Of a DNA stretch of 64,000 nucleotides, positions 1-64,000 are shown piece after piece. The position numbers were made by a program, and so were the translations under genes. Location of the stretch: assembly GCA_949293335.1 (NCBI GenBank), contig CASFDA010000010.1, positions 2,567-66,566 of the forward strand. The letters are read 5' to 3'. The stretch comes from an uncultured Spirochaetales bacterium. GTDB taxonomy: Bacteria; Spirochaetota; Spirochaetia; Sphaerochaetales; Sphaerochaetaceae. The notes under the pieces are model-generated. The model was not told where the DNA came from. It saw nothing but the letters and a program-made list of their open reading frames with translations, and searched no databases. Position 1 is the first letter of the stretch; each line of letters begins with the position of its first letter.

Positions 1-509
1 AATGAATAGTACTCGAAATATTCTTCCGCGATCTCTATGTCCCGTATGATATCTTCCCTTGTCTCTCCCTTCAATCCAAGAAGGATGCATACCCCTGAAA
101 AGTATTTCCTTATGTCCTCAGGCCTGACATCCTCCGCTATTCCTTTCTTCCATCTGGTCCTCAATTTCGGATTGAACGATTCTATTCCTGTCCTGTATTT
201 CACGAGAGAGTGGAAATTCTCTGAAAATGAGCTGAGCATGTTCCTGTACATGTAATGGCATTCAAGCCAGAGTGTTGAGATGGCCTTTCTTTCCAGTACC
301 TGTGAAATGTACTGGATAGTCTCCCTATCAAGTTCCATAGCTGAACCTGAGTTGATGACATCAAGCGTTCCGAATTCGCCAGTGACAAGATCCAGTATTT
401 CCTTGTTGACCTTGAATGGATCAGTGGATGTGTCCTTGTGGTAGTCACAGAAAGTACATTTTCCCCATCTGCATCCAGTTCCCTGGAGTAGGATGAATTC
501 TCTCTTCAT
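1..509 (-). CDS. radical SAM-like protein, N-terminal 169 codons (gene continues beyond the left edge)
   Basis: Hand translation of the minus strand from ATG at 509 stays open to base 3. It is absent from the ORF track because no stop lies in the window. Sequence: MKREEFILLQGTGCRWGKCTFCDYHKD...GIESFNPKLRTRWKKG...LLGLKGETREDI. An N-terminal Cys cluster C-x4-C-x2-C plus GxES and GET..D blocks resemble radical SAM cores. Confidence 0.5.
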   Translation of the reverse strand, partial: MKREFILLQGTGCRWGKCTFCDYHKDTSTDPFKVNKEILDLVTGEFGTLDVINSGSAMELDRETIQYISQVLERKAISTLWLECHYMYRNMLSSFSENFHSLVKYRTGIESFNPKLRTRWKKGIAEDVRPEDIRKYFSGVCILLGLKGETREDIIRDIEIAEEYFEYYS

Positions 510-534
510 CCCACTTTTTATCTTGCTGTAGCGT

Positions 535-1206
535 TCAAGCGACATAGTGCCTCCTTATGTACCCGATCATGAGGTATGCAAGTGGAGTTCCTGCGACTGC
601 TTCTATGATGGCTTTCGTGAAATATTGTACAGCGATCATGGATATGAGGTCGGATGCCGGGGCTGTGTTCCAGAAGGCAAGGACTACAAAAAGGGCAGTG
701 TCGAATATGTATCCGATCAGGGAAGAGGCGATCGTGCGCATCCAGAGTCTTTTCCCGTCTTTCGATCTGTCCCGCATGTATGTGAGCACTTTCGCATTCA
801 TGAGTTCTCCGGATAGAAAGGCGACGAGCGATGAGATGACGATGCGTGGAACGTACGTGAAGATTGTACTGAATGCCTGCTGTGTGTTCTCCATGTACTC
901 AGGATAGGGGAGGAATATTGCTGCAGTAGTGAAGAGTATGAAGAAGAGGTTCGCAAAGAACGTGAGGATTATCACGCGTTTTGCGATACGGTATCCCCAG
1001 ATCTCTGAGAGCACATCCGAAAGCATGTAGGCGAGAGGGAATGTGATCGTGCCTGCATCAAACAGGGAGAAGGATCCTATGCTTATGATCTTTACAGCAA
1101 GCACATTTGACGTGATGTAGAGCGTTGAAAGCAGAGTAGAGACGACGAGAAGCGGTGAAAAGCTTCCAATCCGGTTTTCTGAAGGGTTTTCCGGTACCTT
1201 GATCAT
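535..1206 (-). CDS. yhhQ: queuosine precursor transporter, YhhQ/VUT (DUF165) family
   Basis: Multi-TM ORF with the block FDAGTITFPLAYMLSDVLSEIWGY typical of YhhQ/DUF165. Start moved from the track TTG at 1224 to ATG 1206, which sits 7 nt behind an AAGGAG RBS. Confidence 0.8.
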   Translation of the reverse strand: MIKVPENPSENRIGSFSPLLVVSTLLSTLYITSNVLAVKIISIGSFSLFDAGTITFPLAYMLSDVLSEIWGYRIAKRVIILTFFANLFFILFTTAAIFLPYPEYMENTQQAFSTIFTYVPRIVISSLVAFLSGELMNAKVLTYMRDRSKDGKRLWMRTIASSLIGYIFDTALFVVLAFWNTAPASDLISMIAVQYFTKAIIEAVAGTPLAYLMIGYIRRHYVA

Positions 1207-1220
1207 ATGTTTGCTCCTTA

Positions 1221-2489
1221 TCAATAGGGTCTGTTTATTTTATCCAGTTTTGAATAGAGGTATTTCTGTGCCCTCTCTTCTCCTCCAGGCGCATAGAAAC
1301 CGTTCTTCTTCATCTCCAGAAGTTCGTTGTAGAGGTTCAGGAATTCCTTTGCAACGACCCTGCCATCGTATTTCCCGATCGATTTCTTCGCATTCTTTCC
1401 TTTCTCTTCAGCTTCTTCTGGGTTTTTCAGCACATGATCCATGACAGAAGCGAGGGATTCGATATTCCCGCCTTCGAAGTACCATCCCTGATCAGGTGAT
1501 ACAAGATCAGTCATGTTGTCCACATTAGCAGAAATTATCGGAGCCCCTGCACAGAGCGCCTCGATAACTGTCATCGCCTGATTTTCAGAAAGGGATGCTG
1601 TGACGAAAGCCTCGACTCTATTGAGCAATCTCGAACCTATTATCGTCCGGTTTGGAATTAGGCCGGTAAAGAGGATGCTGTCCTCGATCTTCAGTTTCTT
1701 CACAAGCTGCTTAAGTTCCTGTTCGGCAGGGCCTTGCCCAACGATGATCAGTTTTGCATCTTTATTGAATTCCAAAGCTTCCGCAAATGCTTTTATTGTC
1801 ACATCTATCGCCTTCTCGTATCCGAGACGGCCGATATAAAGAAGGGTCTTTTTCCCAAGGAATGACTCTGGAATCGATTCTGGCAGCGGGAGCTCTGGTG
1901 CGTTCTCGTCGAACTTGGAGATATCTATTCCGTTCGAGACATACCGTACTTCCATGCCGGGATTTCTTTCGCTTACTTGCTTGCAAGTGTGCTTGTTTGG
2001 AGCTGTCACCATCCAAGTCAGACGGAAGAAAGGCTTGAATACTACAGTCCAGATTGCATCGGTTGCAGCGTTTGCCAGAAACTGGCTTTTTAGTGCATAA
2101 CGGATATATATCGGATTATCTATCAGCGTGTGATGTGTTGCGATTGTCGGAACATGATAGCGTCTTGCCGCATGATTAAGTGCCATGCCCATCATCCAGG
2201 GAGAGGTATTGTGCACGATATCAAAGTGATATTTCTTGAAGAATTTCTGCAGATACCATCCATAGATTGGAAATAGCTTGAGCCCCTTATAGATCCAGGC
2301 AGGTATGTTCTTTACCCTGATGATCCTTATTCCGTGCTCTATTATCTCATCTCTGAACTCTCTGTTTTCAGGAACGAAGAAGAATACTTCATGTCCCATA
2401 TCGATAAGGTTATTGGCAAGATTAATGGTTGCTGTAATAACACCATTTGTCTCAGGATAGAAGATGTCGAAGCCAAATGCGATCCTCAT
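1221..2489 (-). CDS. glycosyltransferase family 4 (GT-B, group 1)
   Basis: N-terminus MRIAFGFDIFYPETNGV and C-terminal EAFVTASLSENQAMTVIEALCAGAPII (E-x7-E type) are typical of GT4. Start placed at ATG 2489 (MRIAF...); the track start at 2519 is a GTG. The stop overlaps the yhhQ region. Confidence 0.75.
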   Translation of the reverse strand: MRIAFGFDIFYPETNGVITATINLANNLIDMGHEVFFFVPENREFRDEIIEHGIRIIRVKNIPAWIYKGLKLFPIYGWYLQKFFKKYHFDIVHNTSPWMMGMALNHAARRYHVPTIATHHTLIDNPIYIRYALKSQFLANAATDAIWTVVFKPFFRLTWMVTAPNKHTCKQVSERNPGMEVRYVSNGIDISKFDENAPELPLPESIPESFLGKKTLLYIGRLGYEKAIDVTIKAFAEALEFNKDAKLIIVGQGPAEQELKQLVKKLKIEDSILFTGLIPNRTIIGSRLLNRVEAFVTASLSENQAMTVIEALCAGAPIISANVDNMTDLVSPDQGWYFEGGNIESLASVMDHVLKNPEEAEEKGKNAKKSIGKYDGRVVAKEFLNLYNELLEMKKNGFYAPGGEERAQKYLYSKLDKINRPY

Positions 2490-2590
2490 CTTGTCAAAGC
2501 CCCTAAAAATATTAAACACCCGGCTTTCACAAAAGTTACTTCATTACCGCGGTGAAACAAAGAGCGAATAGGCAATCCTATTCGCTCTAG

Positions 2591-2663
2591 TCGGGCAGAG
2601 AGGATTTGAACCTCCGGCCTTCTGGTCCCGAACCAGACGCGCTAGCCCCTGCGCTACTGCCCG
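2591..2663 (-). tRNA. tRNA-Pro (anticodon CGG)
   Basis: Reverse complement folds as a cloverleaf: CGGGCAG TA GCGC AGGGGCTA GCGC G TCTGG TTCGGGA CCAGA AGGCC GGAGG TTCAAAT CCTCT CTGCCCG A. Acceptor, D, anticodon and T stems all pair. CCA is not encoded. Confidence 0.9.
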
Positions 2664-2745
2664 TTTTGCACTTCTACAAATATAGCGGGAAGAGGGAATG
2701 TTGTCTATGGGGTACGAGTGAAACAAGCTGTTTCCATACTATTCA

Positions 2746-2774
2746 TTGACGCCTTGAAAAAGGCATTCTAGACT
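2746..2774 (+). promoter_or_regulatory. putative sigma70-type promoter of hppA
   Basis: TTGACG (2746-2751), 17-nt spacer, TAGACT (2769-2774), about 20 nt upstream of a GGAG RBS and ATG 2796. Confidence 0.35.
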
Positions 2775-2795
2775 GAAAATGAGGTATTTGGAGCT

Positions 2796-4874
2796 ATGCG
2801 CGAAAATCTCAATCTTTTCTTTATCCTATCGTTCATCTCTGTTGCAATAGCTTTTGCATTTGCTTTTTATCTTTACTCGTGGGTGAAGAAAGCGAGGGTT
2901 GGGAACTCACGGATAGAAGAGGTCTCCATCCTTATAAAGGATGGAGCAAATACGTTCATGAGGAGAGAATACAAGATCCTCTTTACTTTTGCGTTCATCG
3001 TAGCTGCAATCATATTTTTCTTCCTCCCACATCCTTTCTGGATCGGAAATATAAAGAATAACCTCATGATGGCAGTCTCCTATCTCTGTGGTACTTTCTT
3101 TTCTGCTGTTGCCGGGAAAATAGGGGTAATGGTTGCGACGATGTCGAACGGAAGGGTTGCAGAGAGTGCAAAAGAGGGGATAAGGCCTGCTTTCCTCCTT
3201 GGATTCAGAGGTGGCTCCGTAATGGGGCTCCTGGTTGTTGGCTGCTCGCTTCTTGGAATTACTCTGATACTTATTGTCACCGGTGATTCTTCGATCGTGC
3301 TTAGTTTCTCGTTCGGGGCGAGCTCCCTGGCACTTTTTGCGAAAGCAGGAGGGGGGATCTTCACAAAGACGGCAGATGTCGCAGCGGATCTTACAGGAAA
3401 GGTGGAGCTTGGAATCGCGGAGGACGATCCGAGGAATCCTGCCGTTATTGCGGACAATGTAGGGGATAACGTAGGAGATGTTGCAGGAATGGGTGCAGAC
3501 CTCTTTGATTCCAATGTCGCAGCCATGGCATCTGCACTTGTGATTGCATCTAGTCTGGCGGATACGGGACTGAACAATATTTCAATGGTCCTCTGCTATT
3601 CAGTCCTCGGCCTTCTTTCTTCAGTTCTTGGCATCATGTCAGCCAGGATCGGAAAGAATGGAAATCCTACTAAGGCACTCAACTCGTCCACATATACAAC
3701 AACCTTGATATTCCTTGTCCTCACTGCTATTGCGACATATATTCTTCCTGGATTCTCATGGCGCATATGGGGTTCATCTGCTGTCGGACTTCTTGTCGGA
3801 GTGATCATCGGGATAACTACAGACTATTTCACTGATGATTCATGTCCTATCGTGCAGAAGGTCGCGTCAGCTTCATCCAGAGGATCTGCGTTCACAATCC
3901 TTTCTGGCGTATCATATGGATTTATTTCCGCTCTTCCTGCGATGGCGGGAATCGCGATTTCCGCACTTGTTGCCTATAAGTTATCAGAACCAATAGGAGA
4001 GGGATATGCGATTTTCGGAATTGCGATGGCTGCAGTTGGAATGCTCAGCATTGTCGGCATGATCATCTCAAACGACGCGTACGGTCCTATTGTGGATAAT
4101 GCAAGGGGTCTGGCGGAAATGGGAGGTCTCGGAGAAGAGACTATAAAAGTTGCAGATGAGCTCGATAGTGCAGGCAATACTGTAAAGGCTGTGACGAAAG
4201 GATTTTCCATCGGTGCTGCCGGACTGACTGTGATTTCGCTCCTTGGCGCATTCCTTTCAGAGGTGAATGCCGTACTTGAAAGCGCTGGCCTTGATATCAT
4301 CACAGGGTTTGACATAATGGATCCTGTTGTCTTTTTCGGCGTGCTCGTAGGTGCGTCAGTTCCCGCTGTCTTCTCATCTCTTCTGATTCTTGGCGTTGAC
4401 AGGAATGCAGAGCGCATGGTTGATGAGATACACAGGCAGTTTGAGACAGTCAAGGGACTCAAGGAAGGACAAGTTTCCCCTGATTATGAGAGGTGCATAG
4501 ACATCGCCACGATTGGGGCATTGAGGGAACTTGTTCCTGCAGGGCTCTTTGCGATCTTCATGACATTGGTTGTAGGGTTTATCGGAGGGGCAGAGGCAAT
4601 AGGAGGATTCCTTCTTGGCAACATCGTAAGTGGTCTCCTCCTCGCGCTCTTCATGTCCAATTCCGGCGGGCTCTGGGACAATTCGAAGAAGTATATCGAA
4701 AGTGGTAAAGAGGGAGGAAAAGGCAGCAATGCACATAAGGCTGCTGTGATCGGAGACACGGTAGGTGATCCATTCAAGGATACAGCAGGGCCGTCGATCA
4801 ATACCCAGATAACTGTCGTTTCCCTTGTCTCTTCCCTCTCTGCATCCTTGTTTGTCTTCTTCTCAATATTCTAG
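2796..4874 (+). CDS. hppA: K+-insensitive pyrophosphate-energized proton pump (membrane H+-PPase)
   Basis: 692 aa, highly hydrophobic. Diagnostic motifs are GGGIFTKTADVAADLTGKVE, DNVGDNVGDVAGMGADLFDS and GDTVGDPFKDTAGPSIN. The segment GNTVKAVTKG carries Lys and Thr where K+-dependent pumps have Ala and Gly. Confidence 0.95.
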   Translation: MRENLNLFFILSFISVAIAFAFAFYLYSWVKKARVGNSRIEEVSILIKDGANTFMRREYKILFTFAFIVAAIIFFFLPHPFWIGNIKNNLMMAVSYLCGTFFSAVAGKIGVMVATMSNGRVAESAKEGIRPAFLLGFRGGSVMGLLVVGCSLLGITLILIVTGDSSIVLSFSFGASSLALFAKAGGGIFTKTADVAADLTGKVELGIAEDDPRNPAVIADNVGDNVGDVAGMGADLFDSNVAAMASALVIASSLADTGLNNISMVLCYSVLGLLSSVLGIMSARIGKNGNPTKALNSSTYTTTLIFLVLTAIATYILPGFSWRIWGSSAVGLLVGVIIGITTDYFTDDSCPIVQKVASASSRGSAFTILSGVSYGFISALPAMAGIAISALVAYKLSEPIGEGYAIFGIAMAAVGMLSIVGMIISNDAYGPIVDNARGLAEMGGLGEETIKVADELDSAGNTVKAVTKGFSIGAAGLTVISLLGAFLSEVNAVLESAGLDIITGFDIMDPVVFFGVLVGASVPAVFSSLLILGVDRNAERMVDEIHRQFETVKGLKEGQVSPDYERCIDIATIGALRELVPAGLFAIFMTLVVGFIGGAEAIGGFLLGNIVSGLLLALFMSNSGGLWDNSKKYIESGKEGGKGSNAHKAAVIGDTVGDPFKDTAGPSINTQITVVSLVSSLSASLFVFFSIF

Positions 4875-6628
4875 ATTATCGTGTATTTCAGGCCTATCAT
4901 GGATTGTATCCTCGGCCTGAATACACCCCCTTCATTGTGGTAGTTCCAGATGAAGAATGAAGCAGTTTCCACCTTGAGTTCAAGAGATGGGAGGATCTTG
5001 TACTTCCCTCCGAGATTGATTCTCAGCGTATGCTCTGGTGTTCCTGTCGGAGTATTGTAGTTGTAAGATTCTCCTGCTCCTAGTCTGTTGCTTGAGTTCT
5101 GCTTACTCCAGTAGGACCGTTCCATTCCTTTTTCGCCATGGACTTTGTAGAGGATGCTTCCCGCGACAGTCCAGTTGCTGTCCATGCTTGTGAAAGTTGT
5201 ACCGACTGCAATACCGATCGAATCCGGACCAAAACTATGTCCTGTGTAGCTTACTTCTGATGCTCCGTTTCCCTCATAGCCATAACCAAGGATGAAGTCA
5301 TAGAAGTAATTACGTGAGCCGTCATTTGAGTTTCGTTTTTCATTGAGATAAAGGTACGGATTTGTATAGACGAACTCGATCCAGGAGTCAAGGTATCCAG
5401 CCTCCCCGATTGTACTTGTGTTCTTGAAGTTCAGCATCGCACCGAACGCGTTTGGAACTTCGTCGCCGACTTCACCCGGAACATGCATCTGGTCAAGAAC
5501 GAACTGGAAGGAGAAGAACCACCCTTTTGCCATTGCCCATTCAAGTTCAAGACTGATGATGTTGTTTCCCTCATCTCCATCGGTAATGACGACACCAGCC
5601 TTGTTATTTCCCCAGTTGTGCACGACCATCAAAGGTGTGAGCATCCTCCAGTCGAATGGACTATCTGTAACGAAGAGGCCACCCATATTGAAAGTAAGGC
5701 GCACCTTGTTCACTATATTGAAGTCAATGCGATGTATGATTCTTGACTGGTGGGGACCATTGAACTGGAATCCTGTATTATGGCCAGGTGAAACATTGTC
5801 AAAATGCGTAAAAGAAAGGTAGTAGGAAAAGACATCAGAAAAGACAGAGAAGAGCATCATGTCCTGATAGCTGAAATTGTCTCCCAGTATCATGTTCCCG
5901 AGAATTCCATTACCGAACTCCTGCCGATGCCTCCCGATATAGAAGTTGACTATATCATTTCCCAAAGATAACCCTACCTTGAACGGCTGGTACACGTTCA
6001 TCTGGAATACATGGTCGTTCGCCATGAAATTCAAGAAATACCAATCTCCGTCGAGTCCGGGCGCTCCTAGGAGGCTGAAGTTCGTGAAGTAGTAGAAGAG
6101 ATCCCCTCTCCTCTGCTTCCCGTCATCTCCAAGTGCAAGGCCTACTGGTGCATCCTTGAGCATGTACTGGAAATCAAGATAGGCAACGTCTGAAAAGAAC
6201 ATGTGGAGTTCTGCCGAAAGGAATGCCTCCCTGTCCCTGTATGGAATGAAGAACTCATCCATGTAGGTTCCTTTCGTGTCATTATACGCGTAGAACTCTG
6301 GTGCGAGTATGATGGATGGATCGACTTCGAATATCCCTTTTTCATATGAATATCCGTCACTTTCTTCGAGAAGCTTCATGATATTGTCGTATTCATTTCT
6401 TTCCTGTTCGGAAAGAGAATTGTAATCAAGACGGAGCAGGGCGTTTCTTATCTCAGCTCCTGTAGTAGGGGATACCGGAGAAGGTCCGAGGTGCCCTGTT
6501 GCCATACAAAGTCTGTTCGTCCTGCTCCATACTTCATCATCCATCGTATAGGTCTTTCTCATATTGCTTGCAAATAGAGAAATAGCGGTAAAAGCAAAAA
6601 TTAAAAGTACTCCCAAAATTCTTTTCAT
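4871..6628 (-). CDS. predicted outer-membrane beta-barrel protein (possibly Wzi-like), paralogue 1
   Basis: 585 aa with signal peptide MKRILGVLLIFAFTAISLFA. The body is rich in Y/F/G/N with an alternating pattern, and the C-terminus is ...IGLKYTII. Shares blocks with 6721..8400 (GNGILGNMILGD vs GNGVMGNMMLGD; EFVYTNPYLY vs EFVYTSPFIY). Confidence 0.55.
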   Translation of the reverse strand: MKRILGVLLIFAFTAISLFASNMRKTYTMDDEVWSRTNRLCMATGHLGPSPVSPTTGAEIRNALLRLDYNSLSEQERNEYDNIMKLLEESDGYSYEKGIFEVDPSIILAPEFYAYNDTKGTYMDEFFIPYRDREAFLSAELHMFFSDVAYLDFQYMLKDAPVGLALGDDGKQRRGDLFYYFTNFSLLGAPGLDGDWYFLNFMANDHVFQMNVYQPFKVGLSLGNDIVNFYIGRHRQEFGNGILGNMILGDNFSYQDMMLFSVFSDVFSYYLSFTHFDNVSPGHNTGFQFNGPHQSRIIHRIDFNIVNKVRLTFNMGGLFVTDSPFDWRMLTPLMVVHNWGNNKAGVVITDGDEGNNIISLELEWAMAKGWFFSFQFVLDQMHVPGEVGDEVPNAFGAMLNFKNTSTIGEAGYLDSWIEFVYTNPYLYLNEKRNSNDGSRNYFYDFILGYGYEGNGASEVSYTGHSFGPDSIGIAVGTTFTSMDSNWTVAGSILYKVHGEKGMERSYWSKQNSSNRLGAGESYNYNTPTGTPEHTLRINLGGKYKILPSLELKVETASFFIWNYHNEGGVFRPRIQSMIGLKYTII

Positions 6629-6720
6629 ATATTTCCGTTTAACACAAAAGCAACAAGATTTGCTACTCTATATCCCTGATTTTCTATCTACTAATTGAAA
6701 AACATGCTACCCTCTGAGTC

Positions 6721-8400
6721 ATGAATGTGCGTCTAGTTCGAAAACTCATTGTTCTTTTCTTGTTTTTAGCTGTTTCTTCTTCTCTTTTCTCGGCATCGCT
6801 GAGAATTTTCGATATGGATCATCCTGTCTATGACGATATGGATGCGCTCTATCTTGTGGAAGGAAAAGCTGTCCCTTTGGGAATAAGGCCCTGGAGTGAA
6901 ATCGATGTGAAGCATCTTTTGGAGTGGATAGAAATAAATACGGAAGAGGGAAGGGCAATAGCAGATAGGATCCGTTCCTACTTGCTTGATGAGACGAAGG
7001 ATTTCAACTGGAAATTCTCTATAAATCTGACACCTTCGATGTATGCGCATTCTAATTCTGATTTTAATAAGGCCGAAGATGTCTTTTACGATGAGGATAT
7101 CCTCAACAGATCACTCTTGGATCTTTCTCTGGAGATGACATACAAAGAGTATGTGGCTGCTTTCATGGACTTCTCGCTCGGCCTTAATTTCGCGGATGTC
7201 ACTAATGGCTCAAAGTTGAATGAGTATGACATGAGGTATAACAAGTTCTTTGGAATGAACATACCATTCATTTCAGAAGGGGGCATAAGCCTCAATTTCC
7301 CGGACCGTACTTACCTTGCCGCAGGATTTGATGCTTTCCGTGTAGTACTTGCACGGGATCGTCTCTCTTGGGGAAATGGCGTAATGGGTAATATGATGCT
7401 TGGAGATACTCTTCCTTATCATGATTACCTATCGCTTACATTCACTGGCAACAGGAACTTTTCATATCAGATGCTCATTTCGTTCTTCACTCATTCTGCA
7501 AATGAAGGAAAAGGCGATAGGGATCCTCTCGAGGGTATCAGGTTCTTCTTGGGACATCGTTTCGAGTTCAGCTTCTGGGAAGGAAAGATAACAGCGGCGA
7601 TAAATGAGTCAATTATGTATCAGGCGAAAAATGGATACCTCGATCCGAGAGTCCTCAATCCTCTGATGTTCCTCCATGACCTTTATATTGCAGGGAATGC
7701 CAACTCTCTGCTGACAGTAGAACTTGAGTATGCTCCTGTAAGAAATTTCAGTATATATGCACAGGCTGCGATCGATGATCTGGCAGTCGGGGAGGCCCGC
7801 CCGGGAGAAGTAGGCGCATCTTCCGACGGGTGGGGTGTGATGGCCGGGCTCAGGTTCACTGTTCCGATGGAAAAGGGAAACTATATGTTCGGCAATTTTG
7901 AGTTTGTCTACACGTCTCCATTTATCTATCACAGGGCACTAGACGGGAAAAGTGATGACCTTTATTACGTTTCCTCAATACGTTATATAGCGAACAGCAA
8001 AGTCAATTTCATATCACGTTATCTTTCATTCCGTTTCGGTTCAGATGCAATTGCAGCCCTTTTCCGTTTTGGCTATGAAGATATTGATCTCTTCAGGATT
8101 GAAGGAAATGCATTCTTCATGGTCCATGGAATCATAGATATGTTCAGCAAGACCGATTATTATTCAGAAGATTCAGGAAGTCCGGAGAACACGCCGAGCG
8201 GACAGAATCCATTTGACAAGACTGAAAGTGGCGTTCCTGAGTATACGTTTGCTATCGGTGCTGATGGCGAGATAGATATTACAAGCTACCTTTCTCTTGA
8301 TACATCATGCTATCTTGTATCTGTCTGGAACAAAGACAATATAGAGAGTCCGGTTAAACTTGATGTCCAGTTCTCTCTTGGCCTACGACTCTATTACTAA
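6721..8400 (+). CDS. predicted outer-membrane beta-barrel protein (possibly Wzi-like), paralogue 2
   Basis: 559 aa with signal peptide LIVLFLFLAVSSSLFSA. N-terminal block HPVYDDMDALYLVEGKAVPLGIRPWSEIDVKHLL. C-terminus ...SLGLRLYY ends in an aromatic residue, as in OM barrels. Paralogous to 4871..6628. Confidence 0.55.
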   Translation: MNVRLVRKLIVLFLFLAVSSSLFSASLRIFDMDHPVYDDMDALYLVEGKAVPLGIRPWSEIDVKHLLEWIEINTEEGRAIADRIRSYLLDETKDFNWKFSINLTPSMYAHSNSDFNKAEDVFYDEDILNRSLLDLSLEMTYKEYVAAFMDFSLGLNFADVTNGSKLNEYDMRYNKFFGMNIPFISEGGISLNFPDRTYLAAGFDAFRVVLARDRLSWGNGVMGNMMLGDTLPYHDYLSLTFTGNRNFSYQMLISFFTHSANEGKGDRDPLEGIRFFLGHRFEFSFWEGKITAAINESIMYQAKNGYLDPRVLNPLMFLHDLYIAGNANSLLTVELEYAPVRNFSIYAQAAIDDLAVGEARPGEVGASSDGWGVMAGLRFTVPMEKGNYMFGNFEFVYTSPFIYHRALDGKSDDLYYVSSIRYIANSKVNFISRYLSFRFGSDAIAALFRFGYEDIDLFRIEGNAFFMVHGIIDMFSKTDYYSEDSGSPENTPSGQNPFDKTESGVPEYTFAIGADGEIDITSYLSLDTSCYLVSVWNKDNIESPVKLDVQFSLGLRLYY

Positions 8401-8661
8401 ATTGAGATGTATCGGACCAAGATAGTCTTGATTTCTGTCTCTATTTTCCCTTGAAACTTTGATCCGTTTGGTTCATGGCGACCTGGATAAGGCATGGATG
8501 ACAAGAGAATTTGACATGATTATTAGTTACTTGTGCTGGTAATTCAAAAACGCCAAGTGAAAGATCTTGATGAACTGAGCAGCTAGAAATCGAATCTTAT
8601 AAACTACGGTATTTTCAATTTAAACTTGAAATCTCCGTACTTAATCTTATATATTGAATTT

Positions 8662-9858
8662 ATGATAGGACGATTGATTGAGCCATCCATAAGGCGTGCG
8701 ATGGAGATGTATCCATCGGTCACGCTCTTCGGTCCTCGGCAGTGCGGGAAGACTACTCTTGCTCGCTCAATGTTTCCAGAGTTCTCATATGCGAATCTTG
8801 AAGAGTTTACTGCTCGGATGCTGGCGTCTTCCGATCCAAACGAGTTTTTTCGTGTTTATCCTGAACCCGTTATAATAGATGAGATACAACGTGTTCCGGA
8901 GCTTCTCAGTACTATCCAGTACAGGATTGACGAACGGAAGCAGAAGGGACAGTACCTCATCACGGGAAGTCGGCAAATAGCACTGAAGAGCTCTGTTGTA
9001 CAGTCACTTGCTGGCAGGACTGCCATTATAGACATGCTTCCACTTTCATTGAGGGAGTTGTCTGATGCTGGCATAAGACTGGGAAGGGAAGAACAGATAC
9101 TCGCTGGAGGTATGCCTTTCCTCTACGGTGGTGATGGCTTTGAGCCATCAAGGTATTATTCCGATTACATTGATACGTATGTAAGTCGAGATATAGCCGA
9201 AATGAGTCAGATACATGATTGGGACAGATTCTTGCGATTTTTGCACCTTCTTGCAGGGCGGACAGGGCAACTTGTCAATGCATCGGCACTGGCAGCGGAT
9301 ACTGGAGTGACGAGCACTACCATAGGCTCATGGATATCCCTGCTTGAGGCATCTCATCTCATATATGTCCTCAAGCCGTGGTACAGATCCAGAACGAGTC
9401 AGATTGTCAAGACTCCAAAGATCTATTTCACAGACACGGGAGTGGCATGCTTTCTACTCGGGATAACTACTCCTAGTCAGGTTTCTCGAGATCCTCTTGT
9501 CGGAAACCTGTTTGAGAACATGGTTGTCATCGAAGCTCTTAAAGCACGCTATGATTCGTATGCGGTAGATGATGGACTGTTCTTCTATAGGACAAGTAAT
9601 GGCACCGAGATTGACCTCATACTTGACAGAAGGGATAAGATGGATCTCTTTGAAATCAAGGCAGGTCAGGCTGTCGACGGTTCATATCTCAAGGCGATGA
9701 GATCATTTATCCAGAAACATGGAGATGCAGGAATGCATGTTGTCTTCTCTGGTCAGATGTGCAGATATCTTGGAGCGGATTTTCTGAACTACATGGATGT
9801 TTATGAAGTATTCCGAGAGACGGAGGAACCATATCGGCTGAACTTCCGCAAGTCTTGA
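8662..9858 (+). CDS. AAA+ ATPase with DUF4143-type C-terminal domain (COG1373-like)
   Basis: Walker A GPRQCGKTTL, Walker B-like VIIDEIQRVPEL, and a C-terminal region typical of DUF4143 proteins. Start placed at ATG 8662 (MIGRLIEPS...); the track start at 8626 is a TTG. Confidence 0.8.
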   Translation: MIGRLIEPSIRRAMEMYPSVTLFGPRQCGKTTLARSMFPEFSYANLEEFTARMLASSDPNEFFRVYPEPVIIDEIQRVPELLSTIQYRIDERKQKGQYLITGSRQIALKSSVVQSLAGRTAIIDMLPLSLRELSDAGIRLGREEQILAGGMPFLYGGDGFEPSRYYSDYIDTYVSRDIAEMSQIHDWDRFLRFLHLLAGRTGQLVNASALAADTGVTSTTIGSWISLLEASHLIYVLKPWYRSRTSQIVKTPKIYFTDTGVACFLLGITTPSQVSRDPLVGNLFENMVVIEALKARYDSYAVDDGLFFYRTSNGTEIDLILDRRDKMDLFEIKAGQAVDGSYLKAMRSFIQKHGDAGMHVVFSGQMCRYLGADFLNYMDVYEVFRETEEPYRLNFRKS

Positions 9859-10042
9859 TGTTAGTGGTAATGGGAAATAACTCTTATGCGAAGAATTCTA
9901 TCAGAACATTACCTCCGTTAGCATTCCTGTCATTAACTTTGCTTTCATCTGCATTGATATATTCAAAATTTGAAGGAGATTATATAGAGAGCATATACTG
10001 CGTTAAGCGACAGCACATGCTCTTCTTTTCAATCAATTTTCT

Positions 10043-12577
10043 TCATTCACTAACTTTCTGTGAGGAACCAATCTTTTTTATGCGTTCATTCCTTCTTTTT
10101 GAAATGTAATCAACAAATAAAAGTACAGGTGGCAGGACAGTAAGAGTTGCTATCATAGCGGCGCTCAGCGAGATGATCATCAGCAATCCAAAGATCTTCA
10201 CGGGTATGAAGGATGCAAATAAAAGCATCAGGAGTCCTGAGTCAACACTGATTGTAGTGAGGATTATTGGCCTTCCTGTTTCTATCATGTTTTGATAGAG
10301 GAGTGTCTTCACATCCAAATTCTCCTTGTTTGCTTTCTGTTTCATCCTGTAGCGGATTATGAAATGTATTGCATCGTCAACGCCCGCACCCATTGCAATT
10401 GAAGAAAAGCCAACAGTTACCATGTCGAACGGAATGCTGAATATCCACATGAATATATAGTTGATCATAACACCCACCATGATTGGTACGAGTGAGATTA
10501 GTCCATAGCGGACTGAACGGAAGGCTATGGCTGTAAAGAGAAGGATGAGCAAAAGCGATAGTCCTGTAGCTTTCGACTGATCCTCCATTATGATATCTAT
10601 GCTCTTGAGGCTATTGGACGCACCACACCAGATCTTGCTGCTAGTTCCTTCTGGAAGCATATATCTGTAATAGTCGAGGACAGTTTCTAGCCTTCTTGCG
10701 CTTGAGTTCGATTGCAGATTGCCTTCCACCGAGTCATAGTTTCTCATGGAAAGAGTAATTTCAGAGGCATCCTCGTTGATAAGGATATTAAGCACATCCG
10801 AGCCTATCTGATTTCCAATCTGGCTAAGCGTACGCGAAAGCAGATTGATCAGTCCATTGCTTTCAGGTATGCCACTTTCTCCACTGTATACTTTGTTGAG
10901 GAAGCTCACGTACTGGCTGAATGACAGGATCTGCACGATATCAGGGCAGGCAGAGAGAATCGCGCATTCGTATGCATAGACATCGGCGAGGTTCTCGTGT
11001 TTCAGAAAGTATCCGCTCTCTCCCTCAGGAGCCCTGATCGTAAAGTAGTAGGGGTCGGTTCCTCCGAGAGTTCTTGCAAAGTACAAAGAGTCTTCTGCAA
11101 TCACAGAGTCACGGGGGAAATATGACATGTAGTTTGAATCAAACCCGATATCATCATGTATGAATGCAAAAACTATAACGATAACTAAAAGAATGACGAT
11201 GAATATTTTCCACTTTGTCGTGACAAGGATTGCCACTTTATGGACAAGCGATGTAAGGAAGCCATTCTCGATTGTCTTGATCTGTTTTTTCTTCAGGTCT
11301 GATTTCAGAACACTGAGAATAGCAGGAAGGTAAGAGAAGGCGAGAAGAGCACAGAAGAACACTCCGATTGAGATCGTTATGCCGAATTCCTTGAAGATTT
11401 CTGTCCGGCAGATAAGGAAAGAAAGGAATCCTGCAACAGTTGTAAGCATTGCAAAGAAGATAGTTTTCGAAACTTTCTCGAAATGTTCTGAAAGTTTATC
11501 CTTTTCATTTTTCGAAACAGCATCGAAGTATTCACTGATCGTATGTATTGAATAGGAAGATCCAAGTGTAAGGACAAGACACGGGGTGAGTATTGTCACG
11601 ATCGTGAGATCAAAACCCAGGAAGGCCATCGCACCCAGTGTCCATATTATGCCTATCATGGAAAGCGAAGCAGGTATGAGCATTGCCCGCATTGATCGGA
11701 ATGAAAGGTAATAGACGAGAAGAATGACAAGGAAACAAAGTACCAAAAGGACAATGAGATCCTTGTTTATGTAATCCATTACCGCATTGTTTATCAGTCC
11801 TCCGCCATTTAACGCGACATGCCCGTATTCACGAAGCGGATTGACTATTGTGTTCAATTCCTCAATCGCAGTCTCATTCAGTCCCTTTGCCCTGTAATAG
11901 AGCATGATCGTTGATCCATCTTCGGTTGATAGATAGTTCCTGGCAATTGAGTCAGAAAGCAGGCGTTCTTTGAATACCTCTGAACTCTCTTCTGTCCAGG
12001 CCTCATCTGAAGAAACTGGAGACATCGGGACAATCTGGAGTCTTGAGCCTTTCTTTTCAACTGTCACGTAATCAAAAGGAGAAAGGCATGGTCCGATCTC
12101 CCATCGCTGGGAGAGATTCCTCCTGACTTCATAAATTCTGTTCAGAACTTCTGGCGAGAACATGTCAGGGGAGGAAAAGATGATCACATATCCATCCCAA
12201 AAACCAGGATTGTCATCTGGAGAATGTTCTATTGAGGTTGGATGTACTTCCATCTGTACATATTCCCTTTCAGGAATGTCGGTGACCATGGAAATGGCAT
12301 TTCTTTCAGGGATTGCAGCAATCTCTCCTTTTTCAATTGAAGGAAGAACTGAACCTTTATATACACTTGGTGCTTTATCAGGGGCTTTTCCCGGAGTAGT
12401 GACAAATTCTGCTTCTGGAACAGAGGACATGTATGAGAATACATTTGCATCAATTCTGATATTCGGAAGTTGATATATAAAGAAGATGGTTAAAAGTGCA
12501 ATTACAGCTAAAACGACCTTTGCGTGTCTGATTATAAAATCCATGTAACGGCAGATTATGCTCTTCTTCTTGTCCAT
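10043..12577 (-). CDS. MMPL/RND-superfamily exporter (COG1033-type)
   Basis: About 844 aa with two TM bundles, each preceded by a large soluble loop, which is the characteristic MMPL/SSD architecture. Start at ATG 12577 behind AAAGGAGA. Confidence 0.8.
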   Translation of the reverse strand: MDKKKSIICRYMDFIIRHAKVVLAVIALLTIFFIYQLPNIRIDANVFSYMSSVPEAEFVTTPGKAPDKAPSVYKGSVLPSIEKGEIAAIPERNAISMVTDIPEREYVQMEVHPTSIEHSPDDNPGFWDGYVIIFSSPDMFSPEVLNRIYEVRRNLSQRWEIGPCLSPFDYVTVEKKGSRLQIVPMSPVSSDEAWTEESSEVFKERLLSDSIARNYLSTEDGSTIMLYYRAKGLNETAIEELNTIVNPLREYGHVALNGGGLINNAVMDYINKDLIVLLVLCFLVILLVYYLSFRSMRAMLIPASLSMIGIIWTLGAMAFLGFDLTIVTILTPCLVLTLGSSYSIHTISEYFDAVSKNEKDKLSEHFEKVSKTIFFAMLTTVAGFLSFLICRTEIFKEFGITISIGVFFCALLAFSYLPAILSVLKSDLKKKQIKTIENGFLTSLVHKVAILVTTKWKIFIVILLVIVIVFAFIHDDIGFDSNYMSYFPRDSVIAEDSLYFARTLGGTDPYYFTIRAPEGESGYFLKHENLADVYAYECAILSACPDIVQILSFSQYVSFLNKVYSGESGIPESNGLINLLSRTLSQIGNQIGSDVLNILINEDASEITLSMRNYDSVEGNLQSNSSARRLETVLDYYRYMLPEGTSSKIWCGASNSLKSIDIIMEDQSKATGLSLLLILLFTAIAFRSVRYGLISLVPIMVGVMINYIFMWIFSIPFDMVTVGFSSIAMGAGVDDAIHFIIRYRMKQKANKENLDVKTLLYQNMIETGRPIILTTISVDSGLLMLLFASFIPVKIFGLLMIISLSAAMIATLTVLPPVLLFVDYISKRRNERIKKIGSSQKVSE

Positions 12578-12694
12578 CTTTTCTCCTTTATTGAAAAACA
12601 AACAGTAATATTATTATCCATCGCGAAATTAATTTAAATCAGGTAATGTGTATATTGTTCTTCTTTTATGATATGATATCAGAGCACGAAAATT

Positions 12695-13831
12695 ATGAAA
12701 GGGCTCTGTATTTACGTTGAAGGTGGAAAAGGTCACTATGTTCCTGCCAAAGCTGTTTCTGATGCCATGAACAAACTTGGCGTTGAAACAGTCTTGGAAG
12801 AGTTTTTCGATTATCTCGATATCCGATGGCTCGGGAAGCTTAACAGAAAATATTGGCGGCTCTCGCTCAGGTTTCCCGCGCTTGAAAGGATTTTCTCAAA
12901 ACATAATGATACAGACCCTTCGGGAATGAATACAGCAGTCAGGTTTGGTAAAAAACACTGCGAGCGGATGCTCCGTGCAAATCTTGAAGAATTCAGGCCT
13001 GACTTTATATTCGCAACGCATCCTTATGCCAGTACGGTCCTCTCTGAAATGCTTTATGACATGAAGGTGGATATTCCTGTCTATTATTTTGCTACAGATG
13101 TGTTCTCTGCCCCTCAGGCAGCCATTTGCAACAAACTGAGGAAGTTCTTCATTTCTACAGAAGAAGGAAAAGAAGTGGTAAAGAGACAGGGACAAAAGGA
13201 AGATACCATCACCCTCGCGCCATTTCCTCTGCAAGCATCTGTGGCAGATAGTCAAAGATTAAGCAAGAAGGAAGCAAGGCGAAAGCTTTCATTGGATGAA
13301 GATCTCTTCACACTCCAGCTCAACCTCGGCGGAGAAGGCATAGGCTCTCTCTGGCTTTTGAAAAAGCTTCTTTCCGAAGATGTTCCGATGCAGATAGTTA
13401 TCCTTGGTGGCATGGATAAAAGTATGCTGACTAGACTTGACCAGATAAAAAAGGAACATGAGAAGAAGGGAAAAGCGAAAGTCATAGTGAGAGGTTTTGT
13501 CGAGAACGTAAATGATTACCTTGATGCATCGGATATCGTTGCAGGTAGGGCAGGAATCAACACTATTGTTGAAGCTATCTACGCCCATCGTCCATTCCTG
13601 ATCACAGAGCTTGTATATACGGTCATCGCTTCTGCATCCTTTGTAGAGAAATATCATCTGGGTTGGAATTATTCAGAAGATAAAGATAAACAGGTTGAGA
13701 CCGTTCTTTATTATGCAGAAGATCCGAAAAGGCTGGATGATCTTGATCAATACTTTGAGCATGTACCGATCAAATACGGAGCAGAGGCACTATCTGAGAT
13801 GATAATTGAAGATGTTACTTCTCTTCACTAG
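12695..13831 (+). CDS. GT28 MGDG-synthase/UgtP-like diacylglycerol glycosyltransferase
   Basis: N-terminus GKGHYVPAKAVSDAMNKLG resembles the MGDG_synth domain. C-terminal GGEG...ASDIVAGRAGINTIVEAIYAHRPFLI resembles the MurG/UgtP GT28 donor-binding domain. Confidence 0.65.
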   Translation: MKGLCIYVEGGKGHYVPAKAVSDAMNKLGVETVLEEFFDYLDIRWLGKLNRKYWRLSLRFPALERIFSKHNDTDPSGMNTAVRFGKKHCERMLRANLEEFRPDFIFATHPYASTVLSEMLYDMKVDIPVYYFATDVFSAPQAAICNKLRKFFISTEEGKEVVKRQGQKEDTITLAPFPLQASVADSQRLSKKEARRKLSLDEDLFTLQLNLGGEGIGSLWLLKKLLSEDVPMQIVILGGMDKSMLTRLDQIKKEHEKKGKAKVIVRGFVENVNDYLDASDIVAGRAGINTIVEAIYAHRPFLITELVYTVIASASFVEKYHLGWNYSEDKDKQVETVLYYAEDPKRLDDLDQYFEHVPIKYGAEALSEMIIEDVTSLH

Positions 13832-15398
13832 CTTCCTTTTCAAGTTTCTTCAGCTTTCTCTTGTCCATGAATGCAATCTTTAATGTCCTTACTATTATTA
13901 CTGCATTCTCGTCATTTTTATAGACAATGAAGAATATCAATATGGTGATGAGAGAGGTAGTTATTGCCTTTACCACAATTTCAATGATTCCACCAAATGG
14001 AAGCAAACTGTTGATGAATAAACATAATGCAGCAGTTCCTAGTGTGAGCATGAATCTGCCAATAATGGTTATGTAATACCAGAATGCGGTACTTTTGAGT
14101 CCTTCGTGGATAATTACCCTTGGTTCGATTGTAAGGTTGACACATACTTGGGTAATGATTGTACCTAGGATGATGCCATTAAAGCCCCAGTATTTGCCAA
14201 GAATTATAGAGACGATAAGGTTAGTAAGTCCCTCGATCAAAGGCCGTTTCCTATCTTCCCAGTAAAGGCCAAGAGAACCTTTGAATGTAAGTAATATCTC
14301 TCTTTGGTTTGTCAAATAGAAATTAATACATATCAATAATACAGAAGAGAGACCAAGTACCCTGTCTGCACCAAAGAAAAGAGAAACGACAGGATTAATC
14401 AGATTAATCAGGACTATTGTAAAAAATCCATAAATAAGGAAGGAACCCAGATTTAAAGAATTAAAGCTTTTGGAAAGGTCTCTCTTCTTTTCTGTGACTC
14501 CTGCATTACCAATACTTGCTCCAATTGATTGTGGAATCAATGCGGACACAGAAATCAACCCTTTTACTATCATTTGGTAATTTGCATACAGACCAAGAAA
14601 AGTGGTTCCTACTATTGCACTTATGAGAATTGAGTCAGTTGTTGAAACAAGCATAGAACTAAAGCGAGTAATAATTAGGCCCTTTACATTACGCACAATG
14701 GAATGAAAAATTTCAGGATTCAGCTTTGTTTTCTTGTATTTTTTTATCTGTGGAAATTCTCTTGCTCCCATGAAATTAAGCAACATAGATCGTGAAATTT
14801 CAGCGATAAATATTGCTATTGTATAGTACAGAAAATTTCCAGAGGTAATCGCAATTGCCATTTCTGCTATGTATAGAAATGCCCAAGTCATATTGGTTAC
14901 AATTGTCCATTTATATTGGTTTTGATTTGCGTTTAGCAAAATTGCCTTGTAAGTCAGGTAATAGCTAAATACTGTCTTTAAAAGGAAGAAAATAAAATAT
15001 AAGTTAACTTCTTCCATTGGTATATCTGTTGTTATCAGACGACCTAAAAATGGAAATACAATTATTCCACCTAAAAGAATGAAAGTTCCAATAAGAATAT
15101 ATGCTTTTTTATAAAGCCTCATTATTGCAGCAATCTGATCATATTGTTCATATTCGATTGGTGCATATAGAGCAAAAGCAATTGCTGAGCCTATGCCAAG
15201 TTCTACGGTACTTAGTACACCTAATACATTATAATAGAAGCTGTAAAGTCCTAAGTAATCTGCGATGAAACAATGGTTGAAAACAGAACGTTCTATGAAA
15301 CTTAAAACACCCATCAATATAGATGTAACAAGCGTAACCGTTGTATTGATCTTTGATTTCTGGATTCTTTTTATTCTTCGTGCCGCTGTCTTATCCAT
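13815..15398 (-). CDS. Wzx-like oligosaccharide flippase (MOP superfamily polysaccharide biosynthesis protein)
   Basis: 527 aa, hydrophobic throughout (about 12-14 TM), located in a glycosyltransferase cluster. Converges on and overlaps the 3' end of the GT28 gene. Confidence 0.65.
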   Translation of the reverse strand: MDKTAARRIKRIQKSKINTTVTLVTSILMGVLSFIERSVFNHCFIADYLGLYSFYYNVLGVLSTVELGIGSAIAFALYAPIEYEQYDQIAAIMRLYKKAYILIGTFILLGGIIVFPFLGRLITTDIPMEEVNLYFIFFLLKTVFSYYLTYKAILLNANQNQYKWTIVTNMTWAFLYIAEMAIAITSGNFLYYTIAIFIAEISRSMLLNFMGAREFPQIKKYKKTKLNPEIFHSIVRNVKGLIITRFSSMLVSTTDSILISAIVGTTFLGLYANYQMIVKGLISVSALIPQSIGASIGNAGVTEKKRDLSKSFNSLNLGSFLIYGFFTIVLINLINPVVSLFFGADRVLGLSSVLLICINFYLTNQREILLTFKGSLGLYWEDRKRPLIEGLTNLIVSIILGKYWGFNGIILGTIITQVCVNLTIEPRVIIHEGLKSTAFWYYITIIGRFMLTLGTAALCLFINSLLPFGGIIEIVVKAITTSLITILIFFIVYKNDENAVIIVRTLKIAFMDKRKLKKLEKEASEEK

Positions 15399-15443
15399 AA
15401 TGCGTAGTAAATAACAACCTAAAACATGTAAAGTTTCAAGAGG

Positions 15444-15970
15444 CTATATGATCTCCTCTTTCCAGCTGGTGATGTTTCTCGTCTTTGATGAGAAGGAAAC
15501 ACCTAAAAGGTGAATTCTCTTTCCTGTCGATAGATATTTTTCGTGATAACGCTTTGCTTTGATCTGATTCAACTTCATATTCATCTCCGGCCCGTCCTGA
15601 TCATATCTTGAAGAGAAGATCTGAATTCATAGAATGAATATGAAGAAAGATTTGCAAAATTGAAGTGAACTACCGGATATTTTGCAAAGTTGTATGTTGT
15701 GTTTTTCGAAATATACAATCCCTTGAAGAACTCTTTTTTCCCTTTGAAAAGCGCATCAAGAGTAGAACAGAATAGGCTTTTTCCATATCGTCTGGGTCTT
15801 GAGATAAAGTAGTATCCAAAAGGTGGTTCAACAAGAGAGTATATATACTGAGTTTTATCTACATAGATATAGTTATTTGTCCTCAAGAGCTCAAATGAAG
15901 ATATGTTTATTGCAATCCTCTTCATAGCTAGAGATGATAACACAGAAGAAATGTTCTTCATAGTTTGCAT
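15444..15970 (-). pseudogene. AAA-ATPase-like / PD-(D/E)XK (DUF1703-type) gene with a large internal deletion
   Basis: The 129-aa N-terminal piece (YIYVDKTQYIYSLVEPPFGYYFISRPRRYGKSLFCSTLDALF) ends at TGA 15581. In another frame a short C-terminal piece follows: MKLNQIKAKRYHEKYLSTGKRIHLLGVSFSSKTRNITSWKEEII*. That piece matches the usual extreme C-terminus of this family, normally about 500 aa. Confidence 0.65.
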
Positions 15971-16917
15971 ATGTGGCTGTAGTATGTTTCCCTTTCTTCT
16001 GTTTTTTCTTTATATTTCTTGTGCCAGTCAAGTTTTGAGAAGATACAATCAGAGAAAAGTTTTGCCGCTTCTTCTTCCTTGTATGGCTCTGAAAGGAGAT
16101 GCACAAGATCATATAATCTCTCACTCGACCAAGGAAGAGAATCTATTTCTGTTCTTACATCACTGAATTCCTGATATGCAATCATAAGGATATAGTCAAT
16201 CATCAGATAGTCCACAAGCGTATCGTGTGTTTTCCAATACTCGAGAAACATTTCTCTTGCAAAGGACACAAGCTTTGCATGTGGTCTGCTGCCTATTATG
16301 AAACCATGATAGAGGTTATGCTGTACAAAACACGTTTTCTGCCACTTTGTATGTTGAGAATAAAAGTAGTAGTGGAAATAGTCTTCGGGAATTTCTTTAG
16401 AGACAAATACAGTTGCGTCAAGCCAAAGGCCACCGTACTTTTCAAGAAGCAAAAACCGGATGATGTCAGAAAGCTGTGCAAATGATATCCAATCCTTTTC
16501 TTTTTTTTCCAGAATATACTCAGGAATATCTATATATTTTGAAATATTGTCTTTTGTTATCAGGATGACTTCAGCTCCATTACTGTTTCTTTCAACACTA
16601 CTAATACAGGCTTTTACAAGTTCTGGGGCAGTGTCCTTTCCCTGCCACCACAGAATCCATATCCGCCTTGGATAAGTTTCTGTCGACAATTTCTCAGAAA
16701 TATTTCTGTATTTTTCGATAACGTCAGATAGTTCTCTTCGCAAATATGATAACACAAATGCATGTTTCTTCTCTGCCATGCGATAGAAAATATCTAGTGG
16801 CCTATACAAGAATAGAAAGCCTCCAAGTGTATAGAAATTGAGTTTCCATGAAATATTCTTGCCAACTCTGAACCAGTTTTTGATGTGCCAGGAGTTTCCC
16901 ATCTCGTATCCCTTCAA
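15958..16917 (-). CDS. capsular polysaccharide synthesis protein family glycosyltransferase (Caps_synth / GT32-like)
   Basis: RIWILWWQGKDTAPELVKACISSVERN...FAQLSDIIRFLLLEKYGGLWLDATVFV is the classical Caps_synth pattern. ATG 16902 is an alternative start to the track TTG. Confidence 0.75.
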   Translation of the reverse strand: MKGYEMGNSWHIKNWFRVGKNISWKLNFYTLGGFLFLYRPLDIFYRMAEKKHAFVLSYLRRELSDVIEKYRNISEKLSTETYPRRIWILWWQGKDTAPELVKACISSVERNSNGAEVILITKDNISKYIDIPEYILEKKEKDWISFAQLSDIIRFLLLEKYGGLWLDATVFVSKEIPEDYFHYYFYSQHTKWQKTCFVQHNLYHGFIIGSRPHAKLVSFAREMFLEYWKTHDTLVDYLMIDYILMIAYQEFSDVRTEIDSLPWSSERLYDLVHLLSEPYKEEEAAKLFSDCIFSKLDWHKKYKEKTEERETYYSHICKL

Positions 16918-16949
16918 TCTTTCGTTTATTATATAGTGTGAGTTAGGTT

Positions 16950-17852
16950 ATGGACTATAGGAAGATAAAGGACTTTGTCCTCAAACACAATATAAAAGGC
17001 AAGTATAGATTTACAGATAGAGGAAGAGGGCAGAAGAAGCTTTGCCTATTCCTTATAGGATACAAGAAGGCTCTTTGGCCCGAGGTAGTTAAAAGATTCA
17101 AGCTATTTGTTCCTGAAGATGTGGATGTCTGTCTTTTGTCTTCTGGAAAATATTTTCCAGAATTGGAGAGGATGGCAGAGGAGAACTCTTGGTCTTATAT
17201 ATCGACAAAAAAGAATAATGTATGCCTCATACAGAATATTGCAATCAACATCTTTCAGAAAGCTGAATTAATATACAAGATTGATGAAGACATATTCCTT
17301 ACGAAAGGAACTTTTGAGAAGATGGAAAATGCCTTGAGAAAAGGGGAAGAAACCCTACCGTACAAAGTTGGGATGGCCGCTCCTCTTCTGAATGTCAATG
17401 CGTATGGCTTTTATAAGATTTTGGAAAAAATAGGTAAGCTTGGTGAGTATGAGAAAAGGTTTGGAAAACCTTATATGATTGCAGGACAGACAACACCTAT
17501 TGAGACAGATATAGAGATAGCTAAGTTCATGTGGGGAGCAGATGGTACAGTTCCTCAGATAGATGTGCTCAACCAATCATTTCCTGAAGGCTTGATATCT
17601 GTATGTCCGATTAGGCTCAGCATTGGCTGCATTCTTTATAAGCGATCATTTTGGGAGTCCTTCTGGCGTTTTCCTGTTGTATTCGGAAATGGTATGGGCC
17701 TAGATGAGACTATAGCAATAGGGGCAACTGCTGCAAATTCTCAGGTGTTAGTTGTTGCCGAGGACGCAGTAGTAGGGCATTTTGGATATGGTCCACAGAC
17801 AAAAGAAATGATGACTCTTTATGAAAGTAAGCCAGAGTTATTCACGCTTTGA
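16950..17852 (+). CDS. hypothetical protein, possible GT-A-like transferase
   Basis: 300-aa ORF embedded in the glycan locus. The only recognisable element is an acidic IDEDIF segment after a beta-alpha-like N-terminal region. No confident family assignment. Confidence 0.3.
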   Translation: MDYRKIKDFVLKHNIKGKYRFTDRGRGQKKLCLFLIGYKKALWPEVVKRFKLFVPEDVDVCLLSSGKYFPELERMAEENSWSYISTKKNNVCLIQNIAINIFQKAELIYKIDEDIFLTKGTFEKMENALRKGEETLPYKVGMAAPLLNVNAYGFYKILEKIGKLGEYEKRFGKPYMIAGQTTPIETDIEIAKFMWGADGTVPQIDVLNQSFPEGLISVCPIRLSIGCILYKRSFWESFWRFPVVFGNGMGLDETIAIGATAANSQVLVVAEDAVVGHFGYGPQTKEMMTLYESKPELFTL

Positions 17853-18770
17853 CTCTTCCATTATTGTCTCATAAAGCTTTAATACGAGGCCTCCATCATT
17901 CCTCATGTCTACTTTACGTACAAAAGGAAGGCCAGATGATATGATTTCATCATAGTCTTCTATCTTGAAAGTATATGGAAAGCCTCTTTCCCAATCGATA
18001 TAACGCTGATTTGCTCTATTCGAACAATTGTATTCTTTGTCATATAGTCTTTCTCTAAAGTAGGCATTATTGTATGCAAGAATTGCTGGGAATACTTCTT
18101 CTGAAGATCTTGTCTTTTTGAAGTTTTTTTCTATCCATTTTGCTTTACTAAGTATGTATTCTGCAAATTCATTAGTAATACTGAACCAGTTTGACCCTTT
18201 TGCTGGAACGTACTGTCCGTGTATTCGGTCTATACGGCAAATAAACTGTAGAAAAACAAATCCGTATTCGATGAGGTAAACTACTCGATTTAATAGCTTG
18301 CTTTTTGTTCGGTAATACTTAGACAGAATGTGGTAATACTTTATTTCGGTTGTGTATGGTTTGTTTCTGAAAGGCCAGGCGTTTTGGGGAAAACGGAAAG
18401 AAATAAACTCCTTACCTTGGTGTTCATCAAAGAAAGAAAGGATTTTCTCTTGTGACCAAACAGGAAAATCTGCATTTGATAGCAGGTGATAATATGCATA
18501 TTTGTCATGTCCTCTGGCCTTTCTTAAGAGCAGAATCTCACATTCTGTTTGAGAATAATCAGCCCAGTAAATGGGAATTTCACTAAAAACTTCAATGTAT
18601 GAATGATGGGCACAAGATTTCAATCTTTCGAAATCAGAAAAGCCAGATTTTTTATCGATGTGAATAAAAATATTAACACGTGGATTATCTAGGGCCTTTA
18701 TAAGGAGTTCTAGTTGCTTAAAATTCGTGTGAGCCATAATCAGATATGCATGTTTTTGTGGAATTCCCAT
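17838..18770 (-). CDS. GT14 (core-2/I-branching type) beta-1,6-N-acetylglucosaminyltransferase-like enzyme
   Basis: HAYLIMAHTNFKQLELLIKALDNPRVNIFIHIDKKS and GSNWFSITNEFAEYI are typical of Branch/GT14 family proteins. Confidence 0.75.
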   Translation of the reverse strand: MGIPQKHAYLIMAHTNFKQLELLIKALDNPRVNIFIHIDKKSGFSDFERLKSCAHHSYIEVFSEIPIYWADYSQTECEILLLRKARGHDKYAYYHLLSNADFPVWSQEKILSFFDEHQGKEFISFRFPQNAWPFRNKPYTTEIKYYHILSKYYRTKSKLLNRVVYLIEYGFVFLQFICRIDRIHGQYVPAKGSNWFSITNEFAEYILSKAKWIEKNFKKTRSSEEVFPAILAYNNAYFRERLYDKEYNCSNRANQRYIDWERGFPYTFKIEDYDEIISSGLPFVRKVDMRNDGGLVLKLYETIMEESKRE

Positions 18771-18833
18771 AGTTCCAAAAGTGTATAATAATAATTACAG
18801 ATTGATAAGATTTGACTTCACATTGTTAAAGAA

Positions 18834-19760
18834 ATGAGTACTAAGGAAAAAACTTTAAAACGAAAATTTGCATTTTTAAATAAAATTTTCTGGATTGGTT
18901 TTTATTCAAAACATTGGATAAATTACATAAACAATAAGAAAATAAATTTGTTTATGAGCACTATAGGAAATGAAGCTCAATCCCTTATTGAAAAATACAA
19001 AGATACTGTTGTTCCTTCTAGCCCTATAGGAAATAGAGTTTGGGTATTTTGGTACACTGGATTGGAAACTGCTCCTTCCATAGTAAAAAAATGCATTGAA
19101 GAGATGAAGAAAGTTGAGGAGATTGATCTTGTCGTATTAGATAAAAACAACTTAGATAATTATTTCAACTGGAACGAGGATATAAAGAAACGTTTTACAG
19201 ATGGAACCATATCTGTAACTTTTCTTTCAGATGTAATACGTAATCAGCTTTTATCTCGATTTGGCGGGTTCTGGTTCGATGCTACCCTTTTAATCATAGA
19301 CAAGTCTTTCTTGAAAGAACATATGAATGATAATTTCTACTCTTTAAAGCATGGAGACTATGCAGCTTGCTCACATTTTAACAATGGTATGTGGAGTTCT
19401 TTTCTTACAGGAGCACCAAAAAATCATCCTCTTACCTCTTTTGCTTATGAGTTTTTTTGTTGGTATTGCAGCAAATATGAGAGCTTGGTGGATTATTTTC
19501 TAATTGATTATGTGTATATGCTTGCTTATCTCTCATTCGATCAGGTAAAAACTCAAATTGATTCTCTCGAGGCAGAGAATGAAGATGTGTTTTATATGGG
19601 GCGCAATATTCACAAAAAATGTACAGCAGTAAAGTGGGAGCAAGTTTTATATAAAAATAAACTACAAAAGCTGATATGGAATGTGAAAGGAGCTGAGAAA
19701 TTAGGAAAAGAGTCTTTCTATTCTCGTATTCTTGCTTATAACGGAGAAGAAAATGACTAA
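18834..19760 (+). CDS. capsular polysaccharide synthesis protein family glycosyltransferase (Caps_synth / GT32-like), paralogue
   Basis: RVWVFWYTGLETAPSIVKKCIEEMKK...FLSDVIRNQLLSRFGGFWFDATLLI parallels 15958..16917. Confidence 0.75.
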   Translation: MSTKEKTLKRKFAFLNKIFWIGFYSKHWINYINNKKINLFMSTIGNEAQSLIEKYKDTVVPSSPIGNRVWVFWYTGLETAPSIVKKCIEEMKKVEEIDLVVLDKNNLDNYFNWNEDIKKRFTDGTISVTFLSDVIRNQLLSRFGGFWFDATLLIIDKSFLKEHMNDNFYSLKHGDYAACSHFNNGMWSSFLTGAPKNHPLTSFAYEFFCWYCSKYESLVDYFLIDYVYMLAYLSFDQVKTQIDSLEAENEDVFYMGRNIHKKCTAVKWEQVLYKNKLQKLIWNVKGAEKLGKESFYSRILAYNGEEND

Positions 19761-20901
19761 TCGAAAGCTCAGAGTGTTATATGTTTTTGGTGCTATTTCA
19801 GATGGTGGTGTTGAACATATCACTTCGGATCTAGTAAAAAATATGGATCCTGAAGTTGTTACTGTTTCAGCAGTTTATCATAGTTGTGATATAAAAGAAG
19901 GAATACAGGCTATACCTTGTCTTTATGAGCTGTGGCCCAATATGGAAAAGGCTCCTAATTTCAACACCTTGAATTGTGTGCAGTATAGGCATTGGTGGAA
20001 AAGCTTCATTGCTTCACATGAAAAATATGACATTGTTCATCTTCATTATGTTGATTCAGCTTTCTGTTATTTAGATTTATTTAAAAAAGCTGGGACAATA
20101 ACAATTTGTCATTCGCATAACCCACACGCAAAGCCTTTTACATTAGGTCTCCTCTGGAGCATGATAATATCATATCCAGCTCGATATATATGTGATTATG
20201 CTTTTGGGTGTTCACATCAAGCCGCAGAAGAGATATTTGGTCGCAAAATGCTTGAAAGCGGGCGCTGTCAAGTTTTATTTAATGGCATATATTTAGACAA
20301 GTTTAAATATAACAAAGAAAAACGAAATCTAATCCGCAGAGAAGAAGGTATTAGTGACGATAAGGTCATCATAGGCCATGTTGGACGTTTTGAATATCAA
20401 AAGAATCACAGTTTTCTTATAGATATCTTCAATTATTATCACAATGAGATTAATAACAATTCAGAGCTTTGGCTTATTGGTACTGGTAGCCTTTTGGGGC
20501 AAATACAAGAAAAAGTAAAAACATTGGGATTGACCGATCATGTTAGATTCTTTGGCAATATATCGAATGTAAGTGACTATTTGCAGGCGTTCGATTGTTT
20601 TTTGATGCCATCGAATTATGAAGGACTGTCTTTGGCAATTGTTGAAGCACAAGTTTCTGGTCTTCCTTGTGTTGTATCTGATGCTATCCAGTTTGACAGT
20701 GATATTAAAGCAGGACTGCTCCATGTATTATCATTGAAAAAATCATCTATAAAAGATTGGTCATTGATGATCGATAACGTAGTAAAGAAAGAGAGGTTTG
20801 ACTGTACAACTTATGCAAAAGAAGCAGGCTTCGATATCAAGGAAGTTGCAAAGCAACTACAGAAGTTATATTGTGATGTTTGCCTGAGATTCTCAAATTA
20901 A
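19753..20901 (+). CDS. glycosyltransferase family 4
   Basis: LRVLYVFGAISDGGVEH and NYEGLSLAIVEAQVSGLPCVVSD (E-x7-E). Start at ATG 19753 behind GGAGAAG; the track start is a TTG. Overlaps the preceding gene by 8 nt. Confidence 0.8.
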   Translation: MTNRKLRVLYVFGAISDGGVEHITSDLVKNMDPEVVTVSAVYHSCDIKEGIQAIPCLYELWPNMEKAPNFNTLNCVQYRHWWKSFIASHEKYDIVHLHYVDSAFCYLDLFKKAGTITICHSHNPHAKPFTLGLLWSMIISYPARYICDYAFGCSHQAAEEIFGRKMLESGRCQVLFNGIYLDKFKYNKEKRNLIRREEGISDDKVIIGHVGRFEYQKNHSFLIDIFNYYHNEINNNSELWLIGTGSLLGQIQEKVKTLGLTDHVRFFGNISNVSDYLQAFDCFLMPSNYEGLSLAIVEAQVSGLPCVVSDAIQFDSDIKAGLLHVLSLKKSSIKDWSLMIDNVVKKERFDCTTYAKEAGFDIKEVAKQLQKLYCDVCLRFSN

Positions 20902-20950
20902 GACTTAATTTGTAAAACTTTAGGTCTGTACATTTATATTATAAACAGCA

Positions 20951-21982
20951 ATGGGGTTTAATGTGTTTTATAATTTATTGACTCATAAGAAAAAGGCTTC
21001 GGGGGGGGCGCTAGCAATATTTTTAATTTTGATTTTGATTGCTATTCCTTCCTGTTCTCGTGAAACTGAAAGCAATGAAATCATGATATATACAACAGGG
21101 GAAGATTTCCGGACAGAAAATCTAAGAGCAGATCTAGATGAAAGGTTTCCTGACTATGATATAACCATTGAGTACTATCCAACAGGTAATCTTGCTGCCA
21201 AGCTTGTAGCAGAATCAGGACATTCCGAAGGTGATATTATACACTCATTCGATTATGGTTATTACAGTATGGTTGGTCATGAATTTGCTCCTCTTGACTA
21301 CGATACTTCTGTATATGATCCAGATGCTTTGATTTTTGATAATGATGGTACCTTGCGTATTGTTCCAGAGTTGAAAAATAGCGGAGTTGTAGTTGTGAAT
21401 ACAGAGGTTCTTGCAGAAAGAAATTTGCCCGAACCTGAAAGTTATATGGATCTGCTAGATCCAATGTACAAAGGTTTGATTTCGATGCCAAATCCAAAAA
21501 CTTCTGGTACGGGATACATGTTTCTTAAGCTCCTAGTTAATGAGATGGGAGAAGATGAGGCTTTCAGCTATTTTGATGCTTTCAGTGATAATGTGCTCCA
21601 GTATACAACTTCTGGGTCTGGTCCAGTGAATGCACTTGTGCAAAAAGAGGTGGCTATAGGGCTAGCGATGACTGCACAGGTAGTTGAAGAACAGCAGAAA
21701 GGAGCTCCTCTGAAGATCATTGCATTGGATTATGGTAGCCCATTTTGTTTCTATGGAAGTGCTATCATCAACGGTAAAGAAACCAGAGCACAAGTCAAAG
21801 AGGTCTTTGACTATATAGTAACTGACTATATTCCAAAAGAAAGAGAACTGTGGTTCCCAGAAAAGATATACAAAGATAAGGACTTCATTATTCAAGGATA
21901 TCCGACAGATATTGTCTATGGAGATATGTCAAATAATACACCAGAAGAAAAGGAAAGGCTTCTTTCTAAGTGGGAATATTGA
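20951..21982 (+). CDS. ABC transporter substrate-binding lipoprotein (Fe3+/thiamine/2-aminoethylphosphonate-type family)
   Basis: 343 aa. Signal peptide ends in a lipobox-like IAIPSCS. The KTSGTGYMFLKL block is typical of this class of type-II SBPs. Confidence 0.7.
   Translation: MGFNVFYNLLTHKKKASGGALAIFLILILIAIPSCSRETESNEIMIYTTGEDFRTENLRADLDERFPDYDITIEYYPTGNLAAKLVAESGHSEGDIIHSFDYGYYSMVGHEFAPLDYDTSVYDPDALIFDNDGTLRIVPELKNSGVVVVNTEVLAERNLPEPESYMDLLDPMYKGLISMPNPKTSGTGYMFLKLLVNEMGEDEAFSYFDAFSDNVLQYTTSGSGPVNALVQKEVAIGLAMTAQVVEEQQKGAPLKIIALDYGSPFCFYGSAIINGKETRAQVKEVFDYIVTDYIPKERELWFPEKIYKDKDFIIQGYPTDIVYGDMSNNTPEEKERLLSKWEY
21001..21008 (+). repeat. homopolymeric G8 tract inside codons 17-20 of the SBP gene
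   Basis: cttc GGGGGGGG cgc, read directly. It encodes ...ASGGA... in the signal-peptide region. It is the longest G/C run I noticed in the window and lies in an AT-rich locus. Confidence 0.9.
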
Positions 21983-22761
21983 TGAGTAAGAAGATAGAGG
22001 TTATAGGTCTTTCAAAAAGATTCAATGCGGGAAAAGAAATTCTTGATGATGTAAGCTTTGATGTAGAAGAAAGTGAATTCTTGTCGATACTTGGTCCTTC
22101 GGGGTGTGGAAAGACGACTCTTTTGCGAATACTTATTGGTTTGCTTTCACCTACATCTGGAAAAATAATTAAAGATGGAATTGATATCACATTGCTTCCT
22201 CCGGATAGAAGGAGCATGGGAATAGTCTTTCAGAATTATGCACTATTTGAAAATATGTCAGCCATCAAGAATGTTGCCTATGCTTTATATGTGCATCATG
22301 ACACAAAGGAAGATGCATATAAGAAAGCAGAAGAGATCCTGACTCTGATGGGGCTTTCTAAGGATATTTTCCACCTTAAACCTGCAATGCTATCTGGAGG
22401 ACAGCAGCAGCGTGTTGCAATTGCTAGAACTCTTGCACTTGGACCTGATGTAATATTGTTTGACGAACCGCTGAGCGCTCTTGATATTGATACGCGAATT
22501 CTCCTGAGAAAAGAAATAAAGACACTTCAGAAGAAGCTTGGGACAACAATGATCTATGTTACCCATGATCAGGAGGAGGCTTTCTCTTTATCTGATAGAA
22601 TCATGGTTATGCAGAACGGAAAAATAGAACAGATAGGAACTCCAGATGAACTGATCGACAATCCTTCAAGTGATTATGTTCGTCATTTTGTTCGTGATAA
22701 TATAGAAGCGAAGATAGAGGGCCTGATAAGGTTCTATAGAAAGGAAGAACTTACAAAGTGA
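21982..22761 (+). CDS. ABC transporter ATP-binding protein
   Basis: Walker A GPSGCGKTT, signature LSGGQQQRVAIAR, Walker B ILFDEPLSALD. The ATG shares one base with the SBP TGA. Short (259 aa), with no C-terminal TOBE-like extension. Confidence 0.9.
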   Translation: MSKKIEVIGLSKRFNAGKEILDDVSFDVEESEFLSILGPSGCGKTTLLRILIGLLSPTSGKIIKDGIDITLLPPDRRSMGIVFQNYALFENMSAIKNVAYALYVHHDTKEDAYKKAEEILTLMGLSKDIFHLKPAMLSGGQQQRVAIARTLALGPDVILFDEPLSALDIDTRILLRKEIKTLQKKLGTTMIYVTHDQEEAFSLSDRIMVMQNGKIEQIGTPDELIDNPSSDYVRHFVRDNIEAKIEGLIRFYRKEELTK

Positions 22762-24311
22762 AAAAGAAAATCTCGTATCTTCTTCTGTTATTCTTTTTTA
22801 TCGCTCTATGCTTTCCAATAATCCTACTATTTATAGAGGCAGGGCAATCTGATGTAGCGGAGATCCTGTTTTCTTCAAGGTTCTCGGAAGCATTGAAGAA
22901 TTCTATTATCTCTTCAAGTGTTGCAACATTTTTCTCTGTGACTCTTGCATATCTTCTTTCGTATTCTCTTACAAGGGTTAATATTCCTTTTTCTAGTGTT
23001 TTTAATATTCTTTTTACTTCGCCGATGCTGTTGCCATCCCTGTCGATTGGAATGGGTATAATTCTTCTTTTTGGACAGAATGGTATTGTTACTAGACTTT
23101 TCAATTCAAGTACATCTATTTATGGTTTCATTGGTATCGTGCTGGGGTCAATACTTTACTCTTTCCCTGTTGCCCTGATAATGATTACAGAGATGCTCAA
23201 AGGGGAGGATGCAACTCCATATGAAGCAGCGAAGGTTCTTCAATTAGGGAAGATACATACTTTTTTAGCTGTTACGTTTCCTTATATCAAGAAACCAATG
23301 ATAGCTACGATATTTGCTGTTTTTACAATGATAATTACAGATTATGGTGTGCCGTTAATGATAGGGGGAAGATATGTAACTCTTCCAGTGATAATGTATC
23401 AGGATGTAATTGGCATGCTCGATTTCGGAAAAGGAGCGGTCATTGGAATTGTACTTCTTTTTCCTGCTGTTGTTGCTTTCATACTTGAAGTGGTTAATAA
23501 GGATTCTAATATATCTACATTTACAAGAAAGCAGATAGAAAAGACAGACAAGATATTAGTGAGAAACATTGTATTCATAATTTGTCTCGTTGCTCTTTTG
23601 CTCGTAGTTGCTCCAATCATTTGTTTTTTAATCCTTTCTTTCTCAACTGATTATCCTGTTAATCTGGCATTTACAACAGAGCACATAAGATCAACATTAG
23701 ATAGGGGAGCGCTTGAGTATTGGGGCAATTCTCTCCTAATCTCGTTTTTTACATCTTTTATCGGTACAGGAATTTCATTTATGACTGCTTATATTACAAC
23801 AAGATGTAATGTAAAGAGTCGGAATATTCTGCACATATTATCTCTTCTCACACTTGCTATTCCTGGTATTGTACTCGGACTTTCTTATTCGATGGCTTTT
23901 AGTGGATCTTTCATATATGGAACGATATTAATACTTGTGTTTGTTAATATAATTCACTTTTTCTCTTCCCCGTATCTTATGGCTAATAATGCTTTGAGTA
24001 AGATTAATAGTAATCTTGAAGATGTAGGGGCCACCCTTGGCATTCCTCGTCTTAATTTCATTTTCAATGTCATTGTTCCAATATCATTTTCATCAATGGT
24101 TGAGATGGCTTCATATTTCTTCATCAATTCGATGATGACAATATCTGCTGTGTCATTTCTTGCTACGTCCCATACTCGTCCACTTTCTCTTCTCATTTCT
24201 TCTTTTGAAGCGCAGATGCTGATCGAATGTATTGGGGTTGTCTCATTGATGATATTCCTGACAAACATAGTGGCAAAATTCTTATTTCATTTGTTAAAGA
24301 AGGTTGTATGA
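22758..24311 (+). CDS. ABC transporter permease, fused double-domain (ThiP/FbpB/AfuB-like)
   Basis: 517 aa with two tandem 6-TM permease halves. The GTG start overlaps the ATPase stop (GTGA). Confidence 0.85.
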   Translation: MKKKISYLLLLFFFIALCFPIILLFIEAGQSDVAEILFSSRFSEALKNSIISSSVATFFSVTLAYLLSYSLTRVNIPFSSVFNILFTSPMLLPSLSIGMGIILLFGQNGIVTRLFNSSTSIYGFIGIVLGSILYSFPVALIMITEMLKGEDATPYEAAKVLQLGKIHTFLAVTFPYIKKPMIATIFAVFTMIITDYGVPLMIGGRYVTLPVIMYQDVIGMLDFGKGAVIGIVLLFPAVVAFILEVVNKDSNISTFTRKQIEKTDKILVRNIVFIICLVALLLVVAPIICFLILSFSTDYPVNLAFTTEHIRSTLDRGALEYWGNSLLISFFTSFIGTGISFMTAYITTRCNVKSRNILHILSLLTLAIPGIVLGLSYSMAFSGSFIYGTILILVFVNIIHFFSSPYLMANNALSKINSNLEDVGATLGIPRLNFIFNVIVPISFSSMVEMASYFFINSMMTISAVSFLATSHTRPLSLLISSFEAQMLIECIGVVSLMIFLTNIVAKFLFHLLKKVV

Positions 24312-25219
24312 ACAAAAGTGAATTCGATTTACTAACATTAATTTATAAGAATAAGAAGACAAGACTGGAAGATTTATCAAAAGTCACAAGAACTCCGCTT
24401 GCGCGAATAACACAAATTGTTGAAAAGCTAAAAGATGATGGTATTCTTTCCGAATCCAGAAAAAAAGAGATTAGCATTTCCGAAAAAGGAGAACTGAGGC
24501 TTGAGCCATATCGAGTGAGAAAAATGCTGATAATCGCTGCGGGCTTTGGCTCTCGTCTTGTTCCTGTGACACTAAATACACCCAAACCGCTTATCAGAGT
24601 AAATGGTACAAGGATAATTGATACTATTCTCGATACATCTTTGGCTGCTGGAATAGAGGATATAACGATTGTAAGAGGGTATCTTTCTGAGCAGTTTGAT
24701 CAGCTATTATATAAGTACCCAAATCTGAAGTTTGTTTATAATCCATATTTCAATGAAGCGAATAACATTTCTTCACTTTATATATCTTCATCGCAGGTTG
24801 ATGCAGAAAATATGTACATTGCAGAGGCTGATTTGCTTATATCAAATCCATCGATTATAGAGAAATACCAATGGTCATCAAATTATTTGGGAGTTCCGGT
24901 AAAACGAACTGACGACTGGTGCTTTACAGTATCTTCTGATAAAGATTCCAAAATACAAAGCCTTTCTGTAGGTGGATATGATTGTTATCATATGTTTGGA
25001 ATTTCATTTTGGGCCAAAACCGACGTTGAAAAGTTATATGAAGATGTTCGGAAAGCCTGGCTTCTTCCTGGAGGAAAAGAGAAGTACTGGGATCAAGTAC
25101 CTCTCGATATTTTTAAAGATGACTTTTCTGTCTCGGTACGAAAATGCTCTTTTTCTGACATCGCAGAGATAGATACTTTCAGAGAATTGCAGGATATTGA
25201 TCATTCTTATTGCTATTAA
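24308..25219 (+). CDS. winged-helix + LicC-like nucleotidyltransferase (phospho-headgroup cytidylyltransferase family)
   Basis: ATG 24308 overlaps the permease TGA (ATGA). Residues 1-70 look like a MarR-type wHTH (LEDLSKVTRTPLARITQIVEKLKDDGIL). This is followed by the LIIAAGFGSRLVPVTLNTPKPLIRVNG nucleotide-binding loop, as in LicC. Confidence 0.7.
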   Translation: MNKSEFDLLTLIYKNKKTRLEDLSKVTRTPLARITQIVEKLKDDGILSESRKKEISISEKGELRLEPYRVRKMLIIAAGFGSRLVPVTLNTPKPLIRVNGTRIIDTILDTSLAAGIEDITIVRGYLSEQFDQLLYKYPNLKFVYNPYFNEANNISSLYISSSQVDAENMYIAEADLLISNPSIIEKYQWSSNYLGVPVKRTDDWCFTVSSDKDSKIQSLSVGGYDCYHMFGISFWAKTDVEKLYEDVRKAWLLPGGKEKYWDQVPLDIFKDDFSVSVRKCSFSDIAEIDTFRELQDIDHSYCY

Positions 25220-26049
25220 GAATTGATCCATGCTGTAAAACCATGTGTAATGCGTTTTTCAACTGGAGGGAGTTCCATATAGTCTTTTCCATAAGCTTTC
25301 TTGAGATATGTGTCATAGTCATTAGGGACACAAAGCATGCTGTCTCTGAATTTTATTCTTCTGACTGGAAATAACACTTCCTTTTTTACTGCGGATCGCT
25401 CAATCCCTTCTCCCCAGATGATGTTGCCACAGTAATTGGCATCATCAAAGTTGATTTTAGATGCCACTTCGTTTGCCTTTTTAGTAAAAAATGGACGAAT
25501 TTGTTTGTAAAGAAGATGAGGGATGAATGTTCCTATATTATTGATCAGTTTGATAAGAGGTTTCTCATTTCCTCTGTTTATCCACATTGTTCCCATTGCC
25601 GGCTGCTTTATCATATTAACTCTGTTCTGGAGCTTTTCCATTTCTTTTTTCTCATCAGGAAGGCCATCTAATGGGAAAATGTCTACATATATTCCTATAT
25701 TGTATGGCTTGTAGTATTCTGTCTCATCAATAATCCTGGAATTAGGAAGATAGATCTTTCCAAAAGGAAAGGGGTATAAACCAGTTTCGTCATTTTCTGG
25801 TGAAATGTAATCGAAGTCTAGATTCTTTTCTGTCTTAATAAGTTCAGACAGCTTCATGTAATCAGGCCTGGGGACATATACATCCATGTCATCATCCCAG
25901 GGAATAAAGTCATGGTGTCTGACAGCCCCAAGGCAAGACCCATCAGATAACATGTATGTGATTGAGTGTTTTTCGCAAAACTTGTCAAAAGATACTACTA
26001 GAGAATATAGGATTTCATGCAGTTCATTGATTGATTCAATCTTTTTCAT
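25216..26049 (-). CDS. LicD-family phosphotransferase (phosphocholine/phospho-alcohol transferase)
   Basis: MLSDGSCLGAVRHHDFIPWDDDMDVYVPR is the signature N-terminal LicD motif. 277 aa. Confidence 0.85.
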   Translation of the reverse strand: MKKIESINELHEILYSLVVSFDKFCEKHSITYMLSDGSCLGAVRHHDFIPWDDDMDVYVPRPDYMKLSELIKTEKNLDFDYISPENDETGLYPFPFGKIYLPNSRIIDETEYYKPYNIGIYVDIFPLDGLPDEKKEMEKLQNRVNMIKQPAMGTMWINRGNEKPLIKLINNIGTFIPHLLYKQIRPFFTKKANEVASKINFDDANYCGNIIWGEGIERSAVKKEVLFPVRRIKFRDSMLCVPNDYDTYLKKAYGKDYMELPPVEKRITHGFTAWINS

Positions 26050-26181
26050 AAAAGTTCTATTTCCTTAAAAAAACTTGGATATAATGCATCTAAGCAAAGA
26101 ATATGTTAGTATAACTTTGTTATTTTCAAAAGAGTTTTAAGCTTTTGTGTAAAAGTTGATTGATAGGGGATAGCAGGTAGT

Positions 26182-26970
26182 ATGGAAACTATTTTTGTAG
26201 TAAGTCATCTAAATAATTTTAAAATATCCACAAGATCAAATCTTCATCAAATTATTCGTGTCGGTGAATCAGCAAACATGCTTTCTGAATGCGAAGAATA
26301 TAAAGATAACACTTTAGACAATATATCTCAAAAAAATAAATTTTATTGTGAGCTTACTGCTTTGTATTGGATATGGAAGAATATTAATTGCGATGTAATT
26401 GGACTAGAACATTATCGTAGATATTTTATCGGAACTGAACCGCTTGTAGTTAATCCTAACGGAAAACCAGAATTAATTTATGCAATTTCTAAAGATGAAA
26501 TTAATGATATTTTAGCATCTTCAAATGATACCATGATTTTGCCAAAGCCCTGGATAATGAAGAAAACAACTGTTAAAGATCAATTTAGTTCTTTTCATGG
26601 TCGAGCGAATTATTTACTGATGGAGAAATGCTTGGTTGAAACTTATCCAAACTTACGAGAAGCTTTTCTTGATATAATGAATTCAAATAGAATTTATACA
26701 TGTAACATGTTTATTTGTAAAACCAATTTAATACATAAGTATTGTGAGTGGTTATTTCCTTTGCTTCTTAAAATAGAGAATGCTATGGATCTAAGTTTGC
26801 CTGCCAATAATCGCATGATTGGATATATGAGTGAGCGCTTATTTAATGTTTGGTTACTCATACAACATCCACATATTGTAGAAAAAGATACTATTGTTTT
26901 TGTTGGTAAGGAGAATGGATTAATAAAAAGAATGAAAAGAAGAATTCAAGCAAGGAAAATGGGATATTAG
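26182..26970 (+). CDS. DUF4422 domain protein (putative glycosyltransferase)
   Basis: YCELTALYWIWKNINCDVIGLEHYRRYF is the hallmark block of DUF4422 exopolysaccharide proteins. Confidence 0.7.
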   Translation: METIFVVSHLNNFKISTRSNLHQIIRVGESANMLSECEEYKDNTLDNISQKNKFYCELTALYWIWKNINCDVIGLEHYRRYFIGTEPLVVNPNGKPELIYAISKDEINDILASSNDTMILPKPWIMKKTTVKDQFSSFHGRANYLLMEKCLVETYPNLREAFLDIMNSNRIYTCNMFICKTNLIHKYCEWLFPLLLKIENAMDLSLPANNRMIGYMSERLFNVWLLIQHPHIVEKDTIVFVGKENGLIKRMKRRIQARKMGY

Positions 26971-26979
26971 ATTATTGTT

Positions 26980-27584
26980 TTACATAGAATTGATGAAATG
27001 ATTTTTTGAGACTTTGTTATGAGTTTTGGGGAAAGGGACTCGGCCTCTTATGAGTAATAGATGGCAATCAGCAGTGAGTGTGCGACTGCCATCTTTGCCT
27101 TGTTCTTTCACCTTTCTTCCTGTTTGATCATAAGTCTTGAGTATTGTTCGGCGAAGAGAGAACTTGCCCCTTGAAGATCCTAGCGCCACATAGCAACGGT
27201 GTCGTCCTGAGTAGCAAGTTGCCCATGCGAGTCTTTCTATTCCTCCATATCCCCAAAAGTCTTGTGTGTTTTATCAAGAGGTAAAACAAAATGGGAAGTG
27301 TAGTCAAAAACTAAGATATAGAAATAAGGAAAAAGGTATAGATGTACGCAATAGATGACAAGAAGAAAGTAATAGAGCTTTACTAAAGTACGGCATTAGA
27401 TCCATAGGTTTGTTTCATGCGCTCTAGCACATCTCGTGTTGTCTCCCATTTGCATCCCAGCCATTCTGGCTGTCTGCCTTATGGAGTGACCTCGTTTCAA
27501 CAGCAGCATATCCTGCCAGTAGTTTCCTTTTTCATAAACTACCTTCGATAGAATGAAATAACGGCCCTTACGAGCCGTATCCAA
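26980..27584 (-). pseudogene. degenerate transposase/HTH remnant (fragments in different frames)
   Basis: 27396..27584 encodes ...YWQDMLLLKRGHSIRQTARMAGM..., which resembles the N-terminal HTH of IS21/IS30-type transposases. The downstream frame (about 27270..26980) has no proper start. Stops interrupt continuity and no intact DDE domain is present. Confidence 0.3.
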
Positions 27585-27968
27585 TCCTATTATCTATTAT
27601 CCATTCTTGTCGGTGAAGTGCAGATCATTTTGCAATATCCAAATTCTTGCGCACATCTTATTCATTTTTACTGTTGGAATATAATATGGTAAGGAACAAG
27701 CAGGTTGAGGTTAAGAAGATCGTGATGCAGTCGTTGAGTTCATCTTCTTCCACAATTATAAAAGACTAAAGGACGTACTTGGAGGGTGTTTCCAATAAAG
27801 TTTAGATTGTAAAACATGAGCGGAATTCACATTGAAGATTGACAGCTAAGACATGGAATAGGAAGATAGCAAGTGAACTATAACTATTATCAATTGGATA
27901 CAGTAGAAGAAAGAGTGTTCATATACCGGGTACATATATCAGCTATTAAATGGGAAGGTTTTTGAATA

Positions 27969-28880
27969 ATGATAAAAAAAGGATTTGAAAAAGAAATTAT
28001 AGATGGTTATGAAGTCTCTGAAAAAACAAAAAAAATCTGGTACGTTGAATTAGATTTATTACGAAAGTTTATTCAAGTATGCGAGGAAAATGATATAAAA
28101 TATTATTTAGCAGATGGTAGCCTGTTAGGTGCAGTTAGACATAAGGGCTTTATTCCTTGGGATAATGACATAGACATTGCTGTTCCTCGAAAGGATTATA
28201 ATAGGTTATTGAAAATAGCTCAGGCAAAATTTGTTTATCCATATTTTTTTCAATCATCATATTCTGATAAATACTATTTAAGGTTTCATTCACAATTAAG
28301 AAATACTACTACGACGGCAATCTTGGATGCTGAAAAGGGTGTTGCAAAGTTTAATCAAGGAATCTTTATTGATATTTTTCCATTAGATTGCTGTGCTCCA
28401 AATATAAAATTACAAAAAAAATTAGATAGGAAAATAAAATTCTACAATGCTCTTTTTTCATATATTGTTCCTTCCTGCCGAGAATCAAAAAAAGTAATAG
28501 GAATTATTCATAGTGTTCTATTAAATATAATTAGTTTATTTTTTATAGATAGAATTAAGCATAGGATATTTGCTCATGCCGATAAAATTTTGTCTTTATA
28601 TTCTAATAGTAAATCAACACTATCATACAATTTTTGGATTTCATCAGCAGATTTACCGTATAATGTTTTTGTAAATTCAAATGGTCAGAATTCATTTTTG
28701 GAATTTGAAGGAATAAAAGTAGCCGTTCCTTTTGATTATCAGAAATACTTGAAAATAAAATTTGGTGATGATTATATGATTCCGAAAAAAGGTGGTGATT
28801 CGCATGGGGAAGTTTTTTTTGATCCAGAAAATAGTTATGTAAAATATGTACGACGTAGAAGGTTGTGGGTTTTATATTAA
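27969..28880 (+). CDS. LicD-family phosphotransferase, second copy
   Basis: YLADGSLLGAVRHKGFIPWDNDIDIAVPR. 303 aa, in a very AT-rich context. Confidence 0.85.
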   Translation: MIKKGFEKEIIDGYEVSEKTKKIWYVELDLLRKFIQVCEENDIKYYLADGSLLGAVRHKGFIPWDNDIDIAVPRKDYNRLLKIAQAKFVYPYFFQSSYSDKYYLRFHSQLRNTTTTAILDAEKGVAKFNQGIFIDIFPLDCCAPNIKLQKKLDRKIKFYNALFSYIVPSCRESKKVIGIIHSVLLNIISLFFIDRIKHRIFAHADKILSLYSNSKSTLSYNFWISSADLPYNVFVNSNGQNSFLEFEGIKVAVPFDYQKYLKIKFGDDYMIPKKGGDSHGEVFFDPENSYVKYVRRRRLWVLY

Positions 28881-29308
28881 TAATGATTTAAATAATGGAT
28901 TATTACTTTTGCCAGAAAAAACGAGTATCCTAAAGAGGAGCTATCTTAATATAATTACAAATATCCATGAAAGAAAAAGTGTTGTGAAGATTAAACGATA
29001 ACAATAACAACCTACTCTTAATGTAGATATACAATGCGTCTTCAATAAAGAAATTGACACTATTGTTTTTCAATTATTAATTATGTCGATTTGTACGGTA
29101 ACTTGAGGATTCAAAGGAAGATGACTCAAAAAAGATAGGTAATGGAAGATGTTGTTAGTTTATCAGAATGTACTGATAAAGCTTTAGTGTTTTTCGAGAT
29201 TTAGATTGTTTTTACTAAACGAAAAGCATTAATAAAGTTTCCTTCTATATTTTTGTCCTATTGACCGTATATATACCATATTTGTATTCTGAAGAAAACT
29301 GAACATAT

Positions 29309-30271
29309 ATGAAGCTTATAACATTTGACAATATAAAATCATTGAATATAAACCCTGTGGATTGTTATAACTGGGTTGTCGATATGATTGCACATAAATC
29401 AACTGCAATCCTTCCTGCAAAAACCCATATGGATTTGTCTTGTGGTGTTTTCTGCAATGTTATGCCTAGTATAATTAAGATGTCGGACTGTAATTGGGGC
29501 GGAGTAAAAATTGTTACAAGGTATCCTCAACGAAGTCCTTCTCTTGATAGCAAAATACTTCTTTGGAATGCTGATTCTGGAGAATTCTTGGCTTTACTTG
29601 ATGGAAATTGGATCACTGCAATGCGAACAGGTGCAGTAGCAGCACATTCGATTAATTGTTTTGCAAAACAAGATTTTTATTCTATAGGAATTATTGGATT
29701 AGGGAATGTTGCTAGATCAACCCTTTTGGTTCTTGCATCTGTAATTAAACGAAAAATAAATATTAAGTTACTAAAATATAAAAATCAGGCTGAGCTATTT
29801 ATTGAAAGGTTTAAAGAATATAAAAACTTGCAGTTTACAATAGTAAATTCTGTACAGGATCTTATTGTAGGGTCAGATGTTATTATCTCATGTGCGACAT
29901 ATTTTGAAAATAATATTGCTTGCGATGAATGGTTTGACGAAGGAGTACTTTTACTTCCTATACATACAAGGGGATTCCTGAATTGTGATTTATTTTTCGA
30001 TAAGATTTATGCTGATGATACATCACATGTAGCACATTTTAAATATTTCAATAATTTTAAACATTTTGCAGAGGTCAGTGACTATGTTTGTGGACAAGAT
30101 ATAGGCCGTGAAAATAATCAAGAGAGAATTTTAGTTTATAATATTGGTCTTTCAATTCATGATATATATTATGCATCGCATATTTATAAAGAGATAATGA
30201 AAAGAACTGAGCTATATAACTCTTTGGTGAACTTAAGGCTAGAAGAACCTACTCAGAAATTTTGGATATAA
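29309..30271 (+). CDS. ornithine cyclodeaminase / mu-crystallin family NAD(P)-dependent enzyme
   Basis: WITAMRTGAVAAHSI followed by the Rossmann loop IGIIGLGNVARS, with overall length 320 aa, as in the OCD/mu-crystallin family. Confidence 0.7.
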   Translation: MKLITFDNIKSLNINPVDCYNWVVDMIAHKSTAILPAKTHMDLSCGVFCNVMPSIIKMSDCNWGGVKIVTRYPQRSPSLDSKILLWNADSGEFLALLDGNWITAMRTGAVAAHSINCFAKQDFYSIGIIGLGNVARSTLLVLASVIKRKINIKLLKYKNQAELFIERFKEYKNLQFTIVNSVQDLIVGSDVIISCATYFENNIACDEWFDEGVLLLPIHTRGFLNCDLFFDKIYADDTSHVAHFKYFNNFKHFAEVSDYVCGQDIGRENNQERILVYNIGLSIHDIYYASHIYKEIMKRTELYNSLVNLRLEEPTQKFWI

Positions 30272-30382
30272 TTGTAACTTTCTTTTCAGAACTGAATGGT
30301 ATGTATGTTTTTAAAATGTGAATTGTTTGTTGTATCAAAAGAGAATATCATCAGATAAAATTTGCAAAATCAAGGAAGTAAT

Positions 30383-32206
30383 ATGCAGGCAATAATACTC
30401 GCAGCAGGTATGGGACGGAGATTAAAATCCCTTACAAAATATAATACAAAATGTATGGTATCAGTTAATGGTCAAACACTAATAGAGAGAATGTTGCTTT
30501 TTCTTGAAAAGCTAAACTTTTCAAGAATTATAATTGTTGTTGGTTATAAAGCTGAAAATTTAATAAATTATGTTAAGAACTTAGAAATTAATACTGAAAT
30601 TATCTTCATACATAATTATGAATACGAACATACGAATAATATTTTTTCTTTATATTTAGCAAAGTCTGAATTAGAAAAAGAAGATACAATTCTTTTAGAG
30701 TCGGATATAATTTTTGAATATGAAATGCTTGAGGAATTATATTTTGATTCTTCTCCAAATGTTGCTATTGTCTCCAAATGGGAAAGTTGGATGGATGGGA
30801 CTGTTGTAGTATTGGACGATGCTACAAAAGTTACACAAATTATAGACAAGAAGCATTTTGACTATTTAAAAGTTAATGAATACTATAAAACTGTTAATAT
30901 TTACAAGTTTAGTAAAGAATTTTCAAAAAATAAATATATCCCATTTTTGGAAGCATATATTAGAGTTTTTGGTAATAATCAATACTATGAACAAGTTTTA
31001 CGTGTAATAACTTTAATTGATAAAGCGGATTTGAAAGCCTTCATTACAGAAAGAAAGTGGTATGAAATAGATGATGTTCTGGATTTAGATGTTGCAGAGC
31101 TTATTTTTGAGGAAAATAAAGAGCAGAAATATAATTCAATTTGCCATAGATATGGTGGATATTGGAGATTCCCCAAGCTCATTGATTTTTGTTATTTGGT
31201 GAATCCGTATTTCCCGCCTGCTGTTTTTGAAGAAAATTTAAAAATATCTTTTTCTTCTCTTCTAACTCAATATCCTTCTGGTCAGTTGCCCAATGCCCTG
31301 TTGGCGGCAAATTTATTTGATTTAAATCAAGATTCCGTTATCGTTGGGAATGGTGCAGCCGAATTGATTTCAGCTGTCACTAGGCAATTTAAAACAGCAA
31401 AATTTGGCATATGTTTACCCTCGTTTGAAGAGTATTTAAATCGGATACAAAAAACAAATGCTGTTATTTTTAATGCTATTCCACCAACATATAGATATTC
31501 TGCTGATGATTTGATTGACTTTTTTTCTTCAAAAAAAATTGATTTTCTTGTTTTAGTTAATCCTGATAATCCTACAGGATCTTATATAGATGGTGATGGA
31601 ATACAAAAATTGGTTGCTTGGACGCAAAAAAAACAAATCATGTTAATCATTGATGAATCTTTTGTTGATTTTGCAGATAAGCCCTATTCTGTTCTAAACC
31701 AGGACTTTTTGGACAGAAATAAAAATGTTTTAGTAATAAAAAGTATTTCGAAATCATATGGGATACCTGGTGTCAGACTTGGAATTATGGCATCGGCAAA
31801 CACTAAAATTATATCTGCTATTCGAAGTTTTATTTCAATTTGGAATATCAATTCTTTTGGTGAGTACTGTTTACAAATTTTGGAAAAGTATTCAAATGAA
31901 TATGTATCTTCCTTAAAATTACTTCGGGCAGAAAGAACTTTTCTTTATGATGAATTGTGTAAGATAAAACAAGTTCATCCTGTAGAATCTCAGGCAAATT
32001 ATATTATGTGTAAATTGGATCTTGATTCTAGTTATATTTCATCTGAATTATTTACATCATATAATATTTTAATAAAGGATTTATCAAAGAAGAAAGGAAT
32101 AACTGGGAATTATGTTCGAATAGCTATTCGAAATAGACAAGACAATTTAAAATTGCTTGCAGCTCTGTATAAAGTTTTTGATGATTATTATAGGAAGACG
32201 AAATAA
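30383..32206 (+). CDS. bifunctional nucleotidyltransferase (LicC/GlmU-like N-domain) / fold-type I PLP enzyme (HisC/CobD-like C-domain)
   Basis: N-domain: MQAIILAAGMGRRLKSLTKYNTKCMVSVNG. C-domain: VNPYFPP, GNGAAELI, NPDNPTG, DESFVDF, and SISKSYGIPGVRLG with the PLP Lys. Start at ATG 30383 behind AAGGAAG; the track start is a TTG. Confidence 0.75.
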   Translation: MQAIILAAGMGRRLKSLTKYNTKCMVSVNGQTLIERMLLFLEKLNFSRIIIVVGYKAENLINYVKNLEINTEIIFIHNYEYEHTNNIFSLYLAKSELEKEDTILLESDIIFEYEMLEELYFDSSPNVAIVSKWESWMDGTVVVLDDATKVTQIIDKKHFDYLKVNEYYKTVNIYKFSKEFSKNKYIPFLEAYIRVFGNNQYYEQVLRVITLIDKADLKAFITERKWYEIDDVLDLDVAELIFEENKEQKYNSICHRYGGYWRFPKLIDFCYLVNPYFPPAVFEENLKISFSSLLTQYPSGQLPNALLAANLFDLNQDSVIVGNGAAELISAVTRQFKTAKFGICLPSFEEYLNRIQKTNAVIFNAIPPTYRYSADDLIDFFSSKKIDFLVLVNPDNPTGSYIDGDGIQKLVAWTQKKQIMLIIDESFVDFADKPYSVLNQDFLDRNKNVLVIKSISKSYGIPGVRLGIMASANTKIISAIRSFISIWNINSFGEYCLQILEKYSNEYVSSLKLLRAERTFLYDELCKIKQVHPVESQANYIMCKLDLDSSYISSELFTSYNILIKDLSKKKGITGNYVRIAIRNRQDNLKLLAALYKVFDDYYRKTK

Positions 32207-32290
32207 ATCAATTTTATTTGCTATGTCATAAATCTAGTTATAGGTAAAGGTTGTAGTAAATAGGAGGATAAATGTAATAGAGGTTTTATT

Positions 32291-33301
32291 TTAAATAAAA
32301 ATATAATTAGTTCTCGTGGTTTCCTGCCACCAGTCTTCATTAGAAAGATACCAATCAATTGTCTTCTCAATCCCGTCTGCAAACATAGTTTCAGGAAGCC
32401 AATCTAGTTCCGTGTGTATTTTTTCCGGATCGATTGCATATCTCTGGTCATGTCCTTTTCTGTCTGCAACAAACTCTATCAATGATTCTGGTTTGTTGAG
32501 CTTTTTGAGAATGAGCTTAACTATATCTATATTTCTCATCTCATTATGGCCACCAATATTGTAGATTTCTCCATCTTTTCCTTTGTGTAAGATGAGATCT
32601 ATTGCCTTGCAATGGTCCTCAACATATAACCAGTCTCTTACATTGATACCTTTGCCATAGACAGGCAGTTTCTTGTCATTCAGTGCATTGATAATCATCA
32701 GAGGAATCAACTTCTCAGGAAATTGATAGGGACCATAGTTGTTGGAACATCTTGAGATCGTTACAGGTAGTCCATATGTTCTGTGGTAGGCTTGCACCAA
32801 AAGGTCAGCCGATGCTTTGGATGCACTATATGGAGAACTTGTATGGAGTGGGGTAGTCTCTTTAAAGAGAAGATCAGGTCTGTCCAGAGGTAGATCTCCA
32901 TATACCTCGTCAGTAGATACCTGATGAAACCGACTGACTCCATATTTTTTGGATGCATCCATGAGCACAGATGTTCCGATGATGTTTGTTTCCAAAAAGA
33001 TACCTGGATTCTCAATTGATCTATCGACATGGCTCTCTGCTGCAAAGTTGACTACAATATCTGGATGGTACTCTGTAAAAACAGCATCAATTGCGTTTCT
33101 GTCTCTGATATCTCTTCTGATGAACTTGAACTGCGGATTATCCATTACATCTTTGAGGGTAGATAGGTTTCCTGCATATGTAAGAGCATCAAGACAGATT
33201 ATATGGTAATCTGGATGCTTTTTAAGCATGTGGAATACAAAGTTTGAGCCAATAAAGCCAGCGCCACCAGTTACTAGAATTCGCAATTGTTTTCTCCCCA
33301 T
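32291..33301 (-). CDS. rfbB: dTDP-glucose 4,6-dehydratase
   Basis: ILVTGGAGFIGSNF, SPYSASKASADLLVQAY (YxxxK), 336 aa. Collinear with RmlB/RfbB throughout. Confidence 0.9.
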   Translation of the reverse strand: MGRKQLRILVTGGAGFIGSNFVFHMLKKHPDYHIICLDALTYAGNLSTLKDVMDNPQFKFIRRDIRDRNAIDAVFTEYHPDIVVNFAAESHVDRSIENPGIFLETNIIGTSVLMDASKKYGVSRFHQVSTDEVYGDLPLDRPDLLFKETTPLHTSSPYSASKASADLLVQAYHRTYGLPVTISRCSNNYGPYQFPEKLIPLMIINALNDKKLPVYGKGINVRDWLYVEDHCKAIDLILHKGKDGEIYNIGGHNEMRNIDIVKLILKKLNKPESLIEFVADRKGHDQRYAIDPEKIHTELDWLPETMFADGIEKTIDWYLSNEDWWQETTRTNYIFI

Positions 33302-34006
33302 GAAAACATGATTTCAATTTGATGCTAATGTGCAATCAGGTTTTGGACAATGTATTTTGATAAACAATAAGAATAATTTACTGGTTTTCGTTGTGCATGA
33401 TCTTTTGGAATTTGATAGAGGAAAGGATTAGATCACAACATTATGGTGACTAATTTGTGGCAATAAGCAAAACCCTCTTTCTTATAAGATTTTCAACGAA
33501 TGAAAGAATGATACAGGGGAGGGTGTACAGAGAACGAAGACCTCCTTGTTGTGTTGTTTAATTAAAGTCTCCATGTTTGAATATCGCCTCAGCATAAATT
33601 TATCTGCGTCTGTATCCTTTGTTTCCATGTTCAATTGAGATTGAATTCACTGGTTTTCGATACATATCAATTCGATAGATTATGTCTCTGCAATGGGCTA
33701 ATTTATGCATGTGCAGCAATGCCATCGTTACGGGAGGAATATACCTTTCCTGATGCGATTTGGCTTCAAAATTCATGTTAGCCGGTTGATAGGCCTCCTG
33801 TGTTCCTTGTCATATGGCTATAGATACATTGCCAATAGTAAAAGATGCAATTGGATATAGATAATTATATATTAAATAAAAGATTATCTATAAAAATTTA
33901 TCAATCTTTATTTTTGTAAAGGCACTTTGCATAATAAAATTGCAGTGTTTGAATGCACAACAAGCTGATCGTGTCAATACCTGAAAATCTTTTACGATAA
34001 ATTTTC

Positions 34007-34036
34007 TTGACAACTTGAAAAAATGGCCCTTAGAAT
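34007..34036 (+). promoter_or_regulatory. putative sigma70-type promoter of the LacI-headed operon
   Basis: TTGACA (34007-34012), 18-nt spacer, TAGAAT (34031-34036), about 55 nt upstream of GTG 34092, which is preceded by an AAAGGAGG RBS. Confidence 0.5.
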
Positions 34037-34070
34037 CTAGTTAACTAGTTCACTAATTGAACTGGTTCAC
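34037..34070 (+). promoter_or_regulatory. tandem palindromic operator-like sites
   Basis: CTAGTTAACTAG (34037-34048) is a perfect palindrome. TGAACTGGTTCA (34058-34069) is palindromic except for the central 2 nt. AACTAGTTCAC and AACTGGTTCAC repeat 17 nt apart. The sites lie immediately downstream of the -10 box. Confidence 0.45.
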
Positions 34071-34091
34071 CAATGCAAAGGAGGACGTGCT

Positions 34092-35123
34092 GTGGGTAAT
34101 GTAAACATCTCTCAGGTTGCCAAAGTCGCCAATGTTTCGAAGGCCACGGTGTCATATTATCTGAATGGCAATTTCGAAAAAATGTCACTCGCAACACGAA
34201 AGAAGCTGGACAAGGTTGTCCATGATCTTGAATACATTCCTTCTCTTGGAGCGCAATCGCTCAGCAGAAGAAGAAAGTCGATGACGATTGGTGTTGTACT
34301 TGAGCAGACCTATGTATTCTCTTCGTACAGCATGGACTTCTTCATGAACATGGTGAAGTATCTGGGTAGCGTGACAATTGGCGCTGGGTACAAGATGGTC
34401 ATAATCCCTGATTCAGAGTCAGGAAGCGAAGATATTGTCGAGTACGTGCTCAGTATGGCAGGCCTTGTTGACGGATTCTTCCTTTTCAACCTTCAGGAAA
34501 AGGATGTCTATATAAAAGCATTCAAGGCTAGGAAGATACCGTTTGTCTGTTTCGGCTATCCTTTTGATGAGACTGTGAACAACTACATTGCTACAGATCA
34601 GGGGAAAGGTATCAAAATGGGAGTGGAGTGGTTCTTTTCCCAGGGTGTTGATGGAGTTGTGATTTCCCTTTCCCATGCAGCTCAGGTTGTTTCAAGACAG
34701 TACTATGATGGGTATCTTGATGCCCATAGGCAGCTTGGCCGTCAGATTGACGACGATTTCGTCATCCGCAAGATAAAACCAGAAAGTGATGATCTGAAAA
34801 ATGCTTTTGTAAAGATCTTCGCGAAAGAGTCAAAGAAGATTGGATTCATTATCTCGTATCGCCAGCTGGCTGTGCTTACATCTGTCGCAGATGAATTGGG
34901 GAAATGCCTTTGTAAGGATTTTGCTGTGATACTTTTGGATTATTTCCCAGATTTCGGGTCTGATCTGAAGTATGCGCGCATTGTATGTCCGATGGAGGAG
35001 CTTGGAACAACTGGGGCAAAGATGCTTCTCAGGGCAATTGAAGAAAATGATATAAAGAAGCTCGAACCGAAGCTGTTCGATCCTGAATTCATAAAGGGAG
35101 ATTCTTGTTTTTTTGGTGAATGA
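34092..35123 (+). CDS. LacI-family transcriptional regulator
   Basis: N-terminal HTH NISQVAKVANVSKATVSYYLNG plus a periplasmic-binding-protein-like effector domain. 343 aa, GTG start. Confidence 0.9.
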   Translation: MGNVNISQVAKVANVSKATVSYYLNGNFEKMSLATRKKLDKVVHDLEYIPSLGAQSLSRRRKSMTIGVVLEQTYVFSSYSMDFFMNMVKYLGSVTIGAGYKMVIIPDSESGSEDIVEYVLSMAGLVDGFFLFNLQEKDVYIKAFKARKIPFVCFGYPFDETVNNYIATDQGKGIKMGVEWFFSQGVDGVVISLSHAAQVVSRQYYDGYLDAHRQLGRQIDDDFVIRKIKPESDDLKNAFVKIFAKESKKIGFIISYRQLAVLTSVADELGKCLCKDFAVILLDYFPDFGSDLKYARIVCPMEELGTTGAKMLLRAIEENDIKKLEPKLFDPEFIKGDSCFFGE

Positions 35124-35177
35124 TGCAGATGTACCCTGTCAAAAAGGAGGGCAGGGCATTTGCAAAAAGGAGGAAAT

Positions 35178-36839
35178 ATGAAAAGCAGAAATAACATCTT
35201 TGTTGTTTTTCTTGTCATGATGCTTGTCTGTTCCCTTTTTGTATCTTGTTCAAAGAGTGAATCGACGACAACGTCCGGCGACGCTGCCAGCACATCAGCT
35301 GCTACATCTGTAGAAAACACAGAAGCGACAGCTGATACTGCAACATCTGGATCTGAAGTTCCACCTCCCAGAGGAGGGAAGACACTGACGGTTGCATTCT
35401 CTGAGAATGTCGTCAATATCGATCCGCTGGACCAGTCGAACATGATCGGAAGCCTTCAGAACAACATGTATATCGAACCTCTCGTGTTCTATAGTTCTGT
35501 TGGTGGCTACGTACCATGTCTTGCTACATCATGGGAATCCAACGAAGATGGTACAGAATGGACATTCCACCTCAGAGAAGGTGTATATTTCCATAATGGT
35601 GAAGAATTTGACTCTGCAGACTGTGCAGTCACGTTCCAGAGAATTCTTGACAACCTTACAACACTCAACAATCCGTTGCAGTACTGGCCTTCCCTCATTG
35701 GCTATGAGGTAATCGACAAGTATACATTCAAGATCATACTCTCAGAACCTCAGTCTGCAATTCTCGCATCCCTTTACCTGACACCGATCCTTCCGAACGA
35801 AGCATTCGAAGAGTATGGCACAAAGCTCTGGACTGACCAGCATCTTGTAGGAACAGGTCCTTGGAAGTTCGTGCAGTGGATTGACGGACAGTATATCGAA
35901 TTCGAGAAGAATGAGAACTACTGGGACAAGGAGAACTATGATCCTTATTACGACAGGATTATCTTCCGCTACACAAAGGAGCCAGCATCTACTGTAGCTT
36001 CCCACATCGCAGGAGATATCCAGCTCAATATTTCTTCTGGCGGAATCAACCCTGATATTCTTCCTCTCTATAAGGGAACCGAAGATATAATCAACATGAT
36101 TTCTTTCGATTCCGGACAGGAGATGTACGTTGGCTTCAGCTGCAAGGAAGGCAGTCCGTTCGCAGATAAGAAAGTCAGGGAAGCTTTTGATTACGCTATC
36201 GACAGACAGGCAATCATCGACAACATCATCGGAAGCGGAAAGGTTCCAAACGGTGTCATCACCGATACTGTCGACGGGTACAATCCTGACCTCCAGGGTT
36301 ATACATACGATCCTGAGAAGGCAAAGCAGCTTCTTGCTGAAAGTTCATACAATGGCGAGGAGATCACCCTCATGTGCAATACTTCGCTTCTGAAGGGTGA
36401 GGCAATCATGCTTGCTATGTCTGAAATGCTCAATGCTGTCGGATTCAATACTAATGTCCAGGTTGTTGAGGTTGCTGTATTGAACAATGTCAGAAAGACT
36501 GGCGACTATGATGTCTTTGCAGTCGCATGGATGTTTGCCGCTTCTGATCCTGGCCAGTTCCTCACTCTCCGTGTCATGAACGATGGCCACCACACATTCT
36601 ATCAGAATGAAGAGCTCAATGATCTCATCGCACAGAGCAACAAGGAGATGGATCCTGAGAAGAGGGCAGAACTTGTCCGCCAGTGTGCTCAGATCATGGA
36701 TGAGGAACATGCACCATACAGTGCATTCGCACAGCTGAGAATCACATATGCAGCAGACAAGGGAATCGTTGGTCTTGAAGGCCTGTATGATGACTGGTTC
36801 ACGCTCAAGTATGTTGATTATGACCCAACTGCAAAATAA
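35178..36839 (+). CDS. ABC transporter substrate-binding lipoprotein, family 5 (Opp/Dpp/opine type)
   Basis: Lipoprotein signal VMMLVCSLFVSCSKS followed by a Ser/Thr/Ala-rich linker. Length (553 aa) and blocks such as GTGPWKFVQW are typical of SBP_bac_5. ATG 35178 lies behind AAAGGAGGA. Confidence 0.85.
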   Translation: MKSRNNIFVVFLVMMLVCSLFVSCSKSESTTTSGDAASTSAATSVENTEATADTATSGSEVPPPRGGKTLTVAFSENVVNIDPLDQSNMIGSLQNNMYIEPLVFYSSVGGYVPCLATSWESNEDGTEWTFHLREGVYFHNGEEFDSADCAVTFQRILDNLTTLNNPLQYWPSLIGYEVIDKYTFKIILSEPQSAILASLYLTPILPNEAFEEYGTKLWTDQHLVGTGPWKFVQWIDGQYIEFEKNENYWDKENYDPYYDRIIFRYTKEPASTVASHIAGDIQLNISSGGINPDILPLYKGTEDIINMISFDSGQEMYVGFSCKEGSPFADKKVREAFDYAIDRQAIIDNIIGSGKVPNGVITDTVDGYNPDLQGYTYDPEKAKQLLAESSYNGEEITLMCNTSLLKGEAIMLAMSEMLNAVGFNTNVQVVEVAVLNNVRKTGDYDVFAVAWMFAASDPGQFLTLRVMNDGHHTFYQNEELNDLIAQSNKEMDPEKRAELVRQCAQIMDEEHAPYSAFAQLRITYAADKGIVGLEGLYDDWFTLKYVDYDPTAK

Positions 36840-36850
36840 TTGACCCAATC

Positions 36851-36880
36851 TGCGTGTCCCCTTTATCAGGGGGACATGCA
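36851..36880 (+). promoter_or_regulatory. intercistronic stem-loop after the SBP gene
   Basis: TGCGTGTCCCC / loop TTTATCA / GGGGGACATGCA, an 11-bp stem with one G-U pair. No U-tract follows, so it is more likely an mRNA-stabilising or attenuating hairpin than a full terminator. Confidence 0.45.
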
Positions 36881-36974
36881 GACAATAATTCTCTCGCCTT
36901 CAGTACAAGGCAAATTCTGGAAATTCTTTATTTAGGAAAAAAGCAGGCTTTAGGCATCTGCGGAGGAGATTTCT

Positions 36975-37898
36975 GTGCTTAAATACATGATAAAAAAGTT
37001 TTTTGAGGCACTGATTGTATTGTTCTGTGTCTCCATTATTGCTTTCCTGCTTATAAGAATGACACCTGGTAATCCTGCGCTGATGATGCTCCCTGACGGT
37101 GCTCCTGAAGAGGCTGTCAGAGAGATGGAAATACAGCTTGGTCTGGACAAGCCGTTATACGTACAGTACTTCATGTACCTCAGTGATATATTGCATGGTG
37201 ATCTTGGTGTTTCCACTTCTTATAGACAGGATGTCTCTGACATCATATTGGGTAGAATCCCTGTAACGGTGGAGCTCGCACTTCTCTCCGTTTTCTTCGG
37301 ATGCCTGATAGCTATTCCTTTGGGAATCATTGCAGGTTCCAGACAAGGTTCGGCGACCGATTTCTTCTGTATGGTCTTTGCTCTCCTGGGGCAGTCGATG
37401 TCACCTGTCTGGCTATCGGTTCTCAATGTCTTCGTCTTTGGTGTATGGCTGGGCTGGTTGCCGACGATGGGTACTGGTACTTGGGCCCATGCTGTTCTGC
37501 CTGTGCTGACCCTTGCATATCCTATGGCAGCCTCCATAGCAAGGATCGCACGTTCCGGCATGATCGATACGCTTTCTGAGGATTACATCACAGCTACATA
37601 TGCAAAGGGTATTTCAAGTGTGAAAGTACACTGGAAATACGCATTCCGCAATGCTCTCGTTCCTGTTGTAACCCTCGTCGGTCTCCAGCTTGGTTCATTC
37701 CTTGCGGGAACAATCATTGTTGAAACTGTCTTCGGCTGGGCTGGTATCGGTCAGTTGCTGAATCAGTCAGTAGGCAACAGGGACTATGCACTCGTGCAGT
37801 CTCTCCTGCTCATTTCCGCAGCATGTTTCGTAATAATCAACTTCGTCGTTGACGTAATCAATTCTTTCATAGATCCACGCAACAAGCTTGGAGGTTAA
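36975..37898 (+). CDS. ABC transporter permease (DppB/OppB-like)
   Basis: 307 aa, 6 TM, N-terminus MLKYMIKKFF, typical of DppB-type permeases. Confidence 0.9.
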   Translation: MLKYMIKKFFEALIVLFCVSIIAFLLIRMTPGNPALMMLPDGAPEEAVREMEIQLGLDKPLYVQYFMYLSDILHGDLGVSTSYRQDVSDIILGRIPVTVELALLSVFFGCLIAIPLGIIAGSRQGSATDFFCMVFALLGQSMSPVWLSVLNVFVFGVWLGWLPTMGTGTWAHAVLPVLTLAYPMAASIARIARSGMIDTLSEDYITATYAKGISSVKVHWKYAFRNALVPVVTLVGLQLGSFLAGTIIVETVFGWAGIGQLLNQSVGNRDYALVQSLLLISAACFVIINFVVDVINSFIDPRNKLGG

Positions 37899-37900
37899 TC

Positions 37901-38755
37901 GTGAAAAGCAAGATTTTGATCCGCAGAATGCTTCACAGCCCGTTCTTCATGGTAGGAGCAGTGGTTGTTGCAATTATACTTCTTCTGGTAATCTTCGGGC
38001 CGCTGTTCCTTCCGTATAATCCTGAGCAGAGTTCCCTTACAGAAACATTCAGAGCTCCGGAAGGATTTAGCAGAGGGCTCGAGGGGCACATACTTGGTAC
38101 TGATGAGCTTGGACGTGATGTCCTGATGCGACTTCTGGTCGGCGGACGTTATTCTCTGGTCATCGCAATCTCTGTTGTCATTATAATGGTAATATTTGGT
38201 ACCGTAATGGGAATAATATCTGGGTATGCTGGTGGTATTGTAGATTCAATCATCATGCGCCTTTGTGATATCGTCCTTGCAATACCGAACTTGATACTTG
38301 CCATTGTATTCATGGCGGTTATGGGCATAAGTGTTACGAACCTTATATTCGTCCTAGCCTTTGCAGGATGGGTTGAGTGTTGCCGTGTCACAAGAAACAA
38401 TGTTCGTGTTTTGAAGAATCAGGATTTTGTCAAAGCATCTGTTTCTCTGGGAGCTTCCCACATGCACATAATGTTTACTCAGATATTGCCGAACGTAACT
38501 ACCCCGATAATCATTCTGGCAAGCCAGAAGATCGGTTTCACGATCCTTCTGGAAGCAGCGCTGTCGTTCCTCAGCTTGGGAATCCAGCCACCGATTCCTT
38601 CATGGGGAAATATGATCGCGAGCGGCAGGATGTTCATGACTATCTATCCATGGCTGGTCTTTGCTCCTGGAATCGCACTTATGTTCTGCGTTCTTGGATT
38701 CAACTTCCTTGGCGATGGACTGAGGGACATTCTTGACCCGAAGAAGAGGAGATGA
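37901..38755 (+). CDS. ABC transporter permease (DppC/OppC-like)
   Basis: 284 aa, 6 TM, with the conserved LGTDELGRDVL block of OppC/DppC. Confidence 0.9.
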   Translation: MKSKILIRRMLHSPFFMVGAVVVAIILLLVIFGPLFLPYNPEQSSLTETFRAPEGFSRGLEGHILGTDELGRDVLMRLLVGGRYSLVIAISVVIIMVIFGTVMGIISGYAGGIVDSIIMRLCDIVLAIPNLILAIVFMAVMGISVTNLIFVLAFAGWVECCRVTRNNVRVLKNQDFVKASVSLGASHMHIMFTQILPNVTTPIIILASQKIGFTILLEAALSFLSLGIQPPIPSWGNMIASGRMFMTIYPWLVFAPGIALMFCVLGFNFLGDGLRDILDPKKRR

Positions 38756-39729
38756 AGATGGCTACGGATAAGTTATTGGAGATAAAGGATCTTGAGGTAT
38801 GCTTCAAGACCGAACAGGCTATGGTATATGCACTTAACGGCATAAATCTGACCATAAACAGCGGTGAGTCGATCGGCCTTGTCGGCGAATCTGGTGCTGG
38901 CAAGACAACAACTGCACTTGGAATTCTGAATCTTCTTGCGCAGAACGCGATCATAAAAGGTGATGTTCTCTTCCATGGCAAGTCAATGTTCCAGATGAAG
39001 AAGGAACTGACTAACATCAGGGGATCGAAGATATCCATGATCTTCCAGAACCCTCTGACTGCACTCAACCCTGTCTTCACAGTAGGAGAGCAGATAGCAA
39101 TGGTACTTCGTGCCCATAAGCACCTGAACAGGAAGGAAGCAATGAAAGGGGCAGGGGAACTTCTCGAACTTGTAGGAATCCCCGCATACAGGATCCACGA
39201 TTACCCGAACCAGTTCTCCGGCGGAATGAGGCAGCGTGTTGGAATCGCAGCCAGCCTCGCATGTAATCCTGAACTCTTGATTGCTGATGAACCTACCACT
39301 GCGCTTGATGTGACAGTACAGGCTCAGATCCTTGAGCTGATGAAGGACCTGCAGAAGAAGTACTCGACAAGTCTTCTCATGATCACGCACAACCTCGGAA
39401 TCATCTCAGAGCTTTGCGAGAAAGTTGTCGTCATGTATGCGGGAAAATTCATTGAATACGGTCCTGTCAGCAAAGTTTTCGCAAATCCGATGCACCCATA
39501 TACGAGGGGACTGCTTGGTGCTTTGCCGAAACTGACTGGAGAGAAGAAGAGACTGGCAGCAATACCAGGAAGGATAGCCGATCCGCAGAATCTGCCACTG
39601 GGGTGCGAATTCAATCCCAGATGCCAGCATTGCCTTGAAAGATGCCGCTGTGAAAAACCGGTACTTGTTGAAGTCGAGGAAGGACATTTCTGTGCTTGCT
39701 TCAACATGGAAAGGGGAGGTGAGGAATGA
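38752..39729 (+). CDS. ABC transporter ATP-binding protein (DppD/OppD-like)
   Basis: Walker [10 protein letters not shown], signature [12 protein letters not shown], Walker [13 protein letters not shown], and a Cys-rich C-terminal oligo_HPY-type extension ([17 protein letters not shown]). Confidence 0.9.
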
Positions 39730-40757
39730 GTGACGGAAAGACACTGATTGAGGCGAAGAACCTCAAGAAATACTTCAAGATAGATTCAAAGAAGACTCTG
39801 CATGCAGTCGATGATATATCGTTTTCGATAAATGAAGGTGAGACACTTGGTCTTGTTGGCGAATCAGGCTGTGGCAAAAGCACGGTTGGAAACGTTGTCA
39901 TGCGTCTTCTTCCTGCATCAGGTGGACAGCTTCTGTACAAAGGGAAGGATATCTTCAAGCTCAACAAGAAAGAGAGCTTTGACATCCGCAAGAAGATGCA
40001 GATCATTTTCCAGGATCCGTATTCATCCCTGAACCCGAGGAAGACTGTTTATGAAATTCTTTCTGAAGCGTTCAAGATCCATCGCGAAGGAAATGAAAAG
40101 CAGATCAAGGAGAAGCTGGACAGAGTTTGCGATATGGTCGAACTTTCCTCTTCACTCCTTCATCTCTATCCGCATGAGCTTGATGGAGGAATGCGCCAGG
40201 TCGTCGGAATCGCGAGGGCGTTGTCCCTTGGCCCTGATTTCATAGTATGCGATGAACCAGTATCTGCATTGGACGTATCTGTCCAGGCGAGGATCATCAA
40301 CCTCCTGATGGATATCCAGAGCAAGTACAACCTTTCGTATCTTTTCATATCCCATGACTTGAGCGTAGTCCGTCATATTTCCAAGAGGATTGCCGTCATG
40401 TATCTGGGAAGATTCGTCGAGATAGCAAATGCTGAAGATATATTTTCCGATGCAAGGCATCCATATGCGATCGCTCTTCTTTCTGCGGTTCCTGTCGTGT
40501 CGATAGACAAGAAGGTATCGAGGATCATTCTCGAGGGTGATGTGCCATCTCCGATCAACCCAAAGCCTGGCTGCCGTTTCGCATCCCGCTGCTGGATGAG
40601 GCATGAGCGTTGCACCCAAGAAGAGCCGCCACTAGTGGAGGTTGCTCCGGGACACTGTGTCGCATGCTTCTATGCGAACGAATCACGTGAGAATTCACTT
40701 CATGCAAAGACCAGGAGTCTTGATGACAGAAAGGAGGTCATTGATGGGATTCAATGA
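39726..40757 (+). CDS. ABC transporter ATP-binding protein (DppF/OppF-like)
   Basis: Walker A GESGCGKST, signature LDGGMRQVVGIAR, Walker B FIVCDEPVSALD, C-terminal GCRFASRC...C block. Confidence 0.9.
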   Translation: MSDGKTLIEAKNLKKYFKIDSKKTLHAVDDISFSINEGETLGLVGESGCGKSTVGNVVMRLLPASGGQLLYKGKDIFKLNKKESFDIRKKMQIIFQDPYSSLNPRKTVYEILSEAFKIHREGNEKQIKEKLDRVCDMVELSSSLLHLYPHELDGGMRQVVGIARALSLGPDFIVCDEPVSALDVSVQARIINLLMDIQSKYNLSYLFISHDLSVVRHISKRIAVMYLGRFVEIANAEDIFSDARHPYAIALLSAVPVVSIDKKVSRIILEGDVPSPINPKPGCRFASRCWMRHERCTQEEPPLVEVAPGHCVACFYANESRENSLHAKTRSLDDRKEVIDGIQ

Positions 40758-42066
40758 ATCCTCGTATCCATCTGATCTGAAGATAACCGACATGAAGATA
40801 TGCCGCATCTCCGGAGTCCCGATGGAATGCTCGATTCTGAAACTTGAGACAAATCAGGGCATATGCGGCTATGGTGAAGTCCGTGATTTCGCTTCTCCTG
40901 AATATGCATTTTCCCTTATGCGTCACCTGATCGGCAAGAATCCATGCTCTGTCAAGCGTCTTGTAGAGTCGATCAAGCAGTTTGGCGGGCATGGAAGGAA
41001 AGGAGGAGGGGTCAGCGGAATCGAAGTTGCGCTCCTCGACCTTGCCGGCAAGGCATACGGCGTTCCTGCCTATCAGCTCCTTGGAGGCAAATACAGGGAC
41101 AAGGTAAGGCTCTATGCGGATACGGATGTTTCCGGGAAAAATGATTCTTCCAGTATGGCAGAAGCATTGAAAAGGCGTATGGATGCTGGATTTTCGATGC
41201 TGAAGATGGATCTTGGAGTCGACCTTCTCCTTGATGTTCCCGGTGCCCTGAGTGCCCCTTCTGGCTGGATAGAGAAGATGAAGGAGTCTGATAAAGAAGA
41301 TATCTCGTTTGGTTTTGCAAGTGACAGCGAGATATCAATAATGGATATTCCCCATCCTTTCACCATGCTCAGGATCACCGAGAAAGGCCTTGATTTCCTG
41401 GAAGAGTATGTGAGGAACATCCGGCAGGAGATCGGTTATGAAGTCCCTCTCGCGATAGATCATGTCGGCCACATCGGATATGGCAACGTGATCCAGCTTG
41501 CAAAACGTCTGGAGAAATATTCCCTGGCCTGGATTGAAGATCCTGTTCCATGGTTCTATACAAAGCAGCTTAGAAGGATAAGCAGGGAGACAAGCATTCC
41601 AGTCTGTACGGGTGAGGATATATATCTTCGCGATGGCTTCCAGTCCCTCTTTGATGAGAATGCAGTCTCGGTTATCCATCCGGATGTGCTGACAGCAGGT
41701 GGTATGTATGAGACTTCATCGATCATAGAAGAAGCCGGAAGACATGGGGTAGCAGCATGTCTGCATATGGCTGAAACGCCGGTAGGGTGCATGGCTGCTA
41801 TGCATGTTGCCGCTGCTGCGGGGAAGAACTTCGTCGCCCTTGAGTTCCACTCGTTCGATATCCCGTGGTGGGAGAGAATCGTGAAAGGCGGACGCGGAAA
41901 GATCATCTCCGATGGTTATATCGATGTTCCTGATGCTCCCGGCATTGGGATTGGGGAACTCGATGACGACGTGCTTGATGAGCATAGGAAGGATAAGGAA
42001 GGACCTCTTTGGGTCTCTGCGAATTCTTATCCGAGCTATTGGTCGCACGATCGGATCTGGAGCTGA
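40744..42066 (+). CDS. enolase-superfamily acid-sugar dehydratase (GalD/ManD-like)
   Basis: Metal-ligand pattern AIDHVGH / WIEDP / TGED, then HPD...LHM (Asp-His dyad). N-terminal capping domain GYGEVRD. Start at ATG 40744 behind AAAGGAGG; the track extension back to 40642 would overlap the ATPase by 116 nt. Confidence 0.75.
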   Translation: MGFNESSYPSDLKITDMKICRISGVPMECSILKLETNQGICGYGEVRDFASPEYAFSLMRHLIGKNPCSVKRLVESIKQFGGHGRKGGGVSGIEVALLDLAGKAYGVPAYQLLGGKYRDKVRLYADTDVSGKNDSSSMAEALKRRMDAGFSMLKMDLGVDLLLDVPGALSAPSGWIEKMKESDKEDISFGFASDSEISIMDIPHPFTMLRITEKGLDFLEEYVRNIRQEIGYEVPLAIDHVGHIGYGNVIQLAKRLEKYSLAWIEDPVPWFYTKQLRRISRETSIPVCTGEDIYLRDGFQSLFDENAVSVIHPDVLTAGGMYETSSIIEEAGRHGVAACLHMAETPVGCMAAMHVAAAAGKNFVALEFHSFDIPWWERIVKGGRGKIISDGYIDVPDAPGIGIGELDDDVLDEHRKDKEGPLWVSANSYPSYWSHDRIWS

Positions 42067-42090
42067 TCGGAAGAAAAAAGGAGGAAACAG

Positions 42091-42741
42091 ATGAATGACA
42101 AGGATATGTTCGAACTGATGAAGGAGAAGCTCTATACCCCCGTATTGGGTGACATTCTCGATGCTATGGGCTATTCGCATCAGTTCCTTCCGGCATACAT
42201 ACAGCCACTTGATGACAAGATGAAGATTGCAGGCAGGGTATGTACGGTTCTCGAGTACGATGTATATCAGGCGCAGGAAAAGGCCTTTGGCTATCTTACT
42301 GAGGCTCTTGACCAGCTTCAGCCCAATGATGTTTTTGTCGCGACTGGAGCGCATAATAGTGCACTCTGGGGCGAATTGCTCACAGCAACAGCCAAGGCAC
42401 GCGGTGCAGTTGGCGCTGTCTTGGATGGTTATACAAGGGATACTCCTCAGGTCCTCTCACAGAATTTCCCTGTTTTTGCAAAAGGACGATGGGCCCAGGA
42501 TTCGTCAATCAGGACTTATGTTGCCCAGTATCGATGTCCTATCGAGATCGGGGGAGTTGTCATCCACGATCAGGATGTGATCTTCGGCGATATTGACGGA
42601 TGCCTGATAGTCCCTCAGGAAATTGCAGTGGAGGCTGTTGAAAAAGCACTTGAGAAAGCTGCAGGCGAAAAGAAAGTACGGAAAGCCATTGAGGGCGGAA
42701 TGTCAGCAACAGAAGCTTTCAAGAAATTCGGAATTCTTTGA
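42091..42741 (+). CDS. RraA-family protein (class II pyruvate aldolase / oxaloacetate decarboxylase-like)
   Basis: GELLTATAKARGAVGAVLDGYTRD block typical of the RraA/HMG-CHA aldolase family. 216 aa. Confidence 0.75.
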   Translation: MNDKDMFELMKEKLYTPVLGDILDAMGYSHQFLPAYIQPLDDKMKIAGRVCTVLEYDVYQAQEKAFGYLTEALDQLQPNDVFVATGAHNSALWGELLTATAKARGAVGAVLDGYTRDTPQVLSQNFPVFAKGRWAQDSSIRTYVAQYRCPIEIGGVVIHDQDVIFGDIDGCLIVPQEIAVEAVEKALEKAAGEKKVRKAIEGGMSATEAFKKFGIL

Positions 42742-42756
42742 AAAGGAGATGAGAAA

Positions 42757-43716
42757 ATGATGAATGTAGTCATGACCGACGCTCAGTATGAGTCGGTCGA
42801 GATCATAAGAAGCAAAATCGAGGAAGCTGGAGCTTCATTCAAATTATGCAATTGCAAGGACGAGGAGGAGATACTCAGGGAGACTGAATACGCAGATGTT
42901 GTCCTCTGCCATTTCGACCAGATCAATCGCCGTGTAATTGAGAATCTGAAGAAGTGCAAGGCCATCATCAGGGGCGCTGTCGGAGTGGATAACATCGACA
43001 TCCAGGCTGCAACAGATTGCGGCATTCCAGTTGTGAATGTTCCTGATTACGGCAGGGCCGATATTGCCGATCATGTGCTGATGTTTGCCCTTGCCGCATC
43101 AAAGAAGGTCTTCACGCTCGACAGGGAAGTCAAGGAAGGCAAGTGGACATATTATTCAGCGAAGCCTGTCCACCGGTTCTCATCGAAGACAGTAGGTCTT
43201 CTTGGATTTGGAGGCATCTCGCAACTCGTTGCAAAAAGGCTTCCGGCTTTTGGCTGCAATGTCCTTGCCTACGACGCTTTCCTCGATGTCGATGCCATTG
43301 GAATTCCCGGGATAAAGAAGGCCTCGTATGACGAAGTCCTATCCCAGAGCGACATAATCTCGATCCACGTTCCACTCAACAGCGAGACAAGGAAGATGAT
43401 CAACAAGGATGCCTTTGGAAAGATGAAGGATGGAGTGATGATCATCAATACTGCCAGAGGTGGAATCATCGATGAAAGTGATCTCTGCGATGCACTTGCA
43501 TCGGGAAAAGTTTCTGCTGCGTGCCTCGATGTGCTCGAGACAGAAAGCGCGGATGTGAATAATCCATTGTTCAAGTTCGACAATGTGATCGTCACCCCTC
43601 ATAGTGCTTGGTATTCTGAAGAATCGGTCAATATCCTCCTCAATTCCATCGCCGACGAAGCGATCAGGGCAATCAGGGGAGAGGCACACCGACATGTTGT
43701 CAATGGCATCAGGTGA
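42757..43716 (+). CDS. D-isomer-specific 2-hydroxyacid dehydrogenase (PGDH/CtBP-like)
   Basis: GLLGFGGISQLVAKRL (GxGxxG), ARGGIIDE, LDVLETE, TPHSAWYS (catalytic His). Confidence 0.85.
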   Translation: MMNVVMTDAQYESVEIIRSKIEEAGASFKLCNCKDEEEILRETEYADVVLCHFDQINRRVIENLKKCKAIIRGAVGVDNIDIQAATDCGIPVVNVPDYGRADIADHVLMFALAASKKVFTLDREVKEGKWTYYSAKPVHRFSSKTVGLLGFGGISQLVAKRLPAFGCNVLAYDAFLDVDAIGIPGIKKASYDEVLSQSDIISIHVPLNSETRKMINKDAFGKMKDGVMIINTARGGIIDESDLCDALASGKVSAACLDVLETESADVNNPLFKFDNVIVTPHSAWYSEESVNILLNSIADEAIRAIRGEAHRHVVNGIR

Positions 43717-43726
43717 GGGCAATCGT

Positions 43727-44494
43727 ATGGAGAATATGCGTAATCCATTCGACATGAGTGGCAGAGTCGCGATCATCACTGGTGGTGCCACTGGCCTTGG
43801 ACTTGGAATGACGAAGGCTCTGATAGGATTCGGCTGCCGTGTTGTCATGATGGGACGGAGGGAAGAAGTCCTTAAGAAATCGGCAGAGGAACTTGGCCCT
43901 CTTGCTGATTACTTCCGCCTGGATGTCACGGACACAGAAGGCATCAAGAATGCTGTCTCATATGTCAGGGACAAGTATGGACGGATTGATGTTCTAATAA
44001 ATGACGCAGGAATACAGTTCAAGAGCCGCGCGGAAGAGGCAGGAATCGATGAGTTCAGGAAAACACTGGATGTTCACCTGACAGGGGCATTCGCAATGAC
44101 GCAGGCCTGTTTGCCGACGATGGAAAAACAGGGCAAGGGCAGCGTGATCTTCATCTCGTCGATGGCAGGCCATATGGGACTTACGTATCTTGCTGCATAC
44201 TCGGCTGCCAAGGCAGGTGTGACAGGGCTTGTCATGAATCTTGCAAGTGAAGTTTCGCACACAGGTGTCAGGTTCAACGCAATCGTCCCTGGCTGGATAG
44301 AGTCACCGATGCTCCTTGCTTCTATGGGCAAGGATGTTCCACGGCAGCAGAAGATTCTCGGCAGGACGCCACTCGGGAAATTCGGTGACCCGATGGACAT
44401 AGGATGGGCAGCACTTTTCCTTGCCTCCGATGCATCTAGCTTCATCACAGGTCAGTCGATTGTCGTTGATGGCGGCGCACTGATTGGATTTTGA
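43727..44494 (+). CDS. SDR-family oxidoreductase (KduD / gluconate 5-dehydrogenase-like)
   Basis: GRVAIITGGATGLGLGM (TGxxxGxG), YSAAKAG (YxxxK). ATG 43727 lies behind AGGTGAGGG; the track start at 43604 overlaps the upstream gene. Confidence 0.85.
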   Translation: MENMRNPFDMSGRVAIITGGATGLGLGMTKALIGFGCRVVMMGRREEVLKKSAEELGPLADYFRLDVTDTEGIKNAVSYVRDKYGRIDVLINDAGIQFKSRAEEAGIDEFRKTLDVHLTGAFAMTQACLPTMEKQGKGSVIFISSMAGHMGLTYLAAYSAAKAGVTGLVMNLASEVSHTGVRFNAIVPGWIESPMLLASMGKDVPRQQKILGRTPLGKFGDPMDIGWAALFLASDASSFITGQSIVVDGGALIGF

Positions 44495-44507
44495 GAAGGA
44501 GGTTTTC

Positions 44508-45584
44508 ATGTTACCAGATAAAAGAAAAGCAATGATGCTTACAGGCATAAGGAAGATGGGCGAAGCAGTCCTGGACATGCCTGAGTATGGACCGGATGAT
44601 GTTCTTGTCAAGATCGCGTCTATCGGCATTTGCGGATCAGACCTTGTCTATTATGCAAAGGGCGGATCGACTTTCGCCAAAATAAAATATCCCCATATCC
44701 TTGGGCATGAGGCTGCAGGCTATGTCGTGGCAAAGGGAAAGAATGTAAAAGGACTGGAAATAGGAGACAGGGTTACTCTTGAACCTGGAGTGCCTTGCGG
44801 AGATTGCGAGGTCTGTCGTGAAGGCAAGTACAATCTTTGTCCGGATGTCTCGTTCATGGGCATACCAATATATCGTCCCTACAGTGAAGGTGCTCTGATC
44901 GAGTATACGGTAAGGCCAGCATCCTGGGTCTACAAGCTTCCTGAGAATGTCACTATGGAGGAGGGTGCGATGATCGAGCCTCTTGCTGTGGGCATGGAAG
45001 CTGTCAGCAAGGCAAAAGCAGACATCAAGGACAGGGCACTGATCCTTGGTTGCGGACCTATTGCGCTTTGCGTGATGCTCTCTCTCTTTGCACATGGAAT
45101 CCGCGAGGTCTATGCCGTGGATATCGTCCAGAAACGTGTTGACTATGCAAAGAAACTTGGATTGGAAAACGGATTCACCCAACTTGGTGATGAAGAGATA
45201 AAGTACATCATGGAAAAGACAGGTGGACATGGCGTCGATATCATTTTTGATACCACTGACTACATTCCTCTTGTAAACAAATCGATGGATGCGATGGCCA
45301 AATCTGGTAGGGTCGTGCTTATCGGAGTTCCACATGATGACTTGATAAACATAAATCACAGGGAACTTTTCATGAGGGAGGCGAGTCTAATCACGTCGTT
45401 CAGGTATGTGAACAAGTACCAGACATGCATACGGCTCGTTGCCAGCGGTCAGATCCCGATCGGAAAGATCATTACGCATCGCTTCGATTTTTCCGATGCG
45501 AACGAGGCAATGGAGGTCTGTCTCAACAAGGAAGATGCTTCGGGCATCGTCGAAAAAGCAGTCATAAACATCAGATGTGAATGA
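44508..45584 (+). CDS. zinc-dependent medium-chain dehydrogenase (sorbitol / L-idonate 5-dehydrogenase-like)
   Basis: GICGSDLVYY, GHEAAGYVV, structural-zinc CGDCEVCREGKYNLC. ATG 44508 lies behind GAAGGAGG. Confidence 0.85.
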   Translation: MLPDKRKAMMLTGIRKMGEAVLDMPEYGPDDVLVKIASIGICGSDLVYYAKGGSTFAKIKYPHILGHEAAGYVVAKGKNVKGLEIGDRVTLEPGVPCGDCEVCREGKYNLCPDVSFMGIPIYRPYSEGALIEYTVRPASWVYKLPENVTMEEGAMIEPLAVGMEAVSKAKADIKDRALILGCGPIALCVMLSLFAHGIREVYAVDIVQKRVDYAKKLGLENGFTQLGDEEIKYIMEKTGGHGVDIIFDTTDYIPLVNKSMDAMAKSGRVVLIGVPHDDLININHRELFMREASLITSFRYVNKYQTCIRLVASGQIPIGKIITHRFDFSDANEAMEVCLNKEDASGIVEKAVINIRCE

Positions 45585-45632
45585 TCTGAGTTTTGATAAT
45601 CATGCAATTTATACTTCCAGGAGGTTATAGCT

Positions 45633-46283
45633 ATGAAGTATGACGAGGAGTTTTTGAGAAAAAACTTGTATTCAGGAATTATTTGCGACGTCCTTGATCA
45701 GCTCGGATATCGCAATCAGGCACTTGGACCGGATTTCAGAATCCTCAATCCCGATGAGGTGCTTATCGGAAAGGCTTTTACCAGCATCGGAACTGAGGTC
45801 TACACAATGCCGGAAAGTCCATTGACGGCACAGTGCAAGGTCATCGACCAGCTGAAAGAGGGTGAGATTTACGTTCTTGCCACACGCGGAAAATACAATT
45901 GCGCAATCTTCGGAGAACTTTTGGCCACAGCTGTCCAGGCAAAAAAAGGCAAAGGCGCTCTGATCGATGGGTACGCAAGAGATCTCAAGCAGCTCAAGGA
46001 AATCCAGTTCCCTCTCTTCTATAAGGGTAACGTACCTACGACAAGTAAGGGAAGATGTGAAGTTACAGAATGTCAGGTTCCTATCATCATTGATGGCGTG
46101 ACGATCAAGCCGGGCGATTATATCTTCGCAGACATCGATGGAGTTGCGATCATTCCATCTGAAGTCAAGGACGAGGTTTTCGAGAAGGCGATGGAGATCG
46201 TACAGAAAGAGAATCATGTCAGGGAAGATCTCCTGAATGGAGCTAAGCTGGCTGATACTTACGCCAAGATCGGAGCAATCTGA
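45633..46283 (+). CDS. RraA-family protein, second paralogue
   Basis: GELLATAVQAKKGKGALIDGYARD. 216 aa, collinear with 42091..42741. Confidence 0.75.
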   Translation: MKYDEEFLRKNLYSGIICDVLDQLGYRNQALGPDFRILNPDEVLIGKAFTSIGTEVYTMPESPLTAQCKVIDQLKEGEIYVLATRGKYNCAIFGELLATAVQAKKGKGALIDGYARDLKQLKEIQFPLFYKGNVPTTSKGRCEVTECQVPIIIDGVTIKPGDYIFADIDGVAIIPSEVKDEVFEKAMEIVQKENHVREDLLNGAKLADTYAKIGAI

Positions 46284-46379
46284 TTCTTTCCATTCATCAA
46301 GAGATATTGGTGAATTCGGGAGAGGTCTTTTCATAAAGGATCTCTCCCTGTATTTCAAGCATGAAAAAGGAGAAATGCA

Positions 46380-47414
46380 ATGTCTGGGAAATATGTAACG
46401 TTCGGAGAAATAATGCTCCGTCTGAAGAGCCCGGAGAGACAGAGGTTCTTCCAGTCTCCGGTTCTAGAGGCAACGTTTGGAGGCGGAGAGGCGAATGTCG
46501 CTGTTTCTCTGTCTTTCTTCGGGGATGATGTATCTTTCGTGAGTGCTGTTCCCGATAACGCGATTGGCGAAGGATGTCTGCGCGAATTGATGAAGTACGG
46601 GGTGGACATATCCGCAATCAATAAAGTGAAGGATTCACGTCTTGGCGTATATTATCTTGAGACAGGAGCAAACCAGCGTCCTTCTTTGGTTGTGTATGAC
46701 AGGAGTGGATCTGCAATTTCGAATGCAAAGCCATCTGATTTCGATTTCGATGGAATCATGAAGGATGCGAAGTGGTTCCATGTAACAGGAATCACCCCTG
46801 CAATCAGTCAGAGCGCCGCAGATTGTGCCCTTTCTGCAATGAAAGCTGCAAGGAAGGCTGGCGCCAAGGTCTCAATTGACCTCAATTACAGGAAGAAGTT
46901 ATGGAAATACGGCAAGTCTGCAGTCGAAGTCATGCGCGAACTTACCAAATATGCAGATGTGGTGATCGCAAATGAGGAAGATATACAGAAGTGCCTGGGT
47001 ATAGAAGCAGATAGCGATGTAACGAGCGGCGAGCTTGATACAAAGGTATATCAGAAGCTTGCTGAAGAGGTTAAGAAGGAATTCAGCAATGTTTCTGTAG
47101 TGGCAATAACGCTCAGGGAAAGTAAATCTGCAGACAGGAATGGATGGTCTGCCGCTCTTTCCGGAAAAACCGGATTCTATCTTTCTCGTCACTATGACAT
47201 CACAGATATAGTGGACAGGGTAGGCGGAGGAGATTCCTTTGCAGCAGGAATAATCCATGCCCTTTCACACTCTGATGATGAGCAATATGCAATCAACTTT
47301 GCTGTGGCCGCTTCATGCCTCAAGCATTCGATCGATGGTGACTTCAACCTCACTAGGCTCAGTGAAGTAGAGGCGCTATGCAAAGGCGATGGAAGCGGAA
47401 GGGTACAAAGGTAA
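46380..47414 (+). CDS. kdgK: 2-dehydro-3-deoxygluconokinase (PfkB family)
   Basis: FGGGEANVAVSLSFFG near the N-terminus and DRVGGGDSFAAG (PfkB signature 2). 344 aa. Confidence 0.8.
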   Translation: MSGKYVTFGEIMLRLKSPERQRFFQSPVLEATFGGGEANVAVSLSFFGDDVSFVSAVPDNAIGEGCLRELMKYGVDISAINKVKDSRLGVYYLETGANQRPSLVVYDRSGSAISNAKPSDFDFDGIMKDAKWFHVTGITPAISQSAADCALSAMKAARKAGAKVSIDLNYRKKLWKYGKSAVEVMRELTKYADVVIANEEDIQKCLGIEADSDVTSGELDTKVYQKLAEEVKKEFSNVSVVAITLRESKSADRNGWSAALSGKTGFYLSRHYDITDIVDRVGGGDSFAAGIIHALSHSDDEQYAINFAVAASCLKHSIDGDFNLTRLSEVEALCKGDGSGRVQR

Positions 47415-47425
47415 GGAGGACTGAT

Positions 47426-48388
47426 ATGACAAAAGACGAGATATTCAATTTCTTCCATGATCTCGGAATAGTTCCTGTTATCAAGATAGATGATGCCGAT
47501 AAGGCAATTCCTCTTGCCAAGGCCCTCATCGAAGGTGGCATGCCATGTGCTGAGATAACATTCAGGACAGCAGCTGCTGAAGAGGCCATAAGGAAAATGA
47601 GTGAAGCTTTCCCCGAGATGCTCATAGGTGCTGGAACAGTCATCAATCCTGAACTTGCACAGAAGGCGGTCAAGGCGGGAGCCAAGTTCATTGTTTCTGC
47701 TGGTCTCAATCCGGATACTGTCAAATGGTGTGTGGCCAACGACATACCAGTTGTCCCTGGCGTATGCACCCCAAGTGAGATCGAAACAGGGTTATCCTTA
47801 GGCTTGAATGTTCTCAAGTTCTTCCCCGCAGAAGCAAGTGGGGGAGTCGGTATGCTGAAGAATTTCCAGGGACCTTTCTCCCAGGTCAGATTCATGACAA
47901 CAGGGGGAATAAATCCTTCAAATCTCTCAGATTATGCTAAAGCTCCGAATGTTCTTGCTGTAGGTGGCAGCTGGATGGTCAAGGATGCTCTCATCAACGA
48001 AGGCAACTGGGCAGAGATAACAAGGCTCTGCAAAGAGGCAACAACTCTCATGCAGGGTTTTGAGATCGTTCATGTCGGTTTCAACAACAAGAATGAAGAA
48101 GAGGCAACAAAGGTCGCCGAGGAATTTGAAAAGTTCGGATTCTCAACGAAAAAAGGTTCTTCTTCTACTTTCGTGAACAAGGAAATCGAATTGATGCACA
48201 AAATGTTCTATGGAACTCATGGGCATATTGCGATAAGAGCGAATGATTTGGAGAGAGCTGTGTTCTATCTTGAAAAGAAAGGATTCTCAGTTGTCAAAGG
48301 AACAGAGAAGTTCGATGCGAAGGGAAAAATGAAGGTCTGCTACATCGAGCCTGAAGTCGCTGGTTTTGCAATCCATCTTGTCAAATAG
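47426..48388 (+). CDS. eda: KDPG/KHG aldolase fused to a C-terminal VOC (glyoxalase-like) domain
   Basis: Eda part: CAEITFRT (Glu) and LKFFPAEASGG (Schiff-base Lys). Residues from about 215 to 320 (EIVHVGFNN...HGHIAIRANDLERAVFYLEKKGF...FAIHLVK) look like a single VOC module. ATG 47426 lies behind TAAGGAGGA. Confidence 0.8.
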   Translation: MTKDEIFNFFHDLGIVPVIKIDDADKAIPLAKALIEGGMPCAEITFRTAAAEEAIRKMSEAFPEMLIGAGTVINPELAQKAVKAGAKFIVSAGLNPDTVKWCVANDIPVVPGVCTPSEIETGLSLGLNVLKFFPAEASGGVGMLKNFQGPFSQVRFMTTGGINPSNLSDYAKAPNVLAVGGSWMVKDALINEGNWAEITRLCKEATTLMQGFEIVHVGFNNKNEEEATKVAEEFEKFGFSTKKGSSSTFVNKEIELMHKMFYGTHGHIAIRANDLERAVFYLEKKGFSVVKGTEKFDAKGKMKVCYIEPEVAGFAIHLVK

Positions 48389-48466
48389 AATAGTATTGTA
48401 ATCATTTTGGGTGTTTATCGGGTTCTTCAACTCCTTGTCCTGGAATCCCATTTTCACCTTTACATG

Positions 48467-48515
48467 CCTTGCTTTCGCTATTATCTCTTCCTCAGCGGAA
48501 GCAAGGAATTTTTTA
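48467..48515 (+). terminator. putative Rho-independent terminator of the LacI-headed operon
   Basis: CCTTGCTTTCGC / 16-nt loop / GCGGAAGCAAGG (12-bp stem, one mismatch), followed by AATTTTTTA. Confidence 0.5.
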
Positions 48516-48949
48516 TATGTGCAAAACATTGTACCATGGTACGCTATGCTTCAATATCTGATGTTATCAATTGAACATGGTTTAGTATGGTCTTGGATTA
48601 TTTCATATTCGTGATTCAAATCTTTATTTTAGTCACAATATGGCAATAGAGTTATTGTCAATTTCCCGGCAGATAGTTCTAGAATGAATATATTTTTCTA
48701 TTTCAAACTTTGCTTTCATCAAATGTTTTTGCTGCAGAAGTGTGAGTTATTTTATGTCAGGTAATGAACCTTAAAATATATTTTATAAGCAAAATATCAG
48801 AGTAGAAATATATTTATTAAAGATTGATAATTATTGAAAAATTTATATTTATTTCTTTAAATGTAAGAAATTAAATAATAAATTATTATGTGCCATATTC
48901 TATTTGACAGATATTAATTACTGCTCGAAAATATATTTGTGAGGGTTGA

Positions 48950-49621
48950 ATGACAGATAAACAATATAAAACAAAGAGCGATATGGTATACCATAAAATG
49001 CGGGAATCTATATTCAAGGGAGAATATACGCCCGGTGAGAGAATATTCGTTTCCGTGGTAGCTGAACAATATGGAATAAGTGAGATTCCTGTCCGTGAAG
49101 CCTTCAGAACCCTTGTGCAGGAAGGTGTTCTTACTTCCAAACCGAACAATGGATTCTTCATAAGCCAAATATCATTGAAGGAAGTCAAAAATATATTCAG
49201 AGTACGTGTTCTTTTGGAATCAATGGCAACTAAAGAAGCATGTAACAATATTACGGAAGAAGGTATAGCCTCTCTTGAGTCATTATATCAGGAAGGACGT
49301 GCGTTTATCAGTTCTGGTGATTTTTCTGGCTACTGGAAGCACAACAGAAAATGGCATTTCATGATTTATAGCTTCTCTGGAAACGATGTGCTTGTAAGAC
49401 TTATTTCTGAACTTTTTGATTTCTCTGCCCGCTATCCACTGTATTTCACTAAGAAAGAAGAGATAGAGGACTCCATGGTTGTACACCGGCAGATTATAGA
49501 AGCATTGAAGGAAAGGGATGCTGATGAAGCTGAAGCCCTGATACGAATTCATACTCTCGATACACGCAATCACTATGTAGCGAGGTTGCAGGAAGTCTTT
49601 GGTGAAAGACTGGGGGATTAG
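48950..49621 (+). CDS. GntR-family transcriptional regulator (FadR/FCD subfamily)
   Basis: wHTH VVAEQYGISEIPVREAFRTLVQEGVL plus a helical FCD-type C-domain. 223 aa. Confidence 0.9.
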   Translation: MTDKQYKTKSDMVYHKMRESIFKGEYTPGERIFVSVVAEQYGISEIPVREAFRTLVQEGVLTSKPNNGFFISQISLKEVKNIFRVRVLLESMATKEACNNITEEGIASLESLYQEGRAFISSGDFSGYWKHNRKWHFMIYSFSGNDVLVRLISELFDFSARYPLYFTKKEEIEDSMVVHRQIIEALKERDADEAEALIRIHTLDTRNHYVARLQEVFGERLGD

Positions 49622-49623
49622 AA

Positions 49624-50721
49624 ATGAACATCAATGCAGTCAGGACCACTATTCTCAAAAAACCTGTACAGAAAAGCTTTGGAAGTTCTGGCCATAACTA
49701 TAATGTCGGCGGTTATCTCCTGACACAAGTATTTACGGATGAAGGACATGTTGGTAACGCTCTTACATATTTTGGGCTGATCGAGTCCGGGATGAAGACG
49801 ATCAAACTCGTTATTGACTCTGAATTGACACCTCTTCTTATTGGAAAGGATCCGCATTTCGTTCGCCAGATAAGAAGAGAGATGTTTTCTCATCTTTCAT
49901 ATTACGGGACTACGGGAATATCCACGATTGCCATATCTGCTGTGGACATTTGCCTATGGGATCTCATAGGCAAGGATGCTGGTGTCCCGTCTGCATTTGT
50001 CCTTGGTGCTTCAAGAAAATCTGTTCCAGCATATGCGATGGTTGGCTGGTATTACCAAGGAGGTATAGCTGATTTGGTTGATGCTTCGATCAATGCTGTC
50101 GAGGAAGGATTCAATGCTATAAAGATAAAAGTTGGGAGAGGGAATCTTTCTGATGATATTGAAAGGATCAGGGCTGTCCGGTCTGCAGTCGGAGATGATA
50201 TCAGGATAATGGTTGATGCAAACTGTGCTTTCGATGAAAGTGAGGCTCTCCATAGAGGACAGTATTACCAGGATGAAGGTGTTTTTTGGTTTGAAGAACC
50301 TTTGGATCCTTATTTTCTCGAAGGGCATAGGAGGCTAAGGGAAAAACTTTCAATCCCCATTGCCATTGGGGAGAACTATTACACCAAATATCAATTCCAG
50401 CAGGCAATTGACATGAAGGCTGCCGATATCCTACAGCCGGATAACAGGCGGGCAGGGGGAGTAACTGAATGGATGGACATCGGTTCCATTGCATCTGTGC
50501 ATAGGCTGAAGATCGCAAGTCATCTGGGTGGCCCGGGGAATGTTAATGTCATGTGTGCCATCGAGAATGTTATCTATCTGGAGTGCGAAGGCATAAAGAG
50601 GGACAACGAAATGTACGAACATCCCCTTACTATGACAGATGGAAAAATAGTTTTGCCTGACGTGCCTGGAATGGGAAATGAGATAAGAGAAGATTTCATA
50701 GAAAAATACAGGATTTGTTAG
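49624..50721 (+). CDS. enolase-superfamily enzyme, mandelate racemase subgroup (acid-sugar dehydratase-like)
   Basis: KIKVG (KxK), MVDAN / FEEP / IGEN metal ligands, QPD ... ASH (Asp-His dyad). Confidence 0.8.
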   Translation: MNINAVRTTILKKPVQKSFGSSGHNYNVGGYLLTQVFTDEGHVGNALTYFGLIESGMKTIKLVIDSELTPLLIGKDPHFVRQIRREMFSHLSYYGTTGISTIAISAVDICLWDLIGKDAGVPSAFVLGASRKSVPAYAMVGWYYQGGIADLVDASINAVEEGFNAIKIKVGRGNLSDDIERIRAVRSAVGDDIRIMVDANCAFDESEALHRGQYYQDEGVFWFEEPLDPYFLEGHRRLREKLSIPIAIGENYYTKYQFQQAIDMKAADILQPDNRRAGGVTEWMDIGSIASVHRLKIASHLGGPGNVNVMCAIENVIYLECEGIKRDNEMYEHPLTMTDGKIVLPDVPGMGNEIREDFIEKYRIC

Positions 50722-50749
50722 TTGGCATGTTATGAAAAGGAGGGTTTGA

Positions 50750-51889
50750 ATGAAGATCACATCGTGTACAGCTATGATATTGAGAACACCTGTTTCTAGA
50801 CCTTTCACATCTGCTAGAGGCTGGTGGTACAAGACAAAGAATGCAATGCTAGTGCATATCGAGACAGATGAAGGTATTGATGGATGGGGCGAGGCATATG
50901 GACCTGCTGAATGTACGAAGCAGGTTGTGGATTCTCTTCTTGCTCCTCTTCTTGTCAATCAGGATCCGTTGGATACCAATGTCCTTTGGGAGAAAATGTA
51001 TCAGCGCATCGAGGATTACGCTCCTCAGGGGTTCGGTGTCGCTGCAATCAGCGCAATAGATATTGCATTATGGGATATAAAAGGTAAGTTTTTCGGACTT
51101 CCTGTATACAAGTTACTCGGAGGAGCTCACCGGCTATCTCTTACTCCTTATGCAACAGGGCTTTACTTTACAGAAGAAGATGGTGATTTCATAACTCCTG
51201 CTGTTTCTGAGGCAATTAAATACAAAGAAATGGGATTCAAAGGCATAAAAATGAAGATTGCCTTGAATAGAAAGGAAGAATTGGAAAGGGTGAAGGCCGT
51301 AAGGGAAGCAATCGGGCCAGATATTGAATTGATGGTTGATGCGAACCATGGGTATAGCCTCTATGACGCAATATGGCTTTCAAAAAAATTCGAAGATTTG
51401 GAGATAAGCTGGTTTGAAGAACCTATTTCACCGCATGACCTGAAGGGGTATGCAGATTTGAGGACAAAAACATCCATTCCTCTTGCAGGAGGAGAGAACA
51501 ACTTCACCCGTTATGCCTTCAAAGATATTTTGGATGAACGTGCCATGGATATCATTCAGCCAGATCTCTGTTGTGCAGGCGGTATAACAGAAGTGATGAG
51601 AATTGCCTCTATGGCAGAAGTTGCGGGGATCACCTGCATGATGCATGTCTGGGGATCTGCTGTAGGTCTTTTTGCTGCATTGAACGTGATGGCCGCTCTT
51701 CCGCCTAGTCCGCATTCTTGGAAACCTGCACCAGTTTGGATGGAATATGAACAGACAGAAAGTCCGTTCCGTGAAAAGCTTGTTACAGAACCGATCAGAC
51801 GAGAGAATGGAGAAGTATACGTTCCTCAGTCCCCGGGACTCGGTTTCACCATAAACATGGATATCGTAGAAAAATATAGGGTCAAGTAA
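50750..51889 (+). CDS. enolase-superfamily enzyme, mandelate racemase subgroup, second paralogue
   Basis: IKMKI (KxK), MVDAN / FEEP / GGEN, QPD ... MHVWGS. Confidence 0.8.
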   Translation: MKITSCTAMILRTPVSRPFTSARGWWYKTKNAMLVHIETDEGIDGWGEAYGPAECTKQVVDSLLAPLLVNQDPLDTNVLWEKMYQRIEDYAPQGFGVAAISAIDIALWDIKGKFFGLPVYKLLGGAHRLSLTPYATGLYFTEEDGDFITPAVSEAIKYKEMGFKGIKMKIALNRKEELERVKAVREAIGPDIELMVDANHGYSLYDAIWLSKKFEDLEISWFEEPISPHDLKGYADLRTKTSIPLAGGENNFTRYAFKDILDERAMDIIQPDLCCAGGITEVMRIASMAEVAGITCMMHVWGSAVGLFAALNVMAALPPSPHSWKPAPVWMEYEQTESPFREKLVTEPIRRENGEVYVPQSPGLGFTINMDIVEKYRVK

Positions 51890-51901
51890 ATAGGGGCAGA
51901 T

Positions 51902-52918
51902 ATGTTCAGAATTCTACTTTCACATCCCCTTTGCGAGGAGGGGATGAGGAAACTCTACACTTTTGATGACATTTCCGTAACTGTTGCAAACGAGGATACT
52001 CCCGAAGGTATATTGCCATATCTTGTAGATGCAGACGCTTTTATCCTTCGTGTTGGCAGTGTCAGCGGCGATATGCTCAGAATGTGCAATAAGCTCAAAG
52101 TTATTGCTAGGCCGGGTGTCGGTGTCGATACTATTGCAGTTTCAGAAGCTACGGCAATGGGTATTCCTGTTGTGATCACTCCAGGAGAAAATAGCCGCTC
52201 TGTTGCAGAACATGTATTTGCTCTGCTCCTCTCCGTTTCAAAAAATCTCTTCGAGAGCAGAAAGGAAGCGCTTCTGGGAAATTACTCTGTCCGAAATAAA
52301 TACAGGTCATTTGAGTTATACGGGAAGACGATAGGGATTGTTGGTTTCGGACATATAGGAAAGCTTGTTGCAAAGATTGCCCAAGGTTTTGGAATGCAGG
52401 TATATGCGTATGACCCGTTTGTCAAAAAGAGTGTAATTGAGGAACAAGGGGTAATTCCTGTGTCTTCCTTAGTAGATATTCTGGAAAAATGCAAAGTCGT
52501 TACACTGCATGTTGCATCAACGGAAGAAACAAGGGGAATGATCAGAAAAGAGACCCTTTACATGATGCAGGATGATTCGATCCTCATCAATTGTGCAAGA
52601 GGCGACCTTGTGAATGAAGAAGATCTTTATGTTGCTTTGAAAGAAGGAAAGCTCATGGCTGCTGCTGAGGATATGATGGCGAAGGAACCTTTCGATCTTT
52701 CCAGTCCTCTCCTGACTTTGGACAATTTCATTGCGACTCCCCATATGGCTGCATTGACAGGAGAGAGTGCTGCGCGATGTGCAATAAAGGCAGTGGAGGG
52801 TGTCATGGCTGTATTGCATAAAAACGAGTGGCCATATGTATACGACAAAAAGGTTTATCAGAGTAGTTCTTGGCTGGAAAGAAAGGAGGAAAAATCTGAT
52901 GCTGATGCGGATAGATGA
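51902..52918 (+). CDS. D-isomer-specific 2-hydroxyacid dehydrogenase (PGDH-like)
   Basis: GIVGFGHIGKLVAK, ARGDLVNEEDL, TPHMAALT. Confidence 0.85.
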   Translation: MFRILLSHPLCEEGMRKLYTFDDISVTVANEDTPEGILPYLVDADAFILRVGSVSGDMLRMCNKLKVIARPGVGVDTIAVSEATAMGIPVVITPGENSRSVAEHVFALLLSVSKNLFESRKEALLGNYSVRNKYRSFELYGKTIGIVGFGHIGKLVAKIAQGFGMQVYAYDPFVKKSVIEEQGVIPVSSLVDILEKCKVVTLHVASTEETRGMIRKETLYMMQDDSILINCARGDLVNEEDLYVALKEGKLMAAAEDMMAKEPFDLSSPLLTLDNFIATPHMAALTGESAARCAIKAVEGVMAVLHKNEWPYVYDKKVYQSSSWLERKEEKSDADADR

Positions 52919-53165
52919 TAAAGACAATGTGGCAGTCGTACTAGTTGATGGGAAAAGGGGAGATGTGCTGAAATGCGGGAATCTGACCATTAAGCTTTTA
53001 TCTGACATTCCGTTTGGCCATAAATGCGCTCTTCAGGAATTCAATGTGAATGACTTGATTATCAAATATGGTCATCCCATTGGTTATGCTACGGAGAAAA
53101 TTTCATGTGGCGAGATTGTCAGGGAAAACAATATGAAAGGCCTGAGAGGCAGGGGTGATATATGA
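52899..53165 (+). CDS. UxaA-family dehydratase small subunit (SAF domain; SuyA-like)
   Basis: MLMRIDDKDNVAVVL...SDIPFGHKCALQEFNVNDLIIKYGHPIGYAT matches the N-terminal SAF domain of altronate/galactarate dehydratases. ATG 52899 lies behind AAAGGAGG. Overlaps the upstream gene by 20 nt. Confidence 0.75.
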   Translation: MLMRIDDKDNVAVVLVDGKRGDVLKCGNLTIKLLSDIPFGHKCALQEFNVNDLIIKYGHPIGYATEKISCGEIVRENNMKGLRGRGDI

Positions 53166-54370
53166 ACAATCTGTGTTTTTATGGGTATAGGCGCCCTGAC
53201 GGTCAAGTAGGTGTCAGAAATCATGTCCTCATTATACCTTCATCAAGAGTATGCAATATCATTGCAAAACGTATTGAATCCTATGTGAACGGCGTGAAGG
53301 CAATAACAACAACAGGCGAAGTATGTCGGCATAGCAAAGACAGAAAACGTCTTTCCGATTTGTATGTTGGCCTCGCGCTAAATCCAAATGTCTATGGCAC
53401 CATCATTCTTGCTCAGAAGAGGAACAATGGTTATCCGGAAATGAAGGCTGAGAGCCTTTTTGATCGAATTCAGATAGCGGGAAAGCCATGTATTGTCCTT
53501 TATATGGATGAGTGTGGTGGCCAGAACTTCCTTGTCGAAAAAGGCATTGACGAAGCGCGTGAACTTGTACGGCAGGCTTCAGCAGAAAGCAGGGTAAAGG
53601 AATCTCTGCAAAAACTACAGATCGGTGTCAAATGCGGATGGTCAGATGCGACTAGTGGAATCAGTGGCAACCCGACATTCGGAAAGGCGGCAGACCTTTT
53701 GATTGAAAATGGGGGAACGGTTCTCTTTTCAGAGACGACAGAATTAATCGGAGCAGAGGAGATTCTAGCAAAGAGATGTGTCAATAAAGAAGATGGAGAA
53801 CGTCTTCTGAAAATGGTGGAACTAGTCGAGACTGCGGCAAAAGCCACAGGAGAGGACATAAGGACAATAAACCCGATACCTGCAAATATTGCTGCTGGAA
53901 TAACAACGTTAGAGGAAAAGTCATTAGGCGCTGTCCGGAAAGCAGGGACAAAACCAATTTCCGGGGTTTTGGATTATTGTCAGAGACCAACCGGGCATGG
54001 CCTATATTTCATGGATGGATGGGCATCCGCCTTTTCTCTTCCTGCCAGTTTGGCTGCGGCCGGATGTGCTATCACTCTTTATCAGTTAGGGGGAGGGGAT
54101 CTTCCTGATGATCCTCCGATGCTGGGGACTAATACGGCAGTTGTTGCGCCTCTAATGTATGTTACGGGTAATCCACACACAGCTGAGAAAGCAAAGAAAA
54201 GCATAGATTTTTCGTCTGCTGATGTTCTTATTGGGAAAACTTCATTAGAAGAAGCGGGATCTGATCTTTTGAAGAAAATCATAAGTGTTGCAAATGGCGA
54301 GTATGCGAAAGGCGAGACGGTAAAGTATCAGGATCTGATAGAACCCTATTTCCTGGGACCTGTTTTCTAG
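53162..54370 (+). CDS. UxaA-family dehydratase large subunit (GarD/UxaA C-terminal domain; SuyB-like)
   Basis: 402 aa starting FYGYRRPDGQVGVRNHVLIIPS, the usual start of the UxaA catalytic domain. ATGA overlap with the small-subunit gene. Confidence 0.8.
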   Translation: MNNLCFYGYRRPDGQVGVRNHVLIIPSSRVCNIIAKRIESYVNGVKAITTTGEVCRHSKDRKRLSDLYVGLALNPNVYGTIILAQKRNNGYPEMKAESLFDRIQIAGKPCIVLYMDECGGQNFLVEKGIDEARELVRQASAESRVKESLQKLQIGVKCGWSDATSGISGNPTFGKAADLLIENGGTVLFSETTELIGAEEILAKRCVNKEDGERLLKMVELVETAAKATGEDIRTINPIPANIAAGITTLEEKSLGAVRKAGTKPISGVLDYCQRPTGHGLYFMDGWASAFSLPASLAAAGCAITLYQLGGGDLPDDPPMLGTNTAVVAPLMYVTGNPHTAEKAKKSIDFSSADVLIGKTSLEEAGSDLLKKIISVANGEYAKGETVKYQDLIEPYFLGPVF

Positions 54371-54379
54371 GGAGGCAGT

Positions 54380-55258
54380 ATGCGTTTGGTAATGTATTTT
54401 GACAATGGAACGAATCGATTTGGAATGCTGTTGAATGACAAGGTATATGACTGTGCCAAGATTGCATCAGAAATAGGTCTTTCTGCTGACATGTCATCAC
54501 TTAGTGCTCTTCTGTTTTCCTGTGATGACTGGTTCTCTTGCCTTGAGATGGTAGAAGATCAGATCAGAAGAAAGGATTATCAGTACATCCCATTTGACAA
54601 ACTCAAATTCCTGTCTCCTGTTACAGATCCGGAAAAGGTATTGGGTGTCGCTCTGAATTATAGGGATTTCTGTATTCGAGGTAATCTGGAGATCCCTAAG
54701 AAACTGAAGGTATTCGGGAAATACAGGAATGCAATATGTGCTTCCGGCGATGAAGTAGATATCAGAGGACGTAATGTCACATATGAGGGTGAGATTGGAG
54801 TTGTAATCGGGAAGAAAGGCAAGAATATTCCTAAAGAAAAGGCAATGGATCATATCGCAGGATATACAGTCATCAATGATTTTACAGCGAACGATCTGAC
54901 CAAGGAGGATGTGCAGCTTTTCAGAGGAAAGAATTTTGATGGTTTTCTCCCAATGGGACCTGTGTTTGTGACGAAAGACGAAATTGATGATATTGACGAC
55001 CTTTGTATTGTCACTTCGGTGGATGGAGAGATGCGGCAAGATTCGAAGGCTGAGAATATGATATTCAAGATACCGGAACAGATAGAGTTCTTTTCTTCTT
55101 TCATGACTCTGGAACCTGGTGATGTGATTCTTTCCGGAACACCTGCTGGAACAGCTACACAATTTTCGCCACCGAAATTTCTACAGGATGGACAGATTGT
55201 CTCTGTGAAGATTGATGGAATATGTACGCTTACTAATAAGATAGTGAATTTCACATAA
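54380..55258 (+). CDS. fumarylacetoacetate hydrolase (FAH) family protein
   Basis: YEGEIGVVIGKKG, GYTVINDFTANDL, RGKNFDGFLPMGP, LEPGDVILSGTPAG are the classical FAH-fold blocks. Confidence 0.85.
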   Translation: MRLVMYFDNGTNRFGMLLNDKVYDCAKIASEIGLSADMSSLSALLFSCDDWFSCLEMVEDQIRRKDYQYIPFDKLKFLSPVTDPEKVLGVALNYRDFCIRGNLEIPKKLKVFGKYRNAICASGDEVDIRGRNVTYEGEIGVVIGKKGKNIPKEKAMDHIAGYTVINDFTANDLTKEDVQLFRGKNFDGFLPMGPVFVTKDEIDDIDDLCIVTSVDGEMRQDSKAENMIFKIPEQIEFFSSFMTLEPGDVILSGTPAGTATQFSPPKFLQDGQIVSVKIDGICTLTNKIVNFT

Positions 55259-55347
55259 CTTAAATATTTGTATTATAAATAATTATTTAGCTATTTACTA
55301 CAAAGGTAGTGAATATAAGTTTGTTACAACCCATAAAGGAGGAAAAA

Positions 55348-56328
55348 ATGGGAAAAAGGAGTTTGTTTTTCGTTCTTGTAATGTTCTTGGCCATTACAGT
55401 TGTATTCGGTGGAGGAAGCAGTGATTCTGATAAGGCGATTAATCCACGGCCGTCAGATGTAATCATTTATGGAGGAACTACTGGCGGATCATGGAACATA
55501 TTCACTACAGTTGTTGGAGAGTTCCTTCCAAGACACATTGAGGGAATTCGTACTACTGTTTCCCCAGGCGCCGCATTCTCAAATGTTCAGGGTGTGAATG
55601 ACGGACAGATAACACTTGCTATTTCAAAATTGCCAACAACAATAGATGGATATAATGGCAAAGCTCCGTTCAAAGCACCTACTGATAAGGTAGTGAACAT
55701 GGGATTCCTTTATGATGAGCATACACATATCATTGTAAACGCTGACTCCGATATATATAGCATCGAAGATCTGAAAGGAAAGAGATGTACGACTTTTGCT
55801 AGGGGAAATACAGCAGAAGTGATTTTCAGGGATCTGCTTTCTGTTTACGACATGACATACGATGATCTCGGTAATATTACTTTCTCAAACCTCAATGACA
55901 TGGCCGAACAATTCAAGGATGGGCTTACCGATTGTCTTTGCTTTGCATCTGCTCTTCCTGTATCTGTCGTACTCGACATTGTCTCATCACGCGATATCCG
56001 CCTGATAGACATCCCTGATGACAAACTTGCCGAGATGCAGGAAATCTCCCCTGCGTATATGCGTCAGATCATTCCTGCTGGAACCTACCAGGGTGTTGAT
56101 ACAGATAACTATACAATGGGCAATGCGCAGCACATGATCGTAAATAGTGAACTGGATGAAGAATTCGTATACGAAATGACAAAGGCTATTGTTGAAGAGC
56201 TTCCAGCAATAGGGCAGGGACACATAGTGTATGCAAATCTCACAGCTGAAGAGATGGCTAGGGATCTTGGTATTCCTATGCATCCAGGTGCAGAACGCTA
56301 TTACAGGGAAATTGGAGTAATGGAGTAA
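55348..56328 (+). CDS. TAXI-family TRAP transporter solute-binding protein
   Basis: Signal peptide followed by IIYGGTTGGSWNIF and a C-terminal HPGAERYYRE, typical of TAXI ('immunogenic protein') SBPs. ATG 55348 lies behind AAAGGAGGA. Confidence 0.8.
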   Translation: MGKRSLFFVLVMFLAITVVFGGGSSDSDKAINPRPSDVIIYGGTTGGSWNIFTTVVGEFLPRHIEGIRTTVSPGAAFSNVQGVNDGQITLAISKLPTTIDGYNGKAPFKAPTDKVVNMGFLYDEHTHIIVNADSDIYSIEDLKGKRCTTFARGNTAEVIFRDLLSVYDMTYDDLGNITFSNLNDMAEQFKDGLTDCLCFASALPVSVVLDIVSSRDIRLIDIPDDKLAEMQEISPAYMRQIIPAGTYQGVDTDNYTMGNAQHMIVNSELDEEFVYEMTKAIVEELPAIGQGHIVYANLTAEEMARDLGIPMHPGAERYYREIGVME

Positions 56329-56382
56329 TTAGTCATCGTGGGAGGTGAGAACCTCCCACAGTCTAGGAAAACTGGAGGAAAG

Positions 56383-58353
56383 ATGATGAGCGACGAAAAA
56401 GTCATCAACAATAGTGTTCAGGAAGAGATTGCAAATACAGACAGTCTCATTACAAAGAGGGAGAGTTTTCCAACAAATATAAACGATTGGATTGTATGGA
56501 TAGTAGCTCTTTGTTTTGCAGTTTTTCATCTATATACAGCAGCTACGGGATCATTGTTGGCTCTTTATCAGAGGTCAATACATTTTGCGTTTGCCGGCTT
56601 TCTCGTATTTTGGCTTTGTCCTTCGAAGACATCAAATTCCAAAACGAAAAAGGTCTTAAAGGTTTGGGATGTATTCCTATCTCTCTGTGCTGTCATACCT
56701 GTTCTTTATTTGATATTTAATGAAGAACTGATAATAAATCGATTCTATTACATTGAAGATCTTGAGTGGTACGAGTATCTGTTTTGTGCAATGCTAGTGC
56801 TTGCCATTCTGGAAGGAACGAGAAGAAAGATGGGTAAGGCTTTGCCAATTATCGCTCTTGTGGCAATAGTCTACATGCTCTTCGGCCGGTATCTTCCTGG
56901 TGTGCTTGGAAACGGAGGATTTTCTCTCATTGCCTTCGTTGATACAATATATATGACGACAGAAGGACCGTTTGGCATTGCCCTTGGTGCATCTGCGACT
57001 TATGTTGTACTTTTTGTCATCTTTGGATCTTTCCTGGAGTATTCAGGGGTAGGTGAATATTTTATCCGTGTTGCACGAACGCTTACGAAGAATTCGACAG
57101 GAGGGCCTGCAAAAGCTGCTGTCATTTCATCATGTCTCTTTGGGTCCATTTCAGGAAGTACGATTGCAAATGTCGCGACCACAGGACAAATAACAATCCC
57201 TCTGATGAAGAAAACAGGCTATTCTAGTGTGTTTGCCGGTGCTGTTGAAGCCGTTGCTTCCACAGGAGGACAGATTATGCCTCCAGTAATGGGCGCAGCC
57301 GCATTCGTTATGGCAGAATATACGGGTATTCCTTATGGTCAGATCATTATTGCAGCTATGATCCCCGGTATCTTGTATTATCTTGCTGTTTTCGTGATGG
57401 TCCATTTCGAAGCGAAGAAGCTTGGGCTTCTTCCAGAAAAGAGTGTCGATCCGACATTGACATTCAAATCGCTTATCAAGGATACGTATCTTTTCATACC
57501 TCTTGTAGTCCTTGTTGTTTACCTTATCCTCGGTTATTCTGCGACATTCGCTGTCCTGAGAGCATTGATTGCTATTTTTATTGTTTCTCTTTTCAAAAAG
57601 GAAACTAGGCTCGGCCTGAGAAGAATTCTCAATTGTCTTGTAAGTGGAGCGAAAGAATGTGTCACTGTCGCGCTGGCTTGTGCTTGTGCTGGCATTGTGG
57701 TTGGCATTGTCAACTACACAGGACTCGGGACACGTCTTAGTGCAATGATCGCAACTGTTGCAGGAAACAGCTTGTTCTTGGCTCTTGTCCTCACTGCAGT
57801 TTGCTCCTTGATTCTTGGTATGGGACTTCCGACAACACCAGCATACATTATTGTGGCAACTCTTCTTGTTCCTACTATCAGGAGTTTCGGAGTCTCTGTG
57901 ATGGCTGCACACCTCTTTGCATTCTATTTTGCAAACGTTTCTGCTATCACTCCTCCAGTAGCACTTGCAGCATATACCGCAGCAGGTCTATCAGGTGCAT
58001 CACCAATAAAGACAGGGTACAAAGCGTTCGCACTGGGTATTGCATCTTACATGGTGCCATTCCTATTTGTGTATAATCCTGTTCTCTTGTTTGATTTTGA
58101 CAGTGTTCTCAAGCTCATACAGGCGATTATCACATCTTGTGTCGGTATCATCCTTTTGGGAATAGCTGCAGAAGGTTTCTTCTATCGCAAGGAAAAGATC
58201 TGGGAACGGATACTGCTTTTCATTGCTGCTATTGGTCTGATTGATTCAGGAACACTCACAGACATTGTTGGAATTGTAATTGTACTTATCGTGATTGTAC
58301 CTCAGATCATCCAGGAACTAAAACAGCGCAAGACAGAAGTTCCTGCAGTATAG
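56383..58353 (+). CDS. TAXI-type TRAP transporter fused permease
   Basis: About 656 aa with many TM segments, immediately downstream of the TAXI SBP. This is the architecture of fused 4TM/12TM TRAP permeases. Confidence 0.8.
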   Translation: MMSDEKVINNSVQEEIANTDSLITKRESFPTNINDWIVWIVALCFAVFHLYTAATGSLLALYQRSIHFAFAGFLVFWLCPSKTSNSKTKKVLKVWDVFLSLCAVIPVLYLIFNEELIINRFYYIEDLEWYEYLFCAMLVLAILEGTRRKMGKALPIIALVAIVYMLFGRYLPGVLGNGGFSLIAFVDTIYMTTEGPFGIALGASATYVVLFVIFGSFLEYSGVGEYFIRVARTLTKNSTGGPAKAAVISSCLFGSISGSTIANVATTGQITIPLMKKTGYSSVFAGAVEAVASTGGQIMPPVMGAAAFVMAEYTGIPYGQIIIAAMIPGILYYLAVFVMVHFEAKKLGLLPEKSVDPTLTFKSLIKDTYLFIPLVVLVVYLILGYSATFAVLRALIAIFIVSLFKKETRLGLRRILNCLVSGAKECVTVALACACAGIVVGIVNYTGLGTRLSAMIATVAGNSLFLALVLTAVCSLILGMGLPTTPAYIIVATLLVPTIRSFGVSVMAAHLFAFYFANVSAITPPVALAAYTAAGLSGASPIKTGYKAFALGIASYMVPFLFVYNPVLLFDFDSVLKLIQAIITSCVGIILLGIAAEGFFYRKEKIWERILLFIAAIGLIDSGTLTDIVGIVIVLIVIVPQIIQELKQRKTEVPAV

Positions 58354-58362
58354 GGGGATGGA

Positions 58363-59676
58363 ATGGAAGGTACTCAGATAAAGTCTGTGATGGCAAGACA
58401 GGTTTTCTCTGGAAGGGGAGAACCTGCAATCGAAGCAACAGTCATAACGAATAACGGTGGGAAGGGAACTGTGCAGGTTGTCTCCGGTCTTTCTATCGGC
58501 ACACATGAAATTGCTTTCAAATTCGATGGAAAGAGTGAATGGCGTGGTCGAGGAGTAGGTAACGCCGTCAGAAGCATAACAGAAGAAATAGGACCAGCCA
58601 TCATCGGTATGGATGCAACAAAACAGGCAGAAGTGGATGATGTGATCTTGAATCTTGGAGGAAGCGATGCGAAACAAAGATTAGGAGGAAATGCTGTCGC
58701 TGCAGTTTCTGCGGCAGTCCTCAAAGCTGGAGCTGAATCGCTGGGAATACCGCTTTACAGGCATATCGGAGGAGAAAGGGCTATTACCCTTCCTTGTGCA
58801 TCGTACGGATGTGTCAGTGGTGGAATAAGGTACAGCGAAGGAATCAAGAGTGGAAGTAAACCCACTTATTCTTTCATCGGTTTTGGTTTTTCATCTTTTG
58901 CAGAAGCTTCATACGCTCTCTTTGAAGTCTTCTCAAAATGGGAAACGAAGATGAATTCAAGATATGGCTTGCGATCTCAGGAACCATCTCCATATTATAC
59001 TTGTTCTGGATTTTTCAGCATTCCAAAAGGTGTGATTGAAAGTGATAAGATCCTGTGGGATGAAATGACAGAGACAATCAATTCTTGTGGGTATGAAGGC
59101 CGGATCGGGCTTCAGGCGGATTTGGCTGCTGACTGTTACTTTGATCGGAAAACACAGGTATATCAGGGACTTTTCAATTCAGATCCACGAAACCGTGAAG
59201 AACAGATTGAATTTGTTGCCTCTCTTGTTGAGAAATACCCTTTTGTCATCATAGAGGACCCTCTGATGGAAGATGATTTTGAAGGCTTCAGAATCCTTTC
59301 TGAGAAGACAGGTATACAGATAGTTGGAGATGATCTGTTTACAACAAATATAAACCGTGTAAGAGAGGGGATAAAGCAGAAAGCAGGCAATACAGTCCTG
59401 TTGAAAGTCAATCAGATTGGATCAATATCAGAAGCACTGGAGATGATACAGCTTGCTTATGAGAATGGATATGGTGTCATGCCATGCTCAAGTAGGGGAG
59501 AAGGTATAGATATCTGCGACTACAGTGTTGGAATCAATGCAGGCAGTATCCGAGAATCCTCTTTGGGTACCCCAGGAACTCGTTTCCTGGAGATTGAGAA
59601 GGAATTGGGTTCTCTGGCCAGATATCAAGGAATCAAAGGTCTGAAGGGAAAGAAATTCCAGAAAGGAGAAGTTTGA
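58363..59676 (+). CDS. enolase-like protein A (non-canonical active site; general-base Lys retained)
   Basis: Collinear with enolase: FSGRGEPAIEATV, VSGLSIG, ADLAADCYF, IIEDPLMEDDFEGF, VGDDLFTTN, LLKVNQIGS. However, YSFIG, TCSGFFSIP, CSSRGEGID and SIRESS replace the QEFMI, GDEGGxAP, SHRSGETED and QIKTGS segments. Confidence 0.7.
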   Translation: MEGTQIKSVMARQVFSGRGEPAIEATVITNNGGKGTVQVVSGLSIGTHEIAFKFDGKSEWRGRGVGNAVRSITEEIGPAIIGMDATKQAEVDDVILNLGGSDAKQRLGGNAVAAVSAAVLKAGAESLGIPLYRHIGGERAITLPCASYGCVSGGIRYSEGIKSGSKPTYSFIGFGFSSFAEASYALFEVFSKWETKMNSRYGLRSQEPSPYYTCSGFFSIPKGVIESDKILWDEMTETINSCGYEGRIGLQADLAADCYFDRKTQVYQGLFNSDPRNREEQIEFVASLVEKYPFVIIEDPLMEDDFEGFRILSEKTGIQIVGDDLFTTNINRVREGIKQKAGNTVLLKVNQIGSISEALEMIQLAYENGYGVMPCSSRGEGIDICDYSVGINAGSIRESSLGTPGTRFLEIEKELGSLARYQGIKGLKGKKFQKGEV

Positions 59677-60953
59677 TGAAGCGATCTAGAATTGTCTCCG
59701 TCAGGGCCATTGAGGCATATTCTGACAGGATGACATCTGCCATAAAGGTTTACGTTGAAACAGAAAGCGGAAAAACCGGAAGCTCTTTGATATGTTCGGG
59801 ATTATCGACAGGAAAGTATGAAAAACCGTTTCTGTATGATGCCGATTCTCGTTTTTCCGGAAAAGGATGCAGAAAGGCTGTCGACTTGATCAATGCAGAA
59901 ATCGGAAAACATCTGATTGGCCTGGATGCGGGAAGTCAGCACCTCTGTGATGAAGTTCTGCTCTCTTTTGGTAAGGAACGAGTTGGTGCAAATACTACAG
60001 CGGCCATTTCGACGGCCATACTGTTTGCTGGCGCTGAGTCTCTTGGAATACCTGTTTACAAGCATATAGGTGGAGTGAGGGCTTCAACTCTTCCTGTCCC
60101 ATCTGCATTAGCCGCAAGTGGTTCTGCCCGATACGGGAATTCTGTGCAATGTGGATATAAACCTTCGTATTATTTTGTCTCTTATGGTTATGAAACATAT
60201 TCTGAGGCATCGAAGGCGTTATGGGAAACTTTCATGGCATGGAATGATCTGATGAAAGAAAAACTCAAAATCAAGATGCAACCCATTGCAGGAATGGCGA
60301 TTCCGAAAGGAAAACTTCCCGATGACTTTGCTTTATGGGAACTTCTTGCTGATGCTATAAACATATCTGGAAATAAAGGCAAGGTTGGCCTTTCTGTCGA
60401 TGTTGCAGCGGCATGCTTCTACAATCATGAGAAAAAAGTATATGAGGGACTTTTCTCCGAAGGTTCAAGAACTAGAGAGGAACAGATTGATCTGATTGTC
60501 AGTATGACAAAAGACTATCCTTTTTTGATTGTGGAAGACCCTTTGATGGAAGATGATTTCGAGGGATTTAGTGAAATTACTGCCAGGACTGATATCCAGA
60601 TTACAGCAGATGATCTGACTGCATCTGATAAGAAGAGAGTTGAAACGGCGATTTCAGAGAAAGCAGGGAATGCTATCAAAGTAGTTACATCGCAGATTGG
60701 AACTGTCTCTGAAATAATAGACCTGGCCCTTTTTGCGAAAGAACGTGGCTTTGGCATTGTCACTTCTGGCGAGAGGGGAGAAGGACTTGCTTCATGTGAT
60801 TATGCTGTTGGTCTGAACGCAGGAACGGCAGGAGAGAATGGAATGTGCTATTCGGGGAACAGACTTCTTCAGATCGAGAGCGAACTTGGTAGAAGGGCGC
60901 GTTTTTTCGGGCAATACGGCATAAAAGGTAAACGATTTCAGTTATCTGATTAG
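59676..60953 (+). CDS. enolase-like protein B (non-canonical; catalytic Lys position substituted)
   Basis: CSGLSTG, VDVAAACFY, IVEDPLMEDDFEGF and TADDL are retained. VVTSQIG replaces KVNQIG. TSGERGEGL and GTAGENG replace the SHRSGETED and QIKTGS segments. The ATG shares one base with the stop of protein A. Confidence 0.7.
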   Translation: MKRSRIVSVRAIEAYSDRMTSAIKVYVETESGKTGSSLICSGLSTGKYEKPFLYDADSRFSGKGCRKAVDLINAEIGKHLIGLDAGSQHLCDEVLLSFGKERVGANTTAAISTAILFAGAESLGIPVYKHIGGVRASTLPVPSALAASGSARYGNSVQCGYKPSYYFVSYGYETYSEASKALWETFMAWNDLMKEKLKIKMQPIAGMAIPKGKLPDDFALWELLADAINISGNKGKVGLSVDVAAACFYNHEKKVYEGLFSEGSRTREEQIDLIVSMTKDYPFLIVEDPLMEDDFEGFSEITARTDIQITADDLTASDKKRVETAISEKAGNAIKVVTSQIGTVSEIIDLALFAKERGFGIVTSGERGEGLASCDYAVGLNAGTAGENGMCYSGNRLLQIESELGRRARFFGQYGIKGKRFQLSD

Positions 60954-60958
60954 AAGGG

Positions 60959-62464
60959 ATGATGATGAGGGTATTAAATAAAAACTCACTGCTTTCTCAT
61001 GGTAACAGAGAGGGACGGAAGATTGCTCTTGATATACTGGAAAAGGGACTAGCTGCAGCAGATCCTTATGACAATACATTGAAGATACTTCGTCGTGATG
61101 GAAATATTATTTCACTTGGCAATGACGAATTTGTCCCTAAAGGATCACCTCGCACTGGCATTGATGAATATATCATTGGCAAGGACATAGATAGAATATT
61201 CGTTTTTGGTGCGGGAAAAGGCATTCAGAGAATTGCAAAAGCCATAGAGGATGTACTTGGAGATGCCATTGCTGGTGGTCTGATCATTGTGAAGGACCAT
61301 GACGAACATTCTTTGTCACACATGGATGTCTGTTATGCAAGTCATCCTGTTCCAGATGAGAGCTGCTTGACTGCAAGCAAAAGACTTCTGGAAAGCATCA
61401 ATAAAGCAAAACTTACAGACAGGGATCTTGTTTTTGTGATAATTGGCAATGGTGCCTCTTCAATGATGACTTATCCTTGGGATGGAATAAGTCTTGATGC
61501 TGTAGCGGACGTTACTAGGATTCTCCAGATAGAAAAGGGATTGATTACTCCTAAATTGAATATTGTGCGCAATCAGTTGGACAGACTCAAGGGAGGACGG
61601 ATTACCCGATATCTGGCAAAGGCAAAGCTTGTTCATCTTTTCCCGATCGATCTTGATGAACCTAATGCATACAATGCTAGCGGATATTATGGACATCTCC
61701 ATAATAATTTTTGGCTTCATTCTCTTCCTGATATAAGCACTCCTGAAAAGGCAGTAGACATTCTGAAGGCGAGTAACACATGGAATGAGGTTGATGCATC
61801 AATCAGGGATTATCTTCTCAATGCTCCTACGGAAAATGGAGTTCTTTCTCCTGAGGAGTTTGAAACGTTTGACAATAGAATCTTCGGACTCATGCCACAA
61901 AAGTATAATTTCATTTCTGCCGTGATGAATTACTCGCGTGAAATAGGTTACGAGCCTCATTTCCTCATGCGAAGAACTTTTGTTGATGCATCTACAACCG
62001 GTGAATTGATAAGTCGTATTGCTCTTAATGTGGAAAATGAGAAAGAACCTTTTTCCTCTCCATGTCTTTTGCTCCTGACAGGCGAGATGATAGTTGCTGT
62101 AGATGGGAAGAAGGGGATCGGCGGACGGAATCAGGAATTTGCCTTAGGAGCTGCGAAAGTTCTCTCCGGCAGCAAACGTATTGTCAGTGTATCTGTCGAT
62201 ACAGATGGAACCGACGGCCCAGGTGGTGATTTTGATCCTGATGCAACAAGACTTGGGTGCAATTGCCTTTCTGGCGGAATTGTTGATGGGTACACGATTT
62301 ATGAGGGGAATGCAAAAGGCATTGACTTTTGCAGGGCACTAGAGATGCACGATGCATCCAATGTTCTCTGGAATACGGACAATGGAATATGGTCCATGCA
62401 TAATATCAGCATTCAGGATCTGATCTTCATGCTTGTAATGGATCATGACGGAGGTACGCAATGA
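60959..62464 (+). CDS. MOFRL-family kinase (glycerate 2-kinase / TtuD-like; DUF4147 + MOFRL domains)
   Basis: IFVFGAGKGIQRIAKAIE (DUF4147 part) and SVDTDGTDGPGG (MOFRL part). 501 aa. Confidence 0.75.
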   Translation: MMMRVLNKNSLLSHGNREGRKIALDILEKGLAAADPYDNTLKILRRDGNIISLGNDEFVPKGSPRTGIDEYIIGKDIDRIFVFGAGKGIQRIAKAIEDVLGDAIAGGLIIVKDHDEHSLSHMDVCYASHPVPDESCLTASKRLLESINKAKLTDRDLVFVIIGNGASSMMTYPWDGISLDAVADVTRILQIEKGLITPKLNIVRNQLDRLKGGRITRYLAKAKLVHLFPIDLDEPNAYNASGYYGHLHNNFWLHSLPDISTPEKAVDILKASNTWNEVDASIRDYLLNAPTENGVLSPEEFETFDNRIFGLMPQKYNFISAVMNYSREIGYEPHFLMRRTFVDASTTGELISRIALNVENEKEPFSSPCLLLLTGEMIVAVDGKKGIGGRNQEFALGAAKVLSGSKRIVSVSVDTDGTDGPGGDFDPDATRLGCNCLSGGIVDGYTIYEGNAKGIDFCRALEMHDASNVLWNTDNGIWSMHNISIQDLIFMLVMDHDGGTQ

Positions 62465-63609
62465 ATAAAATAGATTTCAGGAAAAGACAATTGGCTCTTG
62501 CTGAAAATCTCAGGAAAGAGAATATAGATGCATATCTAGTTACACGTCAGGGTGGTCTGCATTATCTTTGCGGGGTGTTCATGCCATGGAGGGGTGTTGC
62601 TCTAGTAACGAGGAATGGAGATGCTATTCTGTTTTACTGGTGTGGAGATTCGTCTCGTGTCATTCAGGATGATCCCCACATGGAAGTGATAGAATACGAT
62701 GGCAATGAGCTATTTCCCAAAATTATTTCCCATCTTCGTTCTCTCGGAATAATGTCCGGACGTCTTGGCGTTGATCTGATTCTTGGTGGGAATGCCCAGA
62801 TTGCCCCAGGAATGCTGACGGCATCAGAATATCTGGAATTGTCTGGGTATAAAGAGTATCAGATAGTAAATGCTGTAAAGTGCCTTGACGATCTGCTGTT
62901 AATAAAAGAAGATGCCGAACTCGAGAGACTGAGAAAGGCTGCAGAGATTGCTGACTATGGTTATGAACAAGCACTTTCTTCAATCCATCCTGGAATGACG
63001 GAGAATCAGGTTGCCGGCATATTGGAAAAGGCAACTAGAGATAGAGGTAGTTATTGGGCTTGGTCAGTCACTGCAGGTACCGAGGTTGGTTCTGGGCCGA
63101 GGACAGCATTTTCTCATGGGGTGACACAAATTGCCACGGATAGGCAGTTAAGAGAGAATGAATTTGTGATCCTTGATTTCCATCCCTGCTTTGATTTGTA
63201 TTTGTGCGATTTCAGTGTTCCTGTATTCTTGGGTACTCCTAACGAAGAGCAGCGGATTTTGATAGAATGCTGGGAGGAAGCAGTAAACACCGTATTTTCA
63301 CATATCAGTCCCGGAGTTGTAATCGCAGATGCTGTCGCAGCGGGAATTGAAGTCTATAGAAGATATGGTCTTTACGAATATTGTCTCCCACGATTTGGTC
63401 ATGGTCTTGGAGTTTGTGTCAGGACTCCACCTTCTCTGAATCTTAATAATAGAAATACGTTCCAAAAGGGAATGACATTCGCATTCGGAGCCCATCTTTA
63501 CAAACCTGGAGTCGGTGGTTTGCGACTTGAGTATCCTGTTGCAGTAGGAGAGAAATCTGCAATACAGATAGCATCAACTCCAATGAAAGTGCATTTTGTA
63601 TCTTGCTGA
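62461..63609 (+). CDS. M24-family (creatinase/prolidase fold) protein
   Basis: Creatinase_N-like N-domain plus pita-bread domain blocks FVILDFHPCFDLYLCDFSV, GHGLGV and GGLRLEYPVAV. ATGA overlap with the kinase gene. Confidence 0.7.
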   Translation: MNKIDFRKRQLALAENLRKENIDAYLVTRQGGLHYLCGVFMPWRGVALVTRNGDAILFYWCGDSSRVIQDDPHMEVIEYDGNELFPKIISHLRSLGIMSGRLGVDLILGGNAQIAPGMLTASEYLELSGYKEYQIVNAVKCLDDLLLIKEDAELERLRKAAEIADYGYEQALSSIHPGMTENQVAGILEKATRDRGSYWAWSVTAGTEVGSGPRTAFSHGVTQIATDRQLRENEFVILDFHPCFDLYLCDFSVPVFLGTPNEEQRILIECWEEAVNTVFSHISPGVVIADAVAAGIEVYRRYGLYEYCLPRFGHGLGVCVRTPPSLNLNNRNTFQKGMTFAFGAHLYKPGVGGLRLEYPVAVGEKSAIQIASTPMKVHFVSC

Positions 63610-63745
63610 TGTATGCCAATACGCTTAATCACGGTAGGAGAAGATTCTGACCAATGGATTCTTTATGTCCGACATGTATTGTTCAAATGCAATTGACATT
63701 GATTGCAATTTATGACAAATTACTCTTGCTAGTTTTGGCATAGAT

Positions 63746-63819
63746 GGTGGAAGTAGTTCAGCTGGTAGAGCGCCAGATTGTGGTTCTGGTTGTCGAGGGT
63801 TCGAATCCCTTCTTCCACC
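63746..63819 (+). tRNA. tRNA-His (anticodon GTG)
   Basis: G(-1) GTGGAAG TA GTTC AGCTGGTA GAGC G CCAGA TTGTGGT TCTGG TTGTC GAGGG TTCGAAT CCCTT CTTCCAC C. The extra 5' G paired with the discriminator C is the tRNA-His hallmark. Confidence 0.9.
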
Positions 63820-63826
63820 CTTTTAG

Positions 63827-63858
63827 GTGATTCCATTTCTTGGAGTCACTTTTTTTTT
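63827..63858 (+). terminator. Rho-independent terminator after tRNA-His
   Basis: GTGATTCCA / TTTCT / TGGAGTCAC (9-bp stem with one G-U pair), followed by T9. Confidence 0.7.
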
Positions 63859-64000
63859 CAATGCAATCGATATGGATGAAGAGCATGCATTTACTGTCAA
63901 AGGTATGACGACTACTAGAATTGATTAGTAGTAAAAGTATTGTAAAAATCCAGTAATTGCCTGATCCGAACCTTTACTTCTAAAATTAAATTGTTTATTG

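Follow-up and report, generated by a model that had tools for sequence, protein, structure and literature searches.

Two adjacent genes in a 64-kb stretch of DNA (64,000 nucleotides; hereafter the window) from an uncultured Spirochaetales bacterium encode full-length relatives of enolase, one of which lacks the catalytic lysine. Their presence in an operon with a kinase raises the question of whether they dehydrate 2-phosphoglycerate, as the canonical enzyme does, or act on some other substrate.

The enolase-like pair and its operon

The first gene, enolase-like A (58363-59676, on the + strand like all the genes described here), encodes a putative catalytic subunit of 437 aa, and the second, enolase-like B (59676-60953), encodes a Lys-less paralogue of 425 aa. 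Both match the Enolase_N and Enolase_C models of Pfam (E 1e-24 to 3e-45), can be aligned end to end with solved enolases (2pa6: E 6e-77 for A and 1e-54 for B), and share 43% identity with each other (E 1e-129). An AF2 model of A (pLDDT 88) confirmed the fold, and Foldseek comparisons of this model with solved enolases gave TM values of 0.82-0.86. A meets the criteria of the enolase superfamily, namely the barrel, the metal ligands D253, E298 and D323 and the base K348, and also gives weak matches to MR_MLE_C. Scores against the TIGR01060 enolase equivalog model are 282 bits for A and 214 bits for B, both below the trusted cutoff of 300 bits. No solved structure was found for the family to which they belong, and the exact A protein has no database record.

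The last base of the TGA of A (59674-59676) is also the first base of the B ATG, which is preceded by a GGAG-type RBS, and the two genes are translationally coupled. The TAG of B ends at 60953 and the ATG of the kinase lies at 60959, leaving a spacer of 5 nt. The first-pass annotation of the locus had claimed the full-length enolase likeness of both ORFs, the base shared at their junction and the kinase start 5 nt downstream, all of which held. Of the lengths it gave, 437 aa for A is correct, and 426 aa for B applies only if a TTG at 59673 is included; the ATG start at 59676 is supported by an exact 425-aa database match.

The kinase (60959-62464), with DUF4147 and MOFRL domains, is a distant relative of glycerate 2-kinase and accompanies the enolase-like gene as a conserved partner. 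Its stop overlaps by 4 nt with an M24 (creatinase/prolidase-like) hydrolase gene (62461-63609), which is conserved in window-type operons only. At the head of the operon is a GntR/FCD regulator (48950-49621), followed by two tandem MR_MLE (enolase-superfamily) proteins resembling acid-sugar dehydratases (49624-51889; 365 and 379 aa), a D-isomer-specific 2-hydroxyacid dehydrogenase identified by profile matches (51902-52918), and a split UxaA/GarD-family enzyme (52899-54370) consisting of a SAF small subunit of ~88 aa (52899-53165) and a GD_AH large subunit (53162-54370). Next comes a FAH-family protein (54380-55258), a candidate 2,4-dioxo-acid hydrolase that would yield pyruvate and a 2-hydroxy acid by the Route III chemistry taken from PMC6336799. 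Between it and A lies a TAXI-type TRAP transporter (55309-58353), composed of a solute-binding protein (55309-56328; TIGR02122, 211 bits) and a fused permease (56338-58353; TIGR02123, 645 bits), both above cutoff. We infer that it imports the carboxylate substrate of the operon, the identity of which is likewise an inference.

Remodeling of the active site

Canonical catalytic positions, in yeast enolase numbering, were mapped onto A and B by HMMER and MAFFT. The Mg ligands S39, D246, E295 and D320 are kept in both proteins, and the general base K345 is kept in A (as K348) and replaced by V in B. The remaining positions have changed in both: E168 is T in A and S in B, E211 is S in A and I or A in B, H373 is S in A and G in B, R374/S375 are S/R in A and E/R in B, K396 is R in A and G or a gap in B, and H159 is R in each. 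Q167 has also become P, such that the carboxylate residues K396 and Q167 are both replaced, and the phosphate residues are altered from R374/S375 to S/R and from H159 to R.

These changes are fixed features of the family. In 201 A-type sequences the Mg1 ligands, the S39 loop and K345 show no variation. The E168/E211/H373/K396 acid/base set is missing across ~230 family members, which have T or S for E168, a varying residue or a gap at position 211, and S, G or other residues for H373. R156, K166, R378 and R397 are new invariant cationic residues, and the family-specific residues in A comprise R156, Y157, K166-P167, C375, R378 and R397-E398. B keeps most of these pocket residues. It also has a Lys two residues ahead of the lost K345 (AIKVVTSQIG), where 83% of its clade has Arg.

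The first-pass annotation had reported, from the sequence alone, that the Mg-ligand motifs and the Ser loop are kept in both proteins, that the leaving-group and phosphate segments are replaced, and that the base Lys is retained in A and lost in B. The alignments bear out all three claims and show the canonical Glu/Glu/His/Lys set to be absent; the extra Lys of B is an addition to its account. Its register at E168, in the segment that reads QEFMI in canonical enolase, was off by two, as HMMER sets E168 two residues earlier, against the T of KPTYSF. Its claim that B has no obvious counterpart of the GDEGG segment failed: the counterpart is QPIAGMAIP, which lacks the acid.

The S39 loop is known to ligate Mg2, which also binds the phosphate. 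Given the retention of this loop, the R at position 375 and the change of H159 to R, we infer from sequence that the phosphate site has probably been shifted rather than destroyed. The combination of a retained metal site and K345, the loss of E168, E211 and H373, and the gain of cationic residues is what would be expected if a bulkier anionic group were to leave from C3 without acid catalysis.

Distribution of the family and its linkage to a kinase

More than 200 protein clusters make up the enolase-like family, which has at least 324 loci, mostly in anaerobes, in a set of 185,579 species genomes; this distribution marks it as accessory. The module is in some cases carried on a mobile element; a plasmid collection yielded no match. 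A is paired with a Lys-less partner in about a quarter of the loci and occurs alone in the rest. Stand-alone loci are flanked by unrelated housekeeping genes.

To quantify kinase linkage we used only the 47 loci with enough flank on both sides. In 41 of these a divergent DUF4147/MOFRL kinase lies within 300 nt, and a further 4 have it in the same operon, so that 45 of the 47 have an adjacent or co-operonic kinase. This linkage is observed across Firmicutes, Spirochaetes, Desulfovibrio, Chloroflexi and Bathyarchaeia. The kinase of the window scores only 109 and 97 bits against glycerate-kinase equivalog models with cutoffs of 550 and 670 bits.

It had been proposed at the outset that the pair is not a housekeeping enolase and is functionally linked to the MOFRL kinase. 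The former is supported by the sub-cutoff scores, the missing acid/base set and the accessory distribution, and the latter by adjacency across loci. A canonical eno elsewhere had been put forward as a check; none was found within the 64-kb window, and the source contig stops ~0.8 kb past the M24 gene.

Gene neighborhoods and the nature of the substrate

Making or importing a C3 2-hydroxy acid is a recurrent theme among the neighboring genes. We observed three recurrent types of neighborhood, marked respectively by a Route III hydrolase (the type that includes the window), an aldolase with an aldehyde dehydrogenase, and an isomerase with PfkB and a DeoC-type aldolase, all of which yield an acid of the form R-CH2-CHOH-COO-. 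Glycosidases and sugar-processing genes in these clusters vary by lineage. The minimal module, seen on a mobile element and resembled by that of Desulfovibrio, consists only of RpiR, TctCBA, A, B, the kinase and LarA. As it contains no further enzymes, its product must be a central metabolite and its substrate a small, importable and racemizable 2-hydroxy acid. The LarA of this module falls in the lactate-racemase group (537 bits; cutoff 460), and its specificity position is occupied by Q, as in the glycerate-preferring LarAH43 (PMC11770544). Lactate itself was rejected as the substrate for want of a beta leaving group, which also excludes an origin from 6-deoxy sugars, as these would give lactate. 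Tartrate and malate are made unlikely by the lactate-type LarA and the ATP cost.

Certain neighbors are reminiscent of sulfosugar pathways. In the gut-Clostridia type, an isomerase-like protein has SftI as its only NCBIfam match (E 6e-31) and no match in PDB, DUF4867 (SqvB/SftX) co-occurs with a class II aldolase like SqiA, an Ldh_2 protein has L-sulfolactate dehydrogenase as its best match, and there is an aldehyde dehydrogenase of the GabD/SlaB type. Neither the SftI nor the ComC likeness comes anywhere near its equivalog cutoff, most occurrences of DUF4867 are in ordinary ketose clusters, and a comparison with PDB gives the aldehyde dehydrogenase equal scores against dehydrogenases of sulfolactaldehyde and of glyceraldehyde. 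The sulfosugar-type neighbors are only the weak SftI-like, DUF4867, SqiA-like and ComC-like ones. Across >90 loci there is no recurring sulfite exporter, sulfite reductase or GH31 sulfoquinovosidase, and no diagnostic sulfosugar gene (YihQ sulfoquinovosidase, sulfonate/sulfite exporter) recurs beside the module in the loci examined.

A kinase-coupled lyase as the preferred explanation

We consider it likely that A, B and the kinase together constitute a two-step module, a kinase-coupled lyase distinct from enolase that acts on a 2-phospho acid. In the proposed mechanism, the MOFRL kinase would phosphorylate the 2-OH of a C3 2-hydroxy acid, and A would bind the resulting 2-phospho-carboxylate on two Mg ions in the fashion of enolase, remove the C2 proton via K348 (the K345 equivalent), and expel from C3 a substituent able to leave without a general acid, to give PEP. 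B would be a catalytically impaired paralogue, dispensable in the lineages with A alone and most likely paired with A, because enolases are dimers. The order of the reactions, the PEP product, the leaving group and the heteromer are all inferred, without any biochemistry. In the window, the TRAP importer, the dehydratases, the dehydrogenase and the FAH hydrolase may generate the acid, with a 6-substituted hexonate being split into pyruvate and a 3-substituted lactate. The early suggestion that the pair uses another carboxylate, possibly a 2-phospho acid made by the kinase, is hence favored, its substrate being identified only by inference; that of an A-B heteromer also remains an inference, as physical association has not been shown.

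Our leading guess for the specific substrate is 3-sulfolactate, although we hold this to be slightly more likely wrong than right. Under it, (S)-sulfolactate would be converted to 2-phospho-3-sulfolactate and then to PEP and sulfite, providing an ATP-neutral alternative to SuyAB. (S)-sulfolactate shares its spatial configuration with D-glycerate. Both enantiomers of sulfolactate are natural and its known degraders need a racemizing step (PMC9594981), which matches the LarA or dehydrogenase genes of these loci. With plain glycerate as the substrate a second, crippled enolase would be redundant; glycerate-type substrates remain possible and are not excluded.

Several observations run against sulfolactate: the lack of recurring sulfite-handling or sulfoquinovosidase genes in >90 loci, the group and Q residue of LarA, the ambiguous aldehyde dehydrogenase, the sub-cutoff SftI/ComC likeness, and the occurrence of DUF4867 mainly in ordinary ketose clusters. 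Furthermore, an aldolase, an aldehyde dehydrogenase, a MOFRL kinase and an enolase together make up the lower non-phosphorylative Entner-Doudoroff branch for glycerate.

Comparison with known systems

Canonical enolase (EC 4.2.1.11; TIGR01060, PF03952 + PF00113) shares with A and B its fold, its length, the Mg ligands D246, E295 and D320 with the S39 loop, and probably its dimeric architecture; the K345 base it shares with A only, B having V. Its product, PEP, is by inference probably also that of A. In contrast, E168, E211, H373, K396 and H159 are replaced in A and B, other residues have become newly conserved, and A is accessory, operon-embedded, kinase-linked and in a minority of loci accompanied by the Lys-less partner.

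ComA, the phosphosulfolactate synthase of coenzyme M biosynthesis, is known to join PEP and sulfite to give (2R)-phosphosulfolactate. If the preferred reading is right, A would run the same Mg-stabilized enolate chemistry in reverse. The likeness is confined to the proposed chemistry, as neither A nor B matches the ComA family in Pfam or NCBIfam. Moreover, the ComA product is (2R), whereas CIP and stereochemical reasoning predicts a (2S), D-glycerate-like substrate for A, and ComA is biosynthetic whereas the context of A is catabolic.

SuyAB, the (2R)-sulfolactate sulfo-lyase of the UxaA/GarD family, performs the job proposed for A, namely C-S cleavage releasing sulfite, and in known degraders is preceded by a racemizing step, as in the proposed route. 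However, its fold differs from that of enolase, and it acts on the free acid to give pyruvate, whereas the proposed route would spend ATP and regain it as PEP. SuyAB is the sole characterized heteromeric member of its superfamily (PMC6336799). A split UxaA-family pair is present in the window as well; no homologue of its large subunit is named SuyB, the close ones bearing generic names only. Were this pair SuyAB, its activity would in part duplicate the proposed route, a further point against sulfolactate.

The lower non-phosphorylative Entner-Doudoroff branch follows the same gene logic, with an aldolase or hydrolase, an aldehyde dehydrogenase, a MOFRL kinase and an enolase-fold enzyme leading to PEP. 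It differs in that the window kinase is far below the equivalog cutoff for its glycerate 2-kinase (109 versus 550 bits) and A lacks the dehydration machinery of its enolase.

Alternative explanations

The alternative that survives best, and remains possible, is that A dehydrates another 2-phospho-3-hydroxy acid to PEP, chiefly 2-phospho-L-glycerate, with L-glycerate coming from L-hexonates or L-sugars and a rearranged acid/base set, for example with the acid role taken by K348 and that of the base, on the other face, by K166, Y157 or C375. In its favor, the newly conserved K166, Y157 and C375 could serve catalysis, the LAR-group LarA with Q at its specificity position fits glycerate, a hexonate cleaved by Route III hydrolysis would yield glycerate, glycerate 2-kinase is the sole known activity of the kinase family, and sulfite-handling genes were not found nearby. 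Against it, a racemase with the ordinary D-glycerate route would suffice without a new enzyme, and the LarA of the module makes an L-specific branch unnecessary. Furthermore, the variable or gapped positions 211 and 373 leave no conserved acid at the C3-OH, and the pocket has some three additional positive charges, which exceeds what a neutral OH would call for.

It is unlikely that the same kinase-then-lyase logic is applied to another good C3 nucleofuge, such as an amine, a thiol or the sulfate of 3-O-sulfoglycerate (from 6-O-sulfated sugars), or to a longer 2-phospho acid. The active-site arguments are as for sulfolactate, and the lineage-variable glycosidases and sugar-processing genes are compatible with it. 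However, none of these is known as an environmental free acid that would justify a module of import, racemase, kinase and lyase, and acids derived from D-sugars need no racemase.

Similarly unlikely is that A makes no PEP, and instead eliminates phosphate, as in an ATP-driven dehydration of phosphotartrate to oxaloacetate, or acts as a lyase or epimerase on the unphosphorylated acid before the kinase. Phosphate is a good leaving group that suits a cationic pocket, di- and tricarboxylates are frequent cargo of TctC-type transporters, and 1,1-proton transfer could rest on the conserved Cys/Lys pair. Yet ATP would be wasted in fermentative anaerobes, the conserved S39/Mg2 loop defines 2-phospho-carboxylate binding, and the LarA proteins are of the lactate and not the malate/tartrate type.

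Finally, that A, with or without B, is a divergent functional 2-phospho-D-glycerate enolase for glycerate catabolism could be argued from its full-length enolase fold (TM ~0.85), retained metal ligands and K345, adjoining glycerate-2-kinase homologue, database name and the lack of a canonical eno in the 64-kb window, but is very unlikely given the absence of E168, E211, H373 and K396 from every member, the score below the equivalog cutoff, and the accessory distribution with mobile-element occurrence. The E168Q and E211Q substitutions in enolase are each known to lower activity ~10^5-fold.

Implications

Among the branches of the enolase superfamily, the enolase subgroup has been regarded as the only isofunctional one. 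If the kinase-coupled lyase reading is correct, a large and conserved clade with the metal site and base but no dehydration machinery would break this isofunctionality. Databases label the family members enolase, and hundreds of genomes mislabel these genes as "enolase" or "phosphopyruvate hydratase", distorting metabolic reconstructions. The enolase-like protein and the divergent MOFRL kinase, being so tightly coupled, amount to a portable module of two enzymes. We found no description of the family or of the proposed route in the open-access literature searched.

A bolder reading, which we offer tentatively and which falls somewhat short of probable, is that a MOFRL sulfolactate 2-kinase and an enolase-fold phosphosulfolactate sulfite-lyase form an unrecognized desulfonation route of anaerobes. 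The lyase would then represent the first clade of the enolase subgroup to depart from the shared function, acting in many lineages as a heteromer with a dead paralogue. With sulfolactate as the substrate, this would be a new means of C-S cleavage bearing on sulfoquinovose turnover and H2S in the gut and rumen, and plant sulfolipid broken down in guts, rumen and sediments would be supplying sulfite and H2S in a way not recognized before.

Partner proteins and subtypes

B belongs to a single clade nested within the enolase-like family, and its members consistently lack the Lys, which supports the initial suggestion that one subunit is inactive. That a degenerate partner subunit has been kept time and again makes this a clear natural case of pseudoenzyme evolution beside an active paralogue. 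A second class of partner proteins has lost metal ligands as well. Divergently encoded second copies at three loci (L048, L077 and L080) were considered as canonical enolases; this was rejected, as they represent a third subtype of the enolase-like family.

Sequence and structural features of A and B

Two adjacent ORFs on the forward strand encode the enolase-like proteins A (58363-59676; 437 aa) and B (59676-60953; 425 aa from its ATG, or 426 aa counting an upstream TTG). The ATG of B has one base in common with the TGA of A and is preceded by a GGAG-type ribosome-binding site, and a gene for a DUF4147/MOFRL kinase (60959-62464, forward strand) starts 5 nt after B. The coordinates, overlap and lengths given for this pair in the first-pass annotation held. 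Both proteins contain the Enolase_N and Enolase_C domains, can be aligned along their whole length with solved enolases (e-values of 6e-77 for A and 1e-54 for B) and share 43% identity. The structure of A modelled with AlphaFold (pLDDT 88, pTM 0.88) matched canonical enolases with TM-scores of 0.82-0.86 at 30-36% identity, and a structure search with this model found no structure closer to A than these. A and B are members of the enolase-fold subgroup of the enolase superfamily; they fail the defining tests of canonical enolase, scoring 282 and 214 bits, respectively, against an enolase equivalog model with a trusted cutoff of 300 bits, and diverging at E168, E211, H373 and K396.

Active-site residues were mapped by HMMER pairwise alignments and by a 235-sequence MAFFT alignment anchored on the E. 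coli and M. jannaschii enolases (canonical numbering), with concordant assignments for A and B. Both proteins retain S39, D246, E295, D296, D320 and D321, and both replace H159 with R and Q167 with P. The base K345 is a lysine in A (K348) and a valine in B. At E168, A has T and B has S; at E211, A has S and B has I or A. H373 is replaced by S or G, and R374/S375 by S/R in A and E/R in B, while K396 becomes R in A and is missing from B. The initial claim of remodelled active sites was therefore upheld, despite a register at QEFMI that was wrong by two residues and the assertion that B has no obvious GDEGG counterpart, which it does have; neither error affects the conclusion.

Across 201 A-type sequences a nearly invariant signature is seen, comprising the metal ligands and K345 together with R156, Y157, K166-P167-(T/S), C375-x-S377-R378 and R397-E398. 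Residues 211 and 373 vary or fall in alignment gaps in these sequences, and hence there is no conserved general acid at the site of the 2-PG C3-hydroxyl. Relative to enolase, the A-type pocket is inferred to carry about three extra positive charges.

The partner paralogues

Two enolase-like genes occur in 23 of 80 species loci, and A occurs alone in the other 57. The B proteins, in about 30 clusters, group as one clade inside the family, which points to one duplication. This clade retains the metal ligands and the majority of the pocket residues specific to the family, and throughout it the catalytic lysine is missing, with V, A or S in its place; two residues upstream of the lost lysine lies an arginine in 83% of the clade (lysine in the B studied here). 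Of 18 complete tandem pairs on the same strand, 17 have a downstream gene without the lysine. A second, more diverged partner class, 31-39% identical to A or B, has lost E295 and/or D320 in addition to the lysine; it lies directly downstream of A in seven homologous loci of other genomes (L016, L017, L018, L019, L024, L026 and L041) as intact ORFs between A and the kinase, despite these losses. It is therefore likely that A is the catalytic protein and that a degenerate paralogue has been repeatedly kept as its partner, though catalysis is inferred from sequence alone. Enolases are dimers, and given the translational coupling of the two genes an A-B heterodimer is the natural and probable inference, albeit one that has not been demonstrated.

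A third subtype, only 35-39% identical to A, is encoded divergently beside an A-type gene in Chloroflexi and Spirochaetales (minus strand in L048, 12278-13522; L077, 11359-12603; L080, 2044-3297). It keeps the lysine and metal ligands, and has Tyr at H159 and C-G-S-R at 372-375.

Gene neighborhoods and phyletic spread

Linkage to the kinase was assessed in 47 loci with at least 1.7 kb of flank on both sides. A DUF4147/MOFRL gene lies within 300 nt in 41 of these, and in 4 it belongs to the same operon at a distance of about 6 kb; in the remaining 2 none was present within 10 kb. The linkage spans Firmicutes, Spirochaetes, Desulfovibrio, Chloroflexi/Anaerolineae and Bathyarchaeia, and the linked kinases are only distantly related to characterised glycerate 2-kinases, scoring 85-109 bits where the cutoffs are 550-670. 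The earlier interpretation of a non-housekeeping, kinase-linked pair with one degenerate subunit is thus supported, with the substrate unresolved and the heterodimer inferred only.

Upstream of A, B, the kinase and an M24 protein, operons of the type seen here encode, in order, a GntR regulator, two MR_MLE proteins resembling acid-sugar dehydratases, a 2-hydroxyacid dehydrogenase, a split UxaA/GarD enzyme, an FAH hydrolase and a TAXI-TRAP transporter. The MR_MLE tandem (49624-51889; 365 and 379 aa) is a second enolase-superfamily paralogue pair in the same operon and is conserved across loci of this type; its best matches, archaeal arabinonate dehydratase and L-talarate/galactarate dehydratase, fall well under cutoff. 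The split UxaA/GarD enzyme (52899-54370; 9690-11203 in the homologous locus L097) consists of an SAF subunit of about 88 aa and a 402-aa large subunit, and its homologues carry only the name "UxaA family hydrolase"; among the characterised members of this superfamily, only SuyAB is heteromeric (PMC6336799). In Alicyclobacillus tolerans the GntR/MR_MLE/dehydrogenase/split-UxaA/FAH module is present without enolase-like genes. This upstream half resembles the "Route III" chemistry of Watanabe et al., in which a dehydratase, a 4-dehydrogenase and an FAH hydrolase yield pyruvate and a 2-hydroxy acid, namely glycolate from pentonates or lactate from 6-deoxyhexonates (PMC6336799). By analogy, it could possibly yield glycerate from hexonates or sulfolactate from 6-sulfohexonates. 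The M24 creatinase/prolidase-like gene (62461-63609), which the kinase stop overlaps by 4 nt (translationally coupled), is conserved at the end of operons of this type only and is unexplained by any pathway scheme considered.

About 20 loci from gut and rumen Clostridia combine AraC, an Ldh_2 dehydrogenase, KDPG aldolase, SDR, aldo/keto reductase, the kinase and a single A with an aldehyde dehydrogenase, PfkB kinase, isomerase-like protein, class II aldolase, DUF4867 and sometimes RhaM. In Enterocloster lavalensis/Lachnospiraceae, A occurs with a Liv-type ABC transporter, a group-22 nickel-pincer isomerase, the kinase and a SorC-type regulator. Archaeal and Chloroflexi loci show a Fucose_iso_C isomerase with PfkB and a DeoC-type aldolase, or the A and kinase pair alone. 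Minimal modules contain only RpiR or GntR, TctCBA, A, B, the kinase and LarA. The RpiR version (L091-L093; 5621-15400), found in three independent metagenome assemblies, has TnpV, integrase, relaxase/MobC and recombinase genes on its flanks, and these together with its recurrence suggest that it is likely carried on a mobile element.

In a protein cluster search with A as query, over 120 clusters had at least 53% identity; these came from Firmicutes, Spirochaetes, Desulfovibrio and Anaerolineae, and further searches extended the family to Chloroflexi and archaea; most clusters bear the automatic name "enolase". We detected 324 loci in a scan of 185,579 species (one genome each), and the gene is therefore accessory. 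This sparse distribution and the mobile-element copy make a housekeeping enolase improbable, with the caveat that a canonical eno was sought, and not found, only within the 64-kb window. No description of the A/B family was found in the PDB or the open-access literature searched.

Predicted reaction and substrate

We propose that the kinase would phosphorylate a three-carbon 2-hydroxy acid, from which A would eliminate the C3 substituent to give PEP. Gene content suggests that all larger contexts likely make such an acid with its C3 substituent derived from C6 of a sugar or sugar acid, and that in the minimal modules import, racemisation, phosphorylation and the A/B step would probably suffice to reach central metabolism. 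The substrate of A would be a 2-phospho acid with a better C3 leaving group than hydroxyl. This would account for the loss of acid residues, the gain of cationic ones and the retention of the base and the Mg2 loop, and also for the ATP-neutral logic of a route that recovers the phosphate as PEP. This chemistry would resemble that of ComA in reverse, although A and B have no homology to ComA, and the physiological role would parallel that of SuyAB.

Our lead candidate is 3-sulfolactate, a tentative assignment that we would not favor over its being incorrect, and the substrate remains unresolved. To our knowledge there is no other well-known natural candidate. The (S)-sulfolactate derived from SQ shares its spatial configuration with D-glycerate, so that no stereochemical inversion would be needed for it to suit a homologue of D-glycerate kinase and a base of the K345 type. 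Several neighbors offer hints: the isomerase-like protein matches only SftI (sulfoquinovose isomerase) in NCBIfam (e-value 6e-31), DUF4867 corresponds to SqvB/SftX, SqiA belongs to the family of the class II aldolase, sulfofructose kinase and aldolase belong to the PfkB and DeoC families, and the Ldh_2 protein is matched best by L-sulfolactate dehydrogenase. A racemising step before SuyAB is also required in known sulfolactate degraders (PMC9594981).

Against this, the loci examined show no recurrent sulfite exporter, sulfite reductase or GH31 sulfoquinovosidase close to the module, the SftI and ComC similarities lie far under their equivalog cutoffs, and DUF4867 occurs mainly in ordinary ketose clusters. 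Furthermore, the aldehyde dehydrogenase resembles sulfolactaldehyde and glyceraldehyde dehydrogenases to the same degree, the minimal-module LarA is a lactate-group racemase with the same Gln as the glycerate-preferring LarAH43 (PMC11770544), and no SuyB-named relatives of the UxaA-like pair were found. Given this evidence, a glycerate-type substrate, such as 2-phospho-L-glycerate acted on by a rearranged acid/base set, remains a possible and serious rival. D-glycerate itself would yield ordinary 2-PG, for which a second enolase without acid catalysts would be pointless. Lactate was rejected, as it permits no beta-elimination.

Other regions of the window

A second acid-sugar operon lies adjacent on the same strand (35160-48388), encoding an Opp/Dpp-type ABC transporter, a 474-aa MR_MLE protein, a 2-hydroxyacid dehydrogenase, a Zn-ADH, a PfkB kinase and a KDPG aldolase. 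A low-GC stretch at about 14000-34000 (29-38%, versus 42-49% elsewhere) encodes surface-polysaccharide functions, including Caps_synth and GT4 glycosyltransferases, LicD (27969-28880) and an OCD-family protein, and could be a horizontally acquired island. Within it, a nucleotidyltransferase fused to a class I/II aminotransferase (30362-32206) is reminiscent of the Treponema CMP-aminoethylphosphonate enzymes.
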